From NCBI GenBank assembly GCA_041750285.1, contig JBGSZS010000018.1, forward strand, positions 231,745 to 295,744: a stretch of DNA of 64,000 nucleotides. Reading direction: 5' to 3'. Shown in pieces: positions 1 to 64,000 of this stretch. The notes below the pieces were generated by a model. That model saw nothing but the letters and a program-made list of their open reading frames with translations, made no database searches and was not told the origin of the DNA. Positions within the stretch are counted from its first letter, which is position 1. The number at the start of each line of letters is the position of its first letter. This DNA is from Candidatus Fermentibacteraceae bacterium. GTDB taxonomy: Bacteria > Fermentibacterota > Fermentibacteria > Fermentibacterales > JCC-6. The position numbers and the translations under genes were made by a program.

Positions 1-1435
1 CAAGCAGGTCCATCTTCAGAAGACCGATGAACTCAACCCCGTCCTTGTCGAACTGTGTCACCTCCAGTCCGCCAGTGCACCCCTGAAGAGGTATCCTGGA
101 GGCAGCCGAGCCGTTGCAGAGCACCAGCCCGCACGGGTGGGGGCCGATCCCTGCGGGAAGCCCCTTCAGAAGCCCGGCGTTCTCCAGTATCGAGCCGTTG
201 GTACCCCTGCGCCATACCGGTTCAGAAGGGTTCCCGGCAGCCCGGGCCAGAACCTCGACTTCGTCGGGGCCAAGACCCGACGCCGTGGCACTGAACCTGA
301 CAGCGGACCGGGAGCGGTAGCTTCCAATGGCGGAGACCGCCGCGGCCCGTCCGCCCCAGCGGTTCATCAGCCAGCCGAACACCTCGTCCCTCCTTGTGCT
401 GTCGATGTCGAGATCTATGTCGGGCGGTCTGCTGCGGAGCGGATTGAAGAACCTGGGGAAGGATAGGCCAAAGCGGACGGGGCACACGGCGGACAGCCCA
501 AGAAGCCTCGCCACGAGGCTTCCGCCCGCCGAACCCCTTGCAACGGCGAGTATCTCTTTCTCACGGCAGTAAGTGATGATCTCGTGAAAGGCCAGGAAAT
601 ACCCGCAGAGGTTTGCGCCGGCCAGATCCGTGAACTCCTGGTCAAGCCTCGCCGATGCCGCCCCGGAACCGCGATAAAGGTCAGCCAGCCGGGCGAGCAG
701 TATCCCCCGCAGCCTCTCCGGATCATCGGGGCCCATGACGGGGGGATCGTAGGGCCTTTCCCGGGGCTCGCAAGCGGCTTCCTCGAGAAGAGCTTCGTTG
801 GCCCTGACCGCCTCACGCGGCCATTCACCACCTTCAGGAAGCATCCTGAGGTGATCGGGCATCACATCGTGGCCAACCCATGGTTCGTCGAGGAGGAGAT
901 CGACCTTCCTGAGCATGCGGTGGACAAGCTTCGAATCAGCGCCTGCGAACATGCAGGGAGACGCCGCGACGGGCAGAACGCCCCCGGAAAGGTTGGGAGA
1001 CGTCTCACCGGGGAGCACAGGATGGTAGATTCGGCCGCGAAAGCCCTCTGCCCTGAGCTTTGCGGCGCCCTCGAACCCGGTTGAGACAAAGGCGAACAGC
1101 CTGTCGGAATCTCCGATCGCCTGCTCGGGCGGAACCCTGCCGGGAAGATGGGTCGAGGTGATCAGACGGCAGAGCTGTCCCCAGCCTCCCTCAAGTGCTC
1201 CCGTGACAAGCATGCCCCCCGGGAGTGTGACATGGGCTCCGGGAATCACCTTCAACCCTAGCCTGCCACAGGCCAGGACCATCCTGTGAAGACCGTACAC
1301 ACCCCCAAGGTCCGCCATCATGACGCCCTGAAACCCCGCTCTGTAAGCCGCTTCAGCGAGGGTTTCCGGGGTGTCGGTGCCGTACCTGAAACTGAACGCA
1401 CTCTTCACCCACAAAAGGCACCCGGGAATCGCCAT
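1..1435 (-). CDS. dnaE2: Error-prone DNA polymerase (DnaE2/ImuC-like) N-terminal part. The gene continues beyond the window start.
   Basis: Hand translation of the minus strand from the ATG at 1435..1433 gives MAIPGCLLWVKSAFSFRYGTDTPETLAEAAYRAGFQGVMMADLGGVYGLHRMVLACGRLGLKVIPGAHVTL...LCRLITS...ARGSAGGSLVARLLGLSAVCPVRFGLSFPRFFNPLRSRPPDIDLDID. This matches a C-family Pol III alpha PHP domain plus start of the palm. The degenerate PHP (SAFSF, no HxH) resembles the DnaE2 class (ELHCLSNFSF...LCRLITRGRR). It is absent from the ORF track because it runs off the edge. Confidence 0.7.
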   Translation of the reverse strand, partial: MAIPGCLLWVKSAFSFRYGTDTPETLAEAAYRAGFQGVMMADLGGVYGLHRMVLACGRLGLKVIPGAHVTLPGGMLVTGALEGGWGQLCRLITSTHLPGRVPPEQAIGDSDRLFAFVSTGFEGAAKLRAEGFRGRIYHPVLPGETSPNLSGGVLPVAASPCMFAGADSKLVHRMLRKVDLLLDEPWVGHDVMPDHLRMLPEGGEWPREAVRANEALLEEAACEPRERPYDPPVMGPDDPERLRGILLARLADLYRGSGAASARLDQEFTDLAGANLCGYFLAFHEIITYCREKEILAVARGSAGGSLVARLLGLSAVCPVRFGLSFPRFFNPLRSRPPDIDLDIDSTRRDEVFGWLMNRWGGRAAAVSAIGSYRSRSAVRFSATASGLGPDEVEVLARAAGNPSEPVWRRGTNGSILENAGLLKGLPAGIGPHPCGLVLCNGSAASRIPLQGCTGGLEVTQFDKDGVEFIGLLKMDLL

Positions 1436-1670
1436 TCCCGATTATAGCAATCGGGGGACACGCAATCTGGGGACACGGTACTTGATGGAAGGCATTCAAC
1501 AAAGCACGACAGTGAACGGACACGGCATGAGTGACCATAGTCAAAGAGATGCAGCACATGGTCTTACAATGGGAGTGCGCCGTCAGTGAATACGGGCAGG
1601 CAACGGAAAAGACCGAATGATCCAGGATATTGGCATCGTTTCACCCGGGATTGGCATCGTGTCCCCCGAA

Positions 1671-2147
1671 TTACCTGCACTCCTCCATGCGGTAAAAGGG
1701 GATGGGTGTGCCGTCGGCCGTTCGGAGGATGCCTGAACCGGTGACGGCGAAGCCGCAGCTCTGGTAGGCGCGGATGGCACGGAGATTGGACATTCGCACG
1801 GTGAGGCGGACATGGTCGATACCCATTATGAACCTTGCCTCGCGGGTTGCCAGATCGATGGCCCTCCGTCCGATCCCGTGACCCAGAAGTGTGGGGTCGC
1901 CGATGATGATGCCAAGGGTTCCCTCGACGGAATTCCAGCGGCGGCGTTCCACCCACACGCCGCCAACATCCCGGCCGTCGGCGGTTATGATGAACCAGAC
2001 GTATTCGTCACCCCAGCCCGAGAGGTCGGAACCGTTGAACGACTGGGGGCTCACCTTCTCCATGTATTCATGGGAGCCGATGGCGTCGCTCCAGGCCTGG
2101 AGATTGCCAAGATCCCTTTCGGTGATCCGTCGGATGAAGACCTTCAT
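1671..2147 (-). CDS. GNAT family N-acetyltransferase
   Basis: 158 aa with an acetyl-CoA binding motif region (LLGHGIGRRAIDLATREA). ATG at 2147 and TAA stop at 1671. Confidence 0.75.
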   Translation of the reverse strand: MKVFIRRITERDLGNLQAWSDAIGSHEYMEKVSPQSFNGSDLSGWGDEYVWFIITADGRDVGGVWVERRRWNSVEGTLGIIIGDPTLLGHGIGRRAIDLATREARFIMGIDHVRLTVRMSNLRAIRAYQSCGFAVTGSGILRTADGTPIPFYRMEECR

Positions 2148-2287
2148 GACACCCCGATGCGTTTTGTTTACCCGCGGGTAACCTCGAAATTTGGCCGTAA
2201 CATACGGACGCCTCCGGTTTTGTCAACCAAGGCTTGAACACCCGGCCGGTATCATGGTAGATTCCTTCGAGAGAGAGGGGGAGGTGT

Positions 2288-3052
2288 TTGGCCGGATCAT
2301 CGGACAAGGGACACTGGGACAGGTTCTGGAGCAGACCAAGGCGCCTGGAAGAGATTTACGACAACGACGACAGGATCTGCCGTGAAGCGACCCGCCGATT
2401 CCCAGTCAGGGGTCTTCGCACCCTCGAGGTGGGAGCCGCAACCGCCCGCGACAGCGCTTCACTGGCGAAGAACGGCGCAGTGGCCGTGGCGCTCGACTAC
2501 TCGCACAAAGCGCTCGCCAGGGCCTCCGAAGCCGGGGGCGGGGTCATGCTGGTGTGCGGAGATGCCGAGGCCCTGCCGTTCCGTGACGGTGCGTTCGACC
2601 TCGTCTTTCACCAGGGGGTCATGGAACACTTCAGAGACCCCGAACCCATGACCCGCGAGTGCACAAGGGTCACCGCCCCGGGAGGGGTCCTTCTCGTCGA
2701 CGTTCCCCAGACACTCCACCCCTACACCATCCTGAAGAAGGCACTCATGGCATTGGGGATCTGGTTCGCGGGATGGGAGACCCAGTACACCGTCAGAAGG
2801 CTCAGGGGGTTCCTCGAACGCCACGGTCTCGTTCCTGAAAGCGCTTACGCCCGTTACTTCGCCCCTTCCCTCGCCTACAGGCTGCTCAGGGAAGTCCTGC
2901 TGCGCCTGGGAGCACGAATGCCGCTTCGTCCGGTGCTGATCCCTCCCGTGCACCGGTTGAGGAGCAGGGTTCGGTCATCGGTCGAGAACAGCGCTCTGGG
3001 GCTTCTGACCGGCTGCGTGATCGGGGTTTTCGCCAGAAAGCCACGGGCTTGA
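2288..3052 (+). CDS. Class I SAM-dependent methyltransferase
   Basis: TTG start preceded by GGGGGAGG. SAM-binding motif LEVGAATARDSASLA and a DAEALPFRDGAFDLVF motif II. Confidence 0.7.
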   Translation: MAGSSDKGHWDRFWSRPRRLEEIYDNDDRICREATRRFPVRGLRTLEVGAATARDSASLAKNGAVAVALDYSHKALARASEAGGGVMLVCGDAEALPFRDGAFDLVFHQGVMEHFRDPEPMTRECTRVTAPGGVLLVDVPQTLHPYTILKKALMALGIWFAGWETQYTVRRLRGFLERHGLVPESAYARYFAPSLAYRLLREVLLRLGARMPLRPVLIPPVHRLRSRVRSSVENSALGLLTGCVIGVFARKPRA

Positions 3053-4155
3053 GGATACTCGCCCTTAACTGGCGCGATCCGCTGAACCCCGAAGCGGGAG
3101 GCGCGGAGATCCACCTCCACCAGGTACTGAAGCGCGCTGTCGCCGCAGGGCACAGCGTTCTGCAGGTCTCGCACGAGGTGCAGGGCCTTGCCCCGATCCA
3201 GGGAATAGACGGGGTGGAGGTCCACAGAAAGGGACGCTGGTACTCCTACAACCTCACGGTCCGGAGCTACTGCGAGAAACTGGGGCTCTCCTCCTTCGAC
3301 CTCATCGTGGAGGACATCTGCAAGGTGCCGGTTTTCTCGCCCCGGTGGTCCCGGACACCTGTGCTGGCAGTGGTTCCCCACCTTTTCGGAACAACGGCCT
3401 ACCGCGAGGTGGGTCCGCTGAAAGCGCTTTACGTGAACGCTCTTGAAAGCATGATCCCCCGGGTCTACAGGGGCTGCACCTTCGTGGCCATAAGCGGGAG
3501 CACGAAGCGAGACCTTGTGAGAAGGGGGGTTCCCGGGGAAAGGGTGCTTGTCATACCGTGCGGGATGGACACCGGAACCTACAGCCCAGACCCCGGAGTG
3601 CCAGTCTCGCACGGGGTGTTCCTGTACCTGGGGCGGCTCAGGAAGTACAAGGGCGTTCAGCACGCCATAAGGGCGATCTCCATCCTCAGGGACAGGGGAG
3701 TAGCCGCAAGTTTGACTGTTGTTGGCGACGGCGAATACGCGGGAGAGCTGAAAAACCTTGCAAAGAGGTTCGGTCTTGGGGATTCCGTCACGTTCACGGG
3801 CTTCGTACCAATATCGGAGGCTCTCCACTGGCTCAGAACCTGCTATGCAGCGGTGTTCCCCTCCGAGAAGGAGGGGTGGGGGCTAACCGTCATCGAGGCC
3901 AACTGCTGCGGAGCCCCGGTGATAGCCAGCCGTTCCGACGGCCTTACCGACTCGGTGCGCGACGGTGAAACGGGCGTTCTTGTACCCCACGGCGATCCGG
4001 CCGCACTGGCGAATGCAATGCAGGACCTGCTGGAAAACCCTGAGAAAAGGGCAAGTCTCTCTGCTGGAGGGCTCGAATGGGGGAGGTCGTTCCACTGGGA
4101 CCGCACCGGGGCGGACATGATCAGGGTCATGGAGGCCGCTGTCAGCGGCCGGTGA
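3049..4155 (+). CDS. Glycosyltransferase family 4 (GT-B fold)
   Basis: EX7E-type motif EGWGLTVIEANCCGAPVIASRSDGLTDSVRDGETG. TTG start overlapping the methyltransferase stop. Confidence 0.8.
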   Translation: MRILALNWRDPLNPEAGGAEIHLHQVLKRAVAAGHSVLQVSHEVQGLAPIQGIDGVEVHRKGRWYSYNLTVRSYCEKLGLSSFDLIVEDICKVPVFSPRWSRTPVLAVVPHLFGTTAYREVGPLKALYVNALESMIPRVYRGCTFVAISGSTKRDLVRRGVPGERVLVIPCGMDTGTYSPDPGVPVSHGVFLYLGRLRKYKGVQHAIRAISILRDRGVAASLTVVGDGEYAGELKNLAKRFGLGDSVTFTGFVPISEALHWLRTCYAAVFPSEKEGWGLTVIEANCCGAPVIASRSDGLTDSVRDGETGVLVPHGDPAALANAMQDLLENPEKRASLSAGGLEWGRSFHWDRTGADMIRVMEAAVSGR

Positions 4156-4884
4156 GAAGCCTTTCCGCAAGGAATGGCGGCAGACCGCACCTGCGGATCT
4201 CCTTCGCGGTGGTGTCAACCGGATAGGAAACCCTGAATCCCTCTGCCGTCAGGGTTTCGGTGTCCACCACCATGAACGACGCTGCAGGGTTGCCGTCTCG
4301 TGGCTGACCGACGCTGCCGCAGTTCACAAGGGTGTACTTTCGAAGGTCGACGGAGCCGGGAGTGGTCCGGATGGCCCCGTGCCCCCATGCGCAGGGGCGG
4401 TGGGTGTGGCCGAAGAACCATGTCTCGCCGGGGGTTTCCAGAAGGACCTCCCGGGCACTCGCCGCCCCAAGTATGTACTCCCACGATCCCGGAGCAACGG
4501 GATTTGCGTGACAGAATCCCATCTCTTCCCTGACGAGGGTCAGGGGAAGACCGGCAAGCCACCGGGTTTCGGCTTCGCCGAGCTGCGTGTTCGTCCATAA
4601 AATGGCTGCGGCTCCCCACACGTTGAACCTCGAAAGCGGAAGGAGCCCCGCGCAGCCGTGGTCATGATTGCCGGCAACCACCCCGTCGCACGACTCCCGC
4701 ACAAGGGCGATGCACTGGGATGGCCATGGTCCGTAACCCGTTATGTCGCCGAGGCATATCGTGCTGTCGCAGCAGGTCCCGGCCGGGTGCTCGAGAACCT
4801 TCTCCAGCGCGGGCAGGTTGCCGTGTATGTCACTGACTATCCGAAGCCTCAGTGCCCTTCCCCCCGTCCTTCACGAGTACCCTG
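4142..4884 (-). CDS. Calcineurin-like metallophosphoesterase
   Basis: ORF-track portion 4142..4702 plus an upstream extension that I translated (RIVSDIHGNLPALEKVLEHPAGTCCDSTICLGDITGYGPWP). Motifs are D-x-H, GD, GNHD and GHTH. The start is uncertain (GTG at 4884 or nearby) and overlaps the nusB 3' end. Confidence 0.6.
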
Positions 4885-5255
4885 TGAAGCACGCCGTTCA
4901 CGAAGGCGCCCGCTCCGGGCTGGTCGAACTCCTCGGCGATGCGGACCGACTCCCTGATTACCACCGGAGCCGGAGTGCCCACGTAAAGGGCCTCAGCAAC
5001 AGCCTGTTCAAGCAAGAGCCTCGTCACGAGCGACAGCCTGTCCAGCGACCAGTTCGACAGCGCCGCCCCGATCTGACGCGAGATATCCGAGCTGTGCTTC
5101 ACAGAGGCCTCGGCTATGCTTCTGATCCAGGTTCTGGTCTCGTTGTCGAACAGACCGCTGAAGCCCAGATCGTCGAGATTGCCGGACACCGTGGCGCCAT
5201 TGAGGCTGGCGGCGTACCGGCTTTGAAGAAGGAACTTGCGTGCCCTCGAGCGCAT
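4830..5255 (-). CDS. nusB: Transcription antitermination factor NusB
   Basis: The internal start MRSRARKFLLQSRYAASLNG... is a typical NusB N-terminus. It lies downstream of ribH, as in many bacteria. Confidence 0.8.
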   Translation of the reverse strand: MRSRARKFLLQSRYAASLNGATVSGNLDDLGFSGLFDNETRTWIRSIAEASVKHSSDISRQIGAALSNWSLDRLSLVTRLLLEQAVAEALYVGTPAPVVIRESVRIAEEFDQPGAGAFVNGVLHRVLVKDGGKGTEASDSQ

Positions 5256-5262
5256 CCCCACG

Positions 5263-5787
5263 TTATCGGCCCGCCGGTTCTTCCATCGTGTCCTCCCCTG
5301 ATTCGTCAAGGTCGGAGAAACCGTAGACCTGACGGTAGAGGTTGACCATCTCAAGGGCGGTGAGCGCCGCGTCGAAGCCCCTGTTCCCGCTCTTCGCACC
5401 TGCCCTGTCTACGGCCTGTTCAACGGTGTCCGCCGTAACGATGCCGTAGGCTACGGGGATCTTCGCGTCCATTCCCGCCTTTGCGACTCCCTTGGCGCTC
5501 TCCGCCGCCACGAAATCGAAGTGGGGGGTTTCACCCCGTATCACCGCGCCAAGGCAGATGACCATGTCGAAACCGCCCGAATCTGCTAGCCTTGCGGCCA
5601 TTGCCGGTATCTCCCATGCGCCGGGAACCATGAAGACGTCCATGTCACCGTCTTGAACGCCGTGGCGAAGAAGGCAGTCGGTGGCGCCTTCGAGAAGCTT
5701 CGAGGTGATGAATCCGTTGAATCTCGAGACTACGAGGGCCGCCTTCAGACCCTCACCGTCGAGTTGTCCCTCATGAATCCATGCCAT
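5263..5787 (-). CDS. ribH: 6,7-dimethyl-8-ribityllumazine synthase
   Basis: 174 aa with the lumazine synthase signature [19 protein letters not shown]...[12 protein letters not shown]. Confidence 0.9.
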
Positions 5788-7003
5788 CTTCGCAGACTCC
5801 CTTCAGAATGTGGCCCATCTTGTTCTTCTTCGTGGCAAGGTAAAACCTGTTGTCGTCGGTGGGGCAGATCTCGAGGCCCACCCTCTCCGTAACGTTCAGA
5901 CCGTATCCGGAAAGCCCGACTATCTTCTTGGGGTTGTTGGTGAGAAGCCTGATGCTCGTGAGCCCCAGGCGGACGAGTATCTGCGCTCCCGTGCCGTATT
6001 CGCGGAGGTCGGGGGCGAATCCCAGTTTCTCGTTGGCCTCCACCGTATCGAGGCCGTGGTCCTGAAGGTGGTAGGCCCTGATCTTGTTGGCGAGCCCTAT
6101 GCCCCTGCCCTCCTGGGCCATGTAGAGAACCACGCCCAGTCCCTCTTCCGAAATTCGCTTCATGGCGCCGTGAAGCTGTGAGCCGCAGTCACACCGCCTG
6201 CTCTGAAAGACGTCTCCCGTGAGGCACTGTGAATGTACCCTCACCAGTACGTTTTCTGCGCCCCTCACCTCACCCTTCACAAGGGCAACATGGGTCGCGC
6301 CGTCCACAAGGCTCCGGAACACCATCATGCGGAACTCGCCGAACTCCGTCGGAAGGACGGCCTGGGCCTGAAGCTCGACGAGCACCTCGGTCCTGCGCCG
6401 GTGGTTCACGAGTTCGGCAACGGAGGTGATTATGAGCCCGTGTTTCTCACCGAATTCCCTCAGTTGGGGAAGGCGGGCCATGGTGCCGTCGTCGTTCATT
6501 ATCTCACAGATGACCCCGGCGGGGAAAAGCCCGGCAAGCCTTGTGAGATCCACAGCGGCCTCGGTGTGCCCTACACGTGTAAGGACGCCGCCTTCGCGGG
6601 CCGCCAGGGGAAAGATGTGGCCGGGCCGGGCCAGGTCCTCGGGGCGTGAGGCGGGGTCGATGGCAACGGAGATCGTCCGGGCCCTGTCCGCCGCGCTTAT
6701 GCCCGTCGAGACCCCCGAAACGGCATCGATGCTCACGGTGAAGGCCGTTTCGTGAAGGGATGTGTTCCGGGGGCACATGTCCCTGAGATCAAGCCTCTCC
6801 AGTGCCGCCTTCTCCATCGCAAGGCAGACCAGACCCCTGGCGTGCCTGGCCATGAAGTTTACAGCGGCCGTGCCGCAGTGTTCGGCGGCCACCAGAAGGT
6901 CTCCCTCGTTCTCCCTGTTCTCGTCGTCCACAACGATGACCATGCCGCCGCGACGCAGAACCTCAAGGGTTTCCGGAACGGTGGCGAATTCAGCCTTGTT
7001 CAA
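5771..7003 (-). CDS. ribBA: Bifunctional 3,4-dihydroxy-2-butanone-4-phosphate synthase / GTP cyclohydrolase II
   Basis: 410 aa. The N-terminal DHBP synthase region ([13 protein letters not shown]) and C-terminal GTP cyclohydrolase II region (CDCGSQL, RGIGL) are both present. Confidence 0.9.
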
Positions 7004-7598
7004 TCTTGCGCCTCAATCCGTGCTGTTTTTCGAGGCAATCCATGCCCCTTTGTACGTATTTTCCGATGATGTCGAACTCCAGGTTCACCTGCGTTCCGGG
7101 TTTCCAGTGGGCGGCTCCCGTCCGTGAAAGTGTTTCGGGAATGACGGCAACCGTGAAGCCCGCCCCGGGGACGAGGCCGGCCACCGTGAGGCTGATCCCC
7201 GAAACTGCCACGGAACCCTTCTCCACAAGCAAACCGTGCCACTCACCGGGGCAGGTGATCCTGACCGTGGCGAACCCGTCCTGGTTGCGAACGGCGCCCA
7301 CCGTCCCGGTGCAGTCGACGTGTCCGGTGACGAGATGGCCGTGAAGCCTGCCATCCAGCCTCAGGGGCCGTTCGAGGTTCACGGGAGCGCCCGCCCTGAA
7401 AGGCACCGTTCTTCGAAGTGTTTCGGGGCTTACCCTGAAAGACACCCTTTTGCCGGACACCTTCTCCACCGAGAGGCAGGAGCCGTCAACGGCTAGGCTC
7501 TCTCCCGGGAGAAGCCCCGGCGCGAGAGCAGTTTCCAGCACCAGGAGGCTCCCTGCGGAAACCACCCTGCCCAAGTCCTCAATCAGCCCTGTAAACAA
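6990..7598 (-). CDS. ribE: Riboflavin synthase alpha subunit
   Basis: The TTG start yields the canonical [11 protein letters not shown]-terminus, preceded by GGAGGG. Two lumazine-binding repeats are present. I chose an internal start rather than the longer track ORF. Confidence 0.85.
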
Positions 7599-8610
7599 GC
7601 CTGCCCTCCACGAGTACATCTCCGTCAAGAGCTTCCACCACGGGGTCTTCGAGCGTCAGGGCGCTGCCAACGTCGGTCACCCAGAGGTCGTGAAAAACCG
7701 GCACCCCGCTCCCTCCCAGAAGCTTGGGTGCAGTGAACACGCTCAGCCGGTCCACCAGACCCTCATTGACAAGGGCAGTCGCGAGACGGGGCCCACCCTC
7801 GCAGAGAACGAGTCCGATACCCATCGAAAGAGTGCGTGACAAAAGCTTCTCGAGCGAGCTGAATCTGATGACCTCTCCAGGAGGGTCCCAAGGGCACCCA
7901 TCCTGAACGGCCGTGATGGTTCGCGCCCCGTCTGAGTATACGTTCAGTTCCTGTGGAAGGGGGCTTCCGGCGACTATTATGCGAACCGGCAGGGGACCCT
8001 GCCGACCCGTCGAAAGGGTCGGATTGTCGCGCAGGGCGGTTCCGGCTCCCACCATCACGGCGTGGGCGGATTCCCGCATCGCTCTCACCCTCTCCCGGGC
8101 CGCGGCGCCGGTGATCCAGCGGCTGCTGCCGTCGGATGCCGCCGCCCTGCCGTCGAGTGAGACCGCCATCTTCAGATGAAGAAAGCTCCTGTGAGAATTC
8201 AGGCAGTGGATCCATACACGGTTCAACTCCCGCGCTTCGTTTTCCAGAAGACCGATCTCGACCTCCACCCCGTGCTCACGAAGCAGGGCTGCTCCCCTGC
8301 CGCTGACCCTGGGGTCGGGATCCTCCATGGCTGCCACGACACGCCCTATCCGCGATGCCAGGATGGCTTCCACGCACGGTGGGGTCCTGCCGTGATGAAC
8401 GCATGGCTCGAGCGTTACGACAAGGGTCGACCCCTCGAGGCTGCCGGAGGCCTTCCCGATTGCCGCGGCTTCGGCGTGGGGACCCCCGCAGCAGCTGTGA
8501 TGGGCTTCGGACAGGGTTTTGCCCCGGGGATCGAGGATGACGGCGCCAACCATGGGGTTGGGAAAGACACCGGGCCAGCCGTCGCGGGCCAGGGCAATTG
8601 CCCTGTTCAT
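7579..8610 (-). CDS. ribD: Bifunctional diaminohydroxyphosphoribosylaminopyrimidine deaminase / 5-amino-6-(5-phosphoribosylamino)uracil reductase
   Basis: Starts at the internal MNRAIALARDG. Deaminase motif HAEAAAI...PCVHHGRTPPC and a C-terminal reductase domain. The N-terminal 100 aa of the track ORF is rejected as arginine-rich GC shadow. Confidence 0.85.
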   Translation of the reverse strand: MNRAIALARDGWPGVFPNPMVGAVILDPRGKTLSEAHHSCCGGPHAEAAAIGKASGSLEGSTLVVTLEPCVHHGRTPPCVEAILASRIGRVVAAMEDPDPRVSGRGAALLREHGVEVEIGLLENEARELNRVWIHCLNSHRSFLHLKMAVSLDGRAAASDGSSRWITGAAARERVRAMRESAHAVMVGAGTALRDNPTLSTGRQGPLPVRIIVAGSPLPQELNVYSDGARTITAVQDGCPWDPPGEVIRFSSLEKLLSRTLSMGIGLVLCEGGPRLATALVNEGLVDRLSVFTAPKLLGGSGVPVFHDLWVTDVGSALTLEDPVVEALDGDVLVEGRLVYRAD

Positions 8611-8636
8611 GGCTGCGAGTTCGGCTGCCCGCCGGT

Positions 8637-10049
8637 TCACTCCGTGATCTCCCTTACACTGAGCCTTCCGATGACCGCGTTTATGGTGTACTGATCCTCG
8701 AGGCTGCCCATTGCGAGAATGATGTGCGTGGCGTCGGCCAGCAGCATGCCGAACGTCGGGTCCATCGGAACCCAGCGCCCCACCCAGACGGTCGGCCACG
8801 CGTGATATCCGAACCTGCCCTCGTCGATGTAGACTATTCCATTGCAGACGGCCGAGGGTATCCCCGCCGCCCTCGCAAGGGCCACGAAAAGCGCCGTATG
8901 CTCGTTGCAATCGCCCCTCATCGCGTCCAGAACATCAACAGCTGAAGGCAGTGAAACGGTGGGCACGTCCTCGACGGCCATGTCCACGAAGCGGCAGATG
9001 GCCGAGGCGGCCTCCCACGAATCCGTGCAGCCCCGGGTGAGGCTGTCCGCCAGCGCCACGATCGCCGGGTCGTCGGACTGAAGCAGGGGCTCGGCGGCCA
9101 GATGGGCAAGAAGGCTGTCGGGTACCTCAGTCATGGGAAAGGGCGGTGTCTCCTCAGGGGATGGCAGCACGGCAGAGACATGCACGACCGGGCCGGCGGC
9201 TGAGGTCTGGAGCCCGGGGTAGTCGAGGTCGAACATGTTCCACTCGATGTCGCCCTCGAGAAGCCAGGTGCGCTCGCCGCCCGACCTGGGGTCGGTTACG
9301 ACCGTGGAGGCAACCGAATAGAGCATGTAGAGATCGTTTCCCGGGTCGATTTCGGCGCTGGTGCCGGGCGGAACCCTTGTGAGTATCATGCCCAGTCCCT
9401 GCTCCTCCTCGCGTATGATCTGACCCTCGTGCACCCAGACCATGTTCCTCATCCCGGCCTGGCTGATCTCCAGACGGAACGCCGGGACCGTGTCGCCCAG
9501 AAGGTCCATGTCTTCCGTGGCCTGACAGGTGACGGTCGCTTCAAGGATCGTTCCGGTCGACGGGTCGAATGTCTGGTAGACCCTCTCCTCGCCGGGTGAC
9601 CACTGCATGCCGGCGGCTGCCAGGTCCATGAAGGCCGGGAGGTAGTCGCCCTCGAACTCCACGCTGCGGGATATCTCCCGTCCCGAAGTGTTTATCGTGG
9701 TCTCGACGGCGCCTTCGCGCCTTACGGCGTTCACGCTTATCTCGCTGGTGCCGTCGCTCATCACCATGGAAAGGGTTCCGAGGTCGTAATCGGTGCCTGT
9801 TCTGGCACTGGAGGTCATGGTCACACGGCGCTCGGTCCCCAGAAGCACTATGACCCATTCCATGTCCTGTTCGACAAGAAGCGAATCGGCGCCCATCTGC
9901 CCGACGGACATGGTCATGTAGCCGACGCTCTGGCCCTGCAGGCTCACCGCGAACCTCTGCAGGTCCGCGGAGGCAAAGGTGGCCCTGGGCACGGGAGCGC
10001 CGCATGCACAGAGAACCAGCAATGACAGGAGAACACAGAGAGCGATCAT
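8637..10049 (-). CDS. Transglutaminase-like secreted/lipoprotein
   Basis: Internal start MIALCVLLSLLVLCACGAP (signal peptide). Transglutaminase core GDCNEHTALFVALARAAGIP...GYHAWPTVWV...MDPT (Cys-His-Asp). The ATGA overlap with the wecB stop supports this start. Confidence 0.7.
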   Translation of the reverse strand: MIALCVLLSLLVLCACGAPVPRATFASADLQRFAVSLQGQSVGYMTMSVGQMGADSLLVEQDMEWVIVLLGTERRVTMTSSARTGTDYDLGTLSMVMSDGTSEISVNAVRREGAVETTINTSGREISRSVEFEGDYLPAFMDLAAAGMQWSPGEERVYQTFDPSTGTILEATVTCQATEDMDLLGDTVPAFRLEISQAGMRNMVWVHEGQIIREEEQGLGMILTRVPPGTSAEIDPGNDLYMLYSVASTVVTDPRSGGERTWLLEGDIEWNMFDLDYPGLQTSAAGPVVHVSAVLPSPEETPPFPMTEVPDSLLAHLAAEPLLQSDDPAIVALADSLTRGCTDSWEAASAICRFVDMAVEDVPTVSLPSAVDVLDAMRGDCNEHTALFVALARAAGIPSAVCNGIVYIDEGRFGYHAWPTVWVGRWVPMDPTFGMLLADATHIILAMGSLEDQYTINAVIGRLSVREITE

Positions 10050-11099
10050 GATCTGCCTCCTTGAAGGAACCGTTCGATGGCATCGGCGGAACGCCTGCCG
10101 GCGGCGCCGTCCCAGAACGGGATGTCGCGGTGTGCGGAACCACGGCTCGCAAGCCTTTCCGCAACTGCTGCGGGAATATCCCCGGGTTCGGGGCAGAGAA
10201 CGTTCGTACCGATCAGGCAGGTTATGGGCCGCTCGGTGTTGGGTCTCACCGTGACGCAGGGAATCCCCATCACGCTGGTCTCTTCCTGAACGCCTCCCGA
10301 ATCGGTGATGACCACCGCCGAACGCCTCTGGTGGGCTATGAACGCAAGGTAGGTCATGGGGGGGACGAGTGTGAGATTGGTCGGCATGGCAAGCCCCCAT
10401 TCACGGATGTTTTTCAGTGTCCGGGGGTGGGCCGGGAACACAAGGGGGAGCTCAAGCTCACCAAAGGCGGCCATTATGCGGCACAGCTTCGAACGGTCGT
10501 CAACGTTCCCGGGGCGGTGCAGGGTTACCAGAGCGAAGTCGCCGGAGGGAACGGGAATGTCATCGGTGAGGGGAAGCAGCCTTAGCAGGGTATCGATCAT
10601 GGTGTTGCCTGTCATGATCACCGAGCTTTCGGGCCTTCCCTCGGAGAGAAGGTTGTCACGGGCTTCGGGGCTGGTGATGAGCAGAAGGCTGGCGATCTGA
10701 TCGGTGAGAAGCCTGTTGATCTCTTCGGGCATGGTGCGGTCGAAACTGCGGAGCCCCGCTTCGAGGTGGATGACGGGAACACCGTGACGCACCGCGACCA
10801 GGGAACAGGCCAGTGTCGAGTTCACATCGCCGACCACCACCACCGCTTCGGGAAGGTTGCGGAGCATGACGGGTTCGTAGGCTTCCATGATGCGGGCGGT
10901 CTGGGAGGAGATGGACCCTCCGCCGCACCCCAGCGAGACGTCTGGCATGGGCAGCCCGAGCTGCTCGAAGAAGCTGCCGGACATTGAATGGTCGTAGTGC
11001 TGCCCGGTGTGAACGATCCTGTAAGGGAACGATGCGGCCCGCACGAGGGGATCGATCTTCATGAAGTTCGGCCTTGCGCCGCAGACGACATCAATCAAG
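10046..11099 (-). CDS. wecB: UDP-N-acetylglucosamine 2-epimerase (non-hydrolysing)
   Basis: The DVVCGARPNFMKIDPLV N-terminus parallels TVFGTRPEAIKMAPLV, and the HTGQHYD motif is present. I chose a TTG start at 11099 overlapping the rpiB stop; an ATG at 11062 is the alternative. Confidence 0.8.
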
Positions 11100-11531
11100 C
11101 CCGCACCCTTTCTCGATGAGTTCAAGCCTCTCAGCGTGGCGTCCCCCCTCGAAATCACCGGCAAGGAACGCCAGAACGATCTCCCGCGCGTGGAAGGGGG
11201 CGGTGAACCCACCGGCCAGAACCAGCACGTTGGCGTTGTTGTGGCGTCTGGAGAAGGCTGCCATGGTCGTGTTCAAACACAGGGCGGCCCTGATGCCCCT
11301 GTGTCTGTTGGCGGCGATGCTCATCCCGATGCCAGAGTTGCAGACCAGAATGCCGCGATCGCATTCCCCCGAGAGGATTCGCCTGCAGAGGCTGCGGGCA
11401 AAGTCGGGGTAATGCACCGAGCGTGTGTCATGCGTGCCGAGGTCGAGCACCTGGTGACCGGCTTCGGTAAGGCTCTGAACCAGAAAGGATTTCAGGGGAA
11501 AGCCCGCGTGGTCCGATGCTGCAGCGATCAT
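11091..11531 (-). CDS. rpiB: Ribose-5-phosphate isomerase B (RpiB/LacAB family)
   Basis: 146 aa with the GILVCNSGIGMSIAANR signature. Confidence 0.85.
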   Translation of the reverse strand: MIAAASDHAGFPLKSFLVQSLTEAGHQVLDLGTHDTRSVHYPDFARSLCRRILSGECDRGILVCNSGIGMSIAANRHRGIRAALCLNTTMAAFSRRHNNANVLVLAGGFTAPFHAREIVLAFLAGDFEGGRHAERLELIEKGCGLD

Positions 11532-11535
11532 GGAC

Positions 11536-12456
11536 TCAGAGCCCCCCGATGTACGATGCGACGACCCCGGACAGGACCAGGCTGCAGAGTTTGCTCTCCG
11601 CGCTGTCGGCCCTGCTGGTGAGAACCACCGGATTCCTGGCGCCCATGATCACCGCGCCCAGCTCACCGCCGGCGAGGAAGATCAGCGTCTTGTAAAGAAC
11701 GTTTGCCGCCTCGATGTCGGGAAGGAGCATCAGGTCGGCGTTGCCCGCCACGGGACCCCCTACCTTCTTGATCCTCACCGACTCCATGCTGACTGCCAGG
11801 TCGAGTGCGAGAGGCCCCTGGAACAGGATGTCGCCAAACTCCCCGGCATCGGCCATCTTCTGCATGCGGTCGGCCTCGAGGGTGCAGGGCATCTTGTCGT
11901 AGGGAACCTCCTTGGCGCACACGTAGGTGCACCTTGGAGGGTCGATCCCCAGTGAGCGCGCCACGGTGACTGCGTTCCTCAGCATCTCGGTCTTCTGGTC
12001 AAAGTCGGGGGCGATGTTCATGGCGGCGTCGGTCACGATGATGAGCTTGTGGTAGCTTGGGACCTCGAAAGCGGCCACGTGGCTCAGAAGACCATTCCCG
12101 CGGATCCCGTGATCCTTGTCAAGGATCGCCTTCAAAAAAGCACTGGTGGCAACCAGCCCCTTCATAAGAACACCGGCTTCGCCCTTCCTGATGAGGTCGA
12201 CACCAAGGAAGGAGCTCTCATAGTCGTCCTTCGCCGGGACGATGCGCACACCGTTCAGGTCGAATCCCGCTTCTTCAGCGGCGGCCCGGATCCCGTCCTC
12301 GGGGCCCACCAGCACGCAGTCCACCATGCCGCCCGTGACGGCCTCGTTCACTGCGGAAAGGGTCTCCACCTCGTCCGCCCTGACAACGGAAACGGTCTGG
12401 GATGGGAGTTCACGGGCAAGTTGCTTCAATTGCGAGAGAGAACTGATGGGTTTCAT
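11536..12456 (-). CDS. ptb: Phosphate butyryltransferase / phosphotransacetylase family
   Basis: Internal start MKPIS with an AGAGGA RBS. About 306 aa, the Ptb size class, with Pta/Ptb family similarity throughout. Confidence 0.75.
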   Translation of the reverse strand: MKPISSLSQLKQLARELPSQTVSVVRADEVETLSAVNEAVTGGMVDCVLVGPEDGIRAAAEEAGFDLNGVRIVPAKDDYESSFLGVDLIRKGEAGVLMKGLVATSAFLKAILDKDHGIRGNGLLSHVAAFEVPSYHKLIIVTDAAMNIAPDFDQKTEMLRNAVTVARSLGIDPPRCTYVCAKEVPYDKMPCTLEADRMQKMADAGEFGDILFQGPLALDLAVSMESVRIKKVGGPVAGNADLMLLPDIEAANVLYKTLIFLAGGELGAVIMGARNPVVLTSRADSAESKLCSLVLSGVVASYIGGL

Positions 12457-12675
12457 GTTTTCCTCTTTCCTGAAGGTGATTGATGTGCGAAGAGACAAAA
12501 TACAATATGAAATATATCCCGGCGGCCTCGCCGCACCAAAACAAGCATCTCCGAGTTGACAAGTACCGGGGCCGTGGTGAGATTAGCATGAGGACGAATG
12601 CTCTTGTATCACTTTGATACTTTCTATCTTACATAAAATGCACATTCGTACTGCAACCCCTGGAAGGATCTCAAC

Positions 12676-14001
12676 ATGAAACGGATACCCGCTGACAAGG
12701 TGAAGGCAACCATAGCGGAGCACATGCTCGCGGATGGCTACGACATTGCGCTTGATCTCAGGAAAAGCCGTGGCGGAACCATTCACGATGCCGTAACCGG
12801 CCGGGATTACCTTGACCTTTTCAGCTTTTTCGCCAGCGCTCCGCTGGGAATGAACCACCCTGAGCTCACGACCCCGGAGTGGATAAGGCACCTCGGTGAG
12901 ATCGCAGTCAACAACCCCAGCAACAGCGATTTTTATACTGAAGAAATGGCGCTTTTCGTCAAGACGTTCGCCGAAGGCGTGATCCCGGCGAGCCATCCCC
13001 ACCTTTTCTTCATCTCCGGCGGGGCGCTCGCGGTCGAAAACGCCCTCAAGACCGCCTTCGACTGGAAGATAAGAAAAAACCTCGCAGCCGGCCGGGGTGA
13101 GATCGGCACCAAGGTCATCCATTTCAGGAACGCATTCCACGGACGATCAGGTTACACTCTCAGCCTCACGAACACCGCCGATCCGAGAAAATACATGTAC
13201 TTTCCGAAATTCGTGGACTGGCCGCGCATCGACACTCCCCGCATCGTGTTCCCGCTGGACCGGAACCTCGAGAGGGTGAAGGCCTCCGAAGCCGAATCAC
13301 TGGCCCAGATAGACAGTGCGATCGGACAGCACGGCCACGACATCGCCTGCCTCATCATCGAGCCCATACAGGGCGAGGGCGGCGACAACCACTTCCGCCG
13401 CGAATTCTTTCAGGCACTTCGGGAAAGGGCCGACCGTCACGATTTCATGCTCATCTACGACGAGATACAGACGGGGATGGGGCTCACCGGGAACTGGTGG
13501 GCATGGCAGGGACTGGGGGTTCCGCCCGACATCTTCTGCTTCGGCAAGAAGGCCCAGGTCTGCGGAATCGCCTGCAGCAACAGGGTTGACGAAGTTCCGG
13601 AAAACGTGTTCAGGGAATCCAGCAGGATCAACTCGACATGGGGTGGCAACCTGGTCGACATGGTTCGCAGCACGGCCTTCGTAGACATCATGACAAGGGA
13701 GAACACCCTTCAGAACGTGCGTGAACAGAGCAGGACGGTTCTTGAAGGGCTGCACGCGCTCGAAACCCGGTTCCCTGGAAGGGTTTCCGAAGTCAGGGGA
13801 AGCGGCCTCATGTGCGCCTTCGACCTCGAGAACGGAACCATCCGCAACGCCCTCGTCGAAACAATCTTCAGAAACGGTGCCATCATCCTTCCATGCGGCA
13901 CAAGATCCATCAGGTTCAGGCCGCCTCTAAACATCTCCTCCACCGAGGTGGCAAGTGCTCTTTCGATAATCGAAAGGTCGATGGAGGAAGTCTTTGCGTG
14001 A
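12676..14001 (+). CDS. lat: L-lysine 6-aminotransferase (class III PLP aminotransferase)
   Basis: Close, collinear resemblance to actinobacterial Lat (YLDLFSFFASAPLGMNHP, NPSNSDFYT, GGALAVENALKTAFDWK, HGRSGYTLSLTNT, EPIQGEGGD, YDEIQTG, FGKK). Confidence 0.8.
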   Translation: MKRIPADKVKATIAEHMLADGYDIALDLRKSRGGTIHDAVTGRDYLDLFSFFASAPLGMNHPELTTPEWIRHLGEIAVNNPSNSDFYTEEMALFVKTFAEGVIPASHPHLFFISGGALAVENALKTAFDWKIRKNLAAGRGEIGTKVIHFRNAFHGRSGYTLSLTNTADPRKYMYFPKFVDWPRIDTPRIVFPLDRNLERVKASEAESLAQIDSAIGQHGHDIACLIIEPIQGEGGDNHFRREFFQALRERADRHDFMLIYDEIQTGMGLTGNWWAWQGLGVPPDIFCFGKKAQVCGIACSNRVDEVPENVFRESSRINSTWGGNLVDMVRSTAFVDIMTRENTLQNVREQSRTVLEGLHALETRFPGRVSEVRGSGLMCAFDLENGTIRNALVETIFRNGAIILPCGTRSIRFRPPLNISSTEVASALSIIERSMEEVFA

Positions 14002-14028
14002 AGCCGTACGACCGGAGATGAGCAAGCC

Positions 14029-14802
14029 ATGACGCCCGACCCCTTCCGTGACCACAAGCTCGAGATAGCGCGCGTTGCGCACCATCTTGCCGCAATGGGC
14101 TGGTGCGAGGGCAACGCCGGCAACATTTCCATGCTGCTGCCGAGGGGGGAGTACACGCCCGAAGACAACCTTCAGGCTTCCATGCCCCTGCCCGAGCAGT
14201 TAAGACCCCTTGCGGGCAGGACGATCCTCATCACAACCAGCGGAAGCCGCTTCAGACGCATGATGCTGGACCGGGAGTCGGCCATCGTCCCCGTCACCGT
14301 CTCCCGGTTCGGCAACTCCATTCTGTGGCCACAGGAATACAACAGGCCCTCAAGCGAGTTATCGACCCACCTCCAGGTACTTGCTCTGGCCGAAGCGCGG
14401 GGATGGCCCGCCGCATCGATCGTCCACACCCATTCAACATCCATGCTTGCCCTTTCATCCAGCGACCTTCCGGGGGAGACCCTCGAGGACGCCATGTGGA
14501 GGGCGCACCCCGAGCTTTCCCAACTCCTTGACAGGGGGCTTCACTTCCTCGACTTCCAGACCCCCGGAACCTGGGAGCTTGGCCGGAGTACCGCCGAGCT
14601 GTTCACCAACTCCGATGTTGTGGTCTGGCGGAAACACGGCATACTGGCCTTCGGGCCCGACCCAGAAGCAGCGTGCGATTTCGTTGAACTGGCGGAGAAA
14701 GCCGCAGTGCTCCTGCTGATGGAGATGAACGCATTCGGAAGGTTCCAGGGCCTGAAGGACCGTGAACTCAAGGTCCTGCGGGATGACCTGGCCAGGGAAT
14801 GA
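14029..14802 (+). CDS. Class II aldolase/adducin family protein
   Basis: GNAGNIS and HTHS zinc-ligand motifs, typical of L-fuculose- or rhamnulose-phosphate-aldolase-like enzymes. Confidence 0.7.
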   Translation: MTPDPFRDHKLEIARVAHHLAAMGWCEGNAGNISMLLPRGEYTPEDNLQASMPLPEQLRPLAGRTILITTSGSRFRRMMLDRESAIVPVTVSRFGNSILWPQEYNRPSSELSTHLQVLALAEARGWPAASIVHTHSTSMLALSSSDLPGETLEDAMWRAHPELSQLLDRGLHFLDFQTPGTWELGRSTAELFTNSDVVVWRKHGILAFGPDPEAACDFVELAEKAAVLLLMEMNAFGRFQGLKDRELKVLRDDLARE

Positions 14803-14898
14803 CGGTTCCCGTGCTTGTGGACACCGGCCCGAAACCGGGCTATATCATGCTGTAATGTTGCGCGAGGTGTTTTTTCATACGAAAGGTACAGGCACCCG

Positions 14899-15678
14899 AT
14901 GAGAATATGCGTTCTTTCCGTTGTTGCACTTGCAGTGCTGCTTTCGGGATGCACATCCCAGAACCCGATAGACCCCGACGGCACCCTGCCGATCGTCAGC
15001 GGACTTACACTTTCAACGGACGCCTGCAGGGGAGACACCCTTGTTTTCACATGGGATTCCCTTACCGTTCCCGTGGATGAATACACGCTCTGGTTCTCGG
15101 ACAACCCTCTCTTCGTCTGGATGAAGGCGGGAGACTTCCCCGGGCTTGTCGGCACCCACGTGGCGGACCGCTGCTACACCTACAGCGTGTGGGCCCAGTC
15201 GGGAAGCCAGCATTCCACAGCTCTATCCGCCAGGGTCATCGTTGGCACCACGCCCCTCGGCACAGCCACCACCCCTTCGGAAAAGGCCATAGCCGGCTTC
15301 TCCGTGAGCCCCGACACCATTGTGGGCGGCGACGCCTCGAACCCCGACTTCGCTCAGGACTTCTTCCTCAGACGGGAAATGATGGGCTACATCATCTGCG
15401 GCGGTCACACCGACCCGCGGACATGCCCGGGCGGCCGCTGGGCCCAGCTGGCCCCCGCCTTCGGCGACGGCTTCAAGGCTCCCGAACCCGACAGCATGAA
15501 CTGGTCCGACACCCTTTCCCTCTTCACCTCTCCCAGGTTCTTCATCAGACTGGAAAGCGGTCACTACGGCAGGTTCACGGCCATGGTCTACGATAACCCC
15601 GACACTCTCGTTCAGGGTGAGATAGCCGAGGTCAACTTCGTGTACCAGCCCATCCCGAGGGTCAGGCTGTTCGACTAG
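14899..15678 (+). CDS. Hypothetical lipoprotein
   Basis: Internal start MRICVLSVVALAVLLSGC (lipobox LSGC) preceded by AAAGG. No recognised domain. Confidence 0.55.
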   Translation: MRICVLSVVALAVLLSGCTSQNPIDPDGTLPIVSGLTLSTDACRGDTLVFTWDSLTVPVDEYTLWFSDNPLFVWMKAGDFPGLVGTHVADRCYTYSVWAQSGSQHSTALSARVIVGTTPLGTATTPSEKAIAGFSVSPDTIVGGDASNPDFAQDFFLRREMMGYIICGGHTDPRTCPGGRWAQLAPAFGDGFKAPEPDSMNWSDTLSLFTSPRFFIRLESGHYGRFTAMVYDNPDTLVQGEIAEVNFVYQPIPRVRLFD

Positions 15679-15688
15679 GAAGCTCCCG

Positions 15689-17032
15689 TCAGGGCGTCAG
15701 CCGTTTCACATCCCGGGGAAACATGGTGGTGTACCTTATGTTCTCCACGCCCAGCAGCCTTGCCGTCAGCCTTTCAAGGCCTATTGCCAGCCCCCCGTGG
15801 GGCGGAAGGCCGTACAGATGGGCCTGCAGGTAGTCACTGAAGTCATCGGGGTTCAGTCCGAAACGGACCATCTTCTCCACCTGCATGTCGTAGTCATGGA
15901 TTCGCTGGCCGCCGGTGGTTATCTCGAGCCCCCGGAAAAGAAGGTCGAAACTCCTGGTGGTTCCCGGGGCGTCGGGATCCTCCATAGTGTAGAACGGTCT
16001 TTTCTCTGTGGGGAAGTGTGTGACGAAAACGAACTCAGACCCCCACTCCAGTGATGCATGTCTGCAAAGGATCCTCTCCTCCTCGGGGTCGAGGTCGGGC
16101 TCACCCGAGTAGTCGCGCCCGCCCAGCGCACCAGTTATGGCGTGGGCTTCCGAGAGTGTGACGCATGGGACTTCGGCCGGAGGCTCGGGCATTTCGACGG
16201 CAAGCAGGGAGAGCTCGGAGGAGTAATCCGTGCGCAGGAGTTCGAGGCTGTGGCGCAGAAGCTCCACTTCCAGCTTCATCACATCGGTGTGGTCGGTGAT
16301 GAAACCCATCTCGAAGTCGAGGGAGGTGTACTCGTTGACGTGCCTGCTGGTCTGATGGGGTTCGGCCCTGAACACCGGGCCAGTCTCGAACACCCTTTCG
16401 AAGATGCCGACGCCCATCTGTTTGTAGAACTGGGGTGACTGGGCCAGGAAGGCTGTCCTTTCGAAATACTTAACCGGAAAGATGTTGGCGCCGCCTTCAG
16501 CACCGGCGAGGCAGATCTTGGGCGTGTGTATCTCGGTGAAACCGTTGAGGTGCAGAAAGCTCCGGAAGCCCCTGCAGAACCCCTCGGCGATCCTCAGCCT
16601 GGCCCGTTCAACGGGATGCCTGAGGCTGAGCGGCCGGAGGTCGAGGTTGTTGTCGATGTGAAGGTCGAGGACCTTCTTGGACAGATCCACAGGGGAACGG
16701 CTGCGGGGGGAGGAGACGACCTTCATGCTCTCCACCTGTATCTCTATGCTGCCGGGGTTTATGGAGGGGTCTTTGATGACCGCTTCCTTCACCAGCCCGG
16801 TGACCACCACGGCCTGTTCCTCGGCAAGGCTTTCAAGCATTGCTTCCGAACCCTCTCCCGACACGATGCACTGAACAAGCCCGTCGTGCCGCCTGAGTAT
16901 CACGAAAGCCCCCCAGGAAAGTCTTCTGATCCTCATCACCATTCCTGAAAGCGTTACGGTCTGTCCCGCCTTCCCGGCGAGTTCGCCCGATGAAAGAGGC
17001 GCTCTGCTCTCTCCGGCGGGTACCGTGGTCAT
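15689..17032 (-). CDS. aspS: Aspartate--tRNA ligase, archaeal/eukaryotic type (AspRS2)
   Basis: Class IIb signature motifs FRAEPHQTSRHVNEYTSLDFEMGF and GGLAIGLERL. The N-terminal OB fold and length match the archaeal-type enzyme. The start MTTVPAG has an AAAGGAG RBS and an ATGA overlap with the upstream ORF. Confidence 0.8.
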   Translation of the reverse strand: MTTVPAGESRAPLSSGELAGKAGQTVTLSGMVMRIRRLSWGAFVILRRHDGLVQCIVSGEGSEAMLESLAEEQAVVVTGLVKEAVIKDPSINPGSIEIQVESMKVVSSPRSRSPVDLSKKVLDLHIDNNLDLRPLSLRHPVERARLRIAEGFCRGFRSFLHLNGFTEIHTPKICLAGAEGGANIFPVKYFERTAFLAQSPQFYKQMGVGIFERVFETGPVFRAEPHQTSRHVNEYTSLDFEMGFITDHTDVMKLEVELLRHSLELLRTDYSSELSLLAVEMPEPPAEVPCVTLSEAHAITGALGGRDYSGEPDLDPEEERILCRHASLEWGSEFVFVTHFPTEKRPFYTMEDPDAPGTTRSFDLLFRGLEITTGGQRIHDYDMQVEKMVRFGLNPDDFSDYLQAHLYGLPPHGGLAIGLERLTARLLGVENIRYTTMFPRDVKRLTP

Positions 17033-17496
17033 TTCGTCTCCTTTTCGTTCAGGGTGCTTCTGGCAACCCTTATGAGCCTGTTGGGCGTTCCCTCGTAACG
17101 GGCCAGCGCATCCGCGCACCGGGATTCGAGAAGCCCGGCAAGCTCATTCGTCTCGGGTGTGAGAGCACCGGCCCGCCTGGCCGTGTAGCAGAGCTGTCTG
17201 ACCCTTGTCCTTATCTCGGTGACCCTGAGCTGGTAATGGGCCCTGCATCGCTCCCGGAACAGGATCAACCCGGGAAGGCCGGCTTTCAGGGCCTCTTCCT
17301 TCTCGAGCTGAAAACCCTCCTCGAGCCTGTCCAGAAAGCGGGACAGCAGCCCGAGTTCGGATTCAGTGCCTTCGGGATGTGAGTTCGATCCCATTTCATC
17401 CGGTCTTTCACCTGCGGACGCCCTGGAAGATACTAAAAACAGTCCTTCATGGAAATTCATCGGTTGCGCAACATGGAACGCTGGGATAGATTTCAA
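17029..17496 (-). CDS. Hypothetical protein with an uncertain start, translationally coupled to aspS
   Basis: ORF whose stop overlaps the aspS ATG (ATGA). No recognisable domain and predicted to be helical. An internal start MGSNSHPEG (17394) is possible. Confidence 0.4.
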   Translation of the reverse strand: MKSIPAFHVAQPMNFHEGLFLVSSRASAGERPDEMGSNSHPEGTESELGLLSRFLDRLEEGFQLEKEEALKAGLPGLILFRERCRAHYQLRVTEIRTRVRQLCYTARRAGALTPETNELAGLLESRCADALARYEGTPNRLIRVARSTLNEKETK

Positions 17497-17550
17497 ACGA
17501 CATTCCAGTTTCGAACACAGTCCCCATTCAGAGGCTCACCGGGAGGAAAG

Positions 17551-18666
17551 ATGTCCGTCGAGACCAGAACGAGAATACTTGTCGTGAACCCAGGCTCCAC
17601 ATCCACGAAGATCTCCGTTTTCGAGGGGGAGAAGGAAGTCTGGAAGCTCAAGCTTGACCACTCATCGGAAGAACTTGCCCCCTACGAGAAGATCTTCGAC
17701 CAGTACAATTTCCGGGAAGGAGTGATCCTTTCGGAACTGGAGAGGGCGGGGTACCCGATAGGCAGCTTCGCAGCCATCGTTGGCCGGGGCGGCGTGTCCA
17801 AACCGATTCCCGGTGGGACGTACATCGTCGACCAGGGGCTTCTCGATGATCTGGAGAGCGGGGTCTACGGCGAACACGCATCCAACCTCGGGGCGCCCAT
17901 AGCGGCAAAACTGGGGAAGACAGCGGGGTGCCCCGCCTTCATGGTGGATCCCGTGGTTGTCGACGAGCTGGAGCCTCCGGCCCGCTTCTCGGGTCATCCC
18001 GCCATAAGCCGGCGTTCAATATTCCACGCCCTCAACCAGCGCGCTGTTGCACGCAAGGTGGCGCGCGAGATGGGAAAGGGCTACGACGAGTGCAACTTCG
18101 TCGTCGTTCACCTCGGGGGCGGGATAAGTGTCGGAGCCCACAGACGGGGACGGGTCATTGACGTGAACAACGCCCTCGACGGTGACGGTCCGTTTTCCCC
18201 CGAGCGTTCCGGCGGTCTTCCCTCGGGCCAGATGGCTGCGCTCTGCTTCAGCGGGAAGTACACGCTCGACCAGGTTAAAAAGATGATCAAGGGCCAGGGC
18301 GGCATCGTCGCCTACCTTGACACCAACGACATGAGGCTGGTGGAGGACCGCATTCATGGCGGCGACCTCGAGTGGCGGAAGGTCTACCACGCCATGGCGT
18401 ACCAGGTTGCGAAGGAGATCGGGGCCATGGCCGCGGTGCTTCAGGGCGACATCGACGCTGTGATAGTGACCGGCGGAATCGCTTACGACAGGCAGTTCAT
18501 AAAGTGGCTGGAGGAAATGACAGGCTTCCTCGCCCCTCTTCGGGTCATTCCCGGCGAGATGGAGATGGAAGCCCTGGCTACGGGCGCCCTGAGGGTCCTG
18601 AGCGGCCAGGAGACACCCCGGACCTACGGATCCGATCCACGGGAGGTTGGAAGCAATGAGCAGTGA
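17551..18666 (+). CDS. buk: Butyrate kinase
   Basis: Start [21 protein letters not shown] with a GGAGGAAAG RBS. ASKHG-family acetate/butyrate kinase motifs ([22 protein letters not shown]). Confidence 0.85.
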
Positions 18667-20317
18667 TTTCGAAAAGGCCAGGGCCGCATGGGAAGAGGGG
18701 CTTGTCAGGAAGACGCTGGAAAAGTTCCCCGAGCGGCGCAGCGAGTTCGGAACTCCGGGCGGCATCCCGGTGGAACGAGTGTACAATCCGCACTGCCCCT
18801 GCAGCGATTTCATGGAAACCCATGGATTCCCCGGCGAATACCCCTTCACCAGGGGCGTCCAGCCCACCATGTACAGGGGCCGTTTCTGGACCATGCGCCA
18901 GTACGCTGGCTTCGGCACCGCCGAAGAGTCCAACCGCCGTTACAGGTATCTTCTGGAAGCCGGTCAGACCGGGCTTTCAGTGGCGTTCGACCTTCCCACG
19001 CAGATCGGGTACGATTCCGATCACCCGTTGTGCGCCGGTGAGGTGGGCAAGGTCGGCGTGGCCATAGACAGCCTGGCGGACATGGAGATCCTGTTCGGAG
19101 GCATCCCGCTCGACACGGTTTCGACAAGCATGACGATAAACGCGCCCGCTTCGGTTCTTCTGGCAATGTACATCGCGGTGGCGGAGAAGCAGGGGGTCAA
19201 CCGTGACAGGCTTCAGGGGACAATCCAGAACGACATACTGAAGGAATACATGGCCCGCGGCACGTACATCTTCCCCCCTTCCCCATCCATGCGGCTCATC
19301 ACCGACATCTTCGCGTTCTGCAAAAGCGATGTCCCGAAATGGAACACCATATCGATCAGCGGTTACCACATCAGGGAGGCGGGAAGCACCGCCGCCCAGG
19401 AGGTGGCCTTCACCCTTGCGGACGGCATAGCCTACGTGGAGGCCGCCATAAAGGCCGGGATGGGAGTGGACGAGTTCGGTCCCAGGCTCAGCTTCTTCTT
19501 CAACGCCCACAACGACCTTTTCGAGGAGGTGGCCAAGTTCAGGGCCGCCAGAAGGCTCTGGGCACGCATAATGCGGGACCGCTTCAAGGCTGCCGACCCC
19601 CGCAGCCAGATGCTCCGGTTCCACACCCAGACCGGCGGAAGCACCCTCACGGCCCAGCAGCCCGACAACAACATAGTCAGGGTGGCGGTTCAAACCCTTG
19701 CAGCCGTGCTCGGGGGCACGCAGAGCCTGCACACCAACAGCCGCGACGAGGCCCTTGCTCTTCCCACCGAACACGCGGTCACCATCGCCCTCAGAACGCA
19801 GCAGATAATCGCCTGCGAAAGCGGTGTGACCGACACTGTCGACCCCCTGGGCGGAAGCTGGTACCTCGAGGACCTGACGGACACCGTCGAAAAACAGGCC
19901 ATGGAGCTCATCCGTGATATCGACGCCATGGGCGGCATGGTAAGGGCAATAGAGGAAGGCTACCCGCAAAGGCGCATCCAGGACGCCGCCTACGACTACC
20001 AGAAGCAGGTGGAGTCGGGTGACAGGGTAGTGGTGGGCGTAAACAAGTTCCAGCAGAAGGAGACCGGCAGGGCCGACCTTCTCAAGGTAGACCCCGAAGT
20101 CGAGAACTCTCAAAGAGAGAAGCTTGCGGCAGTAAGGGCACACCGAGGGGAATCCGAGGCAGCCGCCTCACTCTCGACCCTCAGGCTCGCCGCGGGGGGT
20201 TCGGACAACCTCATGCCCCCGATACTGGAGTGCGTGAGGCGTTACGCAACGCTTGGCGAGATCTGCGGAGTGCTGAGGGAGGAGTTCGGGGAGTACCAGC
20301 CCAGAACGGTCGTTTGA
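18656..20317 (+). CDS. Acyl-CoA mutase large (catalytic TIM-barrel) subunit, split type, either methylmalonyl-CoA or isobutyryl-CoA mutase. No B12-binding domain is present.
   Basis: About 553 aa of MCM/ICM catalytic-domain similarity ([35 protein letters not shown]). The ATG at 18656 has GGGAGG upstream and overlaps the buk stop by 11 nt. Confidence 0.8.
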
Positions 20318-20348
20318 CCGCAAGGGGCGTACTGCGCCGGAAGCCCCT

Positions 20349-21524
20349 CTACAGCATGATGACCCGGACGGTGGCGGAAAGGCGGCCGCACACTGCCCGT
20401 ACGAAGTACACACCCTTTGCCCTTCGCGATCCGTCCGCGCCTGCTCCGTTCCACAGGTAGACCGATTGCCCGGACAGGGGGGAGAGGACCGCCACGACCC
20501 TTCCCGAAAGGTCGTACACCGAAACGACGGACCCCTCCGCGAAGCACGGATCCAGTTCAAGGGTAACGACCGATCCGAAGGGGTTTGGAACAGCCGTGAT
20601 GCCACTGCCGGCCTGACCGTGGAGAACACCCGAGGGATCGACCCGGAGACCGATGCTGTGGAAGGCGCCGCCGGACACTGCGACAAACCCGGTGTTCGGT
20701 TCGGGAACCTGGCACTGGCCCCAGTTGTCGTAACCGAAAGCCTCGACCGAGCCGCCGCATCTCAGGGCGAGTGTGTGCTTGCCTCCGCAGTCCTGTGCCA
20801 GAAAACCCTGATTGGGTTCGGGAACCTGGCACTGACCCCAGTTGTCGTAACCCCATCCAACGATCGTTGAATCGGCCTTCAGCCCGACGCTGTGCAGTCC
20901 TCCGCCGGACATGGCGGCAAAACCACTGTTCGGGTGCGGCACGTTGCACTGGCCGTCGCCGTTGTCGCCCCACCCCAGGATGCTGCCGTCGGAACGAAGC
21001 GCCATGCTGTGGAAGTTGCCGGCAGCCACTCCGCAGAACCCCTGATTGGGTTCGGGCACGTTGCACTGGCCATGACTGTTCGAGCCCCAGGCGCAAACCG
21101 TTCCGTCCGACCTCAGGGCGAGGCAGTGACCACCTCCGGCGGCAATGGCTATGAACCCGCAGTTGGGCTCGGGGATTTCGCAGACGCCTGCACCCTCGTT
21201 GCCCCAGACTGAGATGCTGCCGTCGGAACGAAGCGCCATGCTGTGGAAGTTGCCTGCAGCGATCGCGACATACCCGGTATTGGGAAGCGGGACGAAGCAC
21301 TCTCCGAACCTGTTGTTTCCCCAGGCCGTTATCGAGCCATCCTCGCGAAGGGCAAGATTGTGAAACCCCCCTGCGGCAATGGCGACAAACCCCTGGTTGG
21401 GCTCAGGAACGGCGCACTGACCGTAAAAGTTGCAGCCCCAGGCCGTTATCGAGCCCGAAACGGGGTCCGCCATCCCCTCGTTCACAAGGAGGAACACGGC
21501 GATGCCCGCTGCCATCCTCGTCAT
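20349..21524 (-). CDS. RCC1-repeat (beta-propeller) protein with a C-terminal T9SS-type sorting domain
   Basis: Seven repeats of GWGxNxxGQCxVPEPNxGFxAIAAGxxHSxALRSDGS. The C-terminal ~80 aa (PNPFGSVV..VYDLSGRVV..GVYFVRA) resembles the Por secretion tail. Start is MTRMAAGIAVFLLV (signal peptide); the alternative is MMYT at 21578. Confidence 0.65.
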   Translation of the reverse strand: MTRMAAGIAVFLLVNEGMADPVSGSITAWGCNFYGQCAVPEPNQGFVAIAAGGFHNLALREDGSITAWGNNRFGECFVPLPNTGYVAIAAGNFHSMALRSDGSISVWGNEGAGVCEIPEPNCGFIAIAAGGGHCLALRSDGTVCAWGSNSHGQCNVPEPNQGFCGVAAGNFHSMALRSDGSILGWGDNGDGQCNVPHPNSGFAAMSGGGLHSVGLKADSTIVGWGYDNWGQCQVPEPNQGFLAQDCGGKHTLALRCGGSVEAFGYDNWGQCQVPEPNTGFVAVSGGAFHSIGLRVDPSGVLHGQAGSGITAVPNPFGSVVTLELDPCFAEGSVVSVYDLSGRVVAVLSPLSGQSVYLWNGAGADGSRRAKGVYFVRAVCGRLSATVRVIML

Positions 21525-21625
21525 CGTCACCGTCTTCACCTCCGCGGCAACCGAATAACAAGCCTTAGTGTACATCATCTCCGGCACAAAACAAGGGGGC
21601 TGTGGTCTTTTATCCGAAGAGGATG

Positions 21626-21654
21626 TTGACACCGGAAGTCCGTGGGCATATACA
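21626..21654 (+). promoter_or_regulatory. Sigma-70-like promoter for the 21700 gene
   Basis: TTGACA, a 17-nt spacer, TATACA, then a GGAAGGAG RBS before the ATG. Confidence 0.5.
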
Positions 21655-21699
21655 TAACTTGCCATTTCGGCACAGCTTGTTTTTTGGAAGGAGTGAGGG

Positions 21700-22533
21700 A
21701 TGAAAACTGTTTTTACTCTTCTCATGCTGGCGGGCATTGTTCTTGCAAATGCGGACATGGCTCCCACCATCGGTGTTGCGCCCCAGGGAGTCGACACATC
21801 GCTTGAGCAGATCGCCACGATCGATGTCGAAGCCCAGGCAGGGAACGTTTACAGCGTCGGCTGCGGTTTCGACGGCACCTACCTCTGGGTTACCAACGGG
21901 GCCATGCAGGGCGGCGGCACCAACGGCTTGTTCATCCTGTTCGAGGAGGACGGCACCTACTACGCCACCTACAACCAGAACGGCGGTTCGGGCTGGGGTC
22001 TCCGTGACCTCACCTGCGACGGCACCTACATGTACGGCAGCGTCACCACAGCCATCGAATACTACGACATCGGCACCCACCTCAAGGTCGGATCGTTCAT
22101 CGGCCCCCAGAACCCCAACAGGGCCCTTGCCTGGGACGGCACCTACTTCTACACCGGCAATTTCGGCAGCGAGGTCTACCGTCTCACCTGGAACGGCGTC
22201 AGCGGTTCCACAGCCACCAGCACGGTCTGGTCCACTGCGGCCACCAGCGTCTACGGCGCAGCGTGGGATGAGCTCAACAACTGCATGTGGGTTACCAGCG
22301 CCGATGCCTCGGGCACCGTGGCCGAGATCGACGCCTCCGGCGCCCTCGTTCAGAACCACATCCTGGTCTCGGGCGGCACCTACGGCGGCGCCTGCATGGG
22401 CACCGGCACCACCGACGTCACCAGCACGCTCTGGATTCTGAACCAGGGCACCCCCGACACCCTCCTGGGCTTCGAGGTCACTCCCACCGCCCTCACCCGC
22501 GACACATGGGGCGCCATCAAGGCAGTGTTCTAA
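21700..22533 (+). CDS. Secreted repeat protein (DGTY repeats), hypothetical
   Basis: Signal peptide MKTVFTLLMLAGIVLANA. Repeated DGTY(L/Y/M/F)... modules. A strong promoter and a downstream hairpin flank it. Confidence 0.6.
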   Translation: MKTVFTLLMLAGIVLANADMAPTIGVAPQGVDTSLEQIATIDVEAQAGNVYSVGCGFDGTYLWVTNGAMQGGGTNGLFILFEEDGTYYATYNQNGGSGWGLRDLTCDGTYMYGSVTTAIEYYDIGTHLKVGSFIGPQNPNRALAWDGTYFYTGNFGSEVYRLTWNGVSGSTATSTVWSTAATSVYGAAWDELNNCMWVTSADASGTVAEIDASGALVQNHILVSGGTYGGACMGTGTTDVTSTLWILNQGTPDTLLGFEVTPTALTRDTWGAIKAVF

Positions 22534-22558
22534 GAAGGCCCCGATCAGCTGAATTGGC

Positions 22559-22582
22559 GGAAGGCCCCTGCGGGGGCCTTCC
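22559..22582 (+). terminator. Stem-loop terminator candidate
   Basis: GGAAGGCCCC-tgcg-GGGGCCTTCC, a 10-bp perfect stem 25 nt after the stop. No strong U-tract follows. Confidence 0.4.
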
Positions 22583-22620
22583 TGCAGTTCGGGACGACTC
22601 CCGGAAAGGCAATTGTGACA

Positions 22621-24183
22621 ATGAAGATCACAGCACTGTTTTTCGTCCTCGTTCTTGCCCTTGCGGCATGCGGGAATCCCAGGGGTACGGACTGGGTTTT
22701 CAGGACCGCGAACGACACCGTGACCGTCCGTGAAGCCGGTGAGCTCTGGTCGGGACTCGGGCGTGAAGAAAGGGCGGCATTCACCAGCGGGGAGGACCCG
22801 GCCCGGGATTTCGTCCTGGCCCTTGCCCGCAGGTCGATGCTCAACCATGAGCTTGCGGAATCCGGGCTTCTCTCCGCTCCGAAAGTGCTGAGGTACGAAT
22901 TGGCGTGGCAGCGCTCCACACGGTTCATGGCCCTTGCAGACTCCCTTCCCGCCAGGATCCTGCGGGGCCTGGGGGAAGACGACATAGCCTTCTTCAGGGA
23001 GCACATGGGCACTACGGTCTGGTTCACGGACATGTCCACAGGAACACCGAGCGGCCCGCATCACCTTCCCGAGCTTCCCCGTGAACTTACGATCGCTCTC
23101 TCAACCGCGGCCCGGGGCGAGTCGGTCACGGCGGGGGGCGTCGTCTTCAGGCTGGATTCCCTCGAGGGAACAGACAGCACCCTCCTTTCGGAAGCATTGG
23201 CAGATACCGCCAACATAAGGAGGCTTGCGCTCGCCAGGCTGTCTTCCGCCGAGGCGCAGCGCACCATATCCTTGGCCGAGCAGCAGGCCCTTTCGGAGAC
23301 CACTGTCGACACGTCCCTGGTGCTCGCCTTTGCAGCGGCGGGGGGCGACATCGGGTCAGGCGCATTCGACCCCGGCCTTGTGATCCTTGACTCTCCAATC
23401 CTCAGCCTGACCGCGAATGACCTCTACTGGGAGATATCGTTCACCTCTCTCAGCACCCCCGTTTCCCCGGGCTCAACGAGCTGGCTTTTCCACTATCTGG
23501 GCAACCTGGTCAGGCTCTCGGCCGGTGCCGGGCTGTTTGCCGGCGAGTGGCCGGCGGAGAGCGAAGGAATCGCCCTTGCAGCGCATGATCTCGGGAGGCA
23601 GACGGCCCTCGAGGCCCTTTACGATGAGCAGGTCCGTTCCAGTGTTGTGGTAACCGATTCCATGCTGGAAGCCGAGTTCCAGGGGCTTGCGGAACCACTG
23701 CTCCACCCCGAGCAAAGGGTTCTCGAGATCGGCCGCGTGAGGGCGGAAAACCTGCCCGGTCTGCGGCTGGCGCTTCAGAACGGGGATCATGCAGCGGTGA
23801 GGAGCCTGCTGGAACCCTATTCGACGTGGCCCGGCTTCGACACCGGCTCACTTGTATCCGTCCCCGTCACAGCCGCACAGGTTCCGGAAGCCATGGGGGG
23901 GACAGTCTTCTCGGCCGACCCGTCAGACTCAGTCACCTGGTACGGTCCAATGGAGACCTCACACGGCTCCCTCATGGTCTACCGCACCGCTCGAACGCTT
24001 CCCCGCAGGCCAGCCACTTTCGGCGAGGCCAGGGAATGGCTCGGGATGAGTGTCAGATCACGGCTCGAGGAAGACCGGACCAGACAATGGATGGCTGAGC
24101 TGGAAACGGAGAACGGGCTCGAGCTGAATGAAGAACTGCTTCCCGGTCTGCCAGCGGACCCGGCCCTTTGGACGGAGCTTTGA
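22621..24183 (+). CDS. Hypothetical lipoprotein
   Basis: MKITALFFVLVLALAACG (lipobox). No recognised catalytic motif. Confidence 0.55.
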   Translation: MKITALFFVLVLALAACGNPRGTDWVFRTANDTVTVREAGELWSGLGREERAAFTSGEDPARDFVLALARRSMLNHELAESGLLSAPKVLRYELAWQRSTRFMALADSLPARILRGLGEDDIAFFREHMGTTVWFTDMSTGTPSGPHHLPELPRELTIALSTAARGESVTAGGVVFRLDSLEGTDSTLLSEALADTANIRRLALARLSSAEAQRTISLAEQQALSETTVDTSLVLAFAAAGGDIGSGAFDPGLVILDSPILSLTANDLYWEISFTSLSTPVSPGSTSWLFHYLGNLVRLSAGAGLFAGEWPAESEGIALAAHDLGRQTALEALYDEQVRSSVVVTDSMLEAEFQGLAEPLLHPEQRVLEIGRVRAENLPGLRLALQNGDHAAVRSLLEPYSTWPGFDTGSLVSVPVTAAQVPEAMGGTVFSADPSDSVTWYGPMETSHGSLMVYRTARTLPRRPATFGEAREWLGMSVRSRLEEDRTRQWMAELETENGLELNEELLPGLPADPALWTEL

Positions 24184-25949
24184 TCCCATCGGGGTTTGCG
24201 GCGTTCTTCCTTCCCTTCGTGCTGGCCCTTTTCATTGTGTTTCCGGGGCTGTACGACACGACCATGACCAGCAGGCTCGCGTTCTTCCCTCTTCTGGGAG
24301 CGCTCACTTTGCTTGCAGGCAGGGGCGGCATCGGTATCAGACACCTGATCGCCGGCGTCGCCCTGGCCCTGACGGCGTGCCTGGGGCTTCTCATTGCTCC
24401 CGAACCCATTACAGGCGTGCCTTACGCAGTCCGCTGGGTATCGTTCGGGCTCATGTTTGCCGGGTTCAGCGGAACTACCGCCAAATGGGGACCCGGCAAA
24501 CACCTCGACGGCCTTGTGGCCGCGGCGGCACTGGTTTCGGTCCTGATGACCATTCTCGGCCCCGATGCCGTCAGCGGCAACCCGAACCGCACCGGAATGC
24601 TGCTGTCCCTGGGAGCCGTGGCTGCCCTTTCCGACGGGAACCGCACAAGGGCACTTGTCAAGTGTGCGGTTATCATTCCAGGGCTACTAGTCTCCGCGTT
24701 CTACATCTCCTGGCTTGCCTTCCTGCTGGGGGCCGCAGTCCTGTTCATCCACAGGCGGTTCCCGGTGAACCCGGGCTGGCTTCTGCTCCTGATGATCCTG
24801 GGCCAGGTTCTTTTTACTTCCCTGCCTGTGGCTGCGCGACGGATCGGCCCCACGGTCGAACTCAGAACCCTCGTGTGGCGCACTTCGGCAACACTTGGCC
24901 TGAACTCCTTTCCCGCGGGAACCGGAACCGGGCAGGCCAGGCTCTCCGTCTACAGTGACGGGGGACCCGTCCTGCAGGAACTTGCGGGGACGGACAGACG
25001 GGTTGACTTCCTTCACTCCGAACCACTCACCCTCTTCACCGAATTCGGCGCCGTGGGGCTCAGCATGCTTGTGCTCATGTTGCTTTGGGTGTTCCGGTCA
25101 CGTTGGGACCCTCTTCAGGCGGCTCTCCTTTCCGCGTTCTGGCTTGTCTTCTCGACCGACCTTCCCCTGGCGACACCCCTTGGAGCCCTTCCCGCTGCAC
25201 TCGTCATCGGGGGCTGCCTCAAGCCCGGTCGAACCGTGCGGGTACCCATCCTCGTTCCCGCAGCTTTTGCCCTGGTTTCCATACCGTGGGCGTACACACT
25301 GATCAGGGGCTACGGGGCGATGAACCGCCCGGAAAACCCAGAAAGCGCTTCGGAGGCGTGCAGGTACATTCCCTTCGAGGAGAGGGCCTTCCTGAATGCC
25401 GGATGGGCATGGCTGCGCTCGGGTTCGGCACTGCAGGCCAGGGAATACTCTCAGAGGTTCATTGAACTCTACCCGCATTACCATGGCGGTTGGGAGCTCC
25501 AGGCCGGAGTGCTTGGTCGGCTGGACAGGCCTCAGGAGTCCGCTTCAGCCTGGAGACGGGCTTTCGTCCTGGCTCCGGAGAGATTGAATGACAGGCTCCT
25601 GTTCGCCCTCAACGGTATCCCGTATTCGGAGAACTCCGGTGACACGCTTGTCCTTCTGGGCAACCGCCTGGCCTGCGAGATCCCATGGCATACCGCCTTC
25701 CCCGCGATACCGGATGAGGGGCATGCCGACATAGCCCTGAGATATCTCGAGCTGGCCGGGAATCTGAGATCCGTTGAACCCGGGCTCTCGGGTGCGCTCT
25801 TCGCCAGGGCGGTTATCCTTATGGGGTACTACCCGGGACACGCATGGAGCCGGTTCCGAGAGGAAGCTTCGCGGTGCTACCCGCTCTTCAGGGAACTCGT
25901 GCCCGTGGATCAGCGGGAGAAGGTCGAAGACCTCACCGCAACACTGTGA
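24168..25949 (+). CDS. O-antigen ligase/polymerase family (Wzy_C) membrane protein with a C-terminal TPR domain
   Basis: About 10 TM segments with an LHSEPLTLFTEFGAVG motif typical of WaaL/Wzy_C, followed by TPR-like helical repeats. The start is uncertain (TTG at 24168 or 24180). Confidence 0.6.
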   Translation: MDGALIPSGFAAFFLPFVLALFIVFPGLYDTTMTSRLAFFPLLGALTLLAGRGGIGIRHLIAGVALALTACLGLLIAPEPITGVPYAVRWVSFGLMFAGFSGTTAKWGPGKHLDGLVAAAALVSVLMTILGPDAVSGNPNRTGMLLSLGAVAALSDGNRTRALVKCAVIIPGLLVSAFYISWLAFLLGAAVLFIHRRFPVNPGWLLLLMILGQVLFTSLPVAARRIGPTVELRTLVWRTSATLGLNSFPAGTGTGQARLSVYSDGGPVLQELAGTDRRVDFLHSEPLTLFTEFGAVGLSMLVLMLLWVFRSRWDPLQAALLSAFWLVFSTDLPLATPLGALPAALVIGGCLKPGRTVRVPILVPAAFALVSIPWAYTLIRGYGAMNRPENPESASEACRYIPFEERAFLNAGWAWLRSGSALQAREYSQRFIELYPHYHGGWELQAGVLGRLDRPQESASAWRRAFVLAPERLNDRLLFALNGIPYSENSGDTLVLLGNRLACEIPWHTAFPAIPDEGHADIALRYLELAGNLRSVEPGLSGALFARAVILMGYYPGHAWSRFREEASRCYPLFRELVPVDQREKVEDLTATL

Positions 25950-27399
25950 ACCTTCCAGTGACCGCATCTCCGCCGCTTTCCGCCCGCACCAGGTAGACAC
26001 CGGGGGTCAACCCCCGAAGCGTCAGGGTGGAGAGGCCATGGGCAACGCGCCTTCCCGAGATGTCGAATACCGATATGAGACCCGTTCCCGTGATGCTGAC
26101 GCTCCCCGGGCCGAAAACGGGATTGGGGCCGATGGATAGTGCCGGCACGGGTGCCGGGGTTCCCTCGACGCCAAGGAAGTGCATCGCCGGAACCAACGTG
26201 GGGTCACCGAGGATCGTCATGCCAAGGTGCCAGTACATCTCGGTCTGGGAGAATCCCCCCTCCTGAATGTACTCCCACCACTTGAACATCGCTGTTCCGA
26301 ACGTGTCACCCTGCCCCAGCGGGCCGTAGAACTGGTTGAACTGGAGCATCGCGCCGCTCTTCGTGCTGCCGACGGCAGCCAGCCCGGTCTGGGTGCCGAA
26401 AACGTAAACGCAGCCCATGCACCAGTTGCTGGTGAACCGGGCGTTCGAGCATGCGAAGAGATTGTAGAACCTGCTGGGGGGCTGATCGGTCCAGATGTGC
26501 CCGCTGGTGGTGGAGGGGCCCGGGCTCCACTGATGGACCGTGGGGCCGGAGTGGACAAAGGGGCTGATCCAGGTGTAACCCGCGGGAAGCCTGTTCTGCC
26601 TGTAGTCGGTACCGTTGGTGGAATCCACCTGGCTCACCAGCTCAACATCGGAGTACAGCAGTTTCATCGAGTTTTTGTAGCCCACGCCCCAGCCGCTCCA
26701 GTCATCGTCTACGTAACACAGGGCGTGGGGTTCCGGGTCGCCCTCGAGACGCCACTGGTGAAGCCTTGTCAGGTAGTCGTTCATGAGCTGGTACTGGTTG
26801 CCGTAGAGGATCACATGGGTGAGTATCCTTCCAACGTATATCTCGGGGAACAGGTCACCGGTCCAGCCGTCGTACACCCCGTCAGGTCCGGGAGTCCCGC
26901 CCGCCGGGTAGCCAGTCCAGTCGTCGGACCATTCGCCGTCTAGATCCCAGTAGAAGTAGTCCGTAGGAAAGGTCTCGTCCGAGCGCTCGTCCGCGTAGTC
27001 TTCGAGGGCTGCCCATGCCGACGGCACGTCCCCCACCAGGACGACTCCCTCGAGGCCCTCGGAGTGCAGGCCCGAAAGCCATGCGCGGATCTCTTCAGGG
27101 GTGCTCCAGGTGAGTTCCACCGCGGAAACCGTGATGCCTTGAGCCTGGATGTCCGCCATCCACTGGTCCAGAAGCCCCGGGGCAAGACTGTCTGCGACGC
27201 TTTCAGTGAGGACCACGAGGAACTGCGATCCCCTTGCTTCGCCGGAAACGGGTGTCACCTGAAGCGGGACAAACGGCGGTCTTGCCGAAAGGTATTCTTC
27301 CCGGGTGTCCGGAACGTAGCCGGGATCAAGGTTGCGGGTGATGGGAGTGTAGTCGTACACCCCCGATGAAAGAAGAACCATCGCAAGAATGAATGTCAT
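25933..27399 (-). CDS. Peptidase family C25 (gingipain-like) with a C-terminal T9SS-type sorting domain
   Basis: Catalytic regions are collinear with RgpB: VHSGP (His), NLFACSNARF (Cys, compare DVACVNGDF) and LGDPTL (compare FGDPSL). The C-terminus (IGPNPVFG...VFDISGRRV...GVYLVRA) resembles the Por secretion tail. N-terminal signal or TM. Confidence 0.7.
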   Translation of the reverse strand: MTFILAMVLLSSGVYDYTPITRNLDPGYVPDTREEYLSARPPFVPLQVTPVSGEARGSQFLVVLTESVADSLAPGLLDQWMADIQAQGITVSAVELTWSTPEEIRAWLSGLHSEGLEGVVLVGDVPSAWAALEDYADERSDETFPTDYFYWDLDGEWSDDWTGYPAGGTPGPDGVYDGWTGDLFPEIYVGRILTHVILYGNQYQLMNDYLTRLHQWRLEGDPEPHALCYVDDDWSGWGVGYKNSMKLLYSDVELVSQVDSTNGTDYRQNRLPAGYTWISPFVHSGPTVHQWSPGPSTTSGHIWTDQPPSRFYNLFACSNARFTSNWCMGCVYVFGTQTGLAAVGSTKSGAMLQFNQFYGPLGQGDTFGTAMFKWWEYIQEGGFSQTEMYWHLGMTILGDPTLVPAMHFLGVEGTPAPVPALSIGPNPVFGPGSVSITGTGLISVFDISGRRVAHGLSTLTLRGLTPGVYLVRAESGGDAVTGRFTVLR

Positions 27400-27429
27400 T
27401 TCCAGTCCTTTCCCGAAACCCTGCCCGTT

Positions 27430-28056
27430 CTAGTAGAAGTACGTTGCTATTCCCAGAAACCTTATTCCAAGGATCATCACGGGATACAACAACCGGGATA
27501 TGACACCCAGGAAGAGCAGCCCGAACACTATCATCATGCCGTAGCGCTCGAGGCGCATGTAGTTCCAGTAGAGCCTCCCGCCCAGGAAGTTCGCCACGAT
27601 CCTGCTGCCGTCGAGAGGAGGGATGGGTATCAGGTTGAAGGCCATGAGAATGACGTTCATCAGAGCGGTTGTGGCAAGCGCACTTGCAAGGAATGCCGGC
27701 ATTATCGAACCGCCGAACCTGAGAAGAAGGCTCATCGCAATGGCAAGGGCAAGGTTGGTGGCCGGACCCGCAAGGGCCACGAGCATCATTCCCTGTTTCC
27801 TGTTGCGAAAGTAGGCTGGATTGACCGGAACGGGCTTCGCCCAGGCAAAAAGGAACCTGCTGCCCATCAAAAGAAGAAAGAGCGGAAGAAGAATGGTTCC
27901 GAAGATGTCGATGTGAACCAGGGGATTGAATGAGAGCCTTCCCATACGCCATGCCGTCGGGTCGCCCAGTTTCCAGGCCACGAGTCCGTGGGATATCTCG
28001 TGGCAGACCACGCTGAAGAATATGAGGACCAGGACCAGTGGTGTTTCGAGAAGCAC
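27430..28056 (-). CDS. Site-2 protease family (M50) zinc metalloprotease
   Basis: HEISHG (HExxH) and NLIPIPPLDG motifs. The GTG start has AGGAGG 5 nt upstream and overlaps the yugP stop (TAGTG). Confidence 0.7.
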   Translation of the reverse strand: MLLETPLVLVLIFFSVVCHEISHGLVAWKLGDPTAWRMGRLSFNPLVHIDIFGTILLPLFLLLMGSRFLFAWAKPVPVNPAYFRNRKQGMMLVALAGPATNLALAIAMSLLLRFGGSIMPAFLASALATTALMNVILMAFNLIPIPPLDGSRIVANFLGGRLYWNYMRLERYGMMIVFGLLFLGVISRLLYPVMILGIRFLGIATYFY

Positions 28057-28745
28057 TAGCGCCTCCTGCCCGCCATGAGCAGCCACACGAGCTGACCAAG
28101 TGCTGCCAGGGCGCTTGCCACGTAGGTGAGCGACGCGGCCCGAAGCACGCTGCGGACGCCTCCGACCTCGGTCGGGGAGAAACCGTGCGTCTTCTCGAGC
28201 CATGACACGGCCCTTGCGCTGGCATTGAACTCCACGGGCAGCGTAAAGAGATGGAAGAGCAGCGCGACGGCATAGATCGCGGCGCCGATGTATATGAGGT
28301 TGGTCATCCTGAAGACGAACCCGCCGATAAGCAGGGGGAAGAGAAGCTGTGAACCCAGGTTGGCAACCGGAACGAGAGCGTTCCTGACCTTGAGGGGGGA
28401 GTAGCCCATGGCGTGCTGCACCGCATGCCCGGCCTCGTGGGCCGCTATCCCTATGGCCGCGACCGAGCTTCCGCCGTAGACGTCACGCGACAGCTTGAGA
28501 GTGGTGGACCGGGGATCGTAGTGATCACTCAGCGTGCCGCCGGTGACCTCAACCCCGACCTGGGCGAGGCCGTAGCCGTCGAGGATCGCCCTGGCCATCT
28601 GGGCGCCCGACATGCCACGGCTGTTGGGTACGCTGCTCCACCTGCGGTATGCGGCCTTCACGGCACCCGATGCGATCATCCCGAGCACCATTGCCACGAT
28701 TATCACAACCAGTCCGGGGTTCATGTCCATCATGTAGAAAAGCAT
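28056..28745 (-). CDS. YugP-family membrane zinc metallopeptidase
   Basis: HEAGHAVQH motif and a TM-rich profile, consistent with the Zn_peptidase_2 / YugP family. Confidence 0.7.
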   Translation of the reverse strand: MLFYMMDMNPGLVVIIVAMVLGMIASGAVKAAYRRWSSVPNSRGMSGAQMARAILDGYGLAQVGVEVTGGTLSDHYDPRSTTLKLSRDVYGGSSVAAIGIAAHEAGHAVQHAMGYSPLKVRNALVPVANLGSQLLFPLLIGGFVFRMTNLIYIGAAIYAVALLFHLFTLPVEFNASARAVSWLEKTHGFSPTEVGGVRSVLRAASLTYVASALAALGQLVWLLMAGRRR

Positions 28746-28778
28746 TTCACACCTCTGTTCCTTCCTCCTGCAGGAAGC

Positions 28779-28807
28779 ATATAAAGCAATTCCCTTTCCT
28801 TTGGCAA
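28779..28807 (-). promoter_or_regulatory. Sigma-70-like promoter for the yugP-M50 pair
   Basis: Minus-strand TTGCCA, 17-nt spacer, TTATAT, followed by a GGAGGAAGG RBS. Confidence 0.45.
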
Positions 28808-28869
28808 GTGCATGAAGGATAGGGCCTTATCCTGCAACAACATCCGGTCTGGGCCTTTTCGGCGCGCCA

Positions 28870-30021
28870 TCACGCCCCGGCTTCCCGGTAGATCGAAAAT
28901 ATCCTCCCGAAGCACGCATCCCAAGTGAACCTCTCCGCGAAGCGCCTGAATTCCGCCCTTTTTTCGGGAGGTTCGGCAAGGGCTGTGAAAGCGGCATCCC
29001 GCAACGCGCGGGGATCGTTCCACGGACCGTACACCGAACTGCCTCCGGCGCCCCTCACCAGTTCGGCCGCCGCCGCTTCGCGGCACGCAGCCACCGGGGT
29101 TCCGCAGCACAGGGCCTCCAGGGTGACGAGGGAGAACGTGTCGCAGGGGCCCATGGAAAGGAATGCGTCGGCGCTTGCCATGAGGGCGGCACCCCTGCCG
29201 GCCTGAGAGGCATGGGGGAGAAGCTTCAGGCGTCCCCCGAAACGGGCCTCGGCCCTCTTGACCCTGCCCCTCCAGTGACCCCTGCCGGCGACTGCTACGA
29301 CCGTTCCGGGCATTTCGAAGAGCAGGGGACAGGTTTCCAGAAGGACGTGTATCCCCTTCTCCGGAGCAAGACGGCCCATGTAAAGGATAAGCGTGCCGCC
29401 CGGGGGGACCCCCAGTTCTGCCCTGAGGCTCTCGCTGCGCGCTTTCGGGGTGAAAATGTTGGGGTGGGCTCCGAGAGGGGCTTTCCTGACGTTTTCAACC
29501 CCGGCCTCGCGAAGAACGGACAGTGAGGTTTCGCTTGCACCCATGACAATGTCGAGGTCACGGTATGCCCGGCCCATCCAGGGAACGGCAAACCTTCTGA
29601 AAAGCCCGGGCAAGGGACCCCGTGTGATGTCAAAAACGCTCAGAGGAAGGGCGACCGGCCAGTTCGAGTGATAGAAGCCCAGGGAGGGGATGTCCCGAAT
29701 GCCGTTCCTCACCATGCCGGGAACCACGATCCCGCTCCCCAGTTCGACGACATCGGGTTTGAATGCGGCCATTATCTCACGGATGGCCTTTCCCCTGACG
29801 AAGAAGTTGTAACCCGAGTTCGCAAGCGGCGGAGACTTGACGCCGTACAGGGTTCCCCCTTCGACGGGTGTCGAGCTGTCGGTGCCGGAGGGATGGATGA
29901 GTGCGCATTCGACACCGTTCCTGCTGCACCAGAGGAACTTCTCATGATGGTAGACCCTTATGCCACCCCCGGTTGGGCTGTAGAAATTGTTTATGTCCAG
30001 CACCCTGAGGGGCTTTGGCAT
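28870..30021 (-). CDS. Glycosyltransferase family 4
   Basis: N-terminus MPKPLRVLDINNFYSPTGGGI. C-terminal GT-B motif region. Lies 3 nt downstream of metG. Confidence 0.7.
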   Translation of the reverse strand: MPKPLRVLDINNFYSPTGGGIRVYHHEKFLWCSRNGVECALIHPSGTDSSTPVEGGTLYGVKSPPLANSGYNFFVRGKAIREIMAAFKPDVVELGSGIVVPGMVRNGIRDIPSLGFYHSNWPVALPLSVFDITRGPLPGLFRRFAVPWMGRAYRDLDIVMGASETSLSVLREAGVENVRKAPLGAHPNIFTPKARSESLRAELGVPPGGTLILYMGRLAPEKGIHVLLETCPLLFEMPGTVVAVAGRGHWRGRVKRAEARFGGRLKLLPHASQAGRGAALMASADAFLSMGPCDTFSLVTLEALCCGTPVAACREAAAAELVRGAGGSSVYGPWNDPRALRDAAFTALAEPPEKRAEFRRFAERFTWDACFGRIFSIYREAGA

Positions 30022-30024
30022 GGT

Positions 30025-32019
30025 TCAGCGTATCCTGTCGCCCGGGGCGGCGCCCTGGGACGGCCTCACCACTCTGACCCCGCCCGGCCCGTCGCTGGCG
30101 AGAAGCATGCCCCGGCTCTCGATGCCTCTGAGAAGTGCGGGTTTCAGGTTGGCCACCACTACAACCAGGGTATTGAGAAGCTCTTCGGGTTCGTAGTGAA
30201 GCCTGATTCCCGCCACGATCTGCCTTGGTTCACCCTCCCCCAGGTCGACCATGAGCCTGTAGAGCTTGTCGGCGCCCTTCACAGGGCTGACTTCCAGCAC
30301 CTCGCCGACCCTGAGCTCGATCTTCATGAAGTCGTCGAAGTCTACCAGCGGCCCGGGTTCGGGTGAGGGTTCGGGCTGCCTGTCGGGGGCAGGCTCCATG
30401 ACCTTTTGAAAGCCCTCCTCAAGCTTGCTGAAGAGGATCTCGGGTGTTCCCAGGGGTGAACCGGGTCTGAGAAGGACCCTTCCGGCATCCCCCCAGTTCG
30501 ATCGTGCAATGCCCAGCATTGCGCCGATCTTCTCCGCCGTCGAGGGAAGGAAGGGCGAAAAAATGGTCCGGAGGGAGGCGCAGAGGTTCAGGCAGGCCGC
30601 TATGTCGCGGCGGCAGTTTTCCGGGTCGGTCTTCAGGGTCTTCCAGGGCTGCCTGGCGTCGAAGAAGCGGTTCCCCTCGCGGGCGACCTCCATGGCTGCC
30701 GATGCGGCAAGCTTGAACCTGAACTTCTCAATGAGTTCGCCAACCTGGGCCGCGCCACGCACGGCGATATCCATGAGTTCCGGGATGGGTTCGCCTTCGG
30801 GAACTTGGCCGCCGAGCTTGGAACTGGCGAACCTGACCGTGCGGTTCACGAAATTGCCCAGAACGTCTGCAAGCTCGTTGTTCCTGGAGCGGAATTCGTC
30901 CCACGTGAAGTCCGTGTCACGGGTCTCGGGGGCGTTCACTGCCAGGGCGTACCTCATGGGGTCGGCGGGAAAGTGGTTGAGGTAATCACGCATCCAGATC
31001 GCCGTGCCCCGGCTGGTGCTGAACTTCTGTCCCTGTATGTTCAGAAACTCGTTGGCGGGGACGTTCCAGGGGAGTATGAAGCCTCCCGTTCCGTGAAGGA
31101 TGGCCGGTTCGATGATGCAGTGGAAGACGATGTTGTCCTTGCCTATGAAGTGAACGAGACGGGTTTCGGGGTCCTTCCAGTAGGGCTCCCATCCATCGGG
31201 CTCCCCCTTCAGCCTGAAGTACTCGCGGGTGCTGCTGACATATCCAAGAAGGGCCTCGAACCAGACGTAGAGGACCTTTCCGGCGGCCTCGGGAAGGGGC
31301 ACGGGAACCCCCCAGTCAAGGTCGCGGGTGATGGCCCGTTCCCGCAGGCCGTCCTTCAGCCAGCCACGGCAGTAGTTGAGGACGTTGTCCTTCCAGTCCT
31401 GTCTGGATTCGAGCCAGCCCGTGATCCACTCCTGGAACCGCTCGAGAAGGAGGAACCAGTGTCTGGTCTCCCTGACCTCGGGGGTCGCCCCGCAAATGCT
31501 GCACTTCGGTTCGATGAGTTCAAGGGGCTCGGTCCAGGTGCCGCATGATTCGCACTGGTCGCCCCTTGCGCCAGTACAGCCGCACTTGGGGCATGTTCCG
31601 CCTATGTAGCGGTCCGGAAGGAACCTCGCGCAGCTCGGGCAGTAGAGCTGGCTTATCGTTCTTGGTTCGATGTGCCCCAGGGAGAGCAGTTCGAGGAACA
31701 CTGACTGCGCGAATTCCCTGTGTTCATCGGTGGTGGTGCGTGAGAAATTGGAGAAAGAGATCCCGAAATCGCTGAAATCCTGGCGGATCACCCCGTGGAA
31801 CCTGTCAACCGTCTGGCGGGGTGTGAGTCCCAGTTTCTCCGCCGTTATCGTTATGGGAACGCCGTGCTCATCGGTACCACAGGCGTAAACCACGTCGTGC
31901 CCGTTCATTCGAAGGTACCTTACGAAGATGTCTGCGGGAAGGTACGCGCCGGCCAGATGCCCGAGGTGCAGGGGGCCGTTGGCGTACGGAAGGGCGCTTG
32001 TCACCATGTACCGGGCCAT
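30025..32019 (-). CDS. metG: Methionine--tRNA ligase with a C-terminal tRNA-binding domain
   Basis: HLGH and KFSTS class I motifs, a zinc knuckle (CPxC...CxxC) and a C-terminal EMAP-like domain. Confidence 0.9.
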   Translation of the reverse strand: MARYMVTSALPYANGPLHLGHLAGAYLPADIFVRYLRMNGHDVVYACGTDEHGVPITITAEKLGLTPRQTVDRFHGVIRQDFSDFGISFSNFSRTTTDEHREFAQSVFLELLSLGHIEPRTISQLYCPSCARFLPDRYIGGTCPKCGCTGARGDQCESCGTWTEPLELIEPKCSICGATPEVRETRHWFLLLERFQEWITGWLESRQDWKDNVLNYCRGWLKDGLRERAITRDLDWGVPVPLPEAAGKVLYVWFEALLGYVSSTREYFRLKGEPDGWEPYWKDPETRLVHFIGKDNIVFHCIIEPAILHGTGGFILPWNVPANEFLNIQGQKFSTSRGTAIWMRDYLNHFPADPMRYALAVNAPETRDTDFTWDEFRSRNNELADVLGNFVNRTVRFASSKLGGQVPEGEPIPELMDIAVRGAAQVGELIEKFRFKLAASAAMEVAREGNRFFDARQPWKTLKTDPENCRRDIAACLNLCASLRTIFSPFLPSTAEKIGAMLGIARSNWGDAGRVLLRPGSPLGTPEILFSKLEEGFQKVMEPAPDRQPEPSPEPGPLVDFDDFMKIELRVGEVLEVSPVKGADKLYRLMVDLGEGEPRQIVAGIRLHYEPEELLNTLVVVVANLKPALLRGIESRGMLLASDGPGGVRVVRPSQGAAPGDRIR

Positions 32020-32979
32020 TTACGGGGTCCTTTCCTTCTCGGCGCCGGCGGGTTTGCGCCTTCTTCTCCGGCGTTTCCGGACCGCCTCGGGGGCAGCCGC
32101 TTCCTTCTCGGCCGGTGGTGGTGCTGAAGCCGGTTTCGGAGGGGGAGCGGGCTGCTCCATCTTCTTTCTGTTCTGGAACTCCTCAAGGGTCATGGTTTCC
32201 GGTTCCTGAGAGCCTTCGCCCCTGACCGTTACGGTTTCATGGAAGATGTCCGAGCCGACTACCTCGAAGGGAGAACCCATGAGCAGAACCCTCTGGCCCG
32301 GAGCGGGATACAGCCTGCACGCCTGCTGGTAGAAATCGGACTCGTAGGCAAGGCAGCACATCAGCCTTCCGCATGTTCCGGAAACCTTTGAGGGATTGAG
32401 CGAAAGGTTCTGGGTGCGAACCATCTTCAGCGTGACGGACTGAAAGTCGTCAAGGAACTCGGCGCAGCACAGGGCCCTTCCGCAAATACCCAGGCCGCCC
32501 TTGTGCCTGGCATCGTCGCGGATGCCTATCTGTCTCATCTCGATCCTGGCCCTGTAGCATGCCGCCAGGTCCCTCACGAGCCCCCTGAAATCGGTGCGCT
32601 GGTCAGCCGTGAAGAAAACCCTGATCCGGTTCCGGTCGAGCTGTACCTCGCAGTCCGACAGTTTCATGTCGAGTTTTCTGGCTTCTATCCGCTCACGGCA
32701 GTAGTCGAGGACCGACTGCTCGAAATCACCGTTTGACCGTTGCTGCAGTACATCCTCTTCGGTGGCCTCCCTGACGAACTCACCCGAGCACTGCTCGAGC
32801 AGTTCATCCGTCACCGGAAGCTTGGCCACGACCTTTCCGAGGTCGAAACCCCTGTCCACTCCGACCACGACCGAACTGCCGTTGCTTACGGGAAGGGGGC
32901 CCCCGTTCCTGTAGTACCCCTTCCTGCCGGCCTTGAAGACAACCTGGAGTATCTCCAGTGTGAACTGCTCCGTCATTTC
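32020..32979 (-). CDS. ricT: PSP1 domain protein (RicT/YaaT-like)
   Basis: PSP1 C-terminal domain with conserved cysteines (GICGRALCCAEF, GTCGRLMCCLAYE) and a K/R-rich tail. Internal start MTEQ. holB-ricT-metG synteny. Confidence 0.7.
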   Translation of the reverse strand, partial: EMTEQFTLEILQVVFKAGRKGYYRNGGPLPVSNGSSVVVGVDRGFDLGKVVAKLPVTDELLEQCSGEFVREATEEDVLQQRSNGDFEQSVLDYCRERIEARKLDMKLSDCEVQLDRNRIRVFFTADQRTDFRGLVRDLAACYRARIEMRQIGIRDDARHKGGLGICGRALCCAEFLDDFQSVTLKMVRTQNLSLNPSKVSGTCGRLMCCLAYESDFYQQACRLYPAPGQRVLLMGSPFEVVGSDIFHETVTVRGEGSQEPETMTLEEFQNRKKMEQPAPPPKPASAPPPAEKEAAAPEAVRKRRRRRRKPAGAEKERTP

Positions 32980-34031
32980 CGTCCCTGTCCGCCAAGAGAG
33001 AGAACCGCAGCCTCGAACGCCATCGTCGGTGAACCGTTTGCCCGAAGCCTTGTACCGCACAGAATGAACTGCTCTCCGGCCAGTTCCAGATACTCGTCGG
33101 TGAAGACGTTCCGCCCCGTCGTACTGCTGTTGACGGGCGCCCTTCCGGCAAGGCTCCTGCGTGAATCATGACACACGGCTGCCATCTCGTCACACAGGGC
33201 CAGAAGACCGTCCCTTCCAAGCTCCCGGGCGAGAGCGCCTGCGTACTCGAGCAGACCGCCCTGGTCCCGCGTGCCTGCCAGCGTCTCCAGAAGTTCAAGG
33301 GCTCTGCCACCGTCCCGCCCAACCCAGGTCGGCGCCGCGGCAAGCGCCCTGCCAGGGCTGCCTCCGCTGGCAAGGGCCAGGCTCTCGATGTCTTCGGGAC
33401 CCAGCCCGGTTCTCTTCGCGAGGATGCCCTTCACGTCCTTCATGCCAAGGGTACCGAGCCTGACGCAATGCGCCCGTGACCTTACCGTGGGCAGCACGCC
33501 CGAGAGAAAGGAGGTGGTAAGGATCAGCAGGGTTTTTTCGGGCGGTTCCTCGAGGGTTTTCAGAAGGGCGTTCGCAGCCTCTCTCCTCATCAGGTGGGCA
33601 TCGATGATGATCTCCACGTGCCCCCTGCCCTCGAAGGATTTTCTGGACAGCCTTGCTTCGATCTCACGGATCTGCCCTATGCTTATCCCGGTGTTCCCCG
33701 GAAACCTGAGGGGAGTGACCCCGTCGGAGGCCCTTGCAGCCAGAAGGGCCGCCTCGTCATCGACTGTGACCGCTGCCGTGCGTGGAATCGTGAGCCTGAC
33801 ATCGGGGTGGTTCATCGAGAACAGTCTTTTGCAGTGCCGGCACTCGCCGCAGAAACCCTGGGGGTCTTCAGGGCAGATCACGCACGCCGCCAGATCGAGG
33901 GCCATGGACAATCGGCCGCAACCTTCCGGACCGGCGATCAGGTAGGCGTGTGCAAGCCTGCCTGCGGCAACCGCTGAGCAAAGGAGGCTCTTCGCCCCGG
34001 ACTGACCGGTCAGTGAGCCGAAGGGCTTCAC
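32973..34031 (-). CDS. holB: DNA polymerase III delta-prime subunit
   Basis: Walker A-like GPEGCGR, a zinc module CPEDPQGFCGECRHC and an SRAH motif. Confidence 0.8.
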   Translation of the reverse strand: MKPFGSLTGQSGAKSLLCSAVAAGRLAHAYLIAGPEGCGRLSMALDLAACVICPEDPQGFCGECRHCKRLFSMNHPDVRLTIPRTAAVTVDDEAALLAARASDGVTPLRFPGNTGISIGQIREIEARLSRKSFEGRGHVEIIIDAHLMRREAANALLKTLEEPPEKTLLILTTSFLSGVLPTVRSRAHCVRLGTLGMKDVKGILAKRTGLGPEDIESLALASGGSPGRALAAAPTWVGRDGGRALELLETLAGTRDQGGLLEYAGALARELGRDGLLALCDEMAAVCHDSRRSLAGRAPVNSSTTGRNVFTDEYLELAGEQFILCGTRLRANGSPTMAFEAAVLSLGGQGRK

Positions 34032-35158
34032 GGTCCCGGCTCCAGATACTGCACGGGATCAACGGGTTCAGCGCCCCTTCGCATTTCGAGGTAGTAGCCC
34101 GGCCTTCCGCCGGGCAGCGGACCGGCCGTGCCTACAATCCCGCCCTGGGAAACCGAGTCGCCCCGAGCCACCTGAAGGTTCCCGAGGTGACCGTAGATCG
34201 AGAACCAGCCGTCCCTGTGGTCGAGCACTATCATGCGCCCGAGGCTCATGAACTCACGCGAGAAGACGACGGACCCGCCGGCCAGGGCCCGGACGGTCTC
34301 CTCGGGCGCCGTGGCAACGCTCACGCCATCACAGACCGTCTCGGTTCCGTAGACAGGGTCCCTCTCTACGCCGAACCGTCTGACAACCGAACCACGGCCC
34401 GGCCATGGGATGCTTCCACGCATTCTGTCGAAAAACGAGTCTCCCCCCGGCTCGGGCAGCCCGGTTGAGACACCCGCCGTGCCGGGGGATGTGGCCCGCA
34501 GGTCCGCAACAAGGGCAGAAAGCTCTCTCCGCTGGGTCTCGAGGGCCGCGGCGGATTCCGCGGCGGCGGATATCTCGTCGCGGAGGCTCAGCCTCAGCAT
34601 CGCCTGCCTTTCCTCCTCACGGTAGATCCTCTCCTGAAGCTCTTCCATCTCGATCCTAAGTGTGCGAACACCGGAACGAAGCGTTTCGAGCGAGTCGCGG
34701 TAACGGGCCAGGCTGTCGCTGCTCTGTGTGAGCAATTCGATCTGTGCGCCGGCCCTTCTCGCCAGGTGATCGAGGTACACCCTCCTGCGCACCAGCGTCT
34801 GGATCCCGCCCCTGGAGAAGAGAAGGGCCTGGGATACCCTCGACCTTTGTGAGTACAGGTACACCAGGTAGTCGGACAATCCCTGTTCAAGGATTGCCCG
34901 CGCGGAATCCTCGAGCATCCACTTCCCGTTGATCTCGTCTATCGACATGGTGAACCCGGCTTCCCTGAGGACCAGTTCGTTGTAGTACTCACGGGCGGCG
35001 GCAAGGTGTTCATGCAGTGCAAGAAGCACCTCGCGAGCGTCGGAATCCCGGTTCGAAAGCATCTCCAGCCGCAGCCTTGCCTCTTCGAGCCTCTGGTCGA
35101 GGCTGTCGGCGGGAGATGCTCCCGCAAGCAGCGCGAGGAAAAGGCCGAGCAGGACCAC
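34028..35158 (-). CDS. EnvC-like murein hydrolase activator (coiled coil plus degenerate LytM/M23 domain)
   Basis: Signal peptide and a long coiled coil. The C-terminal LytM fold lacks the HxxxD/HxH ligands, like EnvC. Confidence 0.6.
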   Translation of the reverse strand: MVLLGLFLALLAGASPADSLDQRLEEARLRLEMLSNRDSDAREVLLALHEHLAAAREYYNELVLREAGFTMSIDEINGKWMLEDSARAILEQGLSDYLVYLYSQRSRVSQALLFSRGGIQTLVRRRVYLDHLARRAGAQIELLTQSSDSLARYRDSLETLRSGVRTLRIEMEELQERIYREEERQAMLRLSLRDEISAAAESAAALETQRRELSALVADLRATSPGTAGVSTGLPEPGGDSFFDRMRGSIPWPGRGSVVRRFGVERDPVYGTETVCDGVSVATAPEETVRALAGGSVVFSREFMSLGRMIVLDHRDGWFSIYGHLGNLQVARGDSVSQGGIVGTAGPLPGGRPGYYLEMRRGAEPVDPVQYLEPGP

Positions 35159-35162
35159 TGTC

Positions 35163-36323
35163 CTACTTCAGAAGCAGTGCCGAAAGCTCGCCAGCCTTGT
35201 CGGTTCTTTCCCACCTGAACGAGCCGTCGCCGCCGTTCACCCTGCCAAAATGGCCGAATGAAGCCGTTTTTTCGAAAATGGGGCTTTTGAGGCCCAGTTC
35301 CTCGATTATGCCGTAAGGCCTGAGAGGGAAGATGTCGCGCACGGCCTTCTCGACCAGGCTGAGATCGCCAACCTTCTCCGTGCCGAAAGTGTCGATGCGA
35401 ACACTGAGCGGATCGGGGTACCCGATGGCATAGGCCAGCTGGATCTCGCAGCGGTCGGCTATCCCCGCGGCAACGAGGTTTTTCGCAATGTACCTTGCCA
35501 TGTAGGCGGCCGATCGGTCGACCTTGGTGCTGTCCTTCCCGCTGAATGCCCCGCCTCCGTGGCGCCCGGCGCCGCCGTAGGTGTCGACGATTATCTTGCG
35601 GCCCGTGAGACCGGTGTCGCCGTTGGGGCCGCCGATGACGAACCTGCCCGAGGGGTTGTAGAGAAGCTTCCCGGACCATTCGAGGCTTGGCACTATCACT
35701 TCAAGAACGGGGTCCACCACCTTGCTGCGGATCTCGCGGCTCATCTCATCGTTCGTGGCGTCTTCCGAGTGATGAACCGACATGAGTATCTCGGTTATCG
35801 CAACGGGCCGGTCGCCTTCGTACTGAACCGTGACCTGGCTCTTGGCGTCGGGTCTGGCCCAGGAGAGATTTCCGCGGCGGCGCTCTGTTGACAGCTTTTC
35901 GAGAAGCCTGTGAGCGAGATGGATGGGGTAGGGCATGAGGGCCTTGGTCTCGGTGCAGGCGAACCCGAACATCATGCCCTGGTCGCCGGCGCCCTGATTC
36001 GCCGTGACTCCGTTGTTGATGTCCTGGGACTGGGAGTGTATCCTGACCTGGTACTCGATCTCGTCTGCGCAAAAACCTATCCCCGGGATATCGTAGCCGA
36101 TGGACTTGATCGTTTCACGGGCCACATCGAGGTAGTCGACCTGTCCGTTGGCGCGAACCTCGCCGGCGACGAGGCAGAAATTGGTCGTGACAAGGGTCTC
36201 GCAGGCGACGTGGCTGTCGGGATCCTGCCTGAGATGGGCGTCCAGAACCGCGTCGGATATCTGGTCGCACACCTTGTCGGGGTGCCCTTCGGACACCGAT
36301 TCACTGGTGAAGAGCTTTCTCAT
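35163..36323 (-). CDS. metK: S-adenosylmethionine synthetase
   Basis: N-terminus MRKLFTSESVSEGHPDKVCDQISDA with GGAFSGKD and DRSAAY motifs. Confidence 0.95.
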   Translation of the reverse strand: MRKLFTSESVSEGHPDKVCDQISDAVLDAHLRQDPDSHVACETLVTTNFCLVAGEVRANGQVDYLDVARETIKSIGYDIPGIGFCADEIEYQVRIHSQSQDINNGVTANQGAGDQGMMFGFACTETKALMPYPIHLAHRLLEKLSTERRRGNLSWARPDAKSQVTVQYEGDRPVAITEILMSVHHSEDATNDEMSREIRSKVVDPVLEVIVPSLEWSGKLLYNPSGRFVIGGPNGDTGLTGRKIIVDTYGGAGRHGGGAFSGKDSTKVDRSAAYMARYIAKNLVAAGIADRCEIQLAYAIGYPDPLSVRIDTFGTEKVGDLSLVEKAVRDIFPLRPYGIIEELGLKSPIFEKTASFGHFGRVNGGDGSFRWERTDKAGELSALLLK

Positions 36324-36336
36324 CGATTACCTCCCG

Positions 36337-36362
36337 AAAAAAAATAGCCGTCGGCCGACGGC
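36337..36362 (-). promoter_or_regulatory. Leader hairpin plus U8 (intrinsic-terminator-like attenuator candidate) immediately 5' of the metK RBS
   Basis: Minus-sense GCCGTCGGCCGACGGC (perfect 16-nt palindrome) followed by UAUUUUUUUU, then GGGAGG and ATG. Confidence 0.5.
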
Positions 36363-36381
36363 TTGAGGCACAGCTGGCGGC

Positions 36382-36411
36382 ATTTTAGCACTTTTTTTAG
36401 CGTGGTTGCAA
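36382..36411 (-). promoter_or_regulatory. Sigma-70-like promoter upstream of the metK leader
   Basis: Minus-sense TTGCAA, 18-nt spacer, TAAAAT, in an AT-rich island. Confidence 0.5.
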
Positions 36412-36465
36412 TACGCCTCAAATCACTCCACGTTGACCGGAATATTGAGAAGATCACGGGCCCGG

Positions 36466-38211
36466 TCAATCCCGCGTGTCTTCTGCCAGCCCCGCTATCT
36501 GATCAAGGTTGTCGGGGTCGAGGTCTTCCCCCGAGGCGCTTACAGTTCGGGAAAGCCTTTCGCTGAGGGCATCCATGTCACCCGCATACCTGTTCACCAG
36601 GGCGTTGTTCTTCAGGGTCTCGCGGCGGGTTTCGAGGGTTCGGAGTTCTTCGTTTCTTCTTTCAGCTTCCATTTCACCCCACTGCTCGAGCCTTTTCTTC
36701 TCCAGATAGGCTTTGCCTGAGCTGTCGGGGAACAGGTAGTAAAGCATCTTTTCCTGCATGGTCCCGGCCAGCGGGAGGGTGGTTCCCGGGGCGAGGGGGA
36801 TCTCACGGTTGAAGGATGAGGAATCGTACTGGCGTTCATCCCTGAACCCGCAGACCTGCTGCCTGTAGTCGGGGCTGACCGGGAAGGGCGTCTTTCCGTA
36901 GTATCCGGCGATCAGGTTCACGAACTGCACCGGGTTGACATCCTTGCCCATTGCCGTGAAATACGCTTTCACGCCTACGATCTGGCTGGTGGGGGTGACA
37001 AGGGGGCACCAGCCGGCCTTCCGGCGGACCTCCTGAACGGCTTCGAGGGCTCTGCCGAGGTATTCGGACTTGTTGTCGCGGGCAAGCTGGTTCACGAAGT
37101 TGGAGTACATTCCGCCCGGGATCTGTGCTTCCAGGACCTTGAGGTTCGGCGGAGGGAAACCGCAGAGGGCCTCCATTTCATGAACAACCGCAAGGGCGTT
37201 CTCGATCCGCCCTTTCGCGAGGTGCTCGACGGCCTCCCCAGCCATGGGCAGCAAAACCTCGCGACCCGGCCAGACCGAACGGTGAACCTTCAGATTGAAC
37301 TGCGCTTCGCACTCGGAGACGACCTCGCGCATCTCCCGGTGAAGGGGTTCGAGGGTTGCGTCCGAAAGATCGAGCCCGGTTTCGATCCCCAGAACTTCGG
37401 CGAAAACCCCAAGAAGCTCGGCGGAGGGGTGGGAACTGCCGCCGGCAAGCGGAAGGAACGCCGTGTCGATCATGTCCACACCGCAGAGCATGGCGATCAC
37501 CGCTGAGATGTGGCCGTAGCCGGGAGTGCAGTGGGTGTGGCTGACCACGGGTACCGACAGCTTCGCCTTCAGCCCGCTGTAGTATTCCCACGCGTCGACA
37601 GGCGATTTAAGACCGGCCATGTCCTTGTCGCTGATCATGTCGGCGCCCATTTCCTGAAGTTCGAGCGCCTTTCTGACAAAGTGATCGGTGTCGTAGGGGG
37701 TGCCGGTGGTGTAGCACACCGCGGCGTCGAACGTGCCCCCGGCCTCGCGGACTCCCGCCAGCGCGGCCCTGAAATTGGGAACGTGGTTCAGCGCGTCGAA
37801 GATGCGCATGATGGTGGTGCCCGCCTTGACAGCCTCGCGGTTGAAGTCGCGAACTATGTCGTCGGGGTACGGATCGTAACCGAACAGGTTCTGCCCGCGT
37901 GAAAGGGTTCTGAGCCCGGCTCCGTAGGGGCGTGACTTCTCGCTCATGAGAGCAAGCCGGTCGAAGGGGTTCTCATCGAGGAACCGCATGGCGCTGTCAA
38001 GCACTGCGCCTCCCCAGACTTCCAGTGTTTTGACTCCGGTGTCGAGCACGGGCCCCATGAGCCTCATTACCTGTGCGGTGGACATCCTTGTCGCCAGAAG
38101 TGACTGCTGACCGTCACGAAGGGAGAGGTCGATGAATTGAACCTTTCCGGCACCGCTGCCCACCATTCTGGGGGCGGGTTTCAACCCTGCAAGAAGCCTG
38201 GATAGACGCAT
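36466..38211 (-). CDS. Carboxyltransferase (pyruvate carboxylase subunit B / oxaloacetate decarboxylase alpha / transcarboxylase 5S-like) lacking a biotinyl domain
   Basis: N-terminal TIM-barrel HMGL-like region (FIDLSLRDGQQSL..., HTHCTPGYG). The C-terminal ~90 aa is a charged coiled-coil tail with no biotin-attachment motif (AMKM). Confidence 0.7.
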   Translation of the reverse strand: MRLSRLLAGLKPAPRMVGSGAGKVQFIDLSLRDGQQSLLATRMSTAQVMRLMGPVLDTGVKTLEVWGGAVLDSAMRFLDENPFDRLALMSEKSRPYGAGLRTLSRGQNLFGYDPYPDDIVRDFNREAVKAGTTIMRIFDALNHVPNFRAALAGVREAGGTFDAAVCYTTGTPYDTDHFVRKALELQEMGADMISDKDMAGLKSPVDAWEYYSGLKAKLSVPVVSHTHCTPGYGHISAVIAMLCGVDMIDTAFLPLAGGSSHPSAELLGVFAEVLGIETGLDLSDATLEPLHREMREVVSECEAQFNLKVHRSVWPGREVLLPMAGEAVEHLAKGRIENALAVVHEMEALCGFPPPNLKVLEAQIPGGMYSNFVNQLARDNKSEYLGRALEAVQEVRRKAGWCPLVTPTSQIVGVKAYFTAMGKDVNPVQFVNLIAGYYGKTPFPVSPDYRQQVCGFRDERQYDSSSFNREIPLAPGTTLPLAGTMQEKMLYYLFPDSSGKAYLEKKRLEQWGEMEAERRNEELRTLETRRETLKNNALVNRYAGDMDALSERLSRTVSASGEDLDPDNLDQIAGLAEDTRD

Positions 38212-38264
38212 TCGGGAACCTCTCCGGGGGGTTGGGGCTTTTTCCTCAAACCACCGTGATTATA

Positions 38265-38292
38265 TTGCATCCTGTCATGTGCGTGGTATTCA
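38265..38292 (+). promoter_or_regulatory. Candidate sigma-70 promoter for the TPR gene
   Basis: TTGCAT, a 16-nt spacer, TATTCA, 34 nt upstream of the ATG. Confidence 0.3.
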
Positions 38293-38325
38293 TCTAACAG
38301 AGACTCTCCGAGGGGTTGCGAGCCT

Positions 38326-39120
38326 ATGGCGGATCAGGACAAAGTGCGTGACTTCATCAGGGATGCCCACAGGAACGCTGTGTCAGGAAACCGCGGGCGT
38401 GCACTCGAGCTCATAAGAAAGGCTCTTTCCCTCGATCCGGATGAGCGCGTGATCACCGAGACCATACTCGCAATGGAGCAGGGCGAACCTTCCCCGAAAC
38501 CCCGCCCCGCGCCGGTCATACCGGACCCTGTCAGGCTTTCCGAAAGGACTGATCCAATGGCCATCGATCCAAAGCTGGAAAAAGCACTCGACCTCTCCGA
38601 ACAATGCCGGCGGTCCGGCGAAAACAACAAAGCGCTGGCTTACCTGAAGAAGGCGAAGGTCCTTTTCCCCGACAACCCGGTCGTGGAGGAGCGGCTCACG
38701 GCCCTGACATCGTGCCTGCAGGCCGAGACACTCATCTGCGTCGCCAGGAAACGCATGGACCAGGGGGAGATGCAGAAGGCCGTCATGGCGGCGAGGCAGG
38801 CCTTTGCCGTTCTTCCCGACGCTCCCGGGCTATGCGAGCTTCTTACAGACCTCGAGGCCATTTCAAGGAACTCGCCCAACGTGCAGTTCGAAGGCGAGTA
38901 CCGCCACGACATAGACCTGAACGACGGGGAAGACCTTGAAGACTACGACGACACACAGGACTCGGTCGATGACTTCATTGAACGGATCAGGCAGCTGGTG
39001 AGGGATGACCGCTGGGACGAGGCCGCAATCCTCGTGGAACAGGGCGTTGCAGACTTCCCGGACAACGAGCTTCTCGAAACGTTCAAGGTCAAGTTCAAGC
39101 GTCTGGGCTTTTTGACCTGA
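38326..39120 (+). CDS. TPR-like repeat protein with an acidic C-terminal region, hypothetical
   Basis: Helical repeat pattern and a D/E-rich segment. No catalytic motif. Confidence 0.5.
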   Translation: MADQDKVRDFIRDAHRNAVSGNRGRALELIRKALSLDPDERVITETILAMEQGEPSPKPRPAPVIPDPVRLSERTDPMAIDPKLEKALDLSEQCRRSGENNKALAYLKKAKVLFPDNPVVEERLTALTSCLQAETLICVARKRMDQGEMQKAVMAARQAFAVLPDAPGLCELLTDLEAISRNSPNVQFEGEYRHDIDLNDGEDLEDYDDTQDSVDDFIERIRQLVRDDRWDEAAILVEQGVADFPDNELLETFKVKFKRLGFLT

Positions 39121-39147
39121 GCCTTCCACGAAGCCCCGGATCGGGAT

Positions 39148-39327
39148 CTATCCGCTGAAAAAACCCGGCACGCAGGTGAGGAGCACTCCAACGACCAGGG
39201 CCGCCACCCCGGCCACGAACAGGGCGCCGGCAAGCACTCCGTGAAAACGCTTCCTGCCCATCATCACAAAGCCCACTGACGCAGCTGCAAGCCCGGGGAC
39301 AACCAGGGCAAGGTATCCGAGATTCAC
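39148..39327 (-). CDS. Small (59 aa) two-TM membrane protein, hypothetical
   Basis: My own translation from a GTG start: MNLGYLALVVPGLAAASVGFVMMGRKRFHGVLAGALFVAGVAALVVGVLLTCVPGFFSG. GGAGG lies 7 nt upstream. Absent from the ORF track because it is below the track's ORF size cutoff. Confidence 0.35.
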   Translation of the reverse strand: MNLGYLALVVPGLAAASVGFVMMGRKRFHGVLAGALFVAGVAALVVGVLLTCVPGFFSG

Positions 39328-39384
39328 CGGCAGACCTCCATGTGTAACTGACCGATCCGAAATATAGCCTTTTCCCGTGACCCG

Positions 39385-40383
39385 CTACCTGCCCGTGCTC
39401 CTGACCTGTTCCCAGAGAGCCTTCTCCCCGGGTGACAGGCCAGTGGGTATGCCCACGACAACGTGAACGAGCTGGTCGCCCTGAATGCCCCTTTGCACTG
39501 CTCCGCGGCCCCTGATCCTCATTACGGTGCCGGGCTGGGTTCCTTCGGGAACCTTGAGCCGCACCTTTCCGTCAAGCGTCCTTACCATGACCCTGGTTCC
39601 CAGGACGGCCTGCGCGGCAGTGATCCGCACGTCGCAGTGAATGTCGCGTCCATCCCTGCGCAGGAACCTGTCGGGAAGCACCCTGATCATCGCCTGCACG
39701 GTACCGCCGGCAGTCTGAATCCGCAGGACGCTTCCGTCCTCCACGCCTGCCGGAACGGTGACGGTAACCCTGTCGTTCGAGCCCGCCATGCCGGTTCCCC
39801 CGCAGGCTGCGCAGCGATTCGACAGCGTGTACCCCCTGCCTCCGCAGTTCTGGCATGGGTGGCTGGTGGAGAACAGCCCATGGCCGCTGGTCATCCTGCC
39901 GCTTCCGCCGCATGAGGCACAGGTTTCGCGGCCCGTCCCGCCGACTCCGCCGCAAGCGCTGCACTCAACGGGAACGTTGAGCACCGCCTCGACGGAACCT
40001 CCCCTCGCTGCCGTGGCGAAGGGAACGGCAAGGTCGACAGTGGGTTGCGGCCGTCTGGCCCGGCTGCCGAACCCGCCTCCGAATATGCCGCTGAGTATGT
40101 CGCCGAGTCCCCCGAAGCCTCCCTCGAAGTCCCCCCCGGGCATCCCGTCCTGGCCGAAGAATGTTCCACCGCCTTTTTTGGCGGCATCGTACCTGGCCCT
40201 TTTTCCGGGGTCACCAACGACGTCGTAGGCGTCCTGGATCTCCTTGAAGCGCTCTTCGGCTGCCCTGTCCCCGGGGTTGGCGTCAGGATGGTACTTCTTT
40301 GCGAGCTTCCTGTAGGCCTTCTTTATCTCGTCCTGACCGGCGTCTTCCGAAACCCCGAGGATCGAATAGGGATCCCTATTCAC
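39385..40383 (-). CDS. dnaJ: Molecular chaperone DnaJ
   Basis: J domain with HPD, a G/F region, four CxxCxGxG repeats and a C-terminal domain. Confidence 0.9.
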
Positions 40384-40991
40384 CGTCCCCTCCGACCTCC
40401 CTCTTCAGCCCCCGGATGACCTTGACCCTGACCGGTCTGATAAGGTCCTGCCCCAGCCTGTACCCCTTCTGAAGGACCAGTTTCACTGCGTCGGAAGCCT
40501 CTTCCTCGGAGTCTTCAGCCATCATGGCCTCGTGGATGTTGGGGTCGAAGGGATCGCCCCGCGATGTTTCGACCTCGCTGAGCCCCTCCTTCTGAAGAAG
40601 GGATTCGAGGTGGGTGCCTATCTGAAGCAGCCCCGCAATGATCTCGCTCTCGGGGTGGCTTCCGTCCAGGGTTTCACGGGCCCTGTCGAAGTTGTCCAGA
40701 ACGGAGAGGAGCTCGGTCATCAGCTGCCTTCTGCCCTGGCTGATGAGGCGGTTGAAATCCCGGGCCTGCCTTTTCCTGTAGTTGTCGAACTCGGCTGCCA
40801 GACGTTTGTAGTCCTCCATGAGGCTGTTGTAGTCTTCGAGGGAGACCGGCGCGCCTTCTTCGTGGGATTGCTCCGCCTGCGGCGCGGCGGCAAGGTCCTG
40901 CAACGCCTCGATCATCTCATCGTTCTCGGCGCCGCGCCTTTGGGGTCCGGTGCTCCTTCTGGGGTCGTCGCCGGAGAGCTTCGTCTTACCG

Positions 40992-41005
<14 letters not shown>
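40376..41005 (-). CDS. grpE: Nucleotide exchange factor GrpE
   Basis: Internal start MSRRSGKT. Its ATG lies within the last codons of dnaK. GrpE signature [12 protein letters not shown]...[12 protein letters not shown]. Confidence 0.85.
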
Positions 41006-42899
<1,894 letters not shown>

Positions 42900-43005
42900 T
42901 TCAGTCCTCCGTTCCTTCGGGTTCCAAAATCTTCGCCATATCAGGAAGCACGGGGGCTCCTGACGGCACGATTACTGACATGCATAAAAGCAACATGCTT
43001 GCCAC

Positions 43006-43054
43006 TTGCCGCAATGTGGCGCATAAGATTGCGCTGTATTGTTTTATGCGGCAA
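43006..43054. promoter_or_regulatory. Nested inverted repeats in the dnaK/uvrA divergent intergenic region (candidate operator)
   Basis: TTGCCGCA atgtg GCGCA-taagat-TGCGC tgtattgtttta TGCGGCAA. An outer 8-bp IR encloses an inner 5-bp IR. No CIRCE or HAIR consensus. Confidence 0.4.
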
Positions 43055-43162
43055 CAAGCTTCTCCCCGGCACATGCGCCGCTTTTTCGTGGGGTCTTTGT
43101 GGCACGCAATTCCGTATCGGGGGTATATTTTTCCGATTATCCCGGGAAGGCGGTCCGGTTTT

Positions 43163-46006
43163 TTGAATGAACACACCATCAGGGTCAGGGGCGCCAGGGT
43201 TCACAACCTGAACAGCGTCTCAGTGGACATTCCCCGGAACAGGCTCGTTGTACTGAGCGGCGTTTCAGGCTCGGGCAAAAGTTCGTTCGCCTTCGACACT
43301 CTCTACGCCGAAGGGCAGCGCCGCTACATCGAGTCGCTCTCCGCCTACGCCCGGCAGTTCCTGGGTCAGATGGACAAACCCGACTACGACTCGATCGAAG
43401 GCCTATCCCCCGCCATTGCCATCGAACAGAAAACGGTGAGCCACAACCCCCGCTCAACGGTGGGTACCGTCACCGAGATAGCCGACTACCTTCGGGTGCT
43501 TTTCGCCAGGGTGGGCGAACCCCATTGTCCCACATGCGGAAGGCCGGTCTCCTCCCAGACCGTTCAGCAGATGACCGACACGATCCTCAGAATGCCGCAG
43601 GGCACCCGGATCATGGTTGCAGCCCCTGTAGTGCTGAACAGGAAGGGCGCCCGGGCCGACCTCATCACCGACATCAGGAAAAAGGGCTTCGTAAGGGTCA
43701 TCCTCGACGGTGTTGTGACCCAGATAGACGACCTCAGGCAGCTCGACCCAAAAAAGCGACACTCCCTGCACATCGTGGTGGACAGGATCCAGGTGGGTCC
43801 CGGCATCGAGAGCCGCCTGGCCGACTCGGTCGAAACCGCCGTGAAGGAGGGAGAGGGGATACTTGCGGTGATCGACGCCGACACCGGCGAGGAGACCCTG
43901 ATGAGCGAGAAGAGCGCGTGCGTCGTCTGCGGCGTCAGCATGCCAGAGCTGACCCCCCAGCTCTTCAGCTTCAACAATCCCGCGGGAATGTGCCGGAGCT
44001 GTTCGGGGCTGGGTTTCCAGATAAGGGTCGACCCCGATCTCGTCATCCCCCGGCCCGCCCTTTCAATAAGGGACGGCGCAGTTGCGCCCTGGGGCATTCC
44101 ACACGGGTGGGTATCGGCGGCACTGAAGAGCCTGGCCCGCGAATTCGACTTCAACGTGGGCACTCCCTGGAAAAGGCTTTCACAGGAGACGAAAGACCTG
44201 ATCCTGTACGGCTCGGGTGACAGGCCAGTGAGGTTCGACTGGCAGGGTTCGTCAAGCCAGGGCAGCTGGACCGGACCCTTCGAAGGCGTCATCCCCCGAC
44301 TGGAAAGGCTTCAGCGAAGCACCAGCAGCGAGGGCATGAGGGAGCAGTACGAAAAATACTTCAGGCGCTACACCTGTGATGAATGCGGTGGCACCAGGCT
44401 TCGTCCCGAATCCCGTGCCGTCCTTTTCTGCGGAGTCTCCATGGCCCGGGTTTCCTCCATGACCGTCGGCGAGGCCGACGCCTTCTTCGGCTCGCTGAAG
44501 CTCGACCCGGCACGGGCGCTCATCGCCACAGGCCTTCTCAAGGAGATCTCCGCCAGGCTCGGTTTCCTGAGGGACGTGGGCCTGCACTACCTGGCACTCG
44601 ACAGACCGGCCCCGACCCTCGCAGGAGGAGAATCCCAGCGGATAAGGCTGGCCAGCCAGATCGGCAGCGGGCTCACCGGTGTGCTCTACGTTCTGGACGA
44701 GCCAACCGTGGGGCTGCACCCCCGCGACACCTCACGACTGGTGTCCACCCTTGAACACCTGAGAGACCTCGAGAACACGGTTCTTGTCGTCGAACACGAT
44801 CCCGAGACACTGCTGAAGGCCGACCACATACTCGATTTCGGCCCCGGAGCCGGAACAAGCGGGGGCAACCTGATCGCCCAGGGCACGCCGCGCGAGATAA
44901 TGGACAACCCGGCCTCCATAACCGGCGACTACCTCTCGGGCAGGAAGACCATCGTCAGGCTCGCTTCACCAAGAAAGCATTCCCATGGCACTCTTAAGAT
45001 CAGGGGCGCTTCACTTCACAACCTGAAGAACGTCGACCTGTCAATTCCCCTGGGCAAGATGGTGTGCATCACGGGTGTTTCAGGTTCAGGCAAGAGCAGC
45101 CTCATAACCCAGACGCTCTACCCCGCCGTAGCCTCGGCCCTGGGAACCGGCTCCGCCAGCCTCAGACCGGGCCCGTTCACTGAGATGACCGGAATCGAAA
45201 AGGTGGACAAGGTGATCTGCATCTCCCAGGACCCGATAGGAAGGACCCCCAGGTCCAACCCCGCCACATACACCAAAACCTTCGACTCCATAAGGAACCT
45301 CTTTGCAGAGCTTCCGGAATCCAAGGTGCGCGGATACAAGCCCGGAAGGTTCAGTTTCAACGTGAAGGGCGGCCGGTGCGAAGACTGCGGGGGAGCGGGT
45401 GTCAAAAGGATAGAGATGCACTTTCTGCCCGACGTCTACGTGGAATGCGACACCTGCCACGGCCTCAGGTTCAACAGGGAGACGCTCAGGGTCAGGTTCA
45501 GGAACTACAGCATATCCGACATCCTGAACCTCACCGTCGACGACGCCATGACCCTTTTCGAACGCATCCCGCAGGTGTCAAGCACTATAAAGGTGCTTTC
45601 GGACGTTGGGCTTGGCTACATCAGGCTGGGGCAGCCCGCCACGACCCTGTCCGGTGGCGAAGCGCAAAGGGTCAAACTGGCCAGGGAGCTGGCAAGGCCC
45701 TCGACGACCCACACGCTCTACATCCTCGACGAGCCCACCACGGGCCTCCATCCGCACGACGTGAACAGGCTCCTCATCGTGCTCGACCGTCTCGTGAACG
45801 CCGGCAACACCGTGATAGTCATCGAGCACAACCTGGATGTGGTGAAGAACGCGGACTGGATAGTGGACCTCGGCCCCGAAGGCGGTGACGGCGGCGGAAT
45901 GATAATCGCCACGGGAACACCCGAAGACATTACCGCGCACCCCGGGTCGCCCACCGGCCACTACCTGGCCCGGGTCATCGAGCGCGCGTCAAAGACGGAA
46001 GTCTAA
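43163..46006 (+). CDS. uvrA: Excinuclease ABC subunit A
   Basis: The TTG start gives [17 protein letters not shown]. Two ABC ATPase modules (GVSGSGKSS twice), zinc fingers and LSGGE signatures. 947 aa. Confidence 0.9.
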
Positions 46007-46175
46007 AACAGGCTCCCACTTCATCCGCTGTTTCATGGAGCGACGAACGGGAACATTGAAAGCCTCTTCATGACTATTGCCTCGTGGCGGATGACTTGAA
46101 CGGGGAAGCTGAGGATTTACGCTTTCCCGGGTGAGGGGATTGGCCGGGCAACCACTGATCGTGCGGAGGAACGAA

Positions 46176-46547
46176 ATGATCTCGAGAACTGCTGCCCTTC
46201 TTGGTGTTCTTCTTGTTTCGGCCGGCTGCGGGAGTTCACCCAGTGACCCGGGAACCCAGGAACAGGGACCCGCGCTTGTCAGCCCCACTGACGGGGCTTC
46301 CGAGACCGGTCCCGAAGTGACTTTTGCCTGGGATGCGGTGACAGGAGCCACAAAGTACTATCACCAGGTTGCTTCAAACGCCTCGATGCAGAATCCTCTG
46401 GAAACCGTTGTCACCTCGACAGCGGCGACTGTCAGTCCGGGTGCTGCCGGAACATGGTGGTGGAGGGTTCGTGCTTCGGTATCGGGCCAATCCACCTACA
46501 CGCCGTGGTCGGCAATCTGGTCATTCACTCTGAACCAGCTACCCTGA
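46176..46547 (+). CDS. Small lipoprotein with an FN3/Ig-like domain, hypothetical
   Basis: MISRTAALLGVLLVSAGCG (lipobox) with a GGAGGA RBS. A TFAWDAVTGATKYY...WWWRVRA beta-sandwich pattern. Confidence 0.55.
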   Translation: MISRTAALLGVLLVSAGCGSSPSDPGTQEQGPALVSPTDGASETGPEVTFAWDAVTGATKYYHQVASNASMQNPLETVVTSTAATVSPGAAGTWWWRVRASVSGQSTYTPWSAIWSFTLNQLP

Positions 46548-48161
46548 GTTCGTCCTTCCTGAAGGATCTGCCGGCTGTTCACCGTATGCTGCCAGACCCG
46601 ACAACGACTTCAGCTGCCAGACCTGGTTGGTCCCGAAATCGCATACGTACTCGTACCTGTCAAGGAAACTGCTGTCCCGAAAGACAAAGCTCTCCTCCCA
46701 TTCCAGGAAGTACGCCACATCCCGGGATTCGAGGTACTGCCCGTAGTGCCCCGCGGGAAGCCCGAGTATCTCGGTATTCACCTTTCCGTCGGTATTGATG
46801 GTCCTGTCATGAAAATAGCCAAGCGTGCCCGACTGGCTGGCCCCGACCCATGTGTCCACGGAGACGTTCTCCCTGACCCAGCCCCAGTGGTACAGGTACA
46901 TGGGGTTGTATGGCTCTGAATAGGTGGAAACGGTAACCGCAAGGTTGAACAGAATCCCGCCGGCGAGCACTACCACGGTGTACCTGTCGCGAAGACGGTC
47001 CAGAACGGAGGCAAGAACGGCGACCGCCGCTATCGAGACAGGTATCAGGTACCGGTTCATGTACCACTCCACATTGAAGAAAAGCACGTAGAACAGAAAC
47101 AGCCCGAGCAGGAACAATGGGAAGAACGAAAGGTCCCTCCATGGGAGCATCTTCCGGAACTCACTTCCCTTGATGGTCCTTGATGCCATGAACGCGAACA
47201 CCGCCACTGCAGCGGCCTTGACGGCAAGCAGGGCGACCGATCTCACCGTGACGGAATATATGGCGCGCAACGGCACCCAGAGTACGAACGTGAGGTTGTC
47301 CAGTGTTACATGCGCTGCGTACCACAGGTTTCTCAGGATCTCGGGAATGATTGTCGAGGCATCAGCGGTGCGGCCCATTGTCTGCACCAGCCCGGAGATC
47401 GGCAGTGGGTTGCCGGTGAGCCCGATGTTGTAAAGCCACCAGGGCAGCGTGGCAAGCGCCCAGCCGGCAGCCCAGCGTAGCGGTCCCGAAACGAACCTTC
47501 GGAAGGCCCCTCTCTCCCCCCCTCCTTCCGCCGGTCCCGCAATGAACACGTAGTGTATGGCCAGTGCGGCGGCGAACAGGCCCGAATCGATCCTGGTCAG
47601 CGTGACGATTCCAAGGAAGACGCCGAACAGGACACCTGCAGGAAGACCGGGTCTGGCCCTGGCAGCGAAGCGCAGGTAGAGAATGGCTGCCAGCATGAGC
47701 ATCAGAAGGTAAAGGCCGGTCTCAAGACCGTTGGTGCTCTCCTTCATGATGTTGTACGAGCAGGCCCAGAGTGCGGCCGCGATCCATGCGGCCCGTCTGC
47801 GGCCCGTCAGGTAACGGATCAGGCCGAACACCGACACAACTCCCAATAGATGGATCATCAGATGAAGGCCGTGCACCAGCCTGAGAGCCTGGTACCTGTC
47901 CGGTGTCACGAGGTAGAGCAGTGAGCAGAGAAAGACGAAAACCGGTTGTATCCCGTTCGTCGGGATCTCGCCGTCGGATACGGAAAGCCCCTTTCCGATG
48001 GCCAGATTTCTGGACACGGTGAGCCCGTAGAATCCGTCATCCCGAAAAGGCCTGTCCGCAAGCATTTCAGTGGGTCTGAAAATCAGGGCGACATGAATGA
48101 GCATTCCGACGGCAAAATTGACAAGTATCATGAATCGGGGCAGCCGGCTCACGGTTTTCAT
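46539..48161 (-). CDS. GT-C fold membrane glycosyltransferase (family 39 / ArnT / PMT-like)
   Basis: More than 10 TM helices, an N-terminal DxD-like region and overall resemblance to dolichyl-phosphate-mannose-protein mannosyltransferase-like proteins. Internal start MKTVSRL with a GGAGAG RBS. Confidence 0.55.
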   Translation of the reverse strand: MKTVSRLPRFMILVNFAVGMLIHVALIFRPTEMLADRPFRDDGFYGLTVSRNLAIGKGLSVSDGEIPTNGIQPVFVFLCSLLYLVTPDRYQALRLVHGLHLMIHLLGVVSVFGLIRYLTGRRRAAWIAAALWACSYNIMKESTNGLETGLYLLMLMLAAILYLRFAARARPGLPAGVLFGVFLGIVTLTRIDSGLFAAALAIHYVFIAGPAEGGGERGAFRRFVSGPLRWAAGWALATLPWWLYNIGLTGNPLPISGLVQTMGRTADASTIIPEILRNLWYAAHVTLDNLTFVLWVPLRAIYSVTVRSVALLAVKAAAVAVFAFMASRTIKGSEFRKMLPWRDLSFFPLFLLGLFLFYVLFFNVEWYMNRYLIPVSIAAVAVLASVLDRLRDRYTVVVLAGGILFNLAVTVSTYSEPYNPMYLYHWGWVRENVSVDTWVGASQSGTLGYFHDRTINTDGKVNTEILGLPAGHYGQYLESRDVAYFLEWEESFVFRDSSFLDRYEYVCDFGTNQVWQLKSLSGLAAYGEQPADPSGRTNSG

Positions 48162-48242
48162 CACACTCTCCATTCAGGAAGAAGCGGATCTCCGTTCAAC
48201 CGCACCAACGGCAATAATCGTTCGTAAATCATATACTATGTA

Positions 48243-48271
48243 TTTATAGTTGTACATGTCTTCAAAGACAA
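48243..48271 (-). promoter_or_regulatory. Sigma-70-like promoter in an AT-rich island upstream of the GT-C gene
   Basis: Minus-sense TTGTCT, 17-nt spacer, TATAAA(T). Local GC is far below the window mean. Confidence 0.45.
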
Positions 48272-48323
48272 TATGACCTGAATCCGGTACCCGCTCCTTC
48301 CCGGGAATCAGTTGACTGTCGTT

Positions 48324-49097
48324 TCAGACGGGGATGGAGACGGGCGGATCGCCCTGGACCTCGATGTCCGGCAGCATGGTGAGGTTGCGGGGCACGCCCC
48401 GGGGAGCCAGGGCCTGGGCGGGGTCGGGGATCAGGCCGGTGGCATAGCCCAGCCTGCTCATTGCGAGCGGGGAAGCGACAATGATAACGCCCTTCCGGCT
48501 GCCGGCCGCGAGGCGGTGGAGTTCCGCGGCGAGCGGCATGATGCCGGTGTGATGCCTGATGGAGTCGGCGTAGAAGCTTCTGGCCCGGCCCGAGAGGATG
48601 TCTTCCGAGAATGTCGTCTGACGTGCACCAACATCGCCGACGAGAACCGATGTCCTGACCACGAGGGCGTCGGGGTTGTGCCTTGTAACCGCGATGTCCC
48701 CAAGAAGCTTGGTCCAGCCGTAGAAGGACATCGGCACTGCCGGCGAGTTCCTTTTGTAGGGAGGAATGCCGCCCGACCAGACAAGGTCGGTGGAAACATG
48801 AAGCATTCTGATGCGGTTCTCCCTGCAGTAAAAAGCGAGTTCGCCGGGCCAGACGCTGTTGAGCAGGAAGGCCCGCACAGGGTCGGCAAGGCATCCGCCC
48901 GTGGAACTTTCCGCAGCGCAGTTTATCACTGCACCGGCGCCTTCCGGCAGCAGGGCTTCCGGAGGGGTTGTCGTGAGGTCGGCCCCAATGGTTCCCGAAT
49001 CACCGCTTCGGCTCAGGCAGAGAAGGCTGCCGCCCCGCGATGTTCTTCGCAGGGCGGTGCCGAGTCTGCCTGTGGCGCCGAAGAGGACCGTTGTCAC
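48324..49097 (-). CDS. NAD(P)-dependent sugar-nucleotide reductase/epimerase (dTDP-4-dehydrorhamnose reductase RmlD-like)
   Basis: The GTG start gives MTTVLFGATGRLG (Rossmann GxxGxxG). Short-chain RmlD-like length. Start lies 1 nt after the hflC stop. Confidence 0.55.
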   Translation of the reverse strand: MTTVLFGATGRLGTALRRTSRGGSLLCLSRSGDSGTIGADLTTTPPEALLPEGAGAVINCAAESSTGGCLADPVRAFLLNSVWPGELAFYCRENRIRMLHVSTDLVWSGGIPPYKRNSPAVPMSFYGWTKLLGDIAVTRHNPDALVVRTSVLVGDVGARQTTFSEDILSGRARSFYADSIRHHTGIMPLAAELHRLAAGSRKGVIIVASPLAMSRLGYATGLIPDPAQALAPRGVPRNLTMLPDIEVQGDPPVSIPV

Positions 49098-49098
49098 C

Positions 49099-50187
49099 CT
49101 AGTCCTGGAAGCGCCCGGGAGTCGAGAGGAGAAGGTTGAAAACACCCTCGGTGCTCAGTACCGCGGCATCGGTGGAATCGATGACCGCCTCGAGGGCTTC
49201 GAGTGACCGCGTGAACCTGTAGAAGTCGGGGTAGGCCTGGTAGGCCCTGGCGTAGATGGCAGCGGCGGTGCTGTCGGCCCTTCCCTGGATTGCCAGGGCG
49301 AGCCTCTGGGCCTGGCTCGAGATGCTGTCCACCTTCAGGTCCGTCTCGGCGAGAATGGTTCTGGCCATGCGGTGACCCTCGGCCCTGTACCTTGTGGAGA
49401 TGCGGTTCCTCTCCGCCTGCATCCTTGAAAACACCGCGGCCTGATTCTCGGCGGGCAGGTCCGCCCTCTTGATCCTAATGTCCACGATGTGGATGCCGTA
49501 CTGCGAGGCCAGCCTGCGGCTGTTCTCGGTGACCCTGTTCAGTATCACCTCGCGGCCCTCGCCTGCCGGAACCCTGAGCATGGGAATGATCTCGACGACC
49601 TCGCCGTCGGCCATGATGATGTCTCGGGTGGAGTCGGACAGGGTCATGCTGTTCACGAGCTGAACGTAGGAGTTGAGACCGACAGGGTCGTTGGTGCTGC
49701 GAACGATGTTGATGAGGTCGCTTTTGCCCAGTTCCTGCCTGAGTTCGGAGTAGATGACGTCATCCAGCCTGTCGAGCGCCTCCCTCTCCGTTCGCACGCT
49801 CTGGAGGAAAAGAAGGGGGTTCTGAATCCGCCACCTGGCGTAGCAGTCGGCCTGAATGTGCTTCTTGTCTCGGGTGACGACATCGGCGGGGTCGTCGTCG
49901 TATTCGAGCACACGGTCGTCGAGGATGGTCACCTGCTGAAGGAACGGAACCTTGACGTAAAGCCCGGCGCCTTCGGTCAGGGAAACATCGGGGGCGTTGG
50001 CGTCCATCCACTGCTGAAGCGCAGCCAGTTCATCATCGGTCCGGTTGCCCACGATTACCCGGATGGGTTTTCCCAACTGCAGGACCACTGCCTGCTGTGT
50101 CTCGTTCACTATGAAGAGGGTACCGGTGAGCACCATTATCGCGACCGTGACAACGATCACGATCAGGCATCCGCTGAACTTCCTCAT
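49099..50187 (-). CDS. hflC: Protease modulator HflC (SPFH/band 7)
   Basis: N-terminal TM helix and an SPFH domain. Paired with hflK upstream, with a 4-nt overlap. Confidence 0.8.
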   Translation of the reverse strand: MRKFSGCLIVIVVTVAIMVLTGTLFIVNETQQAVVLQLGKPIRVIVGNRTDDELAALQQWMDANAPDVSLTEGAGLYVKVPFLQQVTILDDRVLEYDDDPADVVTRDKKHIQADCYARWRIQNPLLFLQSVRTEREALDRLDDVIYSELRQELGKSDLINIVRSTNDPVGLNSYVQLVNSMTLSDSTRDIIMADGEVVEIIPMLRVPAGEGREVILNRVTENSRRLASQYGIHIVDIRIKRADLPAENQAAVFSRMQAERNRISTRYRAEGHRMARTILAETDLKVDSISSQAQRLALAIQGRADSTAAAIYARAYQAYPDFYRFTRSLEALEAVIDSTDAAVLSTEGVFNLLLSTPGRFQD

Positions 50188-51170
50188 CTCACGCCCCCCG
50201 TTCCGAGACCGTAGTGGGTAAGCGCTCCGGCGTCGCCGTCCACGATGGTCAGGTCTATCTGCGCGAGGACGGATTCGAGGGTTTCGAGGTGGAGCCGGAT
50301 TGCGGTGGTCTGCGGGTTCTTGCGGTACTCTTCGGCAACGGCAATGAACCTGTCTGCGTCGCCGAGAGCCCTGTTGATCCTCACGGCGGCATAGCCCATG
50401 GCTTCGTTGACCATCGTCACCGAATCGGCCCTGGCTTCGGGTATAACCTGGTTCCGGTAGGATTCGGCCTCGTTCAGGTAGGCCTGCATGTCCTCCCTGG
50501 CGGTGGCCACGTCCTTGAATGCGAAGAAGACCTGGTCGGGAGGTTGAACGTCCTTGAGCTGCACCGCCACGATGTTCACACCCATGCCGTAAAGGTCGGC
50601 CAGGGACTGAACCTGCGCCTGGATGCGGATCTGGAGGTCGAGCTTGCCGGTGGTTAGCACCGCGTCGATTGCGTTGTCGCCTATCACCTGCCTGATGCTG
50701 GCCTCGGTGATGTCACGCAGCGTGGCCTCGGGACCCCTTACGTTGAAAAGATAGGCCCTTGCGTCGGTGATGCGGTACTGAACGATGGCCGAGACGTTTA
50801 TGATGTTCTCGTCGCCGGTGAGCATCTGGGCTTCGGAGAGCATCTCGGCGTCGTTGTCGAAGCCCCTGTAACGCTGGGGATCGGTGTTCGGTATGGACCG
50901 GTAGCCGAACTCGATGCGCTGGACCACGTTCACGTCGGGCTTGTAAACGGTCTGGATGGGCCAGGGAAACTTCAGGTGGAAGCCCGGCCCGGTTGTGGCC
51001 GTGAAACGCCCGAACGTGAGGATCACACCCTCCTGCTCAGGGCCCACGATGTAAAAAGGCCCCGCGGTGAGAAGCCAGATCAGCAGAATAACTCCGACGA
51101 TGATCTTCCCTGTGGACTTCGGAAGCATGAACTCCAGTGGGTTTCCCCTCAAAAGAGCACCCCCTTTCAA
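50184..51170 (-). CDS. hflK: Protease modulator HflK (SPFH/band 7)
   Basis: TM helix plus SPFH domain (GPEQEGVILTFGRF...). A TTG start overlaps the upstream stop (TTGA); an internal ATG (MLPKSTGK) with GGAG is the alternative. Confidence 0.8.
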   Translation of the reverse strand: MKGGALLRGNPLEFMLPKSTGKIIVGVILLIWLLTAGPFYIVGPEQEGVILTFGRFTATTGPGFHLKFPWPIQTVYKPDVNVVQRIEFGYRSIPNTDPQRYRGFDNDAEMLSEAQMLTGDENIINVSAIVQYRITDARAYLFNVRGPEATLRDITEASIRQVIGDNAIDAVLTTGKLDLQIRIQAQVQSLADLYGMGVNIVAVQLKDVQPPDQVFFAFKDVATAREDMQAYLNEAESYRNQVIPEARADSVTMVNEAMGYAAVRINRALGDADRFIAVAEEYRKNPQTTAIRLHLETLESVLAQIDLTIVDGDAGALTHYGLGTGGVR

Positions 51171-52504
51171 TCCTGTTCGTCGCCGGGGGATCCAAGTTTC
51201 CGCTGAAGGGTACGCCTTCCCATGCCCAGCAGCATGGCGGCCTGGGTGCGGTTGCCCCCGGTGATCGCGAGTGTACGCTCAACAAGCATGTCTTCAGCTT
51301 CCTGAATGGTCACGGGAAGCTCCAGCACGAGCCGGTCGGTTCCCTCGCCCGAAGCAGGAGTGATCTCGGGCGGCAGGTCGGCCAGCGTTATCCTTTCCCG
51401 GCACATGATGAGAAGGCTTTCCATCATGTTCTTGAGCTGTCTGACGTTGCCCGGCCATGAGTAGGCCTTGAGTGATTCCATGACCTCGGGGGCGATCTCC
51501 GGCATTGGAAGGTCATGCCTGTCCGATGCCTGACGGAGAAGTGTAAGGGCAAGCAGGGGAATATCGGGCCGCCGCCTGCGAAGGGGAGGAAGGTGTATCT
51601 CCACCACCTTCAGACGGTAGTACAGGTCCTCGCGGAACGTGCCGGCCCTGACCATCGCCATCAGGTCCCTGTTGGTGGCGGCAATGAGCCTAACATCAAC
51701 GGGTGTGGTTCGATTGCCGCCGAGCCTCGTTATCCGCTCCTCCTCAAGCACCCGCAGAAGCTTTACCTGCACCGGAAGGGGAATTTCACCGATCTCATCG
51801 AGCATCAGTGTTCCGCCGTCGGCTGCTTCGAACTTCCCGGCGCGGGGGCTGTCCGCCCCGGTGAAGGCGCCGCGGTCGTGCCCGAAGAGCTCGTCCTCGA
51901 GAAGGGTCTCGGGGATGGCCGAACAGTTCATGACGAGGTACTCGCCCTTCCTGCCGCTCTGGTTGTGGATCCTGCGGGCGAGTATGTCCTTTCCCGTGCC
52001 GCTTTCACCGGTGATGAGAACCGTTGCCTTTATGGGGGCCACCCGCTTCACCATCTGAAGAACGTCTCCCATGGCCCGGCTTCGGTGGAGGATCTCGGAT
52101 GGCTCTTCCGCTCTCGCGGGTCTCGCCGCGGCGGTTCGGGAAAAGAGGCTGCGGGAAGAGCGGGAGAAGGCCAGTTGAACGGCCTGCCTCCAGCCTTCGC
52201 GGGACTCGGGATCGAGAAGGATGTCGACAACGCCGGCCTTCATCCAGGCCACCGCCTCCTGGGCGCTTATCATCCTGCCGTAGATTATCACGCTGGCGTC
52301 GGTGTTGGCCCTTGAAAGTGTGTCGAGGAACGTTGACATGAGAAGGTCGTCGGTGCTGCTGCTGACCGCCAGAACGTTGACCGAACGTGAGCGGACCCTT
52401 CTCAGGGCACCCCGGGCGGTCCTCTCCTCGGTCGTGGTGCACCCGAGTTCGGAAACCAACGCCCTGAGCCTGGCGACCCGGTCCTTGTCGGGGTCGACGA
52501 ACAT
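51167..52504 (-). CDS. Sigma-54-dependent transcriptional activator (bEBP) with an atypical, possibly non-phosphorylatable receiver-like N-domain
   Basis: The internal start MFVDPDKD gives 445 aa. AAA+ sigma-54 interaction domain (VLITGESGTGKDILAR, GAFTGA, ELFGH) and a C-terminal HTH (NRTQAAMLLGMGRRTLQRKL). The N-terminal domain shows Ser at the expected phospho-Asp position (VLAVSSS). The upstream 1 kb of the track ORF is rejected. Confidence 0.75.
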   Translation of the reverse strand: MFVDPDKDRVARLRALVSELGCTTTEERTARGALRRVRSRSVNVLAVSSSTDDLLMSTFLDTLSRANTDASVIIYGRMISAQEAVAWMKAGVVDILLDPESREGWRQAVQLAFSRSSRSLFSRTAAARPARAEEPSEILHRSRAMGDVLQMVKRVAPIKATVLITGESGTGKDILARRIHNQSGRKGEYLVMNCSAIPETLLEDELFGHDRGAFTGADSPRAGKFEAADGGTLMLDEIGEIPLPVQVKLLRVLEEERITRLGGNRTTPVDVRLIAATNRDLMAMVRAGTFREDLYYRLKVVEIHLPPLRRRRPDIPLLALTLLRQASDRHDLPMPEIAPEVMESLKAYSWPGNVRQLKNMMESLLIMCRERITLADLPPEITPASGEGTDRLVLELPVTIQEAEDMLVERTLAITGGNRTQAAMLLGMGRRTLQRKLGSPGDEQD

Positions 52505-52530
52505 TACGGTTCCACGGCCAAGGCTTGTCG

Positions 52531-54246
52531 TCAAACCCGGCTCCTTTCCCTGGCCCTTTCCTTCATGACAAGAAACGGAGGCATCACCAGGGCGTCGATG
52601 CCTGTGCCGTAGAAACACCTGAGGGCGTCTGCCGGCGTGTTGACGATGGGCTCTCCCCTGACGTTGAAGGAGGTGTTCATGAGCACCGGAACCCCGGTGA
52701 GTTTCTCGAACTCCCTCATCACGTCGTAGTAGAAGGGGTTCACATCCCGCGACACTGTCTGGACACGGCCCGTCATGTCGACGTGGGTTACGGCGGGGAT
52801 GACCTTCTCCATGCCCGGTACGACCGGGTATGTCTTGATCATGTAGGGACTCTCCGAGCAGCCCTGGAAATAGGTGGGCGCGTCCTCCACCGGGCAGACC
52901 GGAGCGAACGGTCTGAACCCCTCGCGAAGCTTGATGATCTCGTTGACTATGTCCTTCATCTCCGGACGTCTGGGGTCGGCCAGAATGGATCGGTTGCCAA
53001 GCGCCCGGGGGCCGAACTCCATCCTGCCCTGGTAAAGCCCGACCACGAAGCCCCTCTCCACAAGGGAGGCGGTGAGCGCCTCGAGGTTTTCCGGGCGTGA
53101 GTAACCGACCCGGGAACCCACCAGCGCGGATTCGACCTGCTCTGCCGTATGGCCGGGGCCAAGGAACATATGTTCCGGGGGGGTGAGGGGAACGCCGCCG
53201 TACACTTCCATGTGCACCGCCACAGCTGCACCGACACTCGTGCCGGCATCGTGCGAGGCGGGGAACGGGTGAACCTGCCGGAAACCGGCTTCCCTTTCGA
53301 TGACGCCGTTCATCACACAGTTGAGTGCAGTGCCGCCCGCCATGGCCAGTATATCGGTCCGGGAGAGCCCGCGAAGGTGTTTCGCCATGGCCAGCCCCGC
53401 TTCCTCCAAAACCTTCTGGGCCGATGAGGCTATGTTCTCGTGCCGTGAGTCGAGGGGTTCTCCGGACTTGCGCGGCCCGCCTATGATGTTCAGTACTTCC
53501 CTGGAGAAAACCGAATGATGAACCCCGCGGCAAATGTCGAGAAGCCCGTGGTCTATGCGTACCGAATCCCTGCGCGATATGAGGATGCGGCGGAAAAGGT
53601 CTGCATACACGGGTTTTCCGTAGCTGGCCAGACCCATTACCTTGTACTCGTCGCTGTCGGGCTTGAAGCCCAGAAAGGTCGTGACCGCGCTGTAGAAAAG
53701 CCCTGTGGAGTGGGGAAGCCTTGTCGCGGAAAACCTGCGGAGGCGCCCCGCAACGATCTCACCCAGCATGCCCGAGTGGATCTCGCCGGCGCCGTCGAGC
53801 GTGAGTACCGCGGCGTCGCGGCAACCCGCTCCGAACCATGCCGACCAGGCGTGGGCGTCGTGGTGTTCGATGAAGTGAAAGGAGGGATTCGCATCGGGGC
53901 CGAATGTTTCACGGTAAACCCGGGGAACGCCGGCCATGCGTCTGGCCCCGCCGACCTGCCCCGCGAAGAAACCCATTGCGCCCGGTTTGCCCAGGTACCG
54001 TGGAAGCATGCGGAAGGCTTCGCCAAGAACCATGGATGGCTTCATGTAATAGGCCACGTGAGCAATGTCGCGGGGTTTGAGACCCGCTTCGGAAATCAGA
54101 TGGGCAATGGTTCTCGACGGGAATGAAGAATCATGCTTCCTGCGGGTGAAGCGTTCCTCTTCAGCAGCGCCCGCGAGCCTTCCGTCGAGCAGGAGGCATG
54201 CCGCCGAATCGTGTTTGTGGCAGTTGATCCCGAGAATGGCTTTCAT
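52531..54246 (-). CDS. Carbamoyltransferase (NodU/CmcH/TobZ family)
   Basis: Internal start MKAILGINCHKHDSAACLL (carbamoyltransferase N-domain) and a C-terminal YrdC-like / Kae1-like region. ATGA overlap with the GT2. Confidence 0.75.
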   Translation of the reverse strand: MKAILGINCHKHDSAACLLLDGRLAGAAEEERFTRRKHDSSFPSRTIAHLISEAGLKPRDIAHVAYYMKPSMVLGEAFRMLPRYLGKPGAMGFFAGQVGGARRMAGVPRVYRETFGPDANPSFHFIEHHDAHAWSAWFGAGCRDAAVLTLDGAGEIHSGMLGEIVAGRLRRFSATRLPHSTGLFYSAVTTFLGFKPDSDEYKVMGLASYGKPVYADLFRRILISRRDSVRIDHGLLDICRGVHHSVFSREVLNIIGGPRKSGEPLDSRHENIASSAQKVLEEAGLAMAKHLRGLSRTDILAMAGGTALNCVMNGVIEREAGFRQVHPFPASHDAGTSVGAAVAVHMEVYGGVPLTPPEHMFLGPGHTAEQVESALVGSRVGYSRPENLEALTASLVERGFVVGLYQGRMEFGPRALGNRSILADPRRPEMKDIVNEIIKLREGFRPFAPVCPVEDAPTYFQGCSESPYMIKTYPVVPGMEKVIPAVTHVDMTGRVQTVSRDVNPFYYDVMREFEKLTGVPVLMNTSFNVRGEPIVNTPADALRCFYGTGIDALVMPPFLVMKERARERSRV

Positions 54247-55166
54247 GCGTTGTTCCGTTCCGTATTGCCGAACAGGAGCTTCAGGGCTTTTGTGCAGTAT
54301 GCCGCCCTGAACCTTCCATCCCTTCTTCGAAGGGCGGGGTTGAGTGATCCGGCAGCCATGCGCCCCAGCATGAGCAACGCCATCCACACCCGGAATGCCG
54401 CCCGGGAGCCGGCGCCGGCATGCTTGGACAGAAACCTGATCTTCGCTGGAATATACCGCAGGTACACATTCTCACCAAACTTGCGTTTCGCGGAAGCTCC
54501 CTCCAGATGCACCACCTGTGAGGAAGGGATGAACCAGGTTTCCCAGCCCGCCTTGAGCAGGCGGTACTGAAGGTCGGTTTCCTCGTGGTAGAAGAAGAAA
54601 TCCTCGTCGAACCCCCCCACAGCCCTGAGGGCATCGGTCCTCACCGCCATCACCGCTCCGACGAGCCAGTCGCACCTCATTTCCGTGTCATGTGCGTTGT
54701 GCCTGTATGAACGGTGGCGAAGAAGCGGCAGGTGCTCGATGATCACCTTTCCGGGGAAGGGGAAGTCACGCATGGACTGCTGGAGGCTTCCGTCGGGCCA
54801 GAGCAGCCTGGGCCCGGCAAGGCCGGCCCGGGGATGTCTGAGCAGTCCATCGACAAGGCTTGCGATGCTGCCCTCACGGAACAGCGTATCGGAATTGGCA
54901 ATGACCGTGACATCGGTGTCAACGCCACGCATGGCTTCGTTCACGCCTGCTGCGAAACCAAGGTTCACCGGGCTTCTGACCAGTCTGAAGCCCGGGTTCC
55001 GCCCCATCAGCTCCAGCGCGTCACGATCCGATCCGTCCTCGGATCCGTTGTCGAACACGAGCAGCTTCCCCCCGGACGCTGCAACCTGTTCAAGGACCGA
55101 TCCCAGCATTCCCGGCAGTATTTCCCTGCCGTTCCAGTTCAGCACCAGGAGGGTGTATCCGTGCAT
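54243..55166 (-). CDS. Glycosyltransferase family 2
   Basis: GT-A fold with LLVLNWNGREIL and DxD region (VFDNGSED). Start overlaps the M23 stop. Confidence 0.75.
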   Translation of the reverse strand: MHGYTLLVLNWNGREILPGMLGSVLEQVAASGGKLLVFDNGSEDGSDRDALELMGRNPGFRLVRSPVNLGFAAGVNEAMRGVDTDVTVIANSDTLFREGSIASLVDGLLRHPRAGLAGPRLLWPDGSLQQSMRDFPFPGKVIIEHLPLLRHRSYRHNAHDTEMRCDWLVGAVMAVRTDALRAVGGFDEDFFFYHEETDLQYRLLKAGWETWFIPSSQVVHLEGASAKRKFGENVYLRYIPAKIRFLSKHAGAGSRAAFRVWMALLMLGRMAAGSLNPALRRRDGRFRAAYCTKALKLLFGNTERNNA

Positions 55167-56269
55167 CACACCCCCCTGAGAAGTGTATCGAGGCTGTCCC
55201 TGACGGCCTGGAAACGGACCAGCTCGTCTCCCTCCAGCGCCCGGCGCCTGCTGCCGAGATAGATGTAGGGATCGACGGGGTTGTCGTTCGGGTCGTTTAT
55301 CTGGTAGTGCAGATGGCTGGCGTAGGATCTGCCCGTGTTGCCGACTGTTCCTATCTGGGCGCCCTGCTCGACGGTCCTTCCCGGAGAGACCCCTGCCGAG
55401 ATCTCATCAAGATGAAGGAACACCTCCCTGTAGCCGCAGAAGTCTATCTCCACGCATCTACCGTTGTAGTCGGCGTTCCAGTCCACCCTGTTCACCCGCC
55501 CGCCGAGGGTTGTCCTTACCGGAACGCCTGTGGGCGCCTTGAAGTCAACCCCGTGGTGCGTTCCCGAACCCCGGATCTCTCCGAAAATGCCCGTGACCTC
55601 CTCGAAGGTCGAAAGTGGCATGCGGTTGAGAAGCCTCACCACCTCGGTTCCGTTGGCGTACCAGATGCTCGGGAAGTTGTCGCCGGTCTTGTGAAAGACA
55701 TAGACACTGAAGCCGCTGTTCGTTGAACCCGCCAATGGGATGTACCGCAGGGCCGCAACAGTGTTCTCCCTGGAGCCGGGCCGGGTGGAGTAGAGGATCC
55801 TGAGCGAATCACCTGCAATCAGGCCTGTCCAGGGGTTTATGTCCCACCAGAGGTATCTCACGCAATGCGCTCCAAGGACGTCGGGAGCAACCCCGGTGGC
55901 GCCCTGAAGGCTTCCGTACAGGGAACCCCTTATCTCGACGGCCAGAAGGTTCAGATCCGCCGGCAGCACGGGAAGCGTTTCCGGAAGGGAATCGGTAATG
56001 GCGGAATCGGGAGGGAGACCTGTGGAATCCGCCAAAATCGATGATGTGGTGTCAGAGGCGAGCAAGTCCGGGAGAAGCATGGCTGTGGAATCCGTTATCT
56101 GGTGAAAAATGGGCTCGTGGACCTGGGGGTCGTCGGGGATTCCCACATAGTCACCGGCCCGCAGAACAAGCACATCATCCCCTTCGGGCGGGGATACGCA
56201 GCCGGAGAAGATGACCGTCGTCAATAATACGCACAGAAGTCCGGTGGTAAATGCGGGAGAGGATGTCAT
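55166..56269 (-). CDS. M23 family metallopeptidase lipoprotein
   Basis: Internal start MTSSPAFTTGLLCVLLTTVIFSGC (lipobox). Active M23 motifs HHGVD and SHLHYQI. Confidence 0.7.
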   Translation of the reverse strand: MTSSPAFTTGLLCVLLTTVIFSGCVSPPEGDDVLVLRAGDYVGIPDDPQVHEPIFHQITDSTAMLLPDLLASDTTSSILADSTGLPPDSAITDSLPETLPVLPADLNLLAVEIRGSLYGSLQGATGVAPDVLGAHCVRYLWWDINPWTGLIAGDSLRILYSTRPGSRENTVAALRYIPLAGSTNSGFSVYVFHKTGDNFPSIWYANGTEVVRLLNRMPLSTFEEVTGIFGEIRGSGTHHGVDFKAPTGVPVRTTLGGRVNRVDWNADYNGRCVEIDFCGYREVFLHLDEISAGVSPGRTVEQGAQIGTVGNTGRSYASHLHYQINDPNDNPVDPYIYLGSRRRALEGDELVRFQAVRDSLDTLLRGV

Positions 56270-56308
56270 AATATTGACTGTCCCTTCGGTTGCGTGTATC
56301 GTTGAAAT

Positions 56309-57673
56309 ATGAACGAGGAATCCACCAACCGGTACAGGGTTCTGGTGGTCGACGACGATCACCAGGTTCTCGACCTTGTCAGCGAGGTCCTTCGGATGGC
56401 GGGTTTCCAGAGCGCTTCCGCCATGAACGCAAGGCAGGCGCTTGCAAACCTTCGCCGCGAGCAGTTCCATCTCCTCATAACCGACGTACGCCTTCCCGAC
56501 TCAAGCGGAATCGACCTGCTCCGGATCGTACGTGACAAGTATCCCAATCTCCCCGCGATCGTGGTGACCGGCTACGCCTCCATAGATGGAACGAAGGAGG
56601 CACTGAACCTCGGGGCAGTCGACTACATTCCCAAACCATTCACGCCATCGCAGTTGCTGAGCGCAGTCGAAAGAGCCATTGCCTCATCCGGCGGCCAGGG
56701 GGGCTCAACTGCGGGCAAGGGCTTGGTCAGCCACAGCCGGAAGATGAAAAGTGTGCTCGATCTGGTCCGCCAGGTTGCGGATACGGGCAGCACCGTACTG
56801 ATCACAGGAGAGAGCGGCACGGGCAAGGAACTGGTCGCAAGGCTTCTTCACCGCCAGAGCAGAAGGGCGGCAATGCCGTTTGTCAGCGTGAACTCGGGAG
56901 GCATACCCGAAGGGCTTCTGGAGAGCGAGCTGTTCGGTCACATCAAGGGTTCCTACACCGGCGCCCATTCGACAACCATCGGCAGGTTTCAGGCCGCCGA
57001 GGGGGGAACACTGTTCCTCGACGAAGTGGGAAACATGAGCATGGCCATGCAGGTCAAGCTTCTTCGAACGCTTCAGGAACGTGAGATCACTCCGGTCGGG
57101 GCCAACAACTCGGTCAACATCGATGTCAGGCTCGTAGCGGCAACCAACTCCGATCTCGAAGCCGGAGTGAGGGCCGGAAGTTTCAGGGAAGACCTGTACT
57201 TCAGGATCAACGTCATCGACATCCACATTCCTCCCCTGCGGGAGAGGCGGGAAGACATCATCCCCCTGGCCGAGCACTTCCTTGCTGCCCATTCGGCAGG
57301 CAGGGACATCGATCTCTTCCTCTCACCGCAGACTGCGGCCCTTCTCACCACATACGCCTGGCCCGGAAACGTCAGGGAGTTGGAAAACGCCATGGAAAGG
57401 GCATCGGTGCTGTCTCCGGGCGAGATACTGCCCTCACATCTGCCCTCCAGGCTGGCTGCGGAGTTTCCGGGGGAGATATCCCTTCCGTCTGAAGGCGGCG
57501 GGCTGGACGAAATTGTCGCTGCGGTTGAACGGGTCTATATTCTCAACGCGCTCAGGAATTGTGGAGGGGTCAGATCCAGGGCAGCCAGACTGCTTGGCAT
57601 CAAAAGGACCACGCTTCTGGCCAGGATGCGCAGGCTTGGGCTCGAGCACGAGCTGGAAAGGGCGCCGGAATGA
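56309..57673 (+). CDS. Sigma-54-dependent response regulator (NtrC family)
   Basis: REC domain (VLVVDDD...LLITDVRLPD), AAA+ (VLITGESGTGKELVAR, GAHSTTIG, ELFGH) and an HTH. Confidence 0.85.
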   Translation: MNEESTNRYRVLVVDDDHQVLDLVSEVLRMAGFQSASAMNARQALANLRREQFHLLITDVRLPDSSGIDLLRIVRDKYPNLPAIVVTGYASIDGTKEALNLGAVDYIPKPFTPSQLLSAVERAIASSGGQGGSTAGKGLVSHSRKMKSVLDLVRQVADTGSTVLITGESGTGKELVARLLHRQSRRAAMPFVSVNSGGIPEGLLESELFGHIKGSYTGAHSTTIGRFQAAEGGTLFLDEVGNMSMAMQVKLLRTLQEREITPVGANNSVNIDVRLVAATNSDLEAGVRAGSFREDLYFRINVIDIHIPPLRERREDIIPLAEHFLAAHSAGRDIDLFLSPQTAALLTTYAWPGNVRELENAMERASVLSPGEILPSHLPSRLAAEFPGEISLPSEGGGLDEIVAAVERVYILNALRNCGGVRSRAARLLGIKRTTLLARMRRLGLEHELERAPE

Positions 57674-59658
57674 GCCCCAATAGGACGCGTGTACTTGTCA
57701 TCGACGACGACCCCCAGATCCTTGATGTGTGCCGTGAAGGGCTTCTTGCCGGCGGCTACGAGGTTACCACCGCAGCCACAGGCTCCGCAGCTCAGGCTGC
57801 CCTGTCCAAAACGGCGTTCTCACTGGTTCTTTGCGACGTTCTCCTGCCGGACACCAACGGGCTTGAACTGCTTGAGTACATGACGTCCCGTTTCCCCGAC
57901 ACTTTTGTGATAATAACGACCGGTCACGCTTCGATCGATCTTGCGAAAGAGGCGATGCGTCAGGGCGCCTTCGATTTCATCTCGAAGCCATACACAATGG
58001 GAGATCTGCTTGACACGGTCCGGCGTGCCGAGATCTCCCAGAGAAGCCTCTTCAGCGACATCGCCTACAAAGAGCTGAAAATGCTCTACGAACTCACCAC
58101 GGAGACCTGGCTGTCCGATGTCTCCGTAAGCTCCTTCCTCGGCGTATACGCCGCAAAGATCCAGGAGAGCTTCTCCGCCGATGCCGTTCGCATCTATCTT
58201 ACCGAATCCCCCCGGAGCACCAGGCTGAAGCTCATGGCCCAGTCGGGTATGAGCGGCATATCCGACGAGGTCTCGTGGTACTTCCTTGCCGGAAGGACCA
58301 TGCAGGCCGGAGGCGAGGTCATGATCGATCCCGGGGCCGAGAACCCAGATCTGGCGGGGAACAGCTCGGCCTTCATGGGAATCGTAATCCCCGCGGGAGA
58401 CATCCACCTCGGGGTTGTGCTCGCGTCGAGGCAGGGTCACCGCGACAAGTTCAAGACCCGCGACCTCAAGATGCTTGAGCTTTATTCGGCCCAGATGGGC
58501 AACCAGCTCCACAACCTCAGGATGACACAGGATCTCCTTCGAAAGAACAGGGAACTCGAACAGATCAACATCCTCACCCATGAATTCAGCACCGACCTCA
58601 ACCCGGAAAAGGTGGCCCGGCTCGCCGCATCTGGGATCCGGTGCTTCGCCCCCTTCGATGTGCTGGCTCTTTTCATTCCCTGGAGCGACGCCTCCCACTT
58701 CAGCTACATCTCCGCCGATGCGTCTCTCGATCCGGACAGGGTTGTCAAAGCGGTGAGGAAAGAGCTTTCAGCCATGGTTCACGCCGATGACATCGAACGG
58801 TACATGTGCAGGGCCGTATACCATACCTTCACTGCGGGCAGGAAGAAGGAGTTCGACCGCCCCCCCGAGTTCCAGGTGCTGTCCCTTCCCGATTACGGAA
58901 GCATCCAGGGAAACATGCTCATGGGAACGTTCAGCGGTGAACATCGGCTGACCAGCCAGTCCCGCTTCACTCCGATCCTCATCAGAAACGCTCTGGCGGC
59001 CCTGAACAACGCGCTTCTCCACCAGGACAGCAAACGGAACTATCTGCAGACCATTGTCGCAATGGCACAGGCTGTTGACGCGAAAGACCCCTACACCCAC
59101 GACCACTCCAGGAACGTCACGGCCTACACGCTTGCCATTGCTGACGGCATGGGCATTTCGGGCAGGGATCGCGAACTCCTCTGGAGCGCGGCCCTTCTGC
59201 ACGACATCGGCAAGATAGGCATCCCCGAATCAATACTGAACAAACCGGGCCGCCTCTCCGAAGAGGAATTCAGGATCATCAAGTCTCACTCTGAAAAGGG
59301 CTGCCAGATACTGAAACCGGTGACCGCCTTCCAGGGCATTCTGGAAATAGTGAGACACCATCACGAGAGGTTCGACGGCAACGGGTATCCGGACGGTCTC
59401 AGGGAGAAGGCCATTCCCCGCCAGGCCAGGATCCTGACAGTCGCCGACGCCTACGACGCAATGAGCAGCGACAGGGTATACCGCAAGTCACCCGGGGCAG
59501 ACTACGCCATCGACCAGCTCGTTCAGCGCTCAGGAACCCAGTTCGATCCCGAGATAGCCGGCCTGTTCATGAGGATACTCCGAAGCCGCTCACCCGAGGC
59601 GATCCTCGAGAGCTACAACAGGGCAATGGGGGAGGGAATCCCGGTTCCGCCTGCATGA
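57670..59658 (+). CDS. Response regulator with GAF and HD-GYP (c-di-GMP phosphodiesterase) domains
   Basis: Internal start MSPNRTRVLVIDDDPQ (REC) with an ATGA overlap with the NtrC stop. Central GAF-like region. HD-GYP motifs HDIGKIGIP and HHERFDGNGYPDGL. Confidence 0.8.
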   Translation: MSPNRTRVLVIDDDPQILDVCREGLLAGGYEVTTAATGSAAQAALSKTAFSLVLCDVLLPDTNGLELLEYMTSRFPDTFVIITTGHASIDLAKEAMRQGAFDFISKPYTMGDLLDTVRRAEISQRSLFSDIAYKELKMLYELTTETWLSDVSVSSFLGVYAAKIQESFSADAVRIYLTESPRSTRLKLMAQSGMSGISDEVSWYFLAGRTMQAGGEVMIDPGAENPDLAGNSSAFMGIVIPAGDIHLGVVLASRQGHRDKFKTRDLKMLELYSAQMGNQLHNLRMTQDLLRKNRELEQINILTHEFSTDLNPEKVARLAASGIRCFAPFDVLALFIPWSDASHFSYISADASLDPDRVVKAVRKELSAMVHADDIERYMCRAVYHTFTAGRKKEFDRPPEFQVLSLPDYGSIQGNMLMGTFSGEHRLTSQSRFTPILIRNALAALNNALLHQDSKRNYLQTIVAMAQAVDAKDPYTHDHSRNVTAYTLAIADGMGISGRDRELLWSAALLHDIGKIGIPESILNKPGRLSEEEFRIIKSHSEKGCQILKPVTAFQGILEIVRHHHERFDGNGYPDGLREKAIPRQARILTVADAYDAMSSDRVYRKSPGADYAIDQLVQRSGTQFDPEIAGLFMRILRSRSPEAILESYNRAMGEGIPVPPA

Positions 59659-59715
59659 CGGGCAACCCGGACCAGCCCCTCCTTCGAACGAACGATACAG
59701 TGAAGGGAAAAGCAA

Positions 59716-60993
59716 ATGTCCGAAATAGCAGTTGTTCACTCGAGACAGATCCTCGATTCCAGGGGCAACCCGACGCTTGAAACGGATGTCTACCTCGAAG
59801 ACGGCTCGTTCGGACGGGCCGCCGTGCCAAGCGGCGCCTCCACGGGCGAGCACGAAGCCTGCGAGCTTCGTGACGGCGGCGAGGCATTCGGGGGCAGGGG
59901 GGTTTCCAGGGCCGTTTCCAATGTCATCAACAGAATAGGACCCGCGGTGGTTGGAATGTCGGCCCTTGAGCAGTACGAGCTCGACAGGATCATGATCGAT
60001 CTGGACGGAACCGCCAACAAGTCCGAACTGGGCGCCAACGCAATCCTCAGCGTTTCCATGGCTGTCTCCCGGGCCGCCGCAGACAGCCTTGGCGTGCCCC
60101 TTTACCGGTACCTCGGCGGACCCATGGCAAGGGTGCTTCCGGTGCCCATGATGAACATTCTGAACGGGGGGGCGCATGCCTCGAACATGATCGACCTTCA
60201 GGAGTTCATGATAGTGCCGGCCGGTTTTCAGACCTTCGGCAGAGCCCTGCGGGCAGGCGCCGAAGTCTTCGCCGCACTGAAAAAACTCGCATCCGCCCGG
60301 AACATGCCCACATCTGTAGGTGACGAGGGCGGGCTGGCGCCCGACCTTCCTGACAACCGGGCGGTCCTCAGCTTCATCCTCGAGTCGGTCGAGAAAGCCG
60401 GATACGCTCCGGGCAGGGACATCTTCATCGCCCTCGATCCCGCTGCAAGCGGCTTCTTCCGCAACGGGCGCTACACGATGAACGGCGAGCGGACCGACGG
60501 TTTCAGCAGCGCAGAACTGGTCGACTACTGGGCTGAACTTGTCAGCGAGTTTCCCATCCTCAGCATCGAGGACGGCCTTGCCGAGGATGACTGGGAGGGC
60601 TGGCGCCTCATGAACGGGAAGCTCGGCGGAAAGATACACATCGTGGGCGACGATCTTTTCGTCACCAACGCGAAAAGGCTCAGAGAGGGCATCGAGACCG
60701 GAGCCGCGAACGCAATTCTCATCAAGCTGAACCAGATAGGCACGGTGAGTGAGACCCTGGGCGCGATCGAAATGGCTCACAGGGCTGGAATGAGGGCTGT
60801 GGTCAGCCACCGCAGCGGCGAAACGTCAGACTCGTACATCGCCGACCTCGCCGTGGCAACGGGAACCGGTTTCATTAAAACAGGTTCGGCATGCAGAGGC
60901 GAGCGGACGGAAAAGTACAACCAGCTCCTCCGGATCGAGGAAGAGCTGGGAGGGTCCGCCCTCTACGCCGGACCATGGGCAGGCAGGGGCTGA
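59716..60993 (+). CDS. eno: Enolase (phosphopyruvate hydratase)
   Basis: 425 aa with the signature [17 protein letters not shown] and an N-terminal [12 protein letters not shown]. Confidence 0.95.
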
Positions 60994-61016
60994 GCTTGGC
61001 CTTTTCAGCACCGGGA

Positions 61017-61310
61017 ATGGAGAAAACGGGGAGGGGGCGTTACATCGCCCTTCTCCTCGCCGTTCTGCTGCTGGTGACCGCCGCCCTCGTACTTTTCAAC
61101 CGGAACGGCTTCCTCGCCAACAGGCGGCTGCAGCTCCAGATGCAGGAGACGGCGAGAGAGATCGATTCAAGGGCGGCCCTGCTTGACTCGCTGGAGGAGT
61201 GTGCCCGAAGGCTGACCACCGATTCCCTCTTCATGGAAACCCGCGTCCGGGAAGTGCTGGGGTGGGGAAGACCCGATGAGCACATCGTGAGGTTCGTGGA
61301 ACCGGAGTGA
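61017..61310 (+). CDS. ftsB: Septum formation initiator family (FtsB/DivIC-like)
   Basis: Internal start MEKTGRGRY. One TM helix plus a coiled coil. Positioned after eno as in many bacteria. Confidence 0.6.
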   Translation: MEKTGRGRYIALLLAVLLLVTAALVLFNRNGFLANRRLQLQMQETAREIDSRAALLDSLEECARRLTTDSLFMETRVREVLGWGRPDEHIVRFVEPE

Positions 61311-62608
61311 AAAAGACATCCCTTTCCATTCCGCTGCTGTCGATTCTATGCACGGCACCCCTGGTGGTGATGATCCTCTCTGCCAGCTTCATGCCCGACT
61401 CCGACAGGGCCGCCCACTCCCTGTGGGCGGGGCAGCTCCTGCGGGAAGGCAGCCTTTCGATCTCCCCCGACGGCGTGGTTGACGACTGGAAGGCATTCTA
61501 CCCCAACACGGTGCCAAAACCCGCCGACCTGTTTCTCGGTGTCATGGGCACCCTGTCCGGGCCGTTCCTTGAGGGCATGTTATGGACGGCGCTTTCCTGG
61601 GCGGCGATCTTCGGCGCCATGAAAGCTGCGGGTGGCGGATTGCCAGGTACCGCTACGGGGGTGTTCCTGGGTCTCAACCCGGTCTTTTTGAACCTCTGCA
61701 TGACAAGAAGCCCCGCAGTGCCTTTCATGGCTCTCATTTACACCGGCGTCTCGGGCAATTCCCCCGCAGCATTCGCCCTGTCATCCCTGGTGCGCCCCGA
61801 GGGGTTCATCTTCGGGGTATGGAAGGCACTCAGGGCGAGAAGTTTCAAGGCAGTTCCCATCCTGGTCCTGTCTGCGGGAGTATGGGCTCTTTTGAACTCA
61901 CAGGCGTGCGGAGACCTTTTCTGGTCGGGGCGGGAGGTCCGTTACTGCGTTGCCGCAATGGGTTACGGAACTCCGAACGTGATCACCTACGTTCCATGGC
62001 TCTTCCTGAGGGCGGTGGCGGTTCTCGGCCCGCTTCCCCTCGCGGCACTGCTTTGCAGGGCGGCGAGCTGGGACCTCGGGCGTCCCGTCCTGCTCAACTT
62101 TTTGTTTCTCTGGGTCGGGCTGGCTTTCGGAAGCCTCGTTCTCCCCCGGTACGCCGATCAGATACTGCTTCTTGCGGTTCCCTTCGCCATGGGCGCTGTG
62201 CTCGGCTCGTTCCGCGGCATGGGCCCGGTGGCGGCGGTTGCTCTCTGTTTGGCAGGAGCGGCGCTTCCATGGGCGGACACCATCGATTCCTGGGGCACCG
62301 AGGCGGCGCTCGACCGTAACCTCGGGGCCGTCTCGGCATCACTGCCTGACGGCATTATCGCGGCCAACGAACTTGTCATTCCAAGACTGGCCATTCTCGA
62401 CGGAGGAAGGGGCTATCCGGACAGGTATGTCGCACTGGACAGGGCGGTTTGGGAGGGCGCCGGGGAGGACGACCTTCTGGGCCACGGGGTGACCGCAATC
62501 GTTATCTTCAGGGATGACTTCTACCTCTCGGACCATGCCGCAGCATGGATCGACACACTGTCGGGAAGGATCCCTTTGTTCGACATATCACCACCCCGGT
62601 CTCGATGA
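61307..62608 (+). CDS. Polytopic membrane protein, hypothetical
   Basis: 433 aa and about 10 predicted TM segments. Overlaps both neighbours by 4 nt. Confidence 0.5.
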   Translation: MKKTSLSIPLLSILCTAPLVVMILSASFMPDSDRAAHSLWAGQLLREGSLSISPDGVVDDWKAFYPNTVPKPADLFLGVMGTLSGPFLEGMLWTALSWAAIFGAMKAAGGGLPGTATGVFLGLNPVFLNLCMTRSPAVPFMALIYTGVSGNSPAAFALSSLVRPEGFIFGVWKALRARSFKAVPILVLSAGVWALLNSQACGDLFWSGREVRYCVAAMGYGTPNVITYVPWLFLRAVAVLGPLPLAALLCRAASWDLGRPVLLNFLFLWVGLAFGSLVLPRYADQILLLAVPFAMGAVLGSFRGMGPVAAVALCLAGAALPWADTIDSWGTEAALDRNLGAVSASLPDGIIAANELVIPRLAILDGGRGYPDRYVALDRAVWEGAGEDDLLGHGVTAIVIFRDDFYLSDHAAAWIDTLSGRIPLFDISPPRSR

Positions 62609-63525
62609 CGGCAAGAATACGGGTGCAGTCCGCCGGAAGAAGGGGCGTCGTACTGGCCCTGCCCGGCGGTGAGACCGTCAAGGCTTCGGTCTCGGGGATC
62701 GTCTATCGCGATTCGGGCGGACCGGTGTGCGGCGATGTGGTCGAGGCCGTACCTGAAAGCCCAAGATGGCGCGTGACGGCCATCTCTGAAAGAACCAGCG
62801 TTCTCACCCGCACCTCCCCCCTGGGAAAGCCTCAGGTACTGGCCGCCAACATCGACAGGGTCCTGGTGGTGGCATCCATCTGTTCCCCGGCCCTCAGAAG
62901 GGGTTTTCTCGACAGGGTCCTGGCTTCGGCTGAACACAGCGGTCTCAGCTGCTCGGTCGTTTTGAACAAGGCCGATCTTGCCGACCACCCCGAGGCCGCC
63001 TCGCTGCCCGAGATACAAAGGGTGTATGGCGAAGGGGCGGGGTACAGGGTCCTTGTGGTTTCGGCGAAAACCGGGATGGGCATGGAGCAGCTTTCCGCAT
63101 TCATAGAAGGGCAGACCGTTGTCCTCACAGGTCCCTCCGGGGCCGGCAAGTCGTCCGTAGCCATGAAGCTTAACCCCGGGCTGGATCTGGCGGTGGGCGC
63201 CCTGAATCGGAAAACCTCGCGGGGGCGCCACACAACCGTTGCTGCCAGGCTCCTGCACCTGTGGGGAGACACATGGATGATGGATACCCCGGGACTCAGG
63301 GCCTTTTCCATCGAGCACATACCGGACGATGAACTATGGCTGTGTTTCCCCGAGTTCAGGGGTCTCGAACCATGCCGCTACAGGAACTGCCTGCACGACT
63401 CAGAACCCGGTTGTCCCGTGCGTGACGGTGTGGCATCCGGCTCGATAGACCGGGATCGTTACGACTCTTATCTCAAGCTTCTTGGTGAGATACGGGAGGG
63501 ACGCCCCGTGGGCGTCCGGGAATGA
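62605..63525 (+). CDS. rsgA: Ribosome small-subunit-dependent GTPase A
   Basis: Internal start MTARIRV (ATGA overlap). Circularly permuted GTPase motifs (NKADL, GPSGAGKSS) and a C-terminal zinc module (CxHxxxxGC). Confidence 0.85.
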   Translation: MTARIRVQSAGRRGVVLALPGGETVKASVSGIVYRDSGGPVCGDVVEAVPESPRWRVTAISERTSVLTRTSPLGKPQVLAANIDRVLVVASICSPALRRGFLDRVLASAEHSGLSCSVVLNKADLADHPEAASLPEIQRVYGEGAGYRVLVVSAKTGMGMEQLSAFIEGQTVVLTGPSGAGKSSVAMKLNPGLDLAVGALNRKTSRGRHTTVAARLLHLWGDTWMMDTPGLRAFSIEHIPDDELWLCFPEFRGLEPCRYRNCLHDSEPGCPVRDGVASGSIDRDRYDSYLKLLGEIREGRPVGVRE

Positions 63526-63557
63526 AAAAAAGAAAGTTATCCGGTGTTTTCGTTTTC

Positions 63558-64000
63558 TCACAGACGCGGCAGCCCGGGGGCGACCCGGGTTCTGAGCGAG
63601 GATAGCGCCGCAGCGTAGCCTTTCCGTTCCGGCGAGGACCCCGGAAAGATGCCCATCCTGACAAGGCACTTCAGCATGACGAGCCGGCGCACCGCTTCGG
63701 AGGAGTCCGGCCGGTTCAGGTCGAACCACTTCCACATCCCCCAGTGAAAGCACGCCAGCCTCACCTCGCCCGCCGACGGGGCACCGGAGCCCTCCCGGTG
63801 GACGAACCTCGCCTTTTCGCAGAAACGGGTCTCGATGGCCTTGGCATGGGCCCTGGCGCAAAGGTCTACATCCTCGAAGTACAGGGGATAATCCCTGTGA
63901 AAACCCCCAAGTGTATCCAGAAACAATGATCTTTCCACAAGTATGAGGGCGCCCTGGACCCAGTTCGGGGGCGTTCCCTGCCATAGGGTTTTCGCCCTTC
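63558..64000 (-). CDS. Glycosyltransferase family 2, C-terminal part. The N-terminus lies beyond the window end.
   Basis: The frame continues to the window edge (...ALILVERSLFLDTLGGFHRDYPLYFEDVDLCARAHAKA...), a GT2 EDxDLCxR motif. Confidence 0.5.
   Translation of the reverse strand, partial: RAKTLWQGTPPNWVQGALILVERSLFLDTLGGFHRDYPLYFEDVDLCARAHAKAIETRFCEKARFVHREGSGAPSAGEVRLACFHWGMWKWFDLNRPDSSEAVRRLVMLKCLVRMGIFPGSSPERKGYAAALSSLRTRVAPGLPRL

Follow-up and report, generated by a model that had tools for sequence, protein, structure and literature searches.

In Porphyromonas, the attachment of T9SS cargo needs WaaL, and PorU is a multidomain C25-family enzyme of about 1100 aa that retains its own C-terminal domain (CTD). 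Cargo such as RgpB of Porphyromonas gingivalis carries an N-terminal signal peptide and a CTD at its extreme C-terminus. The LPXTG, PEP-CTERM, GlyGly-CTERM and MYXO-CTERM signals also occupy the extreme C-terminus. WaaL shares the Wzy_C superfamily and its catalytic Arg and His residues with PglL and PilO (TfpO), and the target of PilO is the C-terminal residue of pilin.

WaaL depends on the Arg and His residues, which PglL conserves, and genes of O-oligosaccharyltransferases (O-OTases), PglL and PilO included, usually adjoin the gene of the modified protein, as they do in 21 of 31 cases (PMC3643930). The known C-terminal sorting signals are tripartite: their motif is accompanied by a transmembrane helix and a cluster of Arg residues (bioRxiv 10.1101/2023.06.07.544157). 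Here we describe a locus of Fermentibacterota that has features in common with each of these systems and differs from all of them.

Gene content and conserved core of the locus

The window, that is, the whole 64-kb stretch of DNA that was analysed, contains all five open reading frames described in an earlier note on this sequence:

20349-21524, minus strand: RCC1-repeat beta-propeller protein, 391 aa (PF13540, E 9.6e-45)
21700-22533, plus strand: 'DGTY' secreted propeller protein, 277 aa (propeller fold; AlphaFold2 pLDDT 85.6)
22621-24183, plus strand: lipoprotein, 520 aa (lipobox LAAC)
24180-25949, plus strand: Wzy_C/WaaL-fold membrane protein, 589 aa (by homologs and fold)
25933-27399, minus strand: C25-family cysteine peptidase, 488 aa (PF01364, 37.4 bits, cut-off 23)

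The organism is a Fermentibacteraceae bacterium; the FCB affiliation proposed for it is confirmed by the taxonomy lookup and supported by homologs named Candidatus Fermentibacteraceae or Fermentibacteria. The suggestion of a single coordinated cluster of five genes is not supported: only the four closest relatives have the RCC1 gene, and the C25 gene belongs to another gene run. Synteny was compared in 31 Fermentibacteria loci, and the RCC1 gene was found only in L002, L003, L004 and L006; it is an accessory, lineage-specific insertion. The convergent run PSP1-MetRS-GT4-Zn-peptidase-M50 closes with the C25 gene. The C25 and Wzy_C-TPR genes share 17 nt at their 3' ends, and they are convergent and overlapping in most loci; in the Aegiribacteria-type loci the C25 gene is missing from the neighbourhood. 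The peptidase is conserved across the phylum (51-92% identity) and is part of the neighbouring housekeeping operon.

In essentially every Fermentibacteria locus whose flanks are long enough, one strand carries the propeller, lipoprotein and Wzy_C-TPR genes side by side. Their order takes three forms: propeller-lipoprotein-Wzy, Wzy-propeller-lipoprotein, and lipoprotein-Wzy-propeller-lipoprotein. This module is single-copy and phylum-wide, and is surrounded by housekeeping genes. Only these three of the five genes, the propeller, the SurA-like lipoprotein and Wzy_C-TPR, constitute the conserved core of the region. The region is a mosaic rather than a single T9SS cargo cluster: the core is a Fermentibacterota-wide envelope module, and two proteins with T9SS type-A CTDs stand at its flanks.

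T9SS-type proteins at the flanks

The RCC1 protein consists of a signal peptide, seven 39-aa RCC1-like repeats and a tail with the pattern PNP...DLSGR...GVY. The domains of the flanking proteins are:

about 20352-20588, minus strand: T9SS type-A CTD of the RCC1 protein (TIGR04183, 27.6 bits, cut-off 23)
25936-26127, minus strand: T9SS type-A CTD of the C25 protein (TIGR04183, 23.1 bits, cut-off 23)
26191-27144, minus strand: C25 catalytic domain (PF01364)

The claim that both tails are CTDs of this type is supported by TIGR04183 and by matches to RgpB CTD structures (5ag8, 5ag9, 5hfs, 7pq4), which the C25-family profile reaches at its extreme C-terminus with E-values of 4e-5 to 4e-4. The second model proposed for these tails, PF18962, scores 19.6 bits (RCC1) and 17.7 bits (C25) against a gathering score of 27. 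Both proteins resemble RgpB-type cargo in having an N-terminal signal peptide and a domain of 65-80 aa at the extreme C-terminus, and are unlike it in falling below the PF18962 threshold. All 15 C25 orthologs match both PF01364 and TIGR04183, and 13 match PF18962 at E<=0.01.

In the window protein the PF01364 match covers profile positions 22-373 of 374. Two residues, H283 (FVHSG) and C317 (LFACSN), are invariant in the 15 orthologs and form a candidate catalytic His-Cys dyad. The peptidase shares family C25 with the gingipains; unlike them, it has a remote catalytic domain, and the C25-family profile gave no sequence match to gingipain catalytic domains in the PDB.

We considered whether the region could serve T9SS attachment, with the C25 protein as a compact sortase that, like PorU, cleaves off CTDs, and the Wzy_C-TPR protein building or ligating an anionic LPS anchor for cargo such as the RCC1 protein. 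Genuine type-A CTDs on both flanking proteins, the unusually strong conservation of the peptidase with its invariant His and Cys, the overlap that its gene shows in most loci with the convergent Wzy gene, and the roles of PorU and WaaL in Porphyromonas are all in line with this scenario. It sits poorly with the absence of the C25 gene from the module in Aegiribacteria-type loci, with the accessory nature of the RCC1 gene, and with the 64-kb window, in which there is no T9SS core gene (SprA, PorV, PorU, PorK/L/M/N). Moreover, NCBIfam gave TIGR04183 alone across the 15 orthologs and the protein, at 488 aa, does not reach half the length of PorU; a PorU identity was ruled out by this family test. 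We consider an attachment role of this kind quite improbable. Literature searches yielded no paper linking Fermentibacteria with T9SS.

The propeller gene

The following elements were recognized in and around the propeller gene:

21626-21654, plus strand: promoter-like site ahead of the gene, TTGACA (perfect)-17 nt-TATACA (direct reading of the sequence)
21686-21699, plus strand: strong Shine-Dalgarno sequence GGAAGGAGTGAGGG, after the promoter-like site
21700-21756, plus strand: signal peptide
21805-22476, plus strand: beta-propeller domain, followed by a flexible linker
22492-22530, plus strand: C-terminal tag L-x-R-D-T-W-G-A-I-K-A-V-F
22559-22582, plus strand: GC-rich, terminator-like hairpin GGAAGGCCCC-TGCG-GGGGCCTTCC of 10 bp with no T-run, 3' of the gene

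The gene had been credited with its own promoter and terminator. A promoter-like site is indeed visible by eye, the hairpin lacks a T-run, and a sigma-70 consensus scan reported neither a promoter nor a terminator at this gene; the site went unreported because its -10 hexamer ends in A. The position of the hairpin is kept after nearly every propeller ortholog, with L015 and the upstream one of the tandem copies in L010 as exceptions, and in lower-GC relatives comparative folding shows the hairpin with a T-run. Given its own promoter and the conserved terminator-like hairpin, the gene is probably not co-transcribed with the lipoprotein and Wzy genes, which is a point against the mechanism favoured below. 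Its product is probably a separately transcribed, highly expressed secreted protein.

The protein contains four DGTY motifs and matches no Pfam or NCBIfam model. We collected 91 homologs of about 280 aa each, all with the C-terminal tag. The propeller domain family comprises more than 2000 representative sequences and is not covered by an existing model. Its likeness to glutaminyl cyclase is confined to the fold (TM 0.56-0.60, 12-13% identity) and was dismissed as functional evidence.

A short C-terminal tag on unrelated secreted proteins

The propeller always ends in ...TWGxIKxxF-COOH, with the tag directly at the stop codon and its W, I, K and F residues 100% conserved. Its form in Fermentibacteria is LxR[DE]TWGxIKxxF, and its general form is [ST]-W-G-x-I-K-x-x-[FY](R)-COOH. 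AlphaFold2 predicts a short helix for the tag (residues 270-276) behind a low-confidence linker. The canonical form, VExx[ST]WGxIKxΦ[YF]R-COOH, has at least 120 matches in metagenomes and is common outside the phylum. Tagged proteins of other lineages belong to at least 25 unrelated sequence clusters. One tagged protein contains a 'choice-of-anchor X' domain. No NCBIfam model matches the tag, and literature searches with the tag strings returned nothing.

In one locus (L028), four further tagged secreted proteins from two other families are encoded inside the same cluster. The large membrane proteins within that cluster are unrelated to the two unannotated membrane proteins found elsewhere in the window. 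Homologous propellers from other sources carry a T9SS CTD at the position of the tag in about 55 of the best 148 matches, and others have other anchor-type tails there.

The tag resembles the LPXTG, PEP-CTERM, GlyGly-CTERM and MYXO-CTERM signals in three ways: it has the extreme C-terminal position, many secreted proteins with no relation to one another bear it, with several such proteins at a locus, and homologous domains may have another anchor in its place. Unlike these tripartite signals, it is only 9-14 residues long, ends 9 residues past the Trp and has no hydrophobic helix.

The tag might also suffice by itself for anchoring or export, for instance as a short amphipathic helix docking on an outer-membrane partner, with no relation to the enzyme and with a linkage in Fermentibacteria that is historical. 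Its predicted helical form past a low-confidence linker speaks for this, and so does the variety of unrelated tagged proteins outside the phylum, around which no recurring non-tagged neighbour family was seen. The linkage, on the other hand, has been kept through gene rearrangements inside the phylum, and tagged genes are clustered at L028; we give an autonomous signal little credence.

The neighbourhood of the tag was also searched with the family HMMs. In 80 metagenome loci with the canonical tag they detected one SurA-like lipoprotein and no Wzy_C-TPR, C25 or propeller protein, and no Wzy_C-TPR homolog was found beside the tagged genes of L033, L034 and L036. This counts against the mechanism that we favour below, as does L020, a Fermentibacteria locus in which the Wzy_C-TPR enzyme occurs without its partner genes.

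The lipoprotein and the Wzy_C-TPR enzyme

The remaining two members of the core have the following parts:

about 23863-24120, plus strand: parvulin-like region of the lipoprotein
24180-25322, plus strand: 13 TM helices of the enzyme
24819-25019, plus strand: conserved periplasmic loop with invariant R229, R254, R274, D276 and H279
25338-25943, plus strand: periplasmic TPR domain of about 200 aa

The window lipoprotein matches no Pfam or NCBIfam family. PF13145 (Rotamase_2) is matched by 8 of 26 members of its family (best E 3.9e-7), one homolog is annotated as a peptidylprolyl isomerase, PPIases in the PDB give weak matches (E about 0.3), and L086 encodes a typical SurA-like lipoprotein to which the N-terminal region has a match. 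These similarities point to a divergent, putative SurA/PpiD-like chaperone. It is comparable to SurA, PpiD and PrsA, which are lipoproteins or periplasmic proteins, in size and in the Rotamase_2 matches of its relatives, and unlike them in that the window protein itself has no family match.

The Wzy gene begins before the lipoprotein gene has stopped, and the two appear to be translationally coupled. An overlap of 16 nt, as first reported, is obtained only from the TTG at 24168; from the TTG at 24180, used in an identical public contig (589 aa), it is 4 nt. The description of the product as a fusion of an O-antigen ligase with TPR repeats holds by homologs and fold and not by the window protein itself, which has no Wzy_C match at E<=0.1. 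Its full-length homologs fall in Wzy_C (PF04932), the fold is WaaL-like, and the loop at residues 214-280 contains the invariant Arg, Asp and His residues. The TPR domain has profile and fold matches to TPR proteins. Because four helices follow the loop and the short loops between these helices are K/R-rich, this domain is placed in the periplasm.

The top structural match of the enzyme is WaaL of Cupriavidus metallidurans (PDB 7tpj; 14% sequence identity), which aligned solely to the membrane part of the model and has no counterpart of the 13th helix and the TPR domain. At the sequence level, a profile built on the membrane domain alone retrieved no protein of known structure. The families matched among 32 members were Wzy_C and TPR-type ones (one YfiO match); none of the 32 matched PglL-type models, which again weighs against the favoured mechanism. 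By fold, ligases, polymerases and O-OTases cannot be told apart. The enzyme differs from PglL and PilO in its fused TPR domain, which they lack, and in its neighbouring candidate substrate, a beta-propeller instead of a pilin. The nearest structural matches of the TPR domain include modules in complex with C-terminal peptides (HOP with Hsc70, Sti1, PEX5 with PTS1), which is weak evidence since any TPR domain resembles them.

The enzyme could also be an ordinary LPS O-antigen ligase or polymerase, the lipoprotein a general SurA-like chaperone of outer-membrane proteins, and the propeller unrelated to both, so that their adjacency would reflect a shared neighbourhood of envelope biogenesis genes. 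The match to WaaL agrees with such a function, as do the single-copy, phylum-wide occurrence of the module among housekeeping genes and the diderm envelope with LPS indicated by Hyd24-12 genomes (PMC5030696). The separate promoter and terminator-like hairpin of the propeller gene and the presence of the tag in lineages with no enzyme nearby also agree with it. An ordinary ligase would leave the additional helix and the TPR domain unaccounted for, and it fits less well with an adjacency that outlasts three independent gene rearrangements and with the extra tagged genes gathered at L028. We regard it as somewhat unlikely.

Proposed function and significance

The explanation that we favour, and hold tentatively as a possible one, is that the mosaic region includes a TPR-bearing, ligase-fold enzyme that glycosylates or anchors tagged surface proteins. 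We were led to it by the adjacency of the three genes across gene orders, the overlap of the lipoprotein and Wzy genes, the invariant residues of the enzyme's loop, the periplasmic placement of the TPR domain, the constancy of the tag, the tagged proteins at L028, the CTDs and anchor tails on homologous propellers, and the 'choice-of-anchor X' domain of a tagged protein; the O-OTase genes that adjoin those of their substrates are a precedent. We speculate that the substrate is the small secreted beta-propeller, whose flexible tail ends in [ST]-W-G-x-I-K-x-x-F-COOH, and that the SurA/PpiD-like lipoprotein could keep it competent. The extra 13th TM helix sets the TPR domain on the periplasmic side, next to the catalytic loop, where it may capture the free C-terminal tag. 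The enzyme would then take an undecaprenyl-diphosphate-linked glycan and move it onto tagged surface proteins, or join these proteins to a glycolipid, in analogy with the O-oligosaccharyltransferases of the same superfamily.

A more general version would make the tag a previously undescribed TM-less sorting or anchoring signal of surface proteins in uncultured bacteria of the FCB group. In Fermentibacterota it would be served by the adjacent WaaL-fold enzyme, with a periplasmic TPR domain that recognizes the free C-terminus, and by the SurA-like lipoprotein; together they would constitute a new route of protein attachment to the outer surface, parallel to T9SS. We consider this version unlikely.

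Anaerobic digesters and anoxic sediments are rich in Fermentibacterota. Irrespective of the mechanism, a short TM-less C-terminal tag occurs on dozens of unrelated secreted proteins in many metagenomes and lies outside NCBIfam, and a propeller domain family awaits a model. If the proposed function is true, a member of the O-antigen ligase superfamily would glycosylate or anchor proteins and recognize its substrates through a fused TPR domain, a design hitherto undescribed. Since the tag stands where related proteins have their T9SS CTD, it may be the mark of a second route of surface targeting in lineages that possess T9SS.

Gene content and conservation of the locus

The five genes that the earlier note had grouped into a surface cluster are all open reading frames and lie exactly where it put them, and gene calls are the same on an identical public contig of 14.8 kb.

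20349-21524 (-), RCC1 protein (RCC1_2, E 9.6e-45; TIGR04183, 27.6 bits, cut-off 23)
21700-22533 (+), propeller ("DGTY") protein
22492-22530 (+), tag motif at the propeller C-terminus
22621-24183 (+), lipoprotein
24180-25949 (+), Wzy_C-TPR membrane protein
25933-27399 (-), C25 protein (PF01364, 37.4 bits, cut-off 23; TIGR04183, 23.1 bits, cut-off 23)

The RCC1 and C25 tails, taken by the note for T9SS C-terminal domains (CTDs), are genuine CTDs of type A: both reach TIGR04183, with PF18962 under its gathering score of 27 (19.6 bits in RCC1, 17.7 bits in C25). All 15 C25 orthologs match TIGR04183 and 13 match PF18962 at E<=0.01; the extreme C-terminus of the family profile matches solved gingipain RgpB CTDs (5ag8, 5ag9, 5hfs, 7pq4; E 4e-5 to 4e-4). 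The C25 family is strongly conserved (51-92% identity, H283 and C317 invariant). PorU was set aside as its identity because NCBIfam reported no family besides TIGR04183 for the 15 orthologs. The phylum lies within the FCB group, and T9SS elements are ordinary for such a bacterium. No T9SS core genes were found within the 64-kb window, the remainder of which is housekeeping (UvrA, DnaK, DnaJ, MetRS, enolase, SAM synthetase and riboflavin genes).

A search of 185,579 species genomes gave 31 related loci, all from Fermentibacteria, Sabulitectum or Aegiribacteria; homologs of the membrane protein bear the names Candidatus Fermentibacteraceae or Fermentibacteria. Wherever the flank suffices, three genes sit side by side on one strand, those of the propeller, the lipoprotein and the Wzy_C-TPR protein; the sole exception is locus L020. 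Their order takes three different forms. This linkage, kept through rearrangement, points to a functional tie of the three genes, judging by gene order. The RCC1 gene is present only in L002, L003, L004 and L006, and is missing from L005 and every more distant locus. The C25 gene ends a convergent PSP1-MetRS-GT4-Zn-peptidase-M50 gene run in Fermentibacteraceae and Sabulitectum loci and is not in the vicinity in Aegiribacteria-type loci. The observation behind the note is confirmed and its interpretation is partly supported: attachment coupled to T9SS is a possible explanation, weakened by the narrow spread of the RCC1 gene and by the C25 gene that is not always nearby.

Propeller protein

The 91 propeller homologs are all about 280 aa long and contain no Pfam domain; the window copies of all three middle genes gave no match in Pfam or NCBIfam. 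The structural model (pLDDT 85.6) shows a beta-propeller that leads, through a linker of low confidence, into a short helix at the terminus. By fold it matches propellers in general; the highest TM scores are those of five-bladed glutaminyl cyclases, which share 12-13% identity with it, a likeness that says nothing about function. The profile retrieved 2066 relatives (E<=1e-3) from 1.84 billion representative proteins, which argues that the propeller is a widespread module lacking a Pfam model. Proteins that contain the domain (window 21805-22476) reach a length of 4883 aa.

The gene is preceded by a perfect -35 hexamer, a 17-nt spacer, the -10 hexamer TATACA and a strong ribosome-binding site, a promoter-like arrangement; what the note proposed as a terminator is a GC hairpin. 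A hairpin follows nearly all orthologs (exceptions are the upstream tandem copy of L010, and L015) and has a T-run in lower-GC genomes. Given these elements and the recurring hairpin, the gene probably forms a transcription unit of its own with strong expression. Tandem propeller copies occur in L002 (6709-7347 and 7522-8352), L003 (6354-7178 and 7505-8335) and L010 (2-526 and 732-1556).

A conserved C-terminal tag

All propeller orthologs end in L-x-R-[DE]-T-W-G-x-I-K-x-x-F, with W, I, K and F 100% conserved. When the window and the 31 loci were searched in six frames with a regular expression, 35 of 36 occurrences of the tag closed the reading frame, with the stop codon immediately after. 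In the sole exception, the upstream tandem copy of L002, the frame runs 43 codons past the tag; this copy is therefore possibly decaying.

The tag is also carried by other proteins. Locus L028 encodes four more tagged secreted proteins, roughly 230 aa in length, which belong to two other families (one DUF7901-like) and whose genes lie between those of the Wzy_C-TPR protein, the lipoprotein and the C25 protein; the tagged stretch spans 5821-14238. Within it (9415-12559, - strand) lie two large polytopic membrane proteins of 522 and 516 aa, without a Pfam match; an early "DDN"-type loop motif may hint at GT-C glycosyltransferases. Two polytopic membrane proteins of the window, 46539-48173 (-, 544 aa) and 61307-62608 (+, 433 aa), likewise match nothing in Pfam or NCBIfam and bear no likeness to each other or to the L028 pair.

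Outside this phylum, the ending VExx[ST]WGxIKxx[YF]R is found on distant homologs of the propeller and on unrelated neighbours, including a beta-helix protein and a DUF7901 protein. A strict 45-nt degenerate pattern for this ending, including the stop codon, matched at least 120 metagenome stretches. Among those listed, 80 loci contain 95 ORF ends with the tag, which form at least 25 sequence clusters unrelated to one another, as well as 17 ORFs with T9SS CTDs. The tails of ten canonical tagged proteins gave no NCBIfam match; one of the ten has a "choice-of-anchor X" domain just ahead of the tag. Searching the literature for the motif strings gave no match. In the non-Fermentibacteria locus L034 (8340-9416, - strand), two tagged genes enclose a gene for a TPR protein of 358 aa, anchored in the membrane by its N-terminus, which may correspond, as a separate protein, to the fused TPR domain.

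C-terminal tails of the 148 best propeller relatives, classified by simple patterns
T9SS-like CTD: about 55
Tag: 10
YxIYLP(L/V) type: 7
Acidic, ending in Cys residues: 4
Transmembrane segment and basic tail: 4
Other or unclassified: 68

By these patterns, tails are interchangeable among propeller relatives, and the tag stands where known surface-sorting signals stand. Known small C-terminal signals are defined by a transmembrane helix and an Arg cluster (10.1101/2023.06.07.544157), whereas the tag has neither.

Lipoprotein and membrane protein

The lipoprotein (lipobox LAAC) can be read as a divergent SurA/PpiD-like chaperone: the parvulin domain PF13145 matched 8/26 family members, one homolog is named peptidylprolyl isomerase, and the N-terminal region resembles a typical SurA-like lipoprotein of another lineage. 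Matches to solved PPIases are weak (E about 0.3). The lipoprotein gene ends in a stop codon that overlaps the start of the gene for the membrane protein.

The predicted fusion of an O-antigen-ligase-like core with TPR repeats is borne out at the family level: Wzy_C matches 21/32 members (the window's own protein gave no match), and a profile of the C-terminal third finds TPR proteins. The catalytic loop of WaaL faces the periplasm. The AlphaFold2 model (pLDDT 87.8) has nine helices, a loop (214-280), four helices and TPR repeats (387-588), with Arg/Lys-rich short loops after helices 10 and 12. Since four helices follow the periplasm-facing catalytic loop, the model and the positive-inside rule together suggest a periplasmic TPR domain. 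Invariant in the loop are R229, R254, R274, D276 and H279; Arg and His are needed by WaaL and conserved in PglL (PMC3643930).

In the window, the 3' ends of the Wzy_C-TPR gene and the C25 gene, which converge, share 17 nt (25933-25949), and hence there is no space for a terminator between them; relatives share the arrangement (e.g. L002 11757-11761). The Aegiribacteria locus L020 has a Wzy_C-TPR homolog (5946-7778) without propeller or lipoprotein genes, flanked by genes that look nitroreductase-like and radical-SAM-like in translation; this homolog is a paralog or else a copy that has moved.

Possible role of the module

Domain content, fold, predicted topology and gene linkage are shown here, as are the tag and the range of its carriers. 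The mechanism that we infer is one in which the periplasmic TPR domain would bind the free tag, and the WaaL-fold domain would move a lipid-linked glycan onto the tagged protein or join that protein to a glycolipid. The closest structural matches of the TPR domain include TPR modules solved with bound C-terminal peptides, and O-oligosaccharyltransferases of the same superfamily, encoded beside their substrates, offer a precedent (PMC3643930). Three points count against this mechanism: none of the 32 Wzy_C-TPR family members has a PglL-type signature, the propeller gene is probably transcribed separately, and no Wzy_C-TPR enzyme lies beside tagged genes of other lineages in the 80 metagenome loci. 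The chief alternative is that the enzyme is an ordinary LPS ligase and its neighbours have nothing to do with it, an explanation to be set against the linkage of the three genes. The conserved three-gene module and its C-terminal tag are worth pursuing.

Follow-up and report, generated by a model that had tools for sequence, protein, structure and literature searches.

The question raised by this locus is how metK, the gene for S-adenosylmethionine (SAM) synthetase, is controlled from the short gap in front of it. The window, which here denotes the whole 64,000-nt stretch of DNA that was analysed, carries metK on the minus strand, and an earlier sequence-only reading had noted in its leader a promoter, a perfect hairpin followed by a U tract, a ribosome binding site (RBS) and a start codon, and had proposed an attenuator or the expression platform of an unrecognised SAM-responsive element. 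The follow-up favours a riboswitch of the SAM-II class that would repress SAM synthetase via the terminator when SAM is plentiful (probability about 0.85); how SAM would control termination here is put forward as a model. The features on which the argument draws are as follows.

35163–36323, minus strand: metK, the regulated gene, encoding an S-adenosylmethionine synthetase of 386 aa (Pfam PF00438, PF02772 and PF02773)
36321–36335, minus strand: RBS GGGAGG (36335–36330) and metK start codon ATG (36323–36321)
36337–36363, minus strand: intrinsic-terminator-type hairpin AGCCGUC-GGCC-GACGGCU (36363–36346), then A and U8 (36344–36337)
36363–36369, minus strand: ‘far’ strand GCCUCAA, a putative decoy, directly adjoining the terminator stem
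36370–36378, minus strand: variable insert GCCAGCUGU, separating the near P2a strand from the far strand
36375–36437, minus strand: SAM-II riboswitch aptamer, an H-type pseudoknot, assigned from RF01726, RF00521, a purpose-built covariance model and covariation
36432–36428 with 36405–36401, minus strand: aptamer P1, CGUGG with CCACG
36422–36420, minus strand: aptamer L1, UUU
36417–36415 with 36381–36379, minus strand: aptamer P2a, 5′ strand GGC and 3′ (‘near’) strand GCC
36411–36408 with 36389–36384, minus strand: aptamer P2b, 5′ strand UUGC and 3′ strand GCUAAA
36398–36392, minus strand: aptamer L3, A7
36382–36411, minus strand: TTGCAA-18-TAAAAT, the promoter of the sequence-only reading, made up of the P2b 5′ strand, the P1 3′ strand, L3 and the P2b 3′ strand
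36441–36469, minus strand: probable σ70-type promoter TTGACC-17-AATATT, from a consensus scan and a position kept in relatives (–35 TTGACC at 36469–36464, overlapping the TGA stop of the upstream ORF; –10 AATATT at 36446–36441)
36466–38211, minus strand, as metK: upstream ORF of 581 aa

The 142 nt at 36324–36465 are the exact gap between metK and the 581-aa ORF, whose orthologues contain HMGL-like and PYC_OADA domains, and no terminator was seen between this ORF and the metK promoter. In a protein database search, the metK product is 66–93% identical to S-adenosylmethionine synthetases of Candidatus Fermentibacterota; the sources name these relatives Candidatus Fermentibacteria, Aegiribacteria or Sabulitectum, all of which belong to this phylum of the FCB group.

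The hairpin is built on a perfect 16-nt palindrome, GCCGTCGGCCGACGGC, at 36362–36347 of the minus strand, and with the flanking A-U pair its stem comprises 7 bp (five of them G-C) closed by a 4-nt loop (36363–36346). Reading on along the minus strand, it is followed by A, U8, C, GGGAGG, the six nucleotides UAAUCG and AUG. The window has a G+C content of 61%, and on both strands together contains three runs of at least seven T, two of which lie inside the 142-nt gap; perfect 16-nt palindromes likewise number three, the metK hairpin included, and this hairpin ranks first of only five strong terminator-like sites in the 64 kb and is also the top site in a 14-kb consensus scan. Given this scarcity, the combination of hairpin, U tract, RBS and ATG described in the sequence-only reading is real rather than a product of chance. 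The interpretation as an intrinsic terminator inside the metK leader is borne out by comparison with relatives, as hairpin and U tract are kept in 33 of 35 related leaders and the stem covaries, with GCCGUC/GACGGC, GCCGCC/GGCGGC and ACCGCCG/CGGCGGU all seen and pair 82/90 changed from U-A to C-G in 13 sequences. L167 and L091 keep the hairpin or the decoy while lacking a U tract. The other two perfect 16-nt palindromes of the window, CAGGGCAATTGCCCTG and AATAGGGATCCCTATT, are located at 8590–8605 and 40365–40380, and the third run of T at 63525–63531 (minus strand).

The Rfam scan that had been proposed for the leader gave a SAM-II match. When 36200–36600 was scanned by E-value, RF01726 (‘SAM-II long loop’) matched over its full length at 36437–36375 with 43.9 bits (gathering score 44, E = 2.8e-7), and RF00521 (SAM-II/SAM_alpha) matched the same aptamer with 30.7 bits, about 5 bits under its gathering score of 36. 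A separate gathering-threshold scan of the whole window reported nothing, because the RF01726 score falls 0.1 bit short. Orthologous leaders do pass: seven Fermentibacterota metK leaders exceed the RF01726 gathering score (L119 46.9, L157 46.5, L131 46.3, L097 46.2, L087 44.7, L082 44.5 and L089 44.5), and three exceed that of RF00521 (L092 45.3, L131 37.7 and L157 37.2, the latter two passing both), as do four of the six scanned elements from other clades. The SAM-responsive element suspected earlier is thus upheld through SAM-II membership, whereas its description as unrecognised is not. Within 36200–36600 there was no match to RF00162 (SAM-I, the four-way-junction aptamer) up to E = 10, and none to SAM-V (RF01826) or the SAM-III/SMK box. 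A covariance model built from 71 related aptamers finds exactly one copy in the window, at 79.4 bits; the same model detects no aptamer in front of metK in any of 80 genomes from other phyla (MetK identity of 58% or less; among the matches listed, one genome per GTDB species).

Relatives were gathered by a protein database search with MetK and a look-up of the contigs encoding the hits, and in all 12 loci fetched in this way metK is preceded by the same leader. A search of metagenome contigs with a pattern describing the aptamer core returned 99 stretches, approximately 90 of them distinct, of which about eight look like chance matches in coding DNA. The genes downstream of the pattern matches are metK (in two clades, the second with a MetK ~54% identical to that of the window) and metH-like, metF-like and cystathionine-gamma-synthase-like genes, the non-metK ORFs having been named by eye from their N-terminal sequence.

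The covariation check, also proposed earlier, was carried out on 74 related aptamers aligned to a model that encodes P1 alone, with P1, P2a and P2b counted together. Over these helices 98.1% of cells are paired, compared with 28–57% in controls slid out of register, and 65 cells are changed on both sides as opposed to 14.6 in shuffles, with none of 500 shuffles reaching the observed value. P1 is 98.4% paired and three of its five pairs show changes on both sides; its outer pair is CG in 37 sequences, AU in 14, UA in 10 and GC in 6, and a change from U-A to C-G is seen in 17. The P1 alignment was fitted by the covariance model and is hence biased towards P1, although a raw MAFFT alignment gives the same complementary changes. 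The columns of P2a lie outside the structure of the alignment model; P2a (GGC:GCC in the window) is 95% paired, and in two of its pairs both partners change, one from GC to CG or AU and the other from CG to UA. The invariance of P2b is uninformative either way, because the search pattern fixed it.

In the SAM-II crystal structure, the nucleotides that contact SAM are U10–U12, U21/G22 and U44–A46 (PMC3303485). The window matches the ligand-contacting positions with UUU 36422–36420, U36410–G36409, the unpaired U36387 and A36386–A36385, and by a mapping made through sequence alignment to the Rfam consensus, the L1 UUU, the U-G step and the U and A-A of GCUAAA would correspond to these three groups respectively. 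By homology and covariation, the metK leader element is a SAM-II aptamer, and SAM binding would follow from its family membership. The arrangement of promoter, aptamer, intrinsic terminator and RBS is the one described in 2005, and the metK leader therefore belongs to the known SAM-II class.

The sequence-only reading had seen no SAM-II consensus, yet the consensus is the very sequence that it had taken for a promoter, UUGCAACC ... AAAAAAAGUGCUAAAA. The hexamers TTGCAA (36411–36406) and TAAAAT (36387–36382) are literally present with their 18-nt spacer, so that this part of the observation stands; they sit, however, on the conserved UUGCAACC and GCUAAAA of the RF01726 model, and since both are near-invariant aptamer positions they do not constitute evidence of a promoter. 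The –10-like hexamer lacks its final T in most leaders, as 32 of 35 relatives read TAAAAA or TAAAAG, and its distance to the palindrome is 19 nt instead of the ~25 nt given before. The real metK promoter is probably TTGACC-17-AATATT, which stops 8 nt short of P1. Of 35 distinct Fermentibacterota leaders, 23 contain a promoter with 9 or more of the 12 positions matched, as against 0.7% of background windows, and in related leaders the –10 most often ends 5–10 nt before P1. Transcription would most likely start near 36433–36435, 1–3 nt before P1, and the leader would most likely be ~111 nt long, beginning ~50 nt upstream of the start previously assumed and superseding the earlier estimate of ~65 nt.

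Attenuation by a leader peptide can be rejected, as the leader AUG is missing from most relatives and there is no conserved leader ORF. The only AUG in the leader (36383–36381) is present in the window, L081 and L159 alone, and exists because the window reads GCUAAAAUGCC where 32 of 35 relatives read AAAAAGCC or AAAAGGCC, with no AUG. The 18-codon ORF that it opens (AUG CCG CCA ... AGG UAA; 36327–36383, minus strand) spans the terminator and RBS, and is probably non-functional.

Between the aptamer and the terminator lies a second strand with complementarity to the aptamer. The far strand GCCUCAA is complementary to the aptamer loop strand UUGAGGC (36421–36415); in 27 of 35 related leaders the match extends to all 7 pairs, and 92% of cells are paired in alignment A1. 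A loop C always faces a far G (11 of 11), while a loop U faces A (9) or G (7), giving a Fisher p = 0.003 that ignores kinship. In L091, a change of the loop GGC to GAC is matched in both the near strand (GUC) and the far strand (UCCC). The loop:far helix takes up two L1 uridines and the P2a nucleotides and so cannot coexist with the SAM-bound fold, and this incompatibility is the reason for reading it as the SAM-free alternative, probably an antiterminator-like state. A similar decoy occurs in the second metK clade, as a CCUCAA in a hairpin loop between two terminators. Two other assignments of these strands were considered. That the far strand forms the real P2a when SAM is bound is unlikely, the near GCC being in the canonical P2a position and covarying across clades, with L091 compensating in both strands. 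The insert and near strand read (U)GCCGCC in the window and AGCCGUC, a copy of the terminator 5′ arm, in relatives, which thus contain AGCCGUC twice; the near strand could pair with the terminator 3′ arm over 5–7 bp, and was set aside as an antiterminator because it is unable to pre-empt the adjacent 5′ arm, kinetically or thermodynamically.

Predicted folds give a mixed account of this alternative. In the lowest-energy fold of the full-length leader of the window, the far helix is stacked on the terminator with both present, the two overlapping by just 1–2 bp, so that thermodynamics alone predicts no switch. When the RNA extends only to the terminator loop, the lowest-energy fold contains the loop:far helix, or loop:5′ arm pairing in L092, in 16 of 20 relatives. 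The nascent fold is a long imperfect hairpin in which the far helix mostly runs on, GUGG of the P1 5′ strand pairing with CCGC/CCGU of the terminator 5′ arm; in the L092 clade it is the loop itself, GGGGCG, that pairs directly with CGCCCC of the 5′ arm. The P1 5′:terminator 5′ pairing of the window amounts to ~4 bp, two of them wobbles, and RNAalifold on transcripts cut before the terminator 3′ arm returned P1 and a small GCU/AGC hairpin with no far helix. It is plausible that the nascent far-helix hairpin acts as a kinetic antiterminator that also unzips the aptamer, weakly so in the window.

In the mechanism proposed here, transcription would start from TTGACC-17-AATATT, 1–3 nt before P1, and the first ~60 nt would fold into the SAM-II H-type pseudoknot, comprising P1, a U-rich L1, and P2b/P2a, which join the P1 loop to the 3′ tail GCUAAAAUGCC; homology and covariation show this fold. 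On SAM binding, the loop strand UUGAGGC would be kept in the L1 triplex and in P2a with the near GCC, allowing the AGCCGUC/GACGGCU hairpin with its U8 to form and to stop transcription 14–21 nt before the metK ATG, just upstream of the RBS. Without SAM, the loop strand would pair instead with the far GCCUCAA, the helix being extended by GUGG (P1 5′) with CCGU/CCGC (terminator 5′ arm); this would open the aptamer, delay the terminator and let metK be transcribed, which is the weakest step of the model. The far strand may have a second role, in that its CCUC, which is anti-Shine-Dalgarno-like, could when freed mask the RBS in read-through transcripts. More generally, it is tentatively suggested that the switching sequence of this SAM-II subfamily is the 5′ (loop) strand of the pseudoknot and not its 3′ tail, with a decoy of the form (G/A)CCUC(A/G)(A/G) that captures UUGAGG in the absence of SAM as a second, mutually exclusive pseudoknot and couples the aptamer to the terminator, the RBS or both; this would apply to the metK leaders of Fermentibacterota and to one or more further metK clades.

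The main competitor of control by termination accepts the aptamer as a true SAM-II and places the regulation in translation. The terminator would then be constitutive, if leaky, and would also end transcripts of the upstream gene, whose ORF is separated from the metK promoter by no terminator of its own; SAM would release the far CCUC to pair with GGGAGG across the base of the hairpin, while in its absence the loop would hold the CCUC. The coexistence of far helix and terminator in predicted folds is compatible with such a scheme, as are the 6-bp pairing possible between UGCCUC and the GAGGUA of the RBS, the retention of a hairpin or decoy in L167 and L091 where the U tract is missing, and two precedents, Sinorhizobium meliloti metA, where no SAM response is predicted for the terminator that follows the SAM-II aptamer (PMC9373788), and the Sargasso metX SAM-II, which sequesters its SD. 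However, far:RBS duplexes are no more stable in matched (–8.1 kcal/mol) than in mismatched combinations (–8.3 kcal/mol), so that there is no sign of co-evolution beyond a generic CCUC:GAGG match, and the AAAGG-type RBSs of several relatives are poor pairing partners for CCUC. Moreover, 33 of 35 relatives retain a near-ideal terminator, a kind of site that is very scarce in the genome. A translational switch of this kind is judged unlikely.

The remaining explanations dispense with the aptamer and are far less probable. Transcription from TTGCAA-18-TAAAAT, giving a ~65-nt leader with the hairpin alone as an attenuator or as the platform of an unknown SAM sensor, can appeal to a promoter score of 9/12 and a TG before the –10, but both hexamers belong to the aptamer and are conserved in clades that each have a promoter of their own further upstream; besides the missing final T and the lack of a conserved leader ORF, a start at this point would cost an aptamer under clear selection its P1, its L1 and half of its P2, which leaves this origin of the transcript very improbable. 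That the hairpin merely terminates the upstream carboxyltransferase-like gene, the SAM-II likeness being fortuitous, is scarcely credible. The hairpin is indeed the first terminator-like site downstream of that ORF, yet aptamer and hairpin stay with metK at L089 and L090, which have a divergent TPR gene upstream, and the aptamer, without the U-tract hairpin, stays at L091, which has a different same-strand gene in that place; covariation and gene association further show that the aptamer is real.

Set against known systems, the leader resembles SAM-II (the metA element; RF00521, RF01726; Corbino et al. 2005, Weinberg et al. 2010) in its P1 and H-type pseudoknot, in the GAUUUG of L1, the UUGCA of the P2b 5′ strand, the A-rich L3 and the GCUAAA of the P2b 3′ strand, and in having a promoter a few nucleotides before P1, an intrinsic terminator between P2 and the ORF and a position upstream of Met/SAM genes. 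The same promoter-aptamer-terminator arrangement was reported for SAM-II by Corbino et al. 2005, and SAM-II was found to be mostly associated with terminators by Barrick and Breaker 2007, with the control mechanism not established. It differs in its Fermentibacterota host (SAM-II having been reported from Proteobacteria, Bacteroidetes and marine metagenomes), in metK as the regulated gene, in a short P2a (3–5 bp) followed by an insert of 9–16 nt, and in the second, loop-complementary strand. In S. meliloti, the SAM-II aptamers of metZ and metA are likewise followed by a Rho-independent terminator, and a short riboswitch RNA results (Scheuer et al. 2022, PMC9373788); the metA terminator shows no obvious coupling to SAM, and a GAGG resembling an SD takes part in the switch. 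The SD-like sequence is there in the P2 3′ strand, whereas the metK element, known from sequence, has GAGG in the loop (5′) strand and a separate CCUC by the terminator.

The SAM-I (S-box) metK leaders of Firmicutes are also SAM-sensing OFF switches with a terminator upstream of metK, built on a different and larger four-way-junction aptamer. Published work on a spermidine variant concerns SAM-I and has no bearing here. SAM-V (RF01826) and the SAM-III/SMK box are, like SAM-II, small SAM sensors upstream of Met/SAM genes; SAM-V shares the binding-pocket architecture of SAM-II, the SMK box controls metK, and both act by SD sequestration.

The novelty is modest and resides in the host phylum and the loop:decoy pairing. 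The literature searched contained no mention of Fermentibacter together with a riboswitch and no description of a loop-complementary decoy strand for SAM-II. With this assignment SAM-II extends to Candidatus Fermentibacterota, an FCB-group phylum without cultured members for which no published report of it was found, and a riboswitch is gained that falls 0.1 bit short in a standard Rfam scan at the gathering threshold. The loop:decoy pairing is a concrete candidate for the link between SAM-II aptamers and terminators and, if true, loop-strand switching could explain the control of terminators by SAM-II that the literature calls unestablished. The locus also illustrates that A/U-rich riboswitch cores can resemble σ70 promoters in high-G+C genomes.

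Several minor features emerged from the related leaders. A conserved UCGGCU(GAG) follows directly after the terminator U tract in the Aegiribacteria-like L089, L117, L119, L124, L131, L143, L145, L147, L164, L166 and L169, and is absent from the metK leader clade of the window itself; it is complementary to the near strand AGCCGA and in part to the far strand CUCAG, which suggests an outer helix around the terminator beside the RBS in these leaders. At L092:2230-2330, upstream of the metK promoter of that locus, a perfect inverted repeat of ~40 nt (GATCGGTTTTAACTATTGATCCTAACTC ... GAGTTAGGATCAATAGTTAAAACCGATC) lies between the upstream gene and the metK leader and looks like a small mobile or palindromic element.

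The second SAM-II metK clade comprises L098, L103-L106, L116, L118, L122, L127, L135, L137, L144, L155, L158, L163, L172, L176, L180 and L190, viewed over ~175 nt after each aptamer. Its leaders are ordered as aptamer, terminator 1, a small hairpin GUCU-CCUCAA-AGAC, terminator 2 and AAGGAGG; terminator 1 has a classical antiterminator (GCCGG:CUGGC) and has lost its U tract in L105, L135 and L137. The CCUCAA loop of the small hairpin complements the aptamer loop UUGAGG, and L180, the sole member with an aptamer loop UUGAGAU, instead carries a matching AUCUCGG after terminator 2.

Cystathionine-gamma-synthase-like genes have SAM-II aptamers upstream in L101, L126, L136, L138, L139, L141, L150, L160, L174, L178 and others, in leaders of ~130 nt without a U-tract terminator. 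CCCCGA complements their loop UUGGGG and at the same time forms the 3′ arm of a hairpin starting at the near strand (GCCGGGG), and this looks like another loop-competition platform. SAM-II aptamers additionally occur in tandem, with two ~45 nt apart in L120 (L120:10264-10431) and in L114 (L114:207-364), and three within ~850 nt at L149:961-1803, two of them upstream of short ORFs.

Follow-up and report, generated by a model that had tools for sequence, protein, structure and literature searches.

The gene block described here, in a 64-kb stretch of DNA (the window), appears to consist of known parts in a lineage-specific arrangement, rather than to form one sigma-54-driven glycan system. The reading we favour, to which we give somewhat less than an even chance, is that the block is a Fermentibacterota-specific chromosomal arrangement of three ordinary units: a phosphorylatable regulator at a divergent promoter region, an envelope operon with a variable cassette, and a second activator that would act on a chaperone operon.

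Layout and conservation of the gene block

Re-reading of the open reading frames and Pfam searches confirmed the genes, order, overlaps and domain content given in the initial annotation (Table 1). The GT2 glycosyltransferase gene shares TGATG at its start with the stop of the M23 peptidase gene, the carbamoyltransferase (CT) gene overlaps the GT2 stop via ATGA, and the HD-GYP gene is ATGA-coupled to the NtrC-like gene; these couplings and the TTGA overlap at hflK stood as annotated, except that the last gap, between CT and the activator bEBP2, is 26 nt and not 27. The minus-strand string runs further than proposed, through hflK, hflC and an RmlD-like reductase (48324-51170). The reductase, which scores 3e-26 against TIGR01214 rmlD, below the cut-off, is the last conserved gene of the string and is syntenic in all loci. 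The hflK and hflC products, predicted SPFH/Band-7 modulators of FtsH, are encoded directly downstream of bEBP2, and this adjacency is kept in nearly all loci, the exception being a rearranged type (L006, L105 and L110). Only 39 nt separate the M23 gene from the divergent NtrC-like gene.

Table 1. Features of the block and of the chaperone operon, in window coordinates
Feature	Position	Strand	Remarks
dnaK-grpE-dnaJ operon	39385-42899	-	Downstream of sigma-54 promoter; Pfam HSP70, GrpE, DnaJ
Sigma-54 -24/-12 promoter TGGCAAGCATGTTGCT	42989-43004	-	10/11 match, 90 nt upstream of dnaK
Candidate enhancer (UAS) GCGTGCCACAAAGACCCC	43090-43106	-	Weaker copy of element TGYGYCACAWWWGCACC
RmlD-like short-chain reductase	48324-49145	-	Pfam RmlD_sub_bind 7e-23; GATGRLG and YGWTK motifs
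hflC	49099-50187	-	Pfam Band_7
hflK	50184-51170	-	TTG start at 51170 overlaps bEBP2 stop (TTGA); Pfam Band_7
bEBP2	51167-52504	-	Pfam Sigma54_activat 2.5e-68, HTH_8
CT	52531-54246	-	Pfam Carbam_trans_N 3.8e-45, Carbam_trans_C 1.6e-68
GT2 glycosyltransferase, soluble, 308 aa	54243-55169	-	Pfam Glycos_transf_2 and Glyco_tranf_2_3, about 6e-14
M23 (LytM-type) metallopeptidase	55166-56269	-	Pfam Peptidase_M23 2.9e-23
Palindrome GTCATAATATTGAC, 14 bp, GTCA-N6-TGAC	56265-56278		Candidate operator in the 39-nt gap
Sigma-70-type promoter of NtrC-like operon	56274-56302	+	Consensus match only
NtrC-like regulator (bEBP1)	56309-57673	+	Pfam Response_reg 1e-27, Sigma54_activat 3e-68, HTH_8
REC-(divergent GAF)-HD-GYP response regulator	57670-59658	+	Pfam Response_reg 6e-25, HD_5 2.6e-39

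Gene content, synteny, motifs and cis-elements, with their conservation, were read directly from the loci compared. In all of the roughly 35 Fermentibacterota loci examined the block is syntenic, at 37-95% protein identity, which bears out the claim that the neighbourhood is conserved in relatives. The combination is restricted to this phylum: the block is absent around all 76 CT homologues from other phyla, beside which M23 was never found (0/76) and bEBPs in four cases (4/76). The whole region of about 20 kb keeps its order across the phylum, including enolase (eno), divIC, rsgA, uvrA and dnaK, and for this reason order conservation alone is no proof of functional coupling. No HisKA/HATPase_c protein was found among the approximately 50 ORFs scanned in the window, in line with the annotated absence of a histidine kinase in cis.

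Envelope genes and the GT2-CT cassette

Every locus that covers the M23 position carries M23. The N-terminal signal of the protein ends in FSGC, suggesting a lipoprotein; the motifs HxxxD (HHGVD) and HxH (HLH) are intact in the translation, and NCBIfam models give weak similarity to ShyA/MepM DD-endopeptidases. CT matches 7xb6 (1e-91), NovN, GdmN and TobZ in the PDB, and the general base and iron ligands of GdmN, H27, H133, H137, D156 and D333 (PMC9633730), have invariant equivalents in H12, H128, H132, D151 and D333. Together with the Pfam domains this places CT among the predicted class III O-carbamoyltransferases of NodU/CmcH/TobZ/GdmN type, with a Kae1-like N-domain and a YrdC-like C-domain, as had been proposed. 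A HypF/Kae1 identity was considered as well and ruled out.

The GT2-CT pair is a facultative cassette inside an otherwise constant block. Between M23 and bEBP2, 25 loci have GT2 and CT in 14 cases, CT alone in 8 and neither in 3 (4 if L113 is counted); GT2 is thus missing in 11/25 loci and CT in 3-4. The pair also recurs alone in an unrelated context (L004), where a 40%-identical GT2 lies immediately upstream of a 50%-identical CT.

The activators, the divergent gap and the sigma-54 promoter

The receiver of bEBP1 is canonical in alignment (DD, D, T and K present), and its AAA+ domain reads GSYTGA here and GAFTGA or GAYTGA in orthologues. Among PDB chains the best match to its C-terminal 79 residues is FleQ (8p53_C, E=2.2e-7, versus 1.4e-4 for NtrC), which points to a FleQ-like HTH, closest to FleQ among solved structures. 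The protein encoded downstream matches the NCBIfam model of NosR-family response regulator c-di-GMP phosphodiesterases (1.4e-64), and with HD and HHERFDGNGYP motifs visible in its translation it is a putative c-di-GMP phosphodiesterase. Of the annotated REC-GAF-HD-GYP architecture, REC and HD-GYP stood, while GAF is below threshold here (GAF_3 E=0.011) and draws its support from orthologues, GAF models matching the middle regions of 7/7 (best E=4.5e-6). Some loci (L006, L090, L099) have no HD-GYP gene, and several loci of this kind still keep bEBP2.

In bEBP2 the receiver is degenerate. Its N-domain matches Response_reg at E=0.0017 here and at 8.6e-10 in the L003 orthologue; Ser48 takes the place of the phospho-Asp and Tyr75 that of Thr/Ser, the Lys is lost, and 10 orthologues have S48, Y75 and G76 without exception. 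The annotated loss of the phospho-Asp is upheld by this alignment, and the receiver is predicted to be no longer open to Asp phosphorylation. The protein keeps Walker A and GAFTGA, and its C-terminal domain, with Fis as best PDB match (4e-5), carries an HTH of Fis/NtrC type.

The palindrome in the divergent gap takes in the M23 start codon, CAT at 56267-56269, and overlaps the NtrC-like operon's -35 box as well as the M23 operon's 5' end. GTCA-N6-TGAC occurs as a single copy in the window, against 0.75 expected; orthologous loci have essentially one each, invariably placed in this gap, apart from a further copy within hflC in L087. It is exact in 22 loci and has one mismatch in 3; across 21 distinct sequences its arms hold 1.9 bits/position versus 0.33 in the flanks. 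In roughly half of the loci the right arm falls on the M23 start codon, and there are at least 5 distinct loci in which the palindrome is not within the M23 coding frame. It shares the 14-bp format of the FleQ box, whose consensus, GTCaNTAAAtTGAC, is held to be unreliable genome-wide in other Pseudomonas species (PMC6120874). The candidate promoter consists of TTGACT (-35, 56274-56279), a 17-nt spacer and TATCGT (-10, 56297-56302); since the NtrC-like ATG follows 6 nt past the -10, the mRNA would be leaderless or nearly so. Most of the 21 distinct loci have the same pattern of TTGACA/T, 16-19 nt, a TAnnnT-like box, 4-9 nt and ATG, with TTGTCA in two loci and a weak -10 in a few.

A search of 22 loci for -24/-12 matches of at least 8/11 in the 400 nt preceding either divergent operon found no conserved site, and none was found ahead of bEBP2 or hflK. 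The two 8/11 matches that do lie upstream of the divergent operons, in L096 and in the window, are isolated and non-conserved. The sole strong sigma-54 site in the window is that of dnaK, a candidate target of one of the activators; it is the only 10/11 match in 128 kb (both strands), and 10/10 other covering loci have a 10/11 counterpart 80-140 nt upstream of dnaK or hsp20-dnaK, so that the genes are preceded by such a promoter in 11/11 loci, the window included. Measured from the -24 box, the element TGYGYCACAWWWGCACC stands at exactly -100 in 8 distinct loci and at -102 in the window; each locus has it once, and the 535 kb of Fermentibacterota loci contain no further occurrence. A second copy, TGCGCCACATTGC, matches the element better and is found about 20 nt upstream of the -24 box of the dnaK promoter. 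The upstream element would serve this promoter as an enhancer, or the -100 element could belong instead to the divergent uvrA promoter.

Weighing the explanations

Synteny alone might account for the block: the regulators would be unrelated to their neighbours, the palindrome would amount to start-codon context next to a consensus -35 box, the bEBPs would act on distant sigma-54 promoters and another activator would serve dnaK. Such an account fits the phylum-wide order of the housekeeping genes, and the left arm equals TTGACA, which the -35 box alone explains; in many loci the right arm can be read as the M23 start codon followed by Thr. Yet TGAC, the sequence of this right arm, is conserved as strongly as the -35 arm (about 2 bits/position), also in loci where it falls out of frame or precedes the M23 start, as in L002, L008, L006, L091, L092 and L096. 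Moreover, the overlapping stops and starts point to co-transcription of the genes in each string, and it is improbable that a sigma-54 promoter which is the only one within 10 kb of the two activators is related to neither. We consider synteny alone a rather unlikely explanation.

The initial annotation had suggested sigma-54 and c-di-GMP control of a glycan or cell-wall module, which would amount to a dedicated system in which both activators transcribe M23-GT2-CT from sigma-54 promoters. Tight coupling and the conserved adjacency of activators, HD-GYP, M23, GT2 and CT speak for it; against it are the missing -24/-12 sites at these operons and at bEBP2 and hflK, the dispensability of GT2 and CT, the near-absence of M23 and bEBPs beside CT homologues of other phyla, the restriction of the combination to one phylum and the fact that the neighbourhood's sole sigma-54 promoter belongs to dnaK. 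In alignment both activators lack the residues with which FleQ contacts c-di-GMP, and by these contacts no receptor site was identified in either; we consider this suggestion very improbable and do not retain it. Alternatively, bEBP2, and not bEBP1, could be the FleQ analogue; it would bind the palindrome and use c-di-GMP as the signal for switching the M23-GT2-CT operon. The FleQ receiver is likewise phosphorylation-incompetent (PMC10723142), the L003 orthologue weakly matches the Pfam FleQ domain (E=0.023), the palindrome has the FleQ-box format and the locus contains an HD-GYP gene. In bEBP2, however, R144 aligns with a gap, and Thr and Gln stand in place of E330 and R334; its HTH matches Fis/ZraR with FleQ absent from the matches, while it is bEBP1 whose HTH matches FleQ best; no FleN-like partner was seen in the locus; and bEBP2 persists where HD-GYP is missing. 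We judge this role for bEBP2 improbable.

Under the favoured arrangement of three units, we infer which regulator serves which site from proximity and from the resemblance of the HTHs to the few solved structures. Phosphorylatable bEBP1 would bind the palindrome within the divergent sigma-70-type region, autoregulating its own operon and gating the opposite M23 operon, much as FleQ does where exopolysaccharide genes have sigma-70 promoters; the same, unlinked kinase would have as its second output the HD-GYP response regulator, which would lower c-di-GMP. The envelope operon would encode an active M23 peptidoglycan endopeptidase lipoprotein, and in some lineages the GT2-CT cassette would add a sugar to an envelope acceptor and carbamoylate it via carbamoyl-AMP, made from carbamoyl phosphate and ATP. 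Finally, bEBP2, predicted to be co-transcribed with hflKC, probably drives the dnaK(-grpE-dnaJ) promoter, its most likely target and the only sigma-54 promoter of the neighbourhood. If so, the dnaK operon and hflKC would form a protein-quality-control regulon; sigma-54-dependent chaperone genes are a predicted trend in related Bacteroidota (PMC12316311).

The syntenic block and its optional cassette

The neighbourhood singled out in the initial annotation proved to be syntenic across Fermentibacterota. In about 35 loci, drawn from gene-context look-ups and from scans of species-representative genomes and, with the N-domain of the minus-strand sigma-54 activator (bEBP2) as query, of metagenomes, tblastn mapping gave a single recurrent order, rsgA-(membrane protein)-divIC-eno-HDGYP-NtrC <> M23-[GT2]-[CT]-bEBP2-hflK-hflC-RmlD-like, with uvrA <> dnaK usually coming next, within a few kb of the RmlD-like end. 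Close homologues of the carbamoyltransferase (CT; 53-92% identity) carry the names Candidatus Fermentibacteria, Sabulitectum or Aegiribacteria. Of 76 CT homologues outside the phylum (37-50% identity), none had an M23 gene nearby, one (locus L004) had a homologous GT2 next to it and four had a bEBP within 10 kb. Given this phylum-wide order and its near-absence elsewhere, the genes form a syntenic block specific to this lineage and not a portable system. All of its proteins belong to known families; their arrangement, found only in Fermentibacterota, is without earlier description.

Reading of the ORFs and junctions bore out the gene map (see the table), save that the gap between CT and bEBP2 measures 26 nt and not the 27 nt first given. 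The minus-strand string runs further than had been noted, through hflK, hflC and an RmlD-like reductase (48324-51170), and the divergent NtrC<>M23 gap is only 39 nt long. Pfam recovered the domains that had been named, apart from GAF, which fell below threshold in the window sequence (E=0.011); GAF models are matched by the middle regions of all seven HD-GYP orthologues (best E=4.5e-6). A scan of ~50 ORFs of the window found no histidine kinase, again as claimed. M23 keeps the HxxxD (HHGVD) and HxH (HLH) zinc-binding motifs inside its Pfam match (residues 237-334) and is thus probably an active endopeptidase. A second M23-family peptidase gene, between metK and holB (DNA polymerase III delta') at 34028-35158 (-), is unrelated to the locus.

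Genes of the block (window coordinates) and sigma-54 sites upstream of dnaK or hsp20 in comparison loci (coordinates of each locus)
Feature	Position	Strand	Remark
M23	55166-56269	-	signal peptide ending FSGC
GT2	54243-55169	-	TGATG common to GT2 start and M23 stop
CT	52531-54246	-	ATGA overlap with GT2 stop
bEBP2 (sigma-54 activator)	51167-52504	-	26 nt after CT
hflK	from TTG at 51170	-	TTGA overlap with bEBP2 stop
NtrC-like activator	56309-57673	+	divergent from M23; ATGA-coupled to REC-HD-GYP gene
REC-HD-GYP protein	57670-59658	+	
sigma-54 site, L002	20015-20030		
sigma-54 site, L006	17357-17372		
sigma-54 site, L008	19631-19646		
sigma-54 site, L090	17133		
sigma-54 site, L091	18179		
sigma-54 site, L092	18178		
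sigma-54 site, L093	18268		
sigma-54 site, L096	18136		
sigma-54 site, L098	18152		
sigma-54 site, L104	18109		

The GT2 and CT genes, presumed at the outset to be the core, are the variable portion of the block: among 25 loci with M23 and bEBP2, 14 have both, eight have CT only and three have neither, and both are also missing from L113, a locus outside this count. The pair acts as an insertable, mobile and facultative cassette that is not special to this locus. Variation extends to the regulators, as HD-GYP is absent from three loci (L006, L090, L099) and the NtrC-like gene of another (L112, 6680-7120) has decayed to a remnant of ~20 codons, although HD-GYP, M23 and the palindrome discussed below, with one mismatch, are still in place there.

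The assignment of CT to the NodU/TobZ type holds on domains, structural matches and catalytic residues alike. Characterised class III O-carbamoyltransferases tailor Nod factors or antibiotics; CT, in contrast, falls in a very widespread, uncharacterised clade of ~570-aa proteins (37-45% identity, many phyla), and of the two contexts inspected outside the phylum one (L005) is a large polysaccharide cluster and the other (L004) a GT2-CT pair on its own. By the established class III mechanism, carbamoyl phosphate and ATP yield carbamoyl-AMP, from which the carbamoyl group is passed to a hydroxyl, and CT would do the same with an acceptor hydroxyl. It has Carbam_trans_N and Carbam_trans_C (155 and 230 bits, far over the cut-off) and no further domains in the Pfam scan, which is the class III layout of a Kae1-like N-domain and a YrdC-like C-domain, without the acylphosphatase and zinc-finger domains of HypF, as in NodU, CmcH, TobZ, NovN and GdmN. 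Its PDB matches are exclusively class III enzymes (E=1e-77 to 1e-91; best, 7xb6/8hiu). The iron ligands and general base of this class are likewise conserved: H12, H128, H132, D151 and D333, invariant in 14 orthologues, correspond by HMMER alignment position and motif, not by structure, to the general base H27 and the iron ligands H133, H137, D156 and D333 of GdmN (PMC9633730).

The NtrC-like regulator and the divergent gap

The plus-strand, NtrC-like activator has a fully canonical receiver (alignment A1 of the activators) and the domain features of a bEBP, namely GESGTGK, GSYTGA (GAFTGA or GAYTGA in orthologues) and HTH_8; the best PDB match of its C-terminal region is FleQ (8p53_C, E=2.2e-7), followed by NtrC (1.4e-4). 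Alignment of the NtrC<>M23 gaps brought out a 14-bp palindrome, GTCA-N6-TGAC (56265-56278 in the window), exact in 22 loci and with one mismatch in three, whose arms hold ~1.9 bits per position, compared with 0.33 for the flanking bases (21 distinct sequences). The window contains one copy, with 0.75 expected by chance; across loci it occurs about once in each and always in this gap, the sole other exact copy lying inside hflC of one locus (L087). In the NtrC direction one arm coincides with a TTGACA -35 box; a -10-like hexamer comes 16-19 nt on and the ATG a further 4-9 nt beyond it, so that the promoter is predicted to be sigma-70-type and near-leaderless. Because the ATG stands so close to the -10-like box and no Shine-Dalgarno precedes it, in the window (56297-56311) as in orthologous loci, the mRNA itself may be leaderless. 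Toward M23, the TTGAC arm was rejected as a -35 box, as by eye no consistent -10 follows it.

FleQ of Pseudomonas is a bEBP that works at the sigma-70 promoters of pel, psl and cdrA via FleQ boxes. The likeness here is several-fold: the palindrome shares its 14-bp format with GTCaNTAAAtTGAC, which together with GTCAaAAAAtTGAC describes the Pseudomonas FleQ box (PMC6120874), it overlaps the putative sigma-70-type promoter of an envelope/polysaccharide-type operon, and the HTH of the NtrC-like protein is nearest that of FleQ. A conserved box of FleQ format, a candidate site, is present beside a gene for a protein with a FleQ-like HTH. Unlike in FleQ, the FleQ-like HTH and the degenerate receiver are on separate proteins, and the locus is in a distant phylum. 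A FleQ-type c-di-GMP site was ruled out in both activators, since the contact residues R144, E330 and R334 are not conserved: in the residue set compared (linker R144, post-Walker-A R185, E330 and R334; PMC10723142), bEBP2 has R144 in a 3-residue gap, keeps R185 and shows Thr for E330 and Gln for R334, and the NtrC-like protein, in a by-eye alignment of its A1 sequence with FleQ, has His for E330 and Ala for R334. Neither FleN (MinD-like ATPase) nor flagellar genes were found in the 64-kb window or the 21-kb loci.

The coupled REC-HD-GYP protein matches HD_5 (Pfam, 2.6e-39), has the metal-binding HD and HHExxDGxGYP motifs in its translation (LLHDIGK, HHERFDGNGYP) and matches the NCBIfam c-di-GMP phosphodiesterase RR model at 1.4e-64, under its 400-bit cut-off. 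It resembles RpfG-type proteins in these motifs and in an intact receiver Asp; unlike RpfG, it has an additional divergent GAF-like region of ~330 aa between REC and HD-GYP, and its gene is predicted to be co-transcribed with an NtrC-type regulator and not a sensor kinase.

The pseudo-receiver activator and the dnaK promoter

bEBP2 is a complete bEBP in its Sigma54_activat AAA+ domain, Walker A (GESGTGK), GAFTGA loop and C-terminal HTH_8 (Pfam; alignment A1), and its N-domain is homologous to receivers (Response_reg, E=0.0017 in the window, 8.6e-10 in the orthologue of L003). The initial annotation had read this domain as a pseudo-receiver with Ser for Asp. Across 10 orthologues, compared in an alignment with three canonical paralogues, the phospho-Asp is replaced by an invariant Ser48 and the Thr/Ser by an invariant Tyr75, and the Lys by Asp, Arg, Gln or His; the claim is therefore correct, as none of the three canonical receiver residues is kept, and the pattern argues that Ser48 is under selection. 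PspF lacks an N-domain altogether and is kept in check by PspA. bEBP2 resembles PspF-type control in that it is likewise not governed by Asp phosphorylation, appears to be co-transcribed with membrane-associated stress/quality-control proteins (hflKC) and would have a stress operon as its target; unlike PspF, it keeps a full-length pseudo-receiver with an invariant Ser, and its partners are SPFH proteins, with no psp genes.

Sigma-54 promoters were sought with TGGCAC-N5-TTGCW, GG and GC being required and the match scored out of 11. The only 10/11 site in the window, TGGCAAGCATGTTGCT (43004-42989, -), lies 90 nt upstream of dnaK-grpE-dnaJ, and each of the ten other loci that cover the region has a 10/11 site (TGGCA-N6-TTGCT) 80-140 nt ahead of dnaK or hsp20-dnaK. 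The chaperone operon of Fermentibacterota thus appears to be sigma-54-dependent, which is without earlier description for the phylum. A further motif, TGYGYCACAWWWGCACC, keeps a spacing of exactly -100 to the -24 box in eight distinct loci (L002, L006, L008, L090-L092, L096, L098), has window copies at -102 (43090-43106, -) and at about -20 (about 43009-43024, -), and has no other occurrence in the 535 kb of Fermentibacterota loci. We regard it as a candidate enhancer of the dnaK promoter, or it could alternatively serve the divergent uvrA promoter, for example as a LexA/SOS box. Fermentibacterota belong to the same FCB superphylum as Bacteroidota. In both Bacteroidota and Planctomycetota a trend to sigma-54-dependent chaperone genes has been predicted (PMC12316311), so that a sigma-54 promoter at dnaK is plausible and has precedent. 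The groups are alike in having a -24/-12 promoter ahead of dnaK/grpE/dnaJ (and hsp20); they differ in the position-fixed -100 element and the conserved neighbouring pseudo-receiver activator of Fermentibacterota.

A tentative wiring, its rivals and the surroundings of the block

We tentatively favour, at a little short of an even chance, a reading of the locus as three juxtaposed units, for which we infer both the protein-DNA assignments and the enzymatic activities. In the first, the NtrC-like protein, phosphorylated by an unlinked kinase, would bind the palindrome, autoregulate its own operon and gate the M23 operon at sigma-70 promoters, working as FleQ does at pel and psl without being a FleQ, with the co-translated HD-GYP protein as a parallel output that would lower c-di-GMP. 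In the second, the M23 operon would remodel peptidoglycan and, where the GT2-CT cassette is present, add a carbamoylated sugar to an envelope glycan. In the third, bEBP2, co-transcribed with hflKC, would activate the sigma-54 dnaK promoter via the -100 element; it is the most economical candidate for this role, and the pairing would match the two activators of the neighbourhood with two distinct conserved cis-elements.

That the block is pure synteny, with the palindrome merely a -35 box next to start-codon context, is unlikely: its second arm is indeed the M23 start codon in some loci, but because it lies out of frame or upstream of that start in at least five others, the palindrome can be taken as a genuine cis-element. 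More doubtful still is bEBP2 as the FleQ analogue; its receiver is phosphorylation-incompetent, as in FleQ, and its C-terminal DNA-binding region has PDB matches to Fis and ZraR, with FleQ not among them. Direct sigma-54 and c-di-GMP control of the glycan genes, which the initial annotation had proposed, now looks highly improbable. Two sigma-54 activators and an HD-GYP protein do flank these genes, but the expected -24/-12 promoters failed to appear: within 400 nt upstream of the M23 and NtrC-like operons, no site of 8/11 or better is conserved in 22 loci (two isolated, non-conserved 8/11 matches, in L096 and the window), none of that score precedes bEBP2 or hflK, and the reviewed locus has nothing relevant at 7-8/11. 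The sigma-54 promoter is found solely at dnaK, 8-13 kb away. The observation behind that proposal stands; its interpretation is supported only in part. For genome scans the lesson is that an operon flanked by two sigma-54 activators is not thereby sigma-54-dependent; promoters need to be searched for.

Heat shock is controlled by sigma-32 or HrcA circuits in other bacteria, and we speculate, as an improbable extension, that Fermentibacterota use a sigma-54 and bEBP2 heat-shock/quality-control circuit in their place, coupled to the envelope module. Here bEBP2, with Ser48 at the old phospho-site, would bind an enhancer fixed in position 100 nt ahead of the dnaK promoter, and its gating would fall to the co-transcribed HflKC/FtsH partners, to titration of chaperones or to phosphorylation of the Ser. 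The separate NtrC-type regulator, with its FleQ-type DNA-binding domain, and HD-GYP would make this operon and the M23/carbamoyl-glycan module responsive to an external signal.

In their regulatory features the loci vary known themes: a FleQ-box-type operator with a phosphorylatable NtrC-type regulator, an invariant-Ser activator beside hflKC, and a fixed element upstream of a sigma-54 promoter at dnaK. Fermentibacterota are an uncultured phylum common in anaerobic digesters and sediments, and the three-unit model, if it holds, would be the first concrete and testable account of how their regulation is wired. It would comprise a phosphorylatable NtrC-type regulator that uses a FleQ-box-type operator at a sigma-70 promoter, a chaperone operon under sigma-54 with a candidate activator of its own, and a selected invariant-Ser pseudo-receiver that suggests a non-Asp input.

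Two polytopic membrane proteins border the block, of 544 aa (46539-48173, -) and 433 aa (61307-62608, +), neither with a Pfam or NCBIfam match at E<=5. In many loci the 433-aa gene keeps its place between divIC and rsgA; the position of the 544-aa gene is not conserved, and its candidacy as a GT-C glycosyltransferase was dropped on both counts. Just past rsgA in several related loci lie Wza-like (Poly_export), Wzz-like and ornithine/aspartate carbamoyltransferase-family genes (L003 269-2745, L006 1447-3920; L002 1-725), which therefore place a polysaccharide-export pair close to the block in some lineages. Upstream in the window are an RCC1-repeat protein and a C25 (gingipain-like) peptidase homologue (20349-21818, -; 25933-27399, -), and a C25 peptidase (11721-14117) also neighbours the GT2-CT pair of the unrelated L004.
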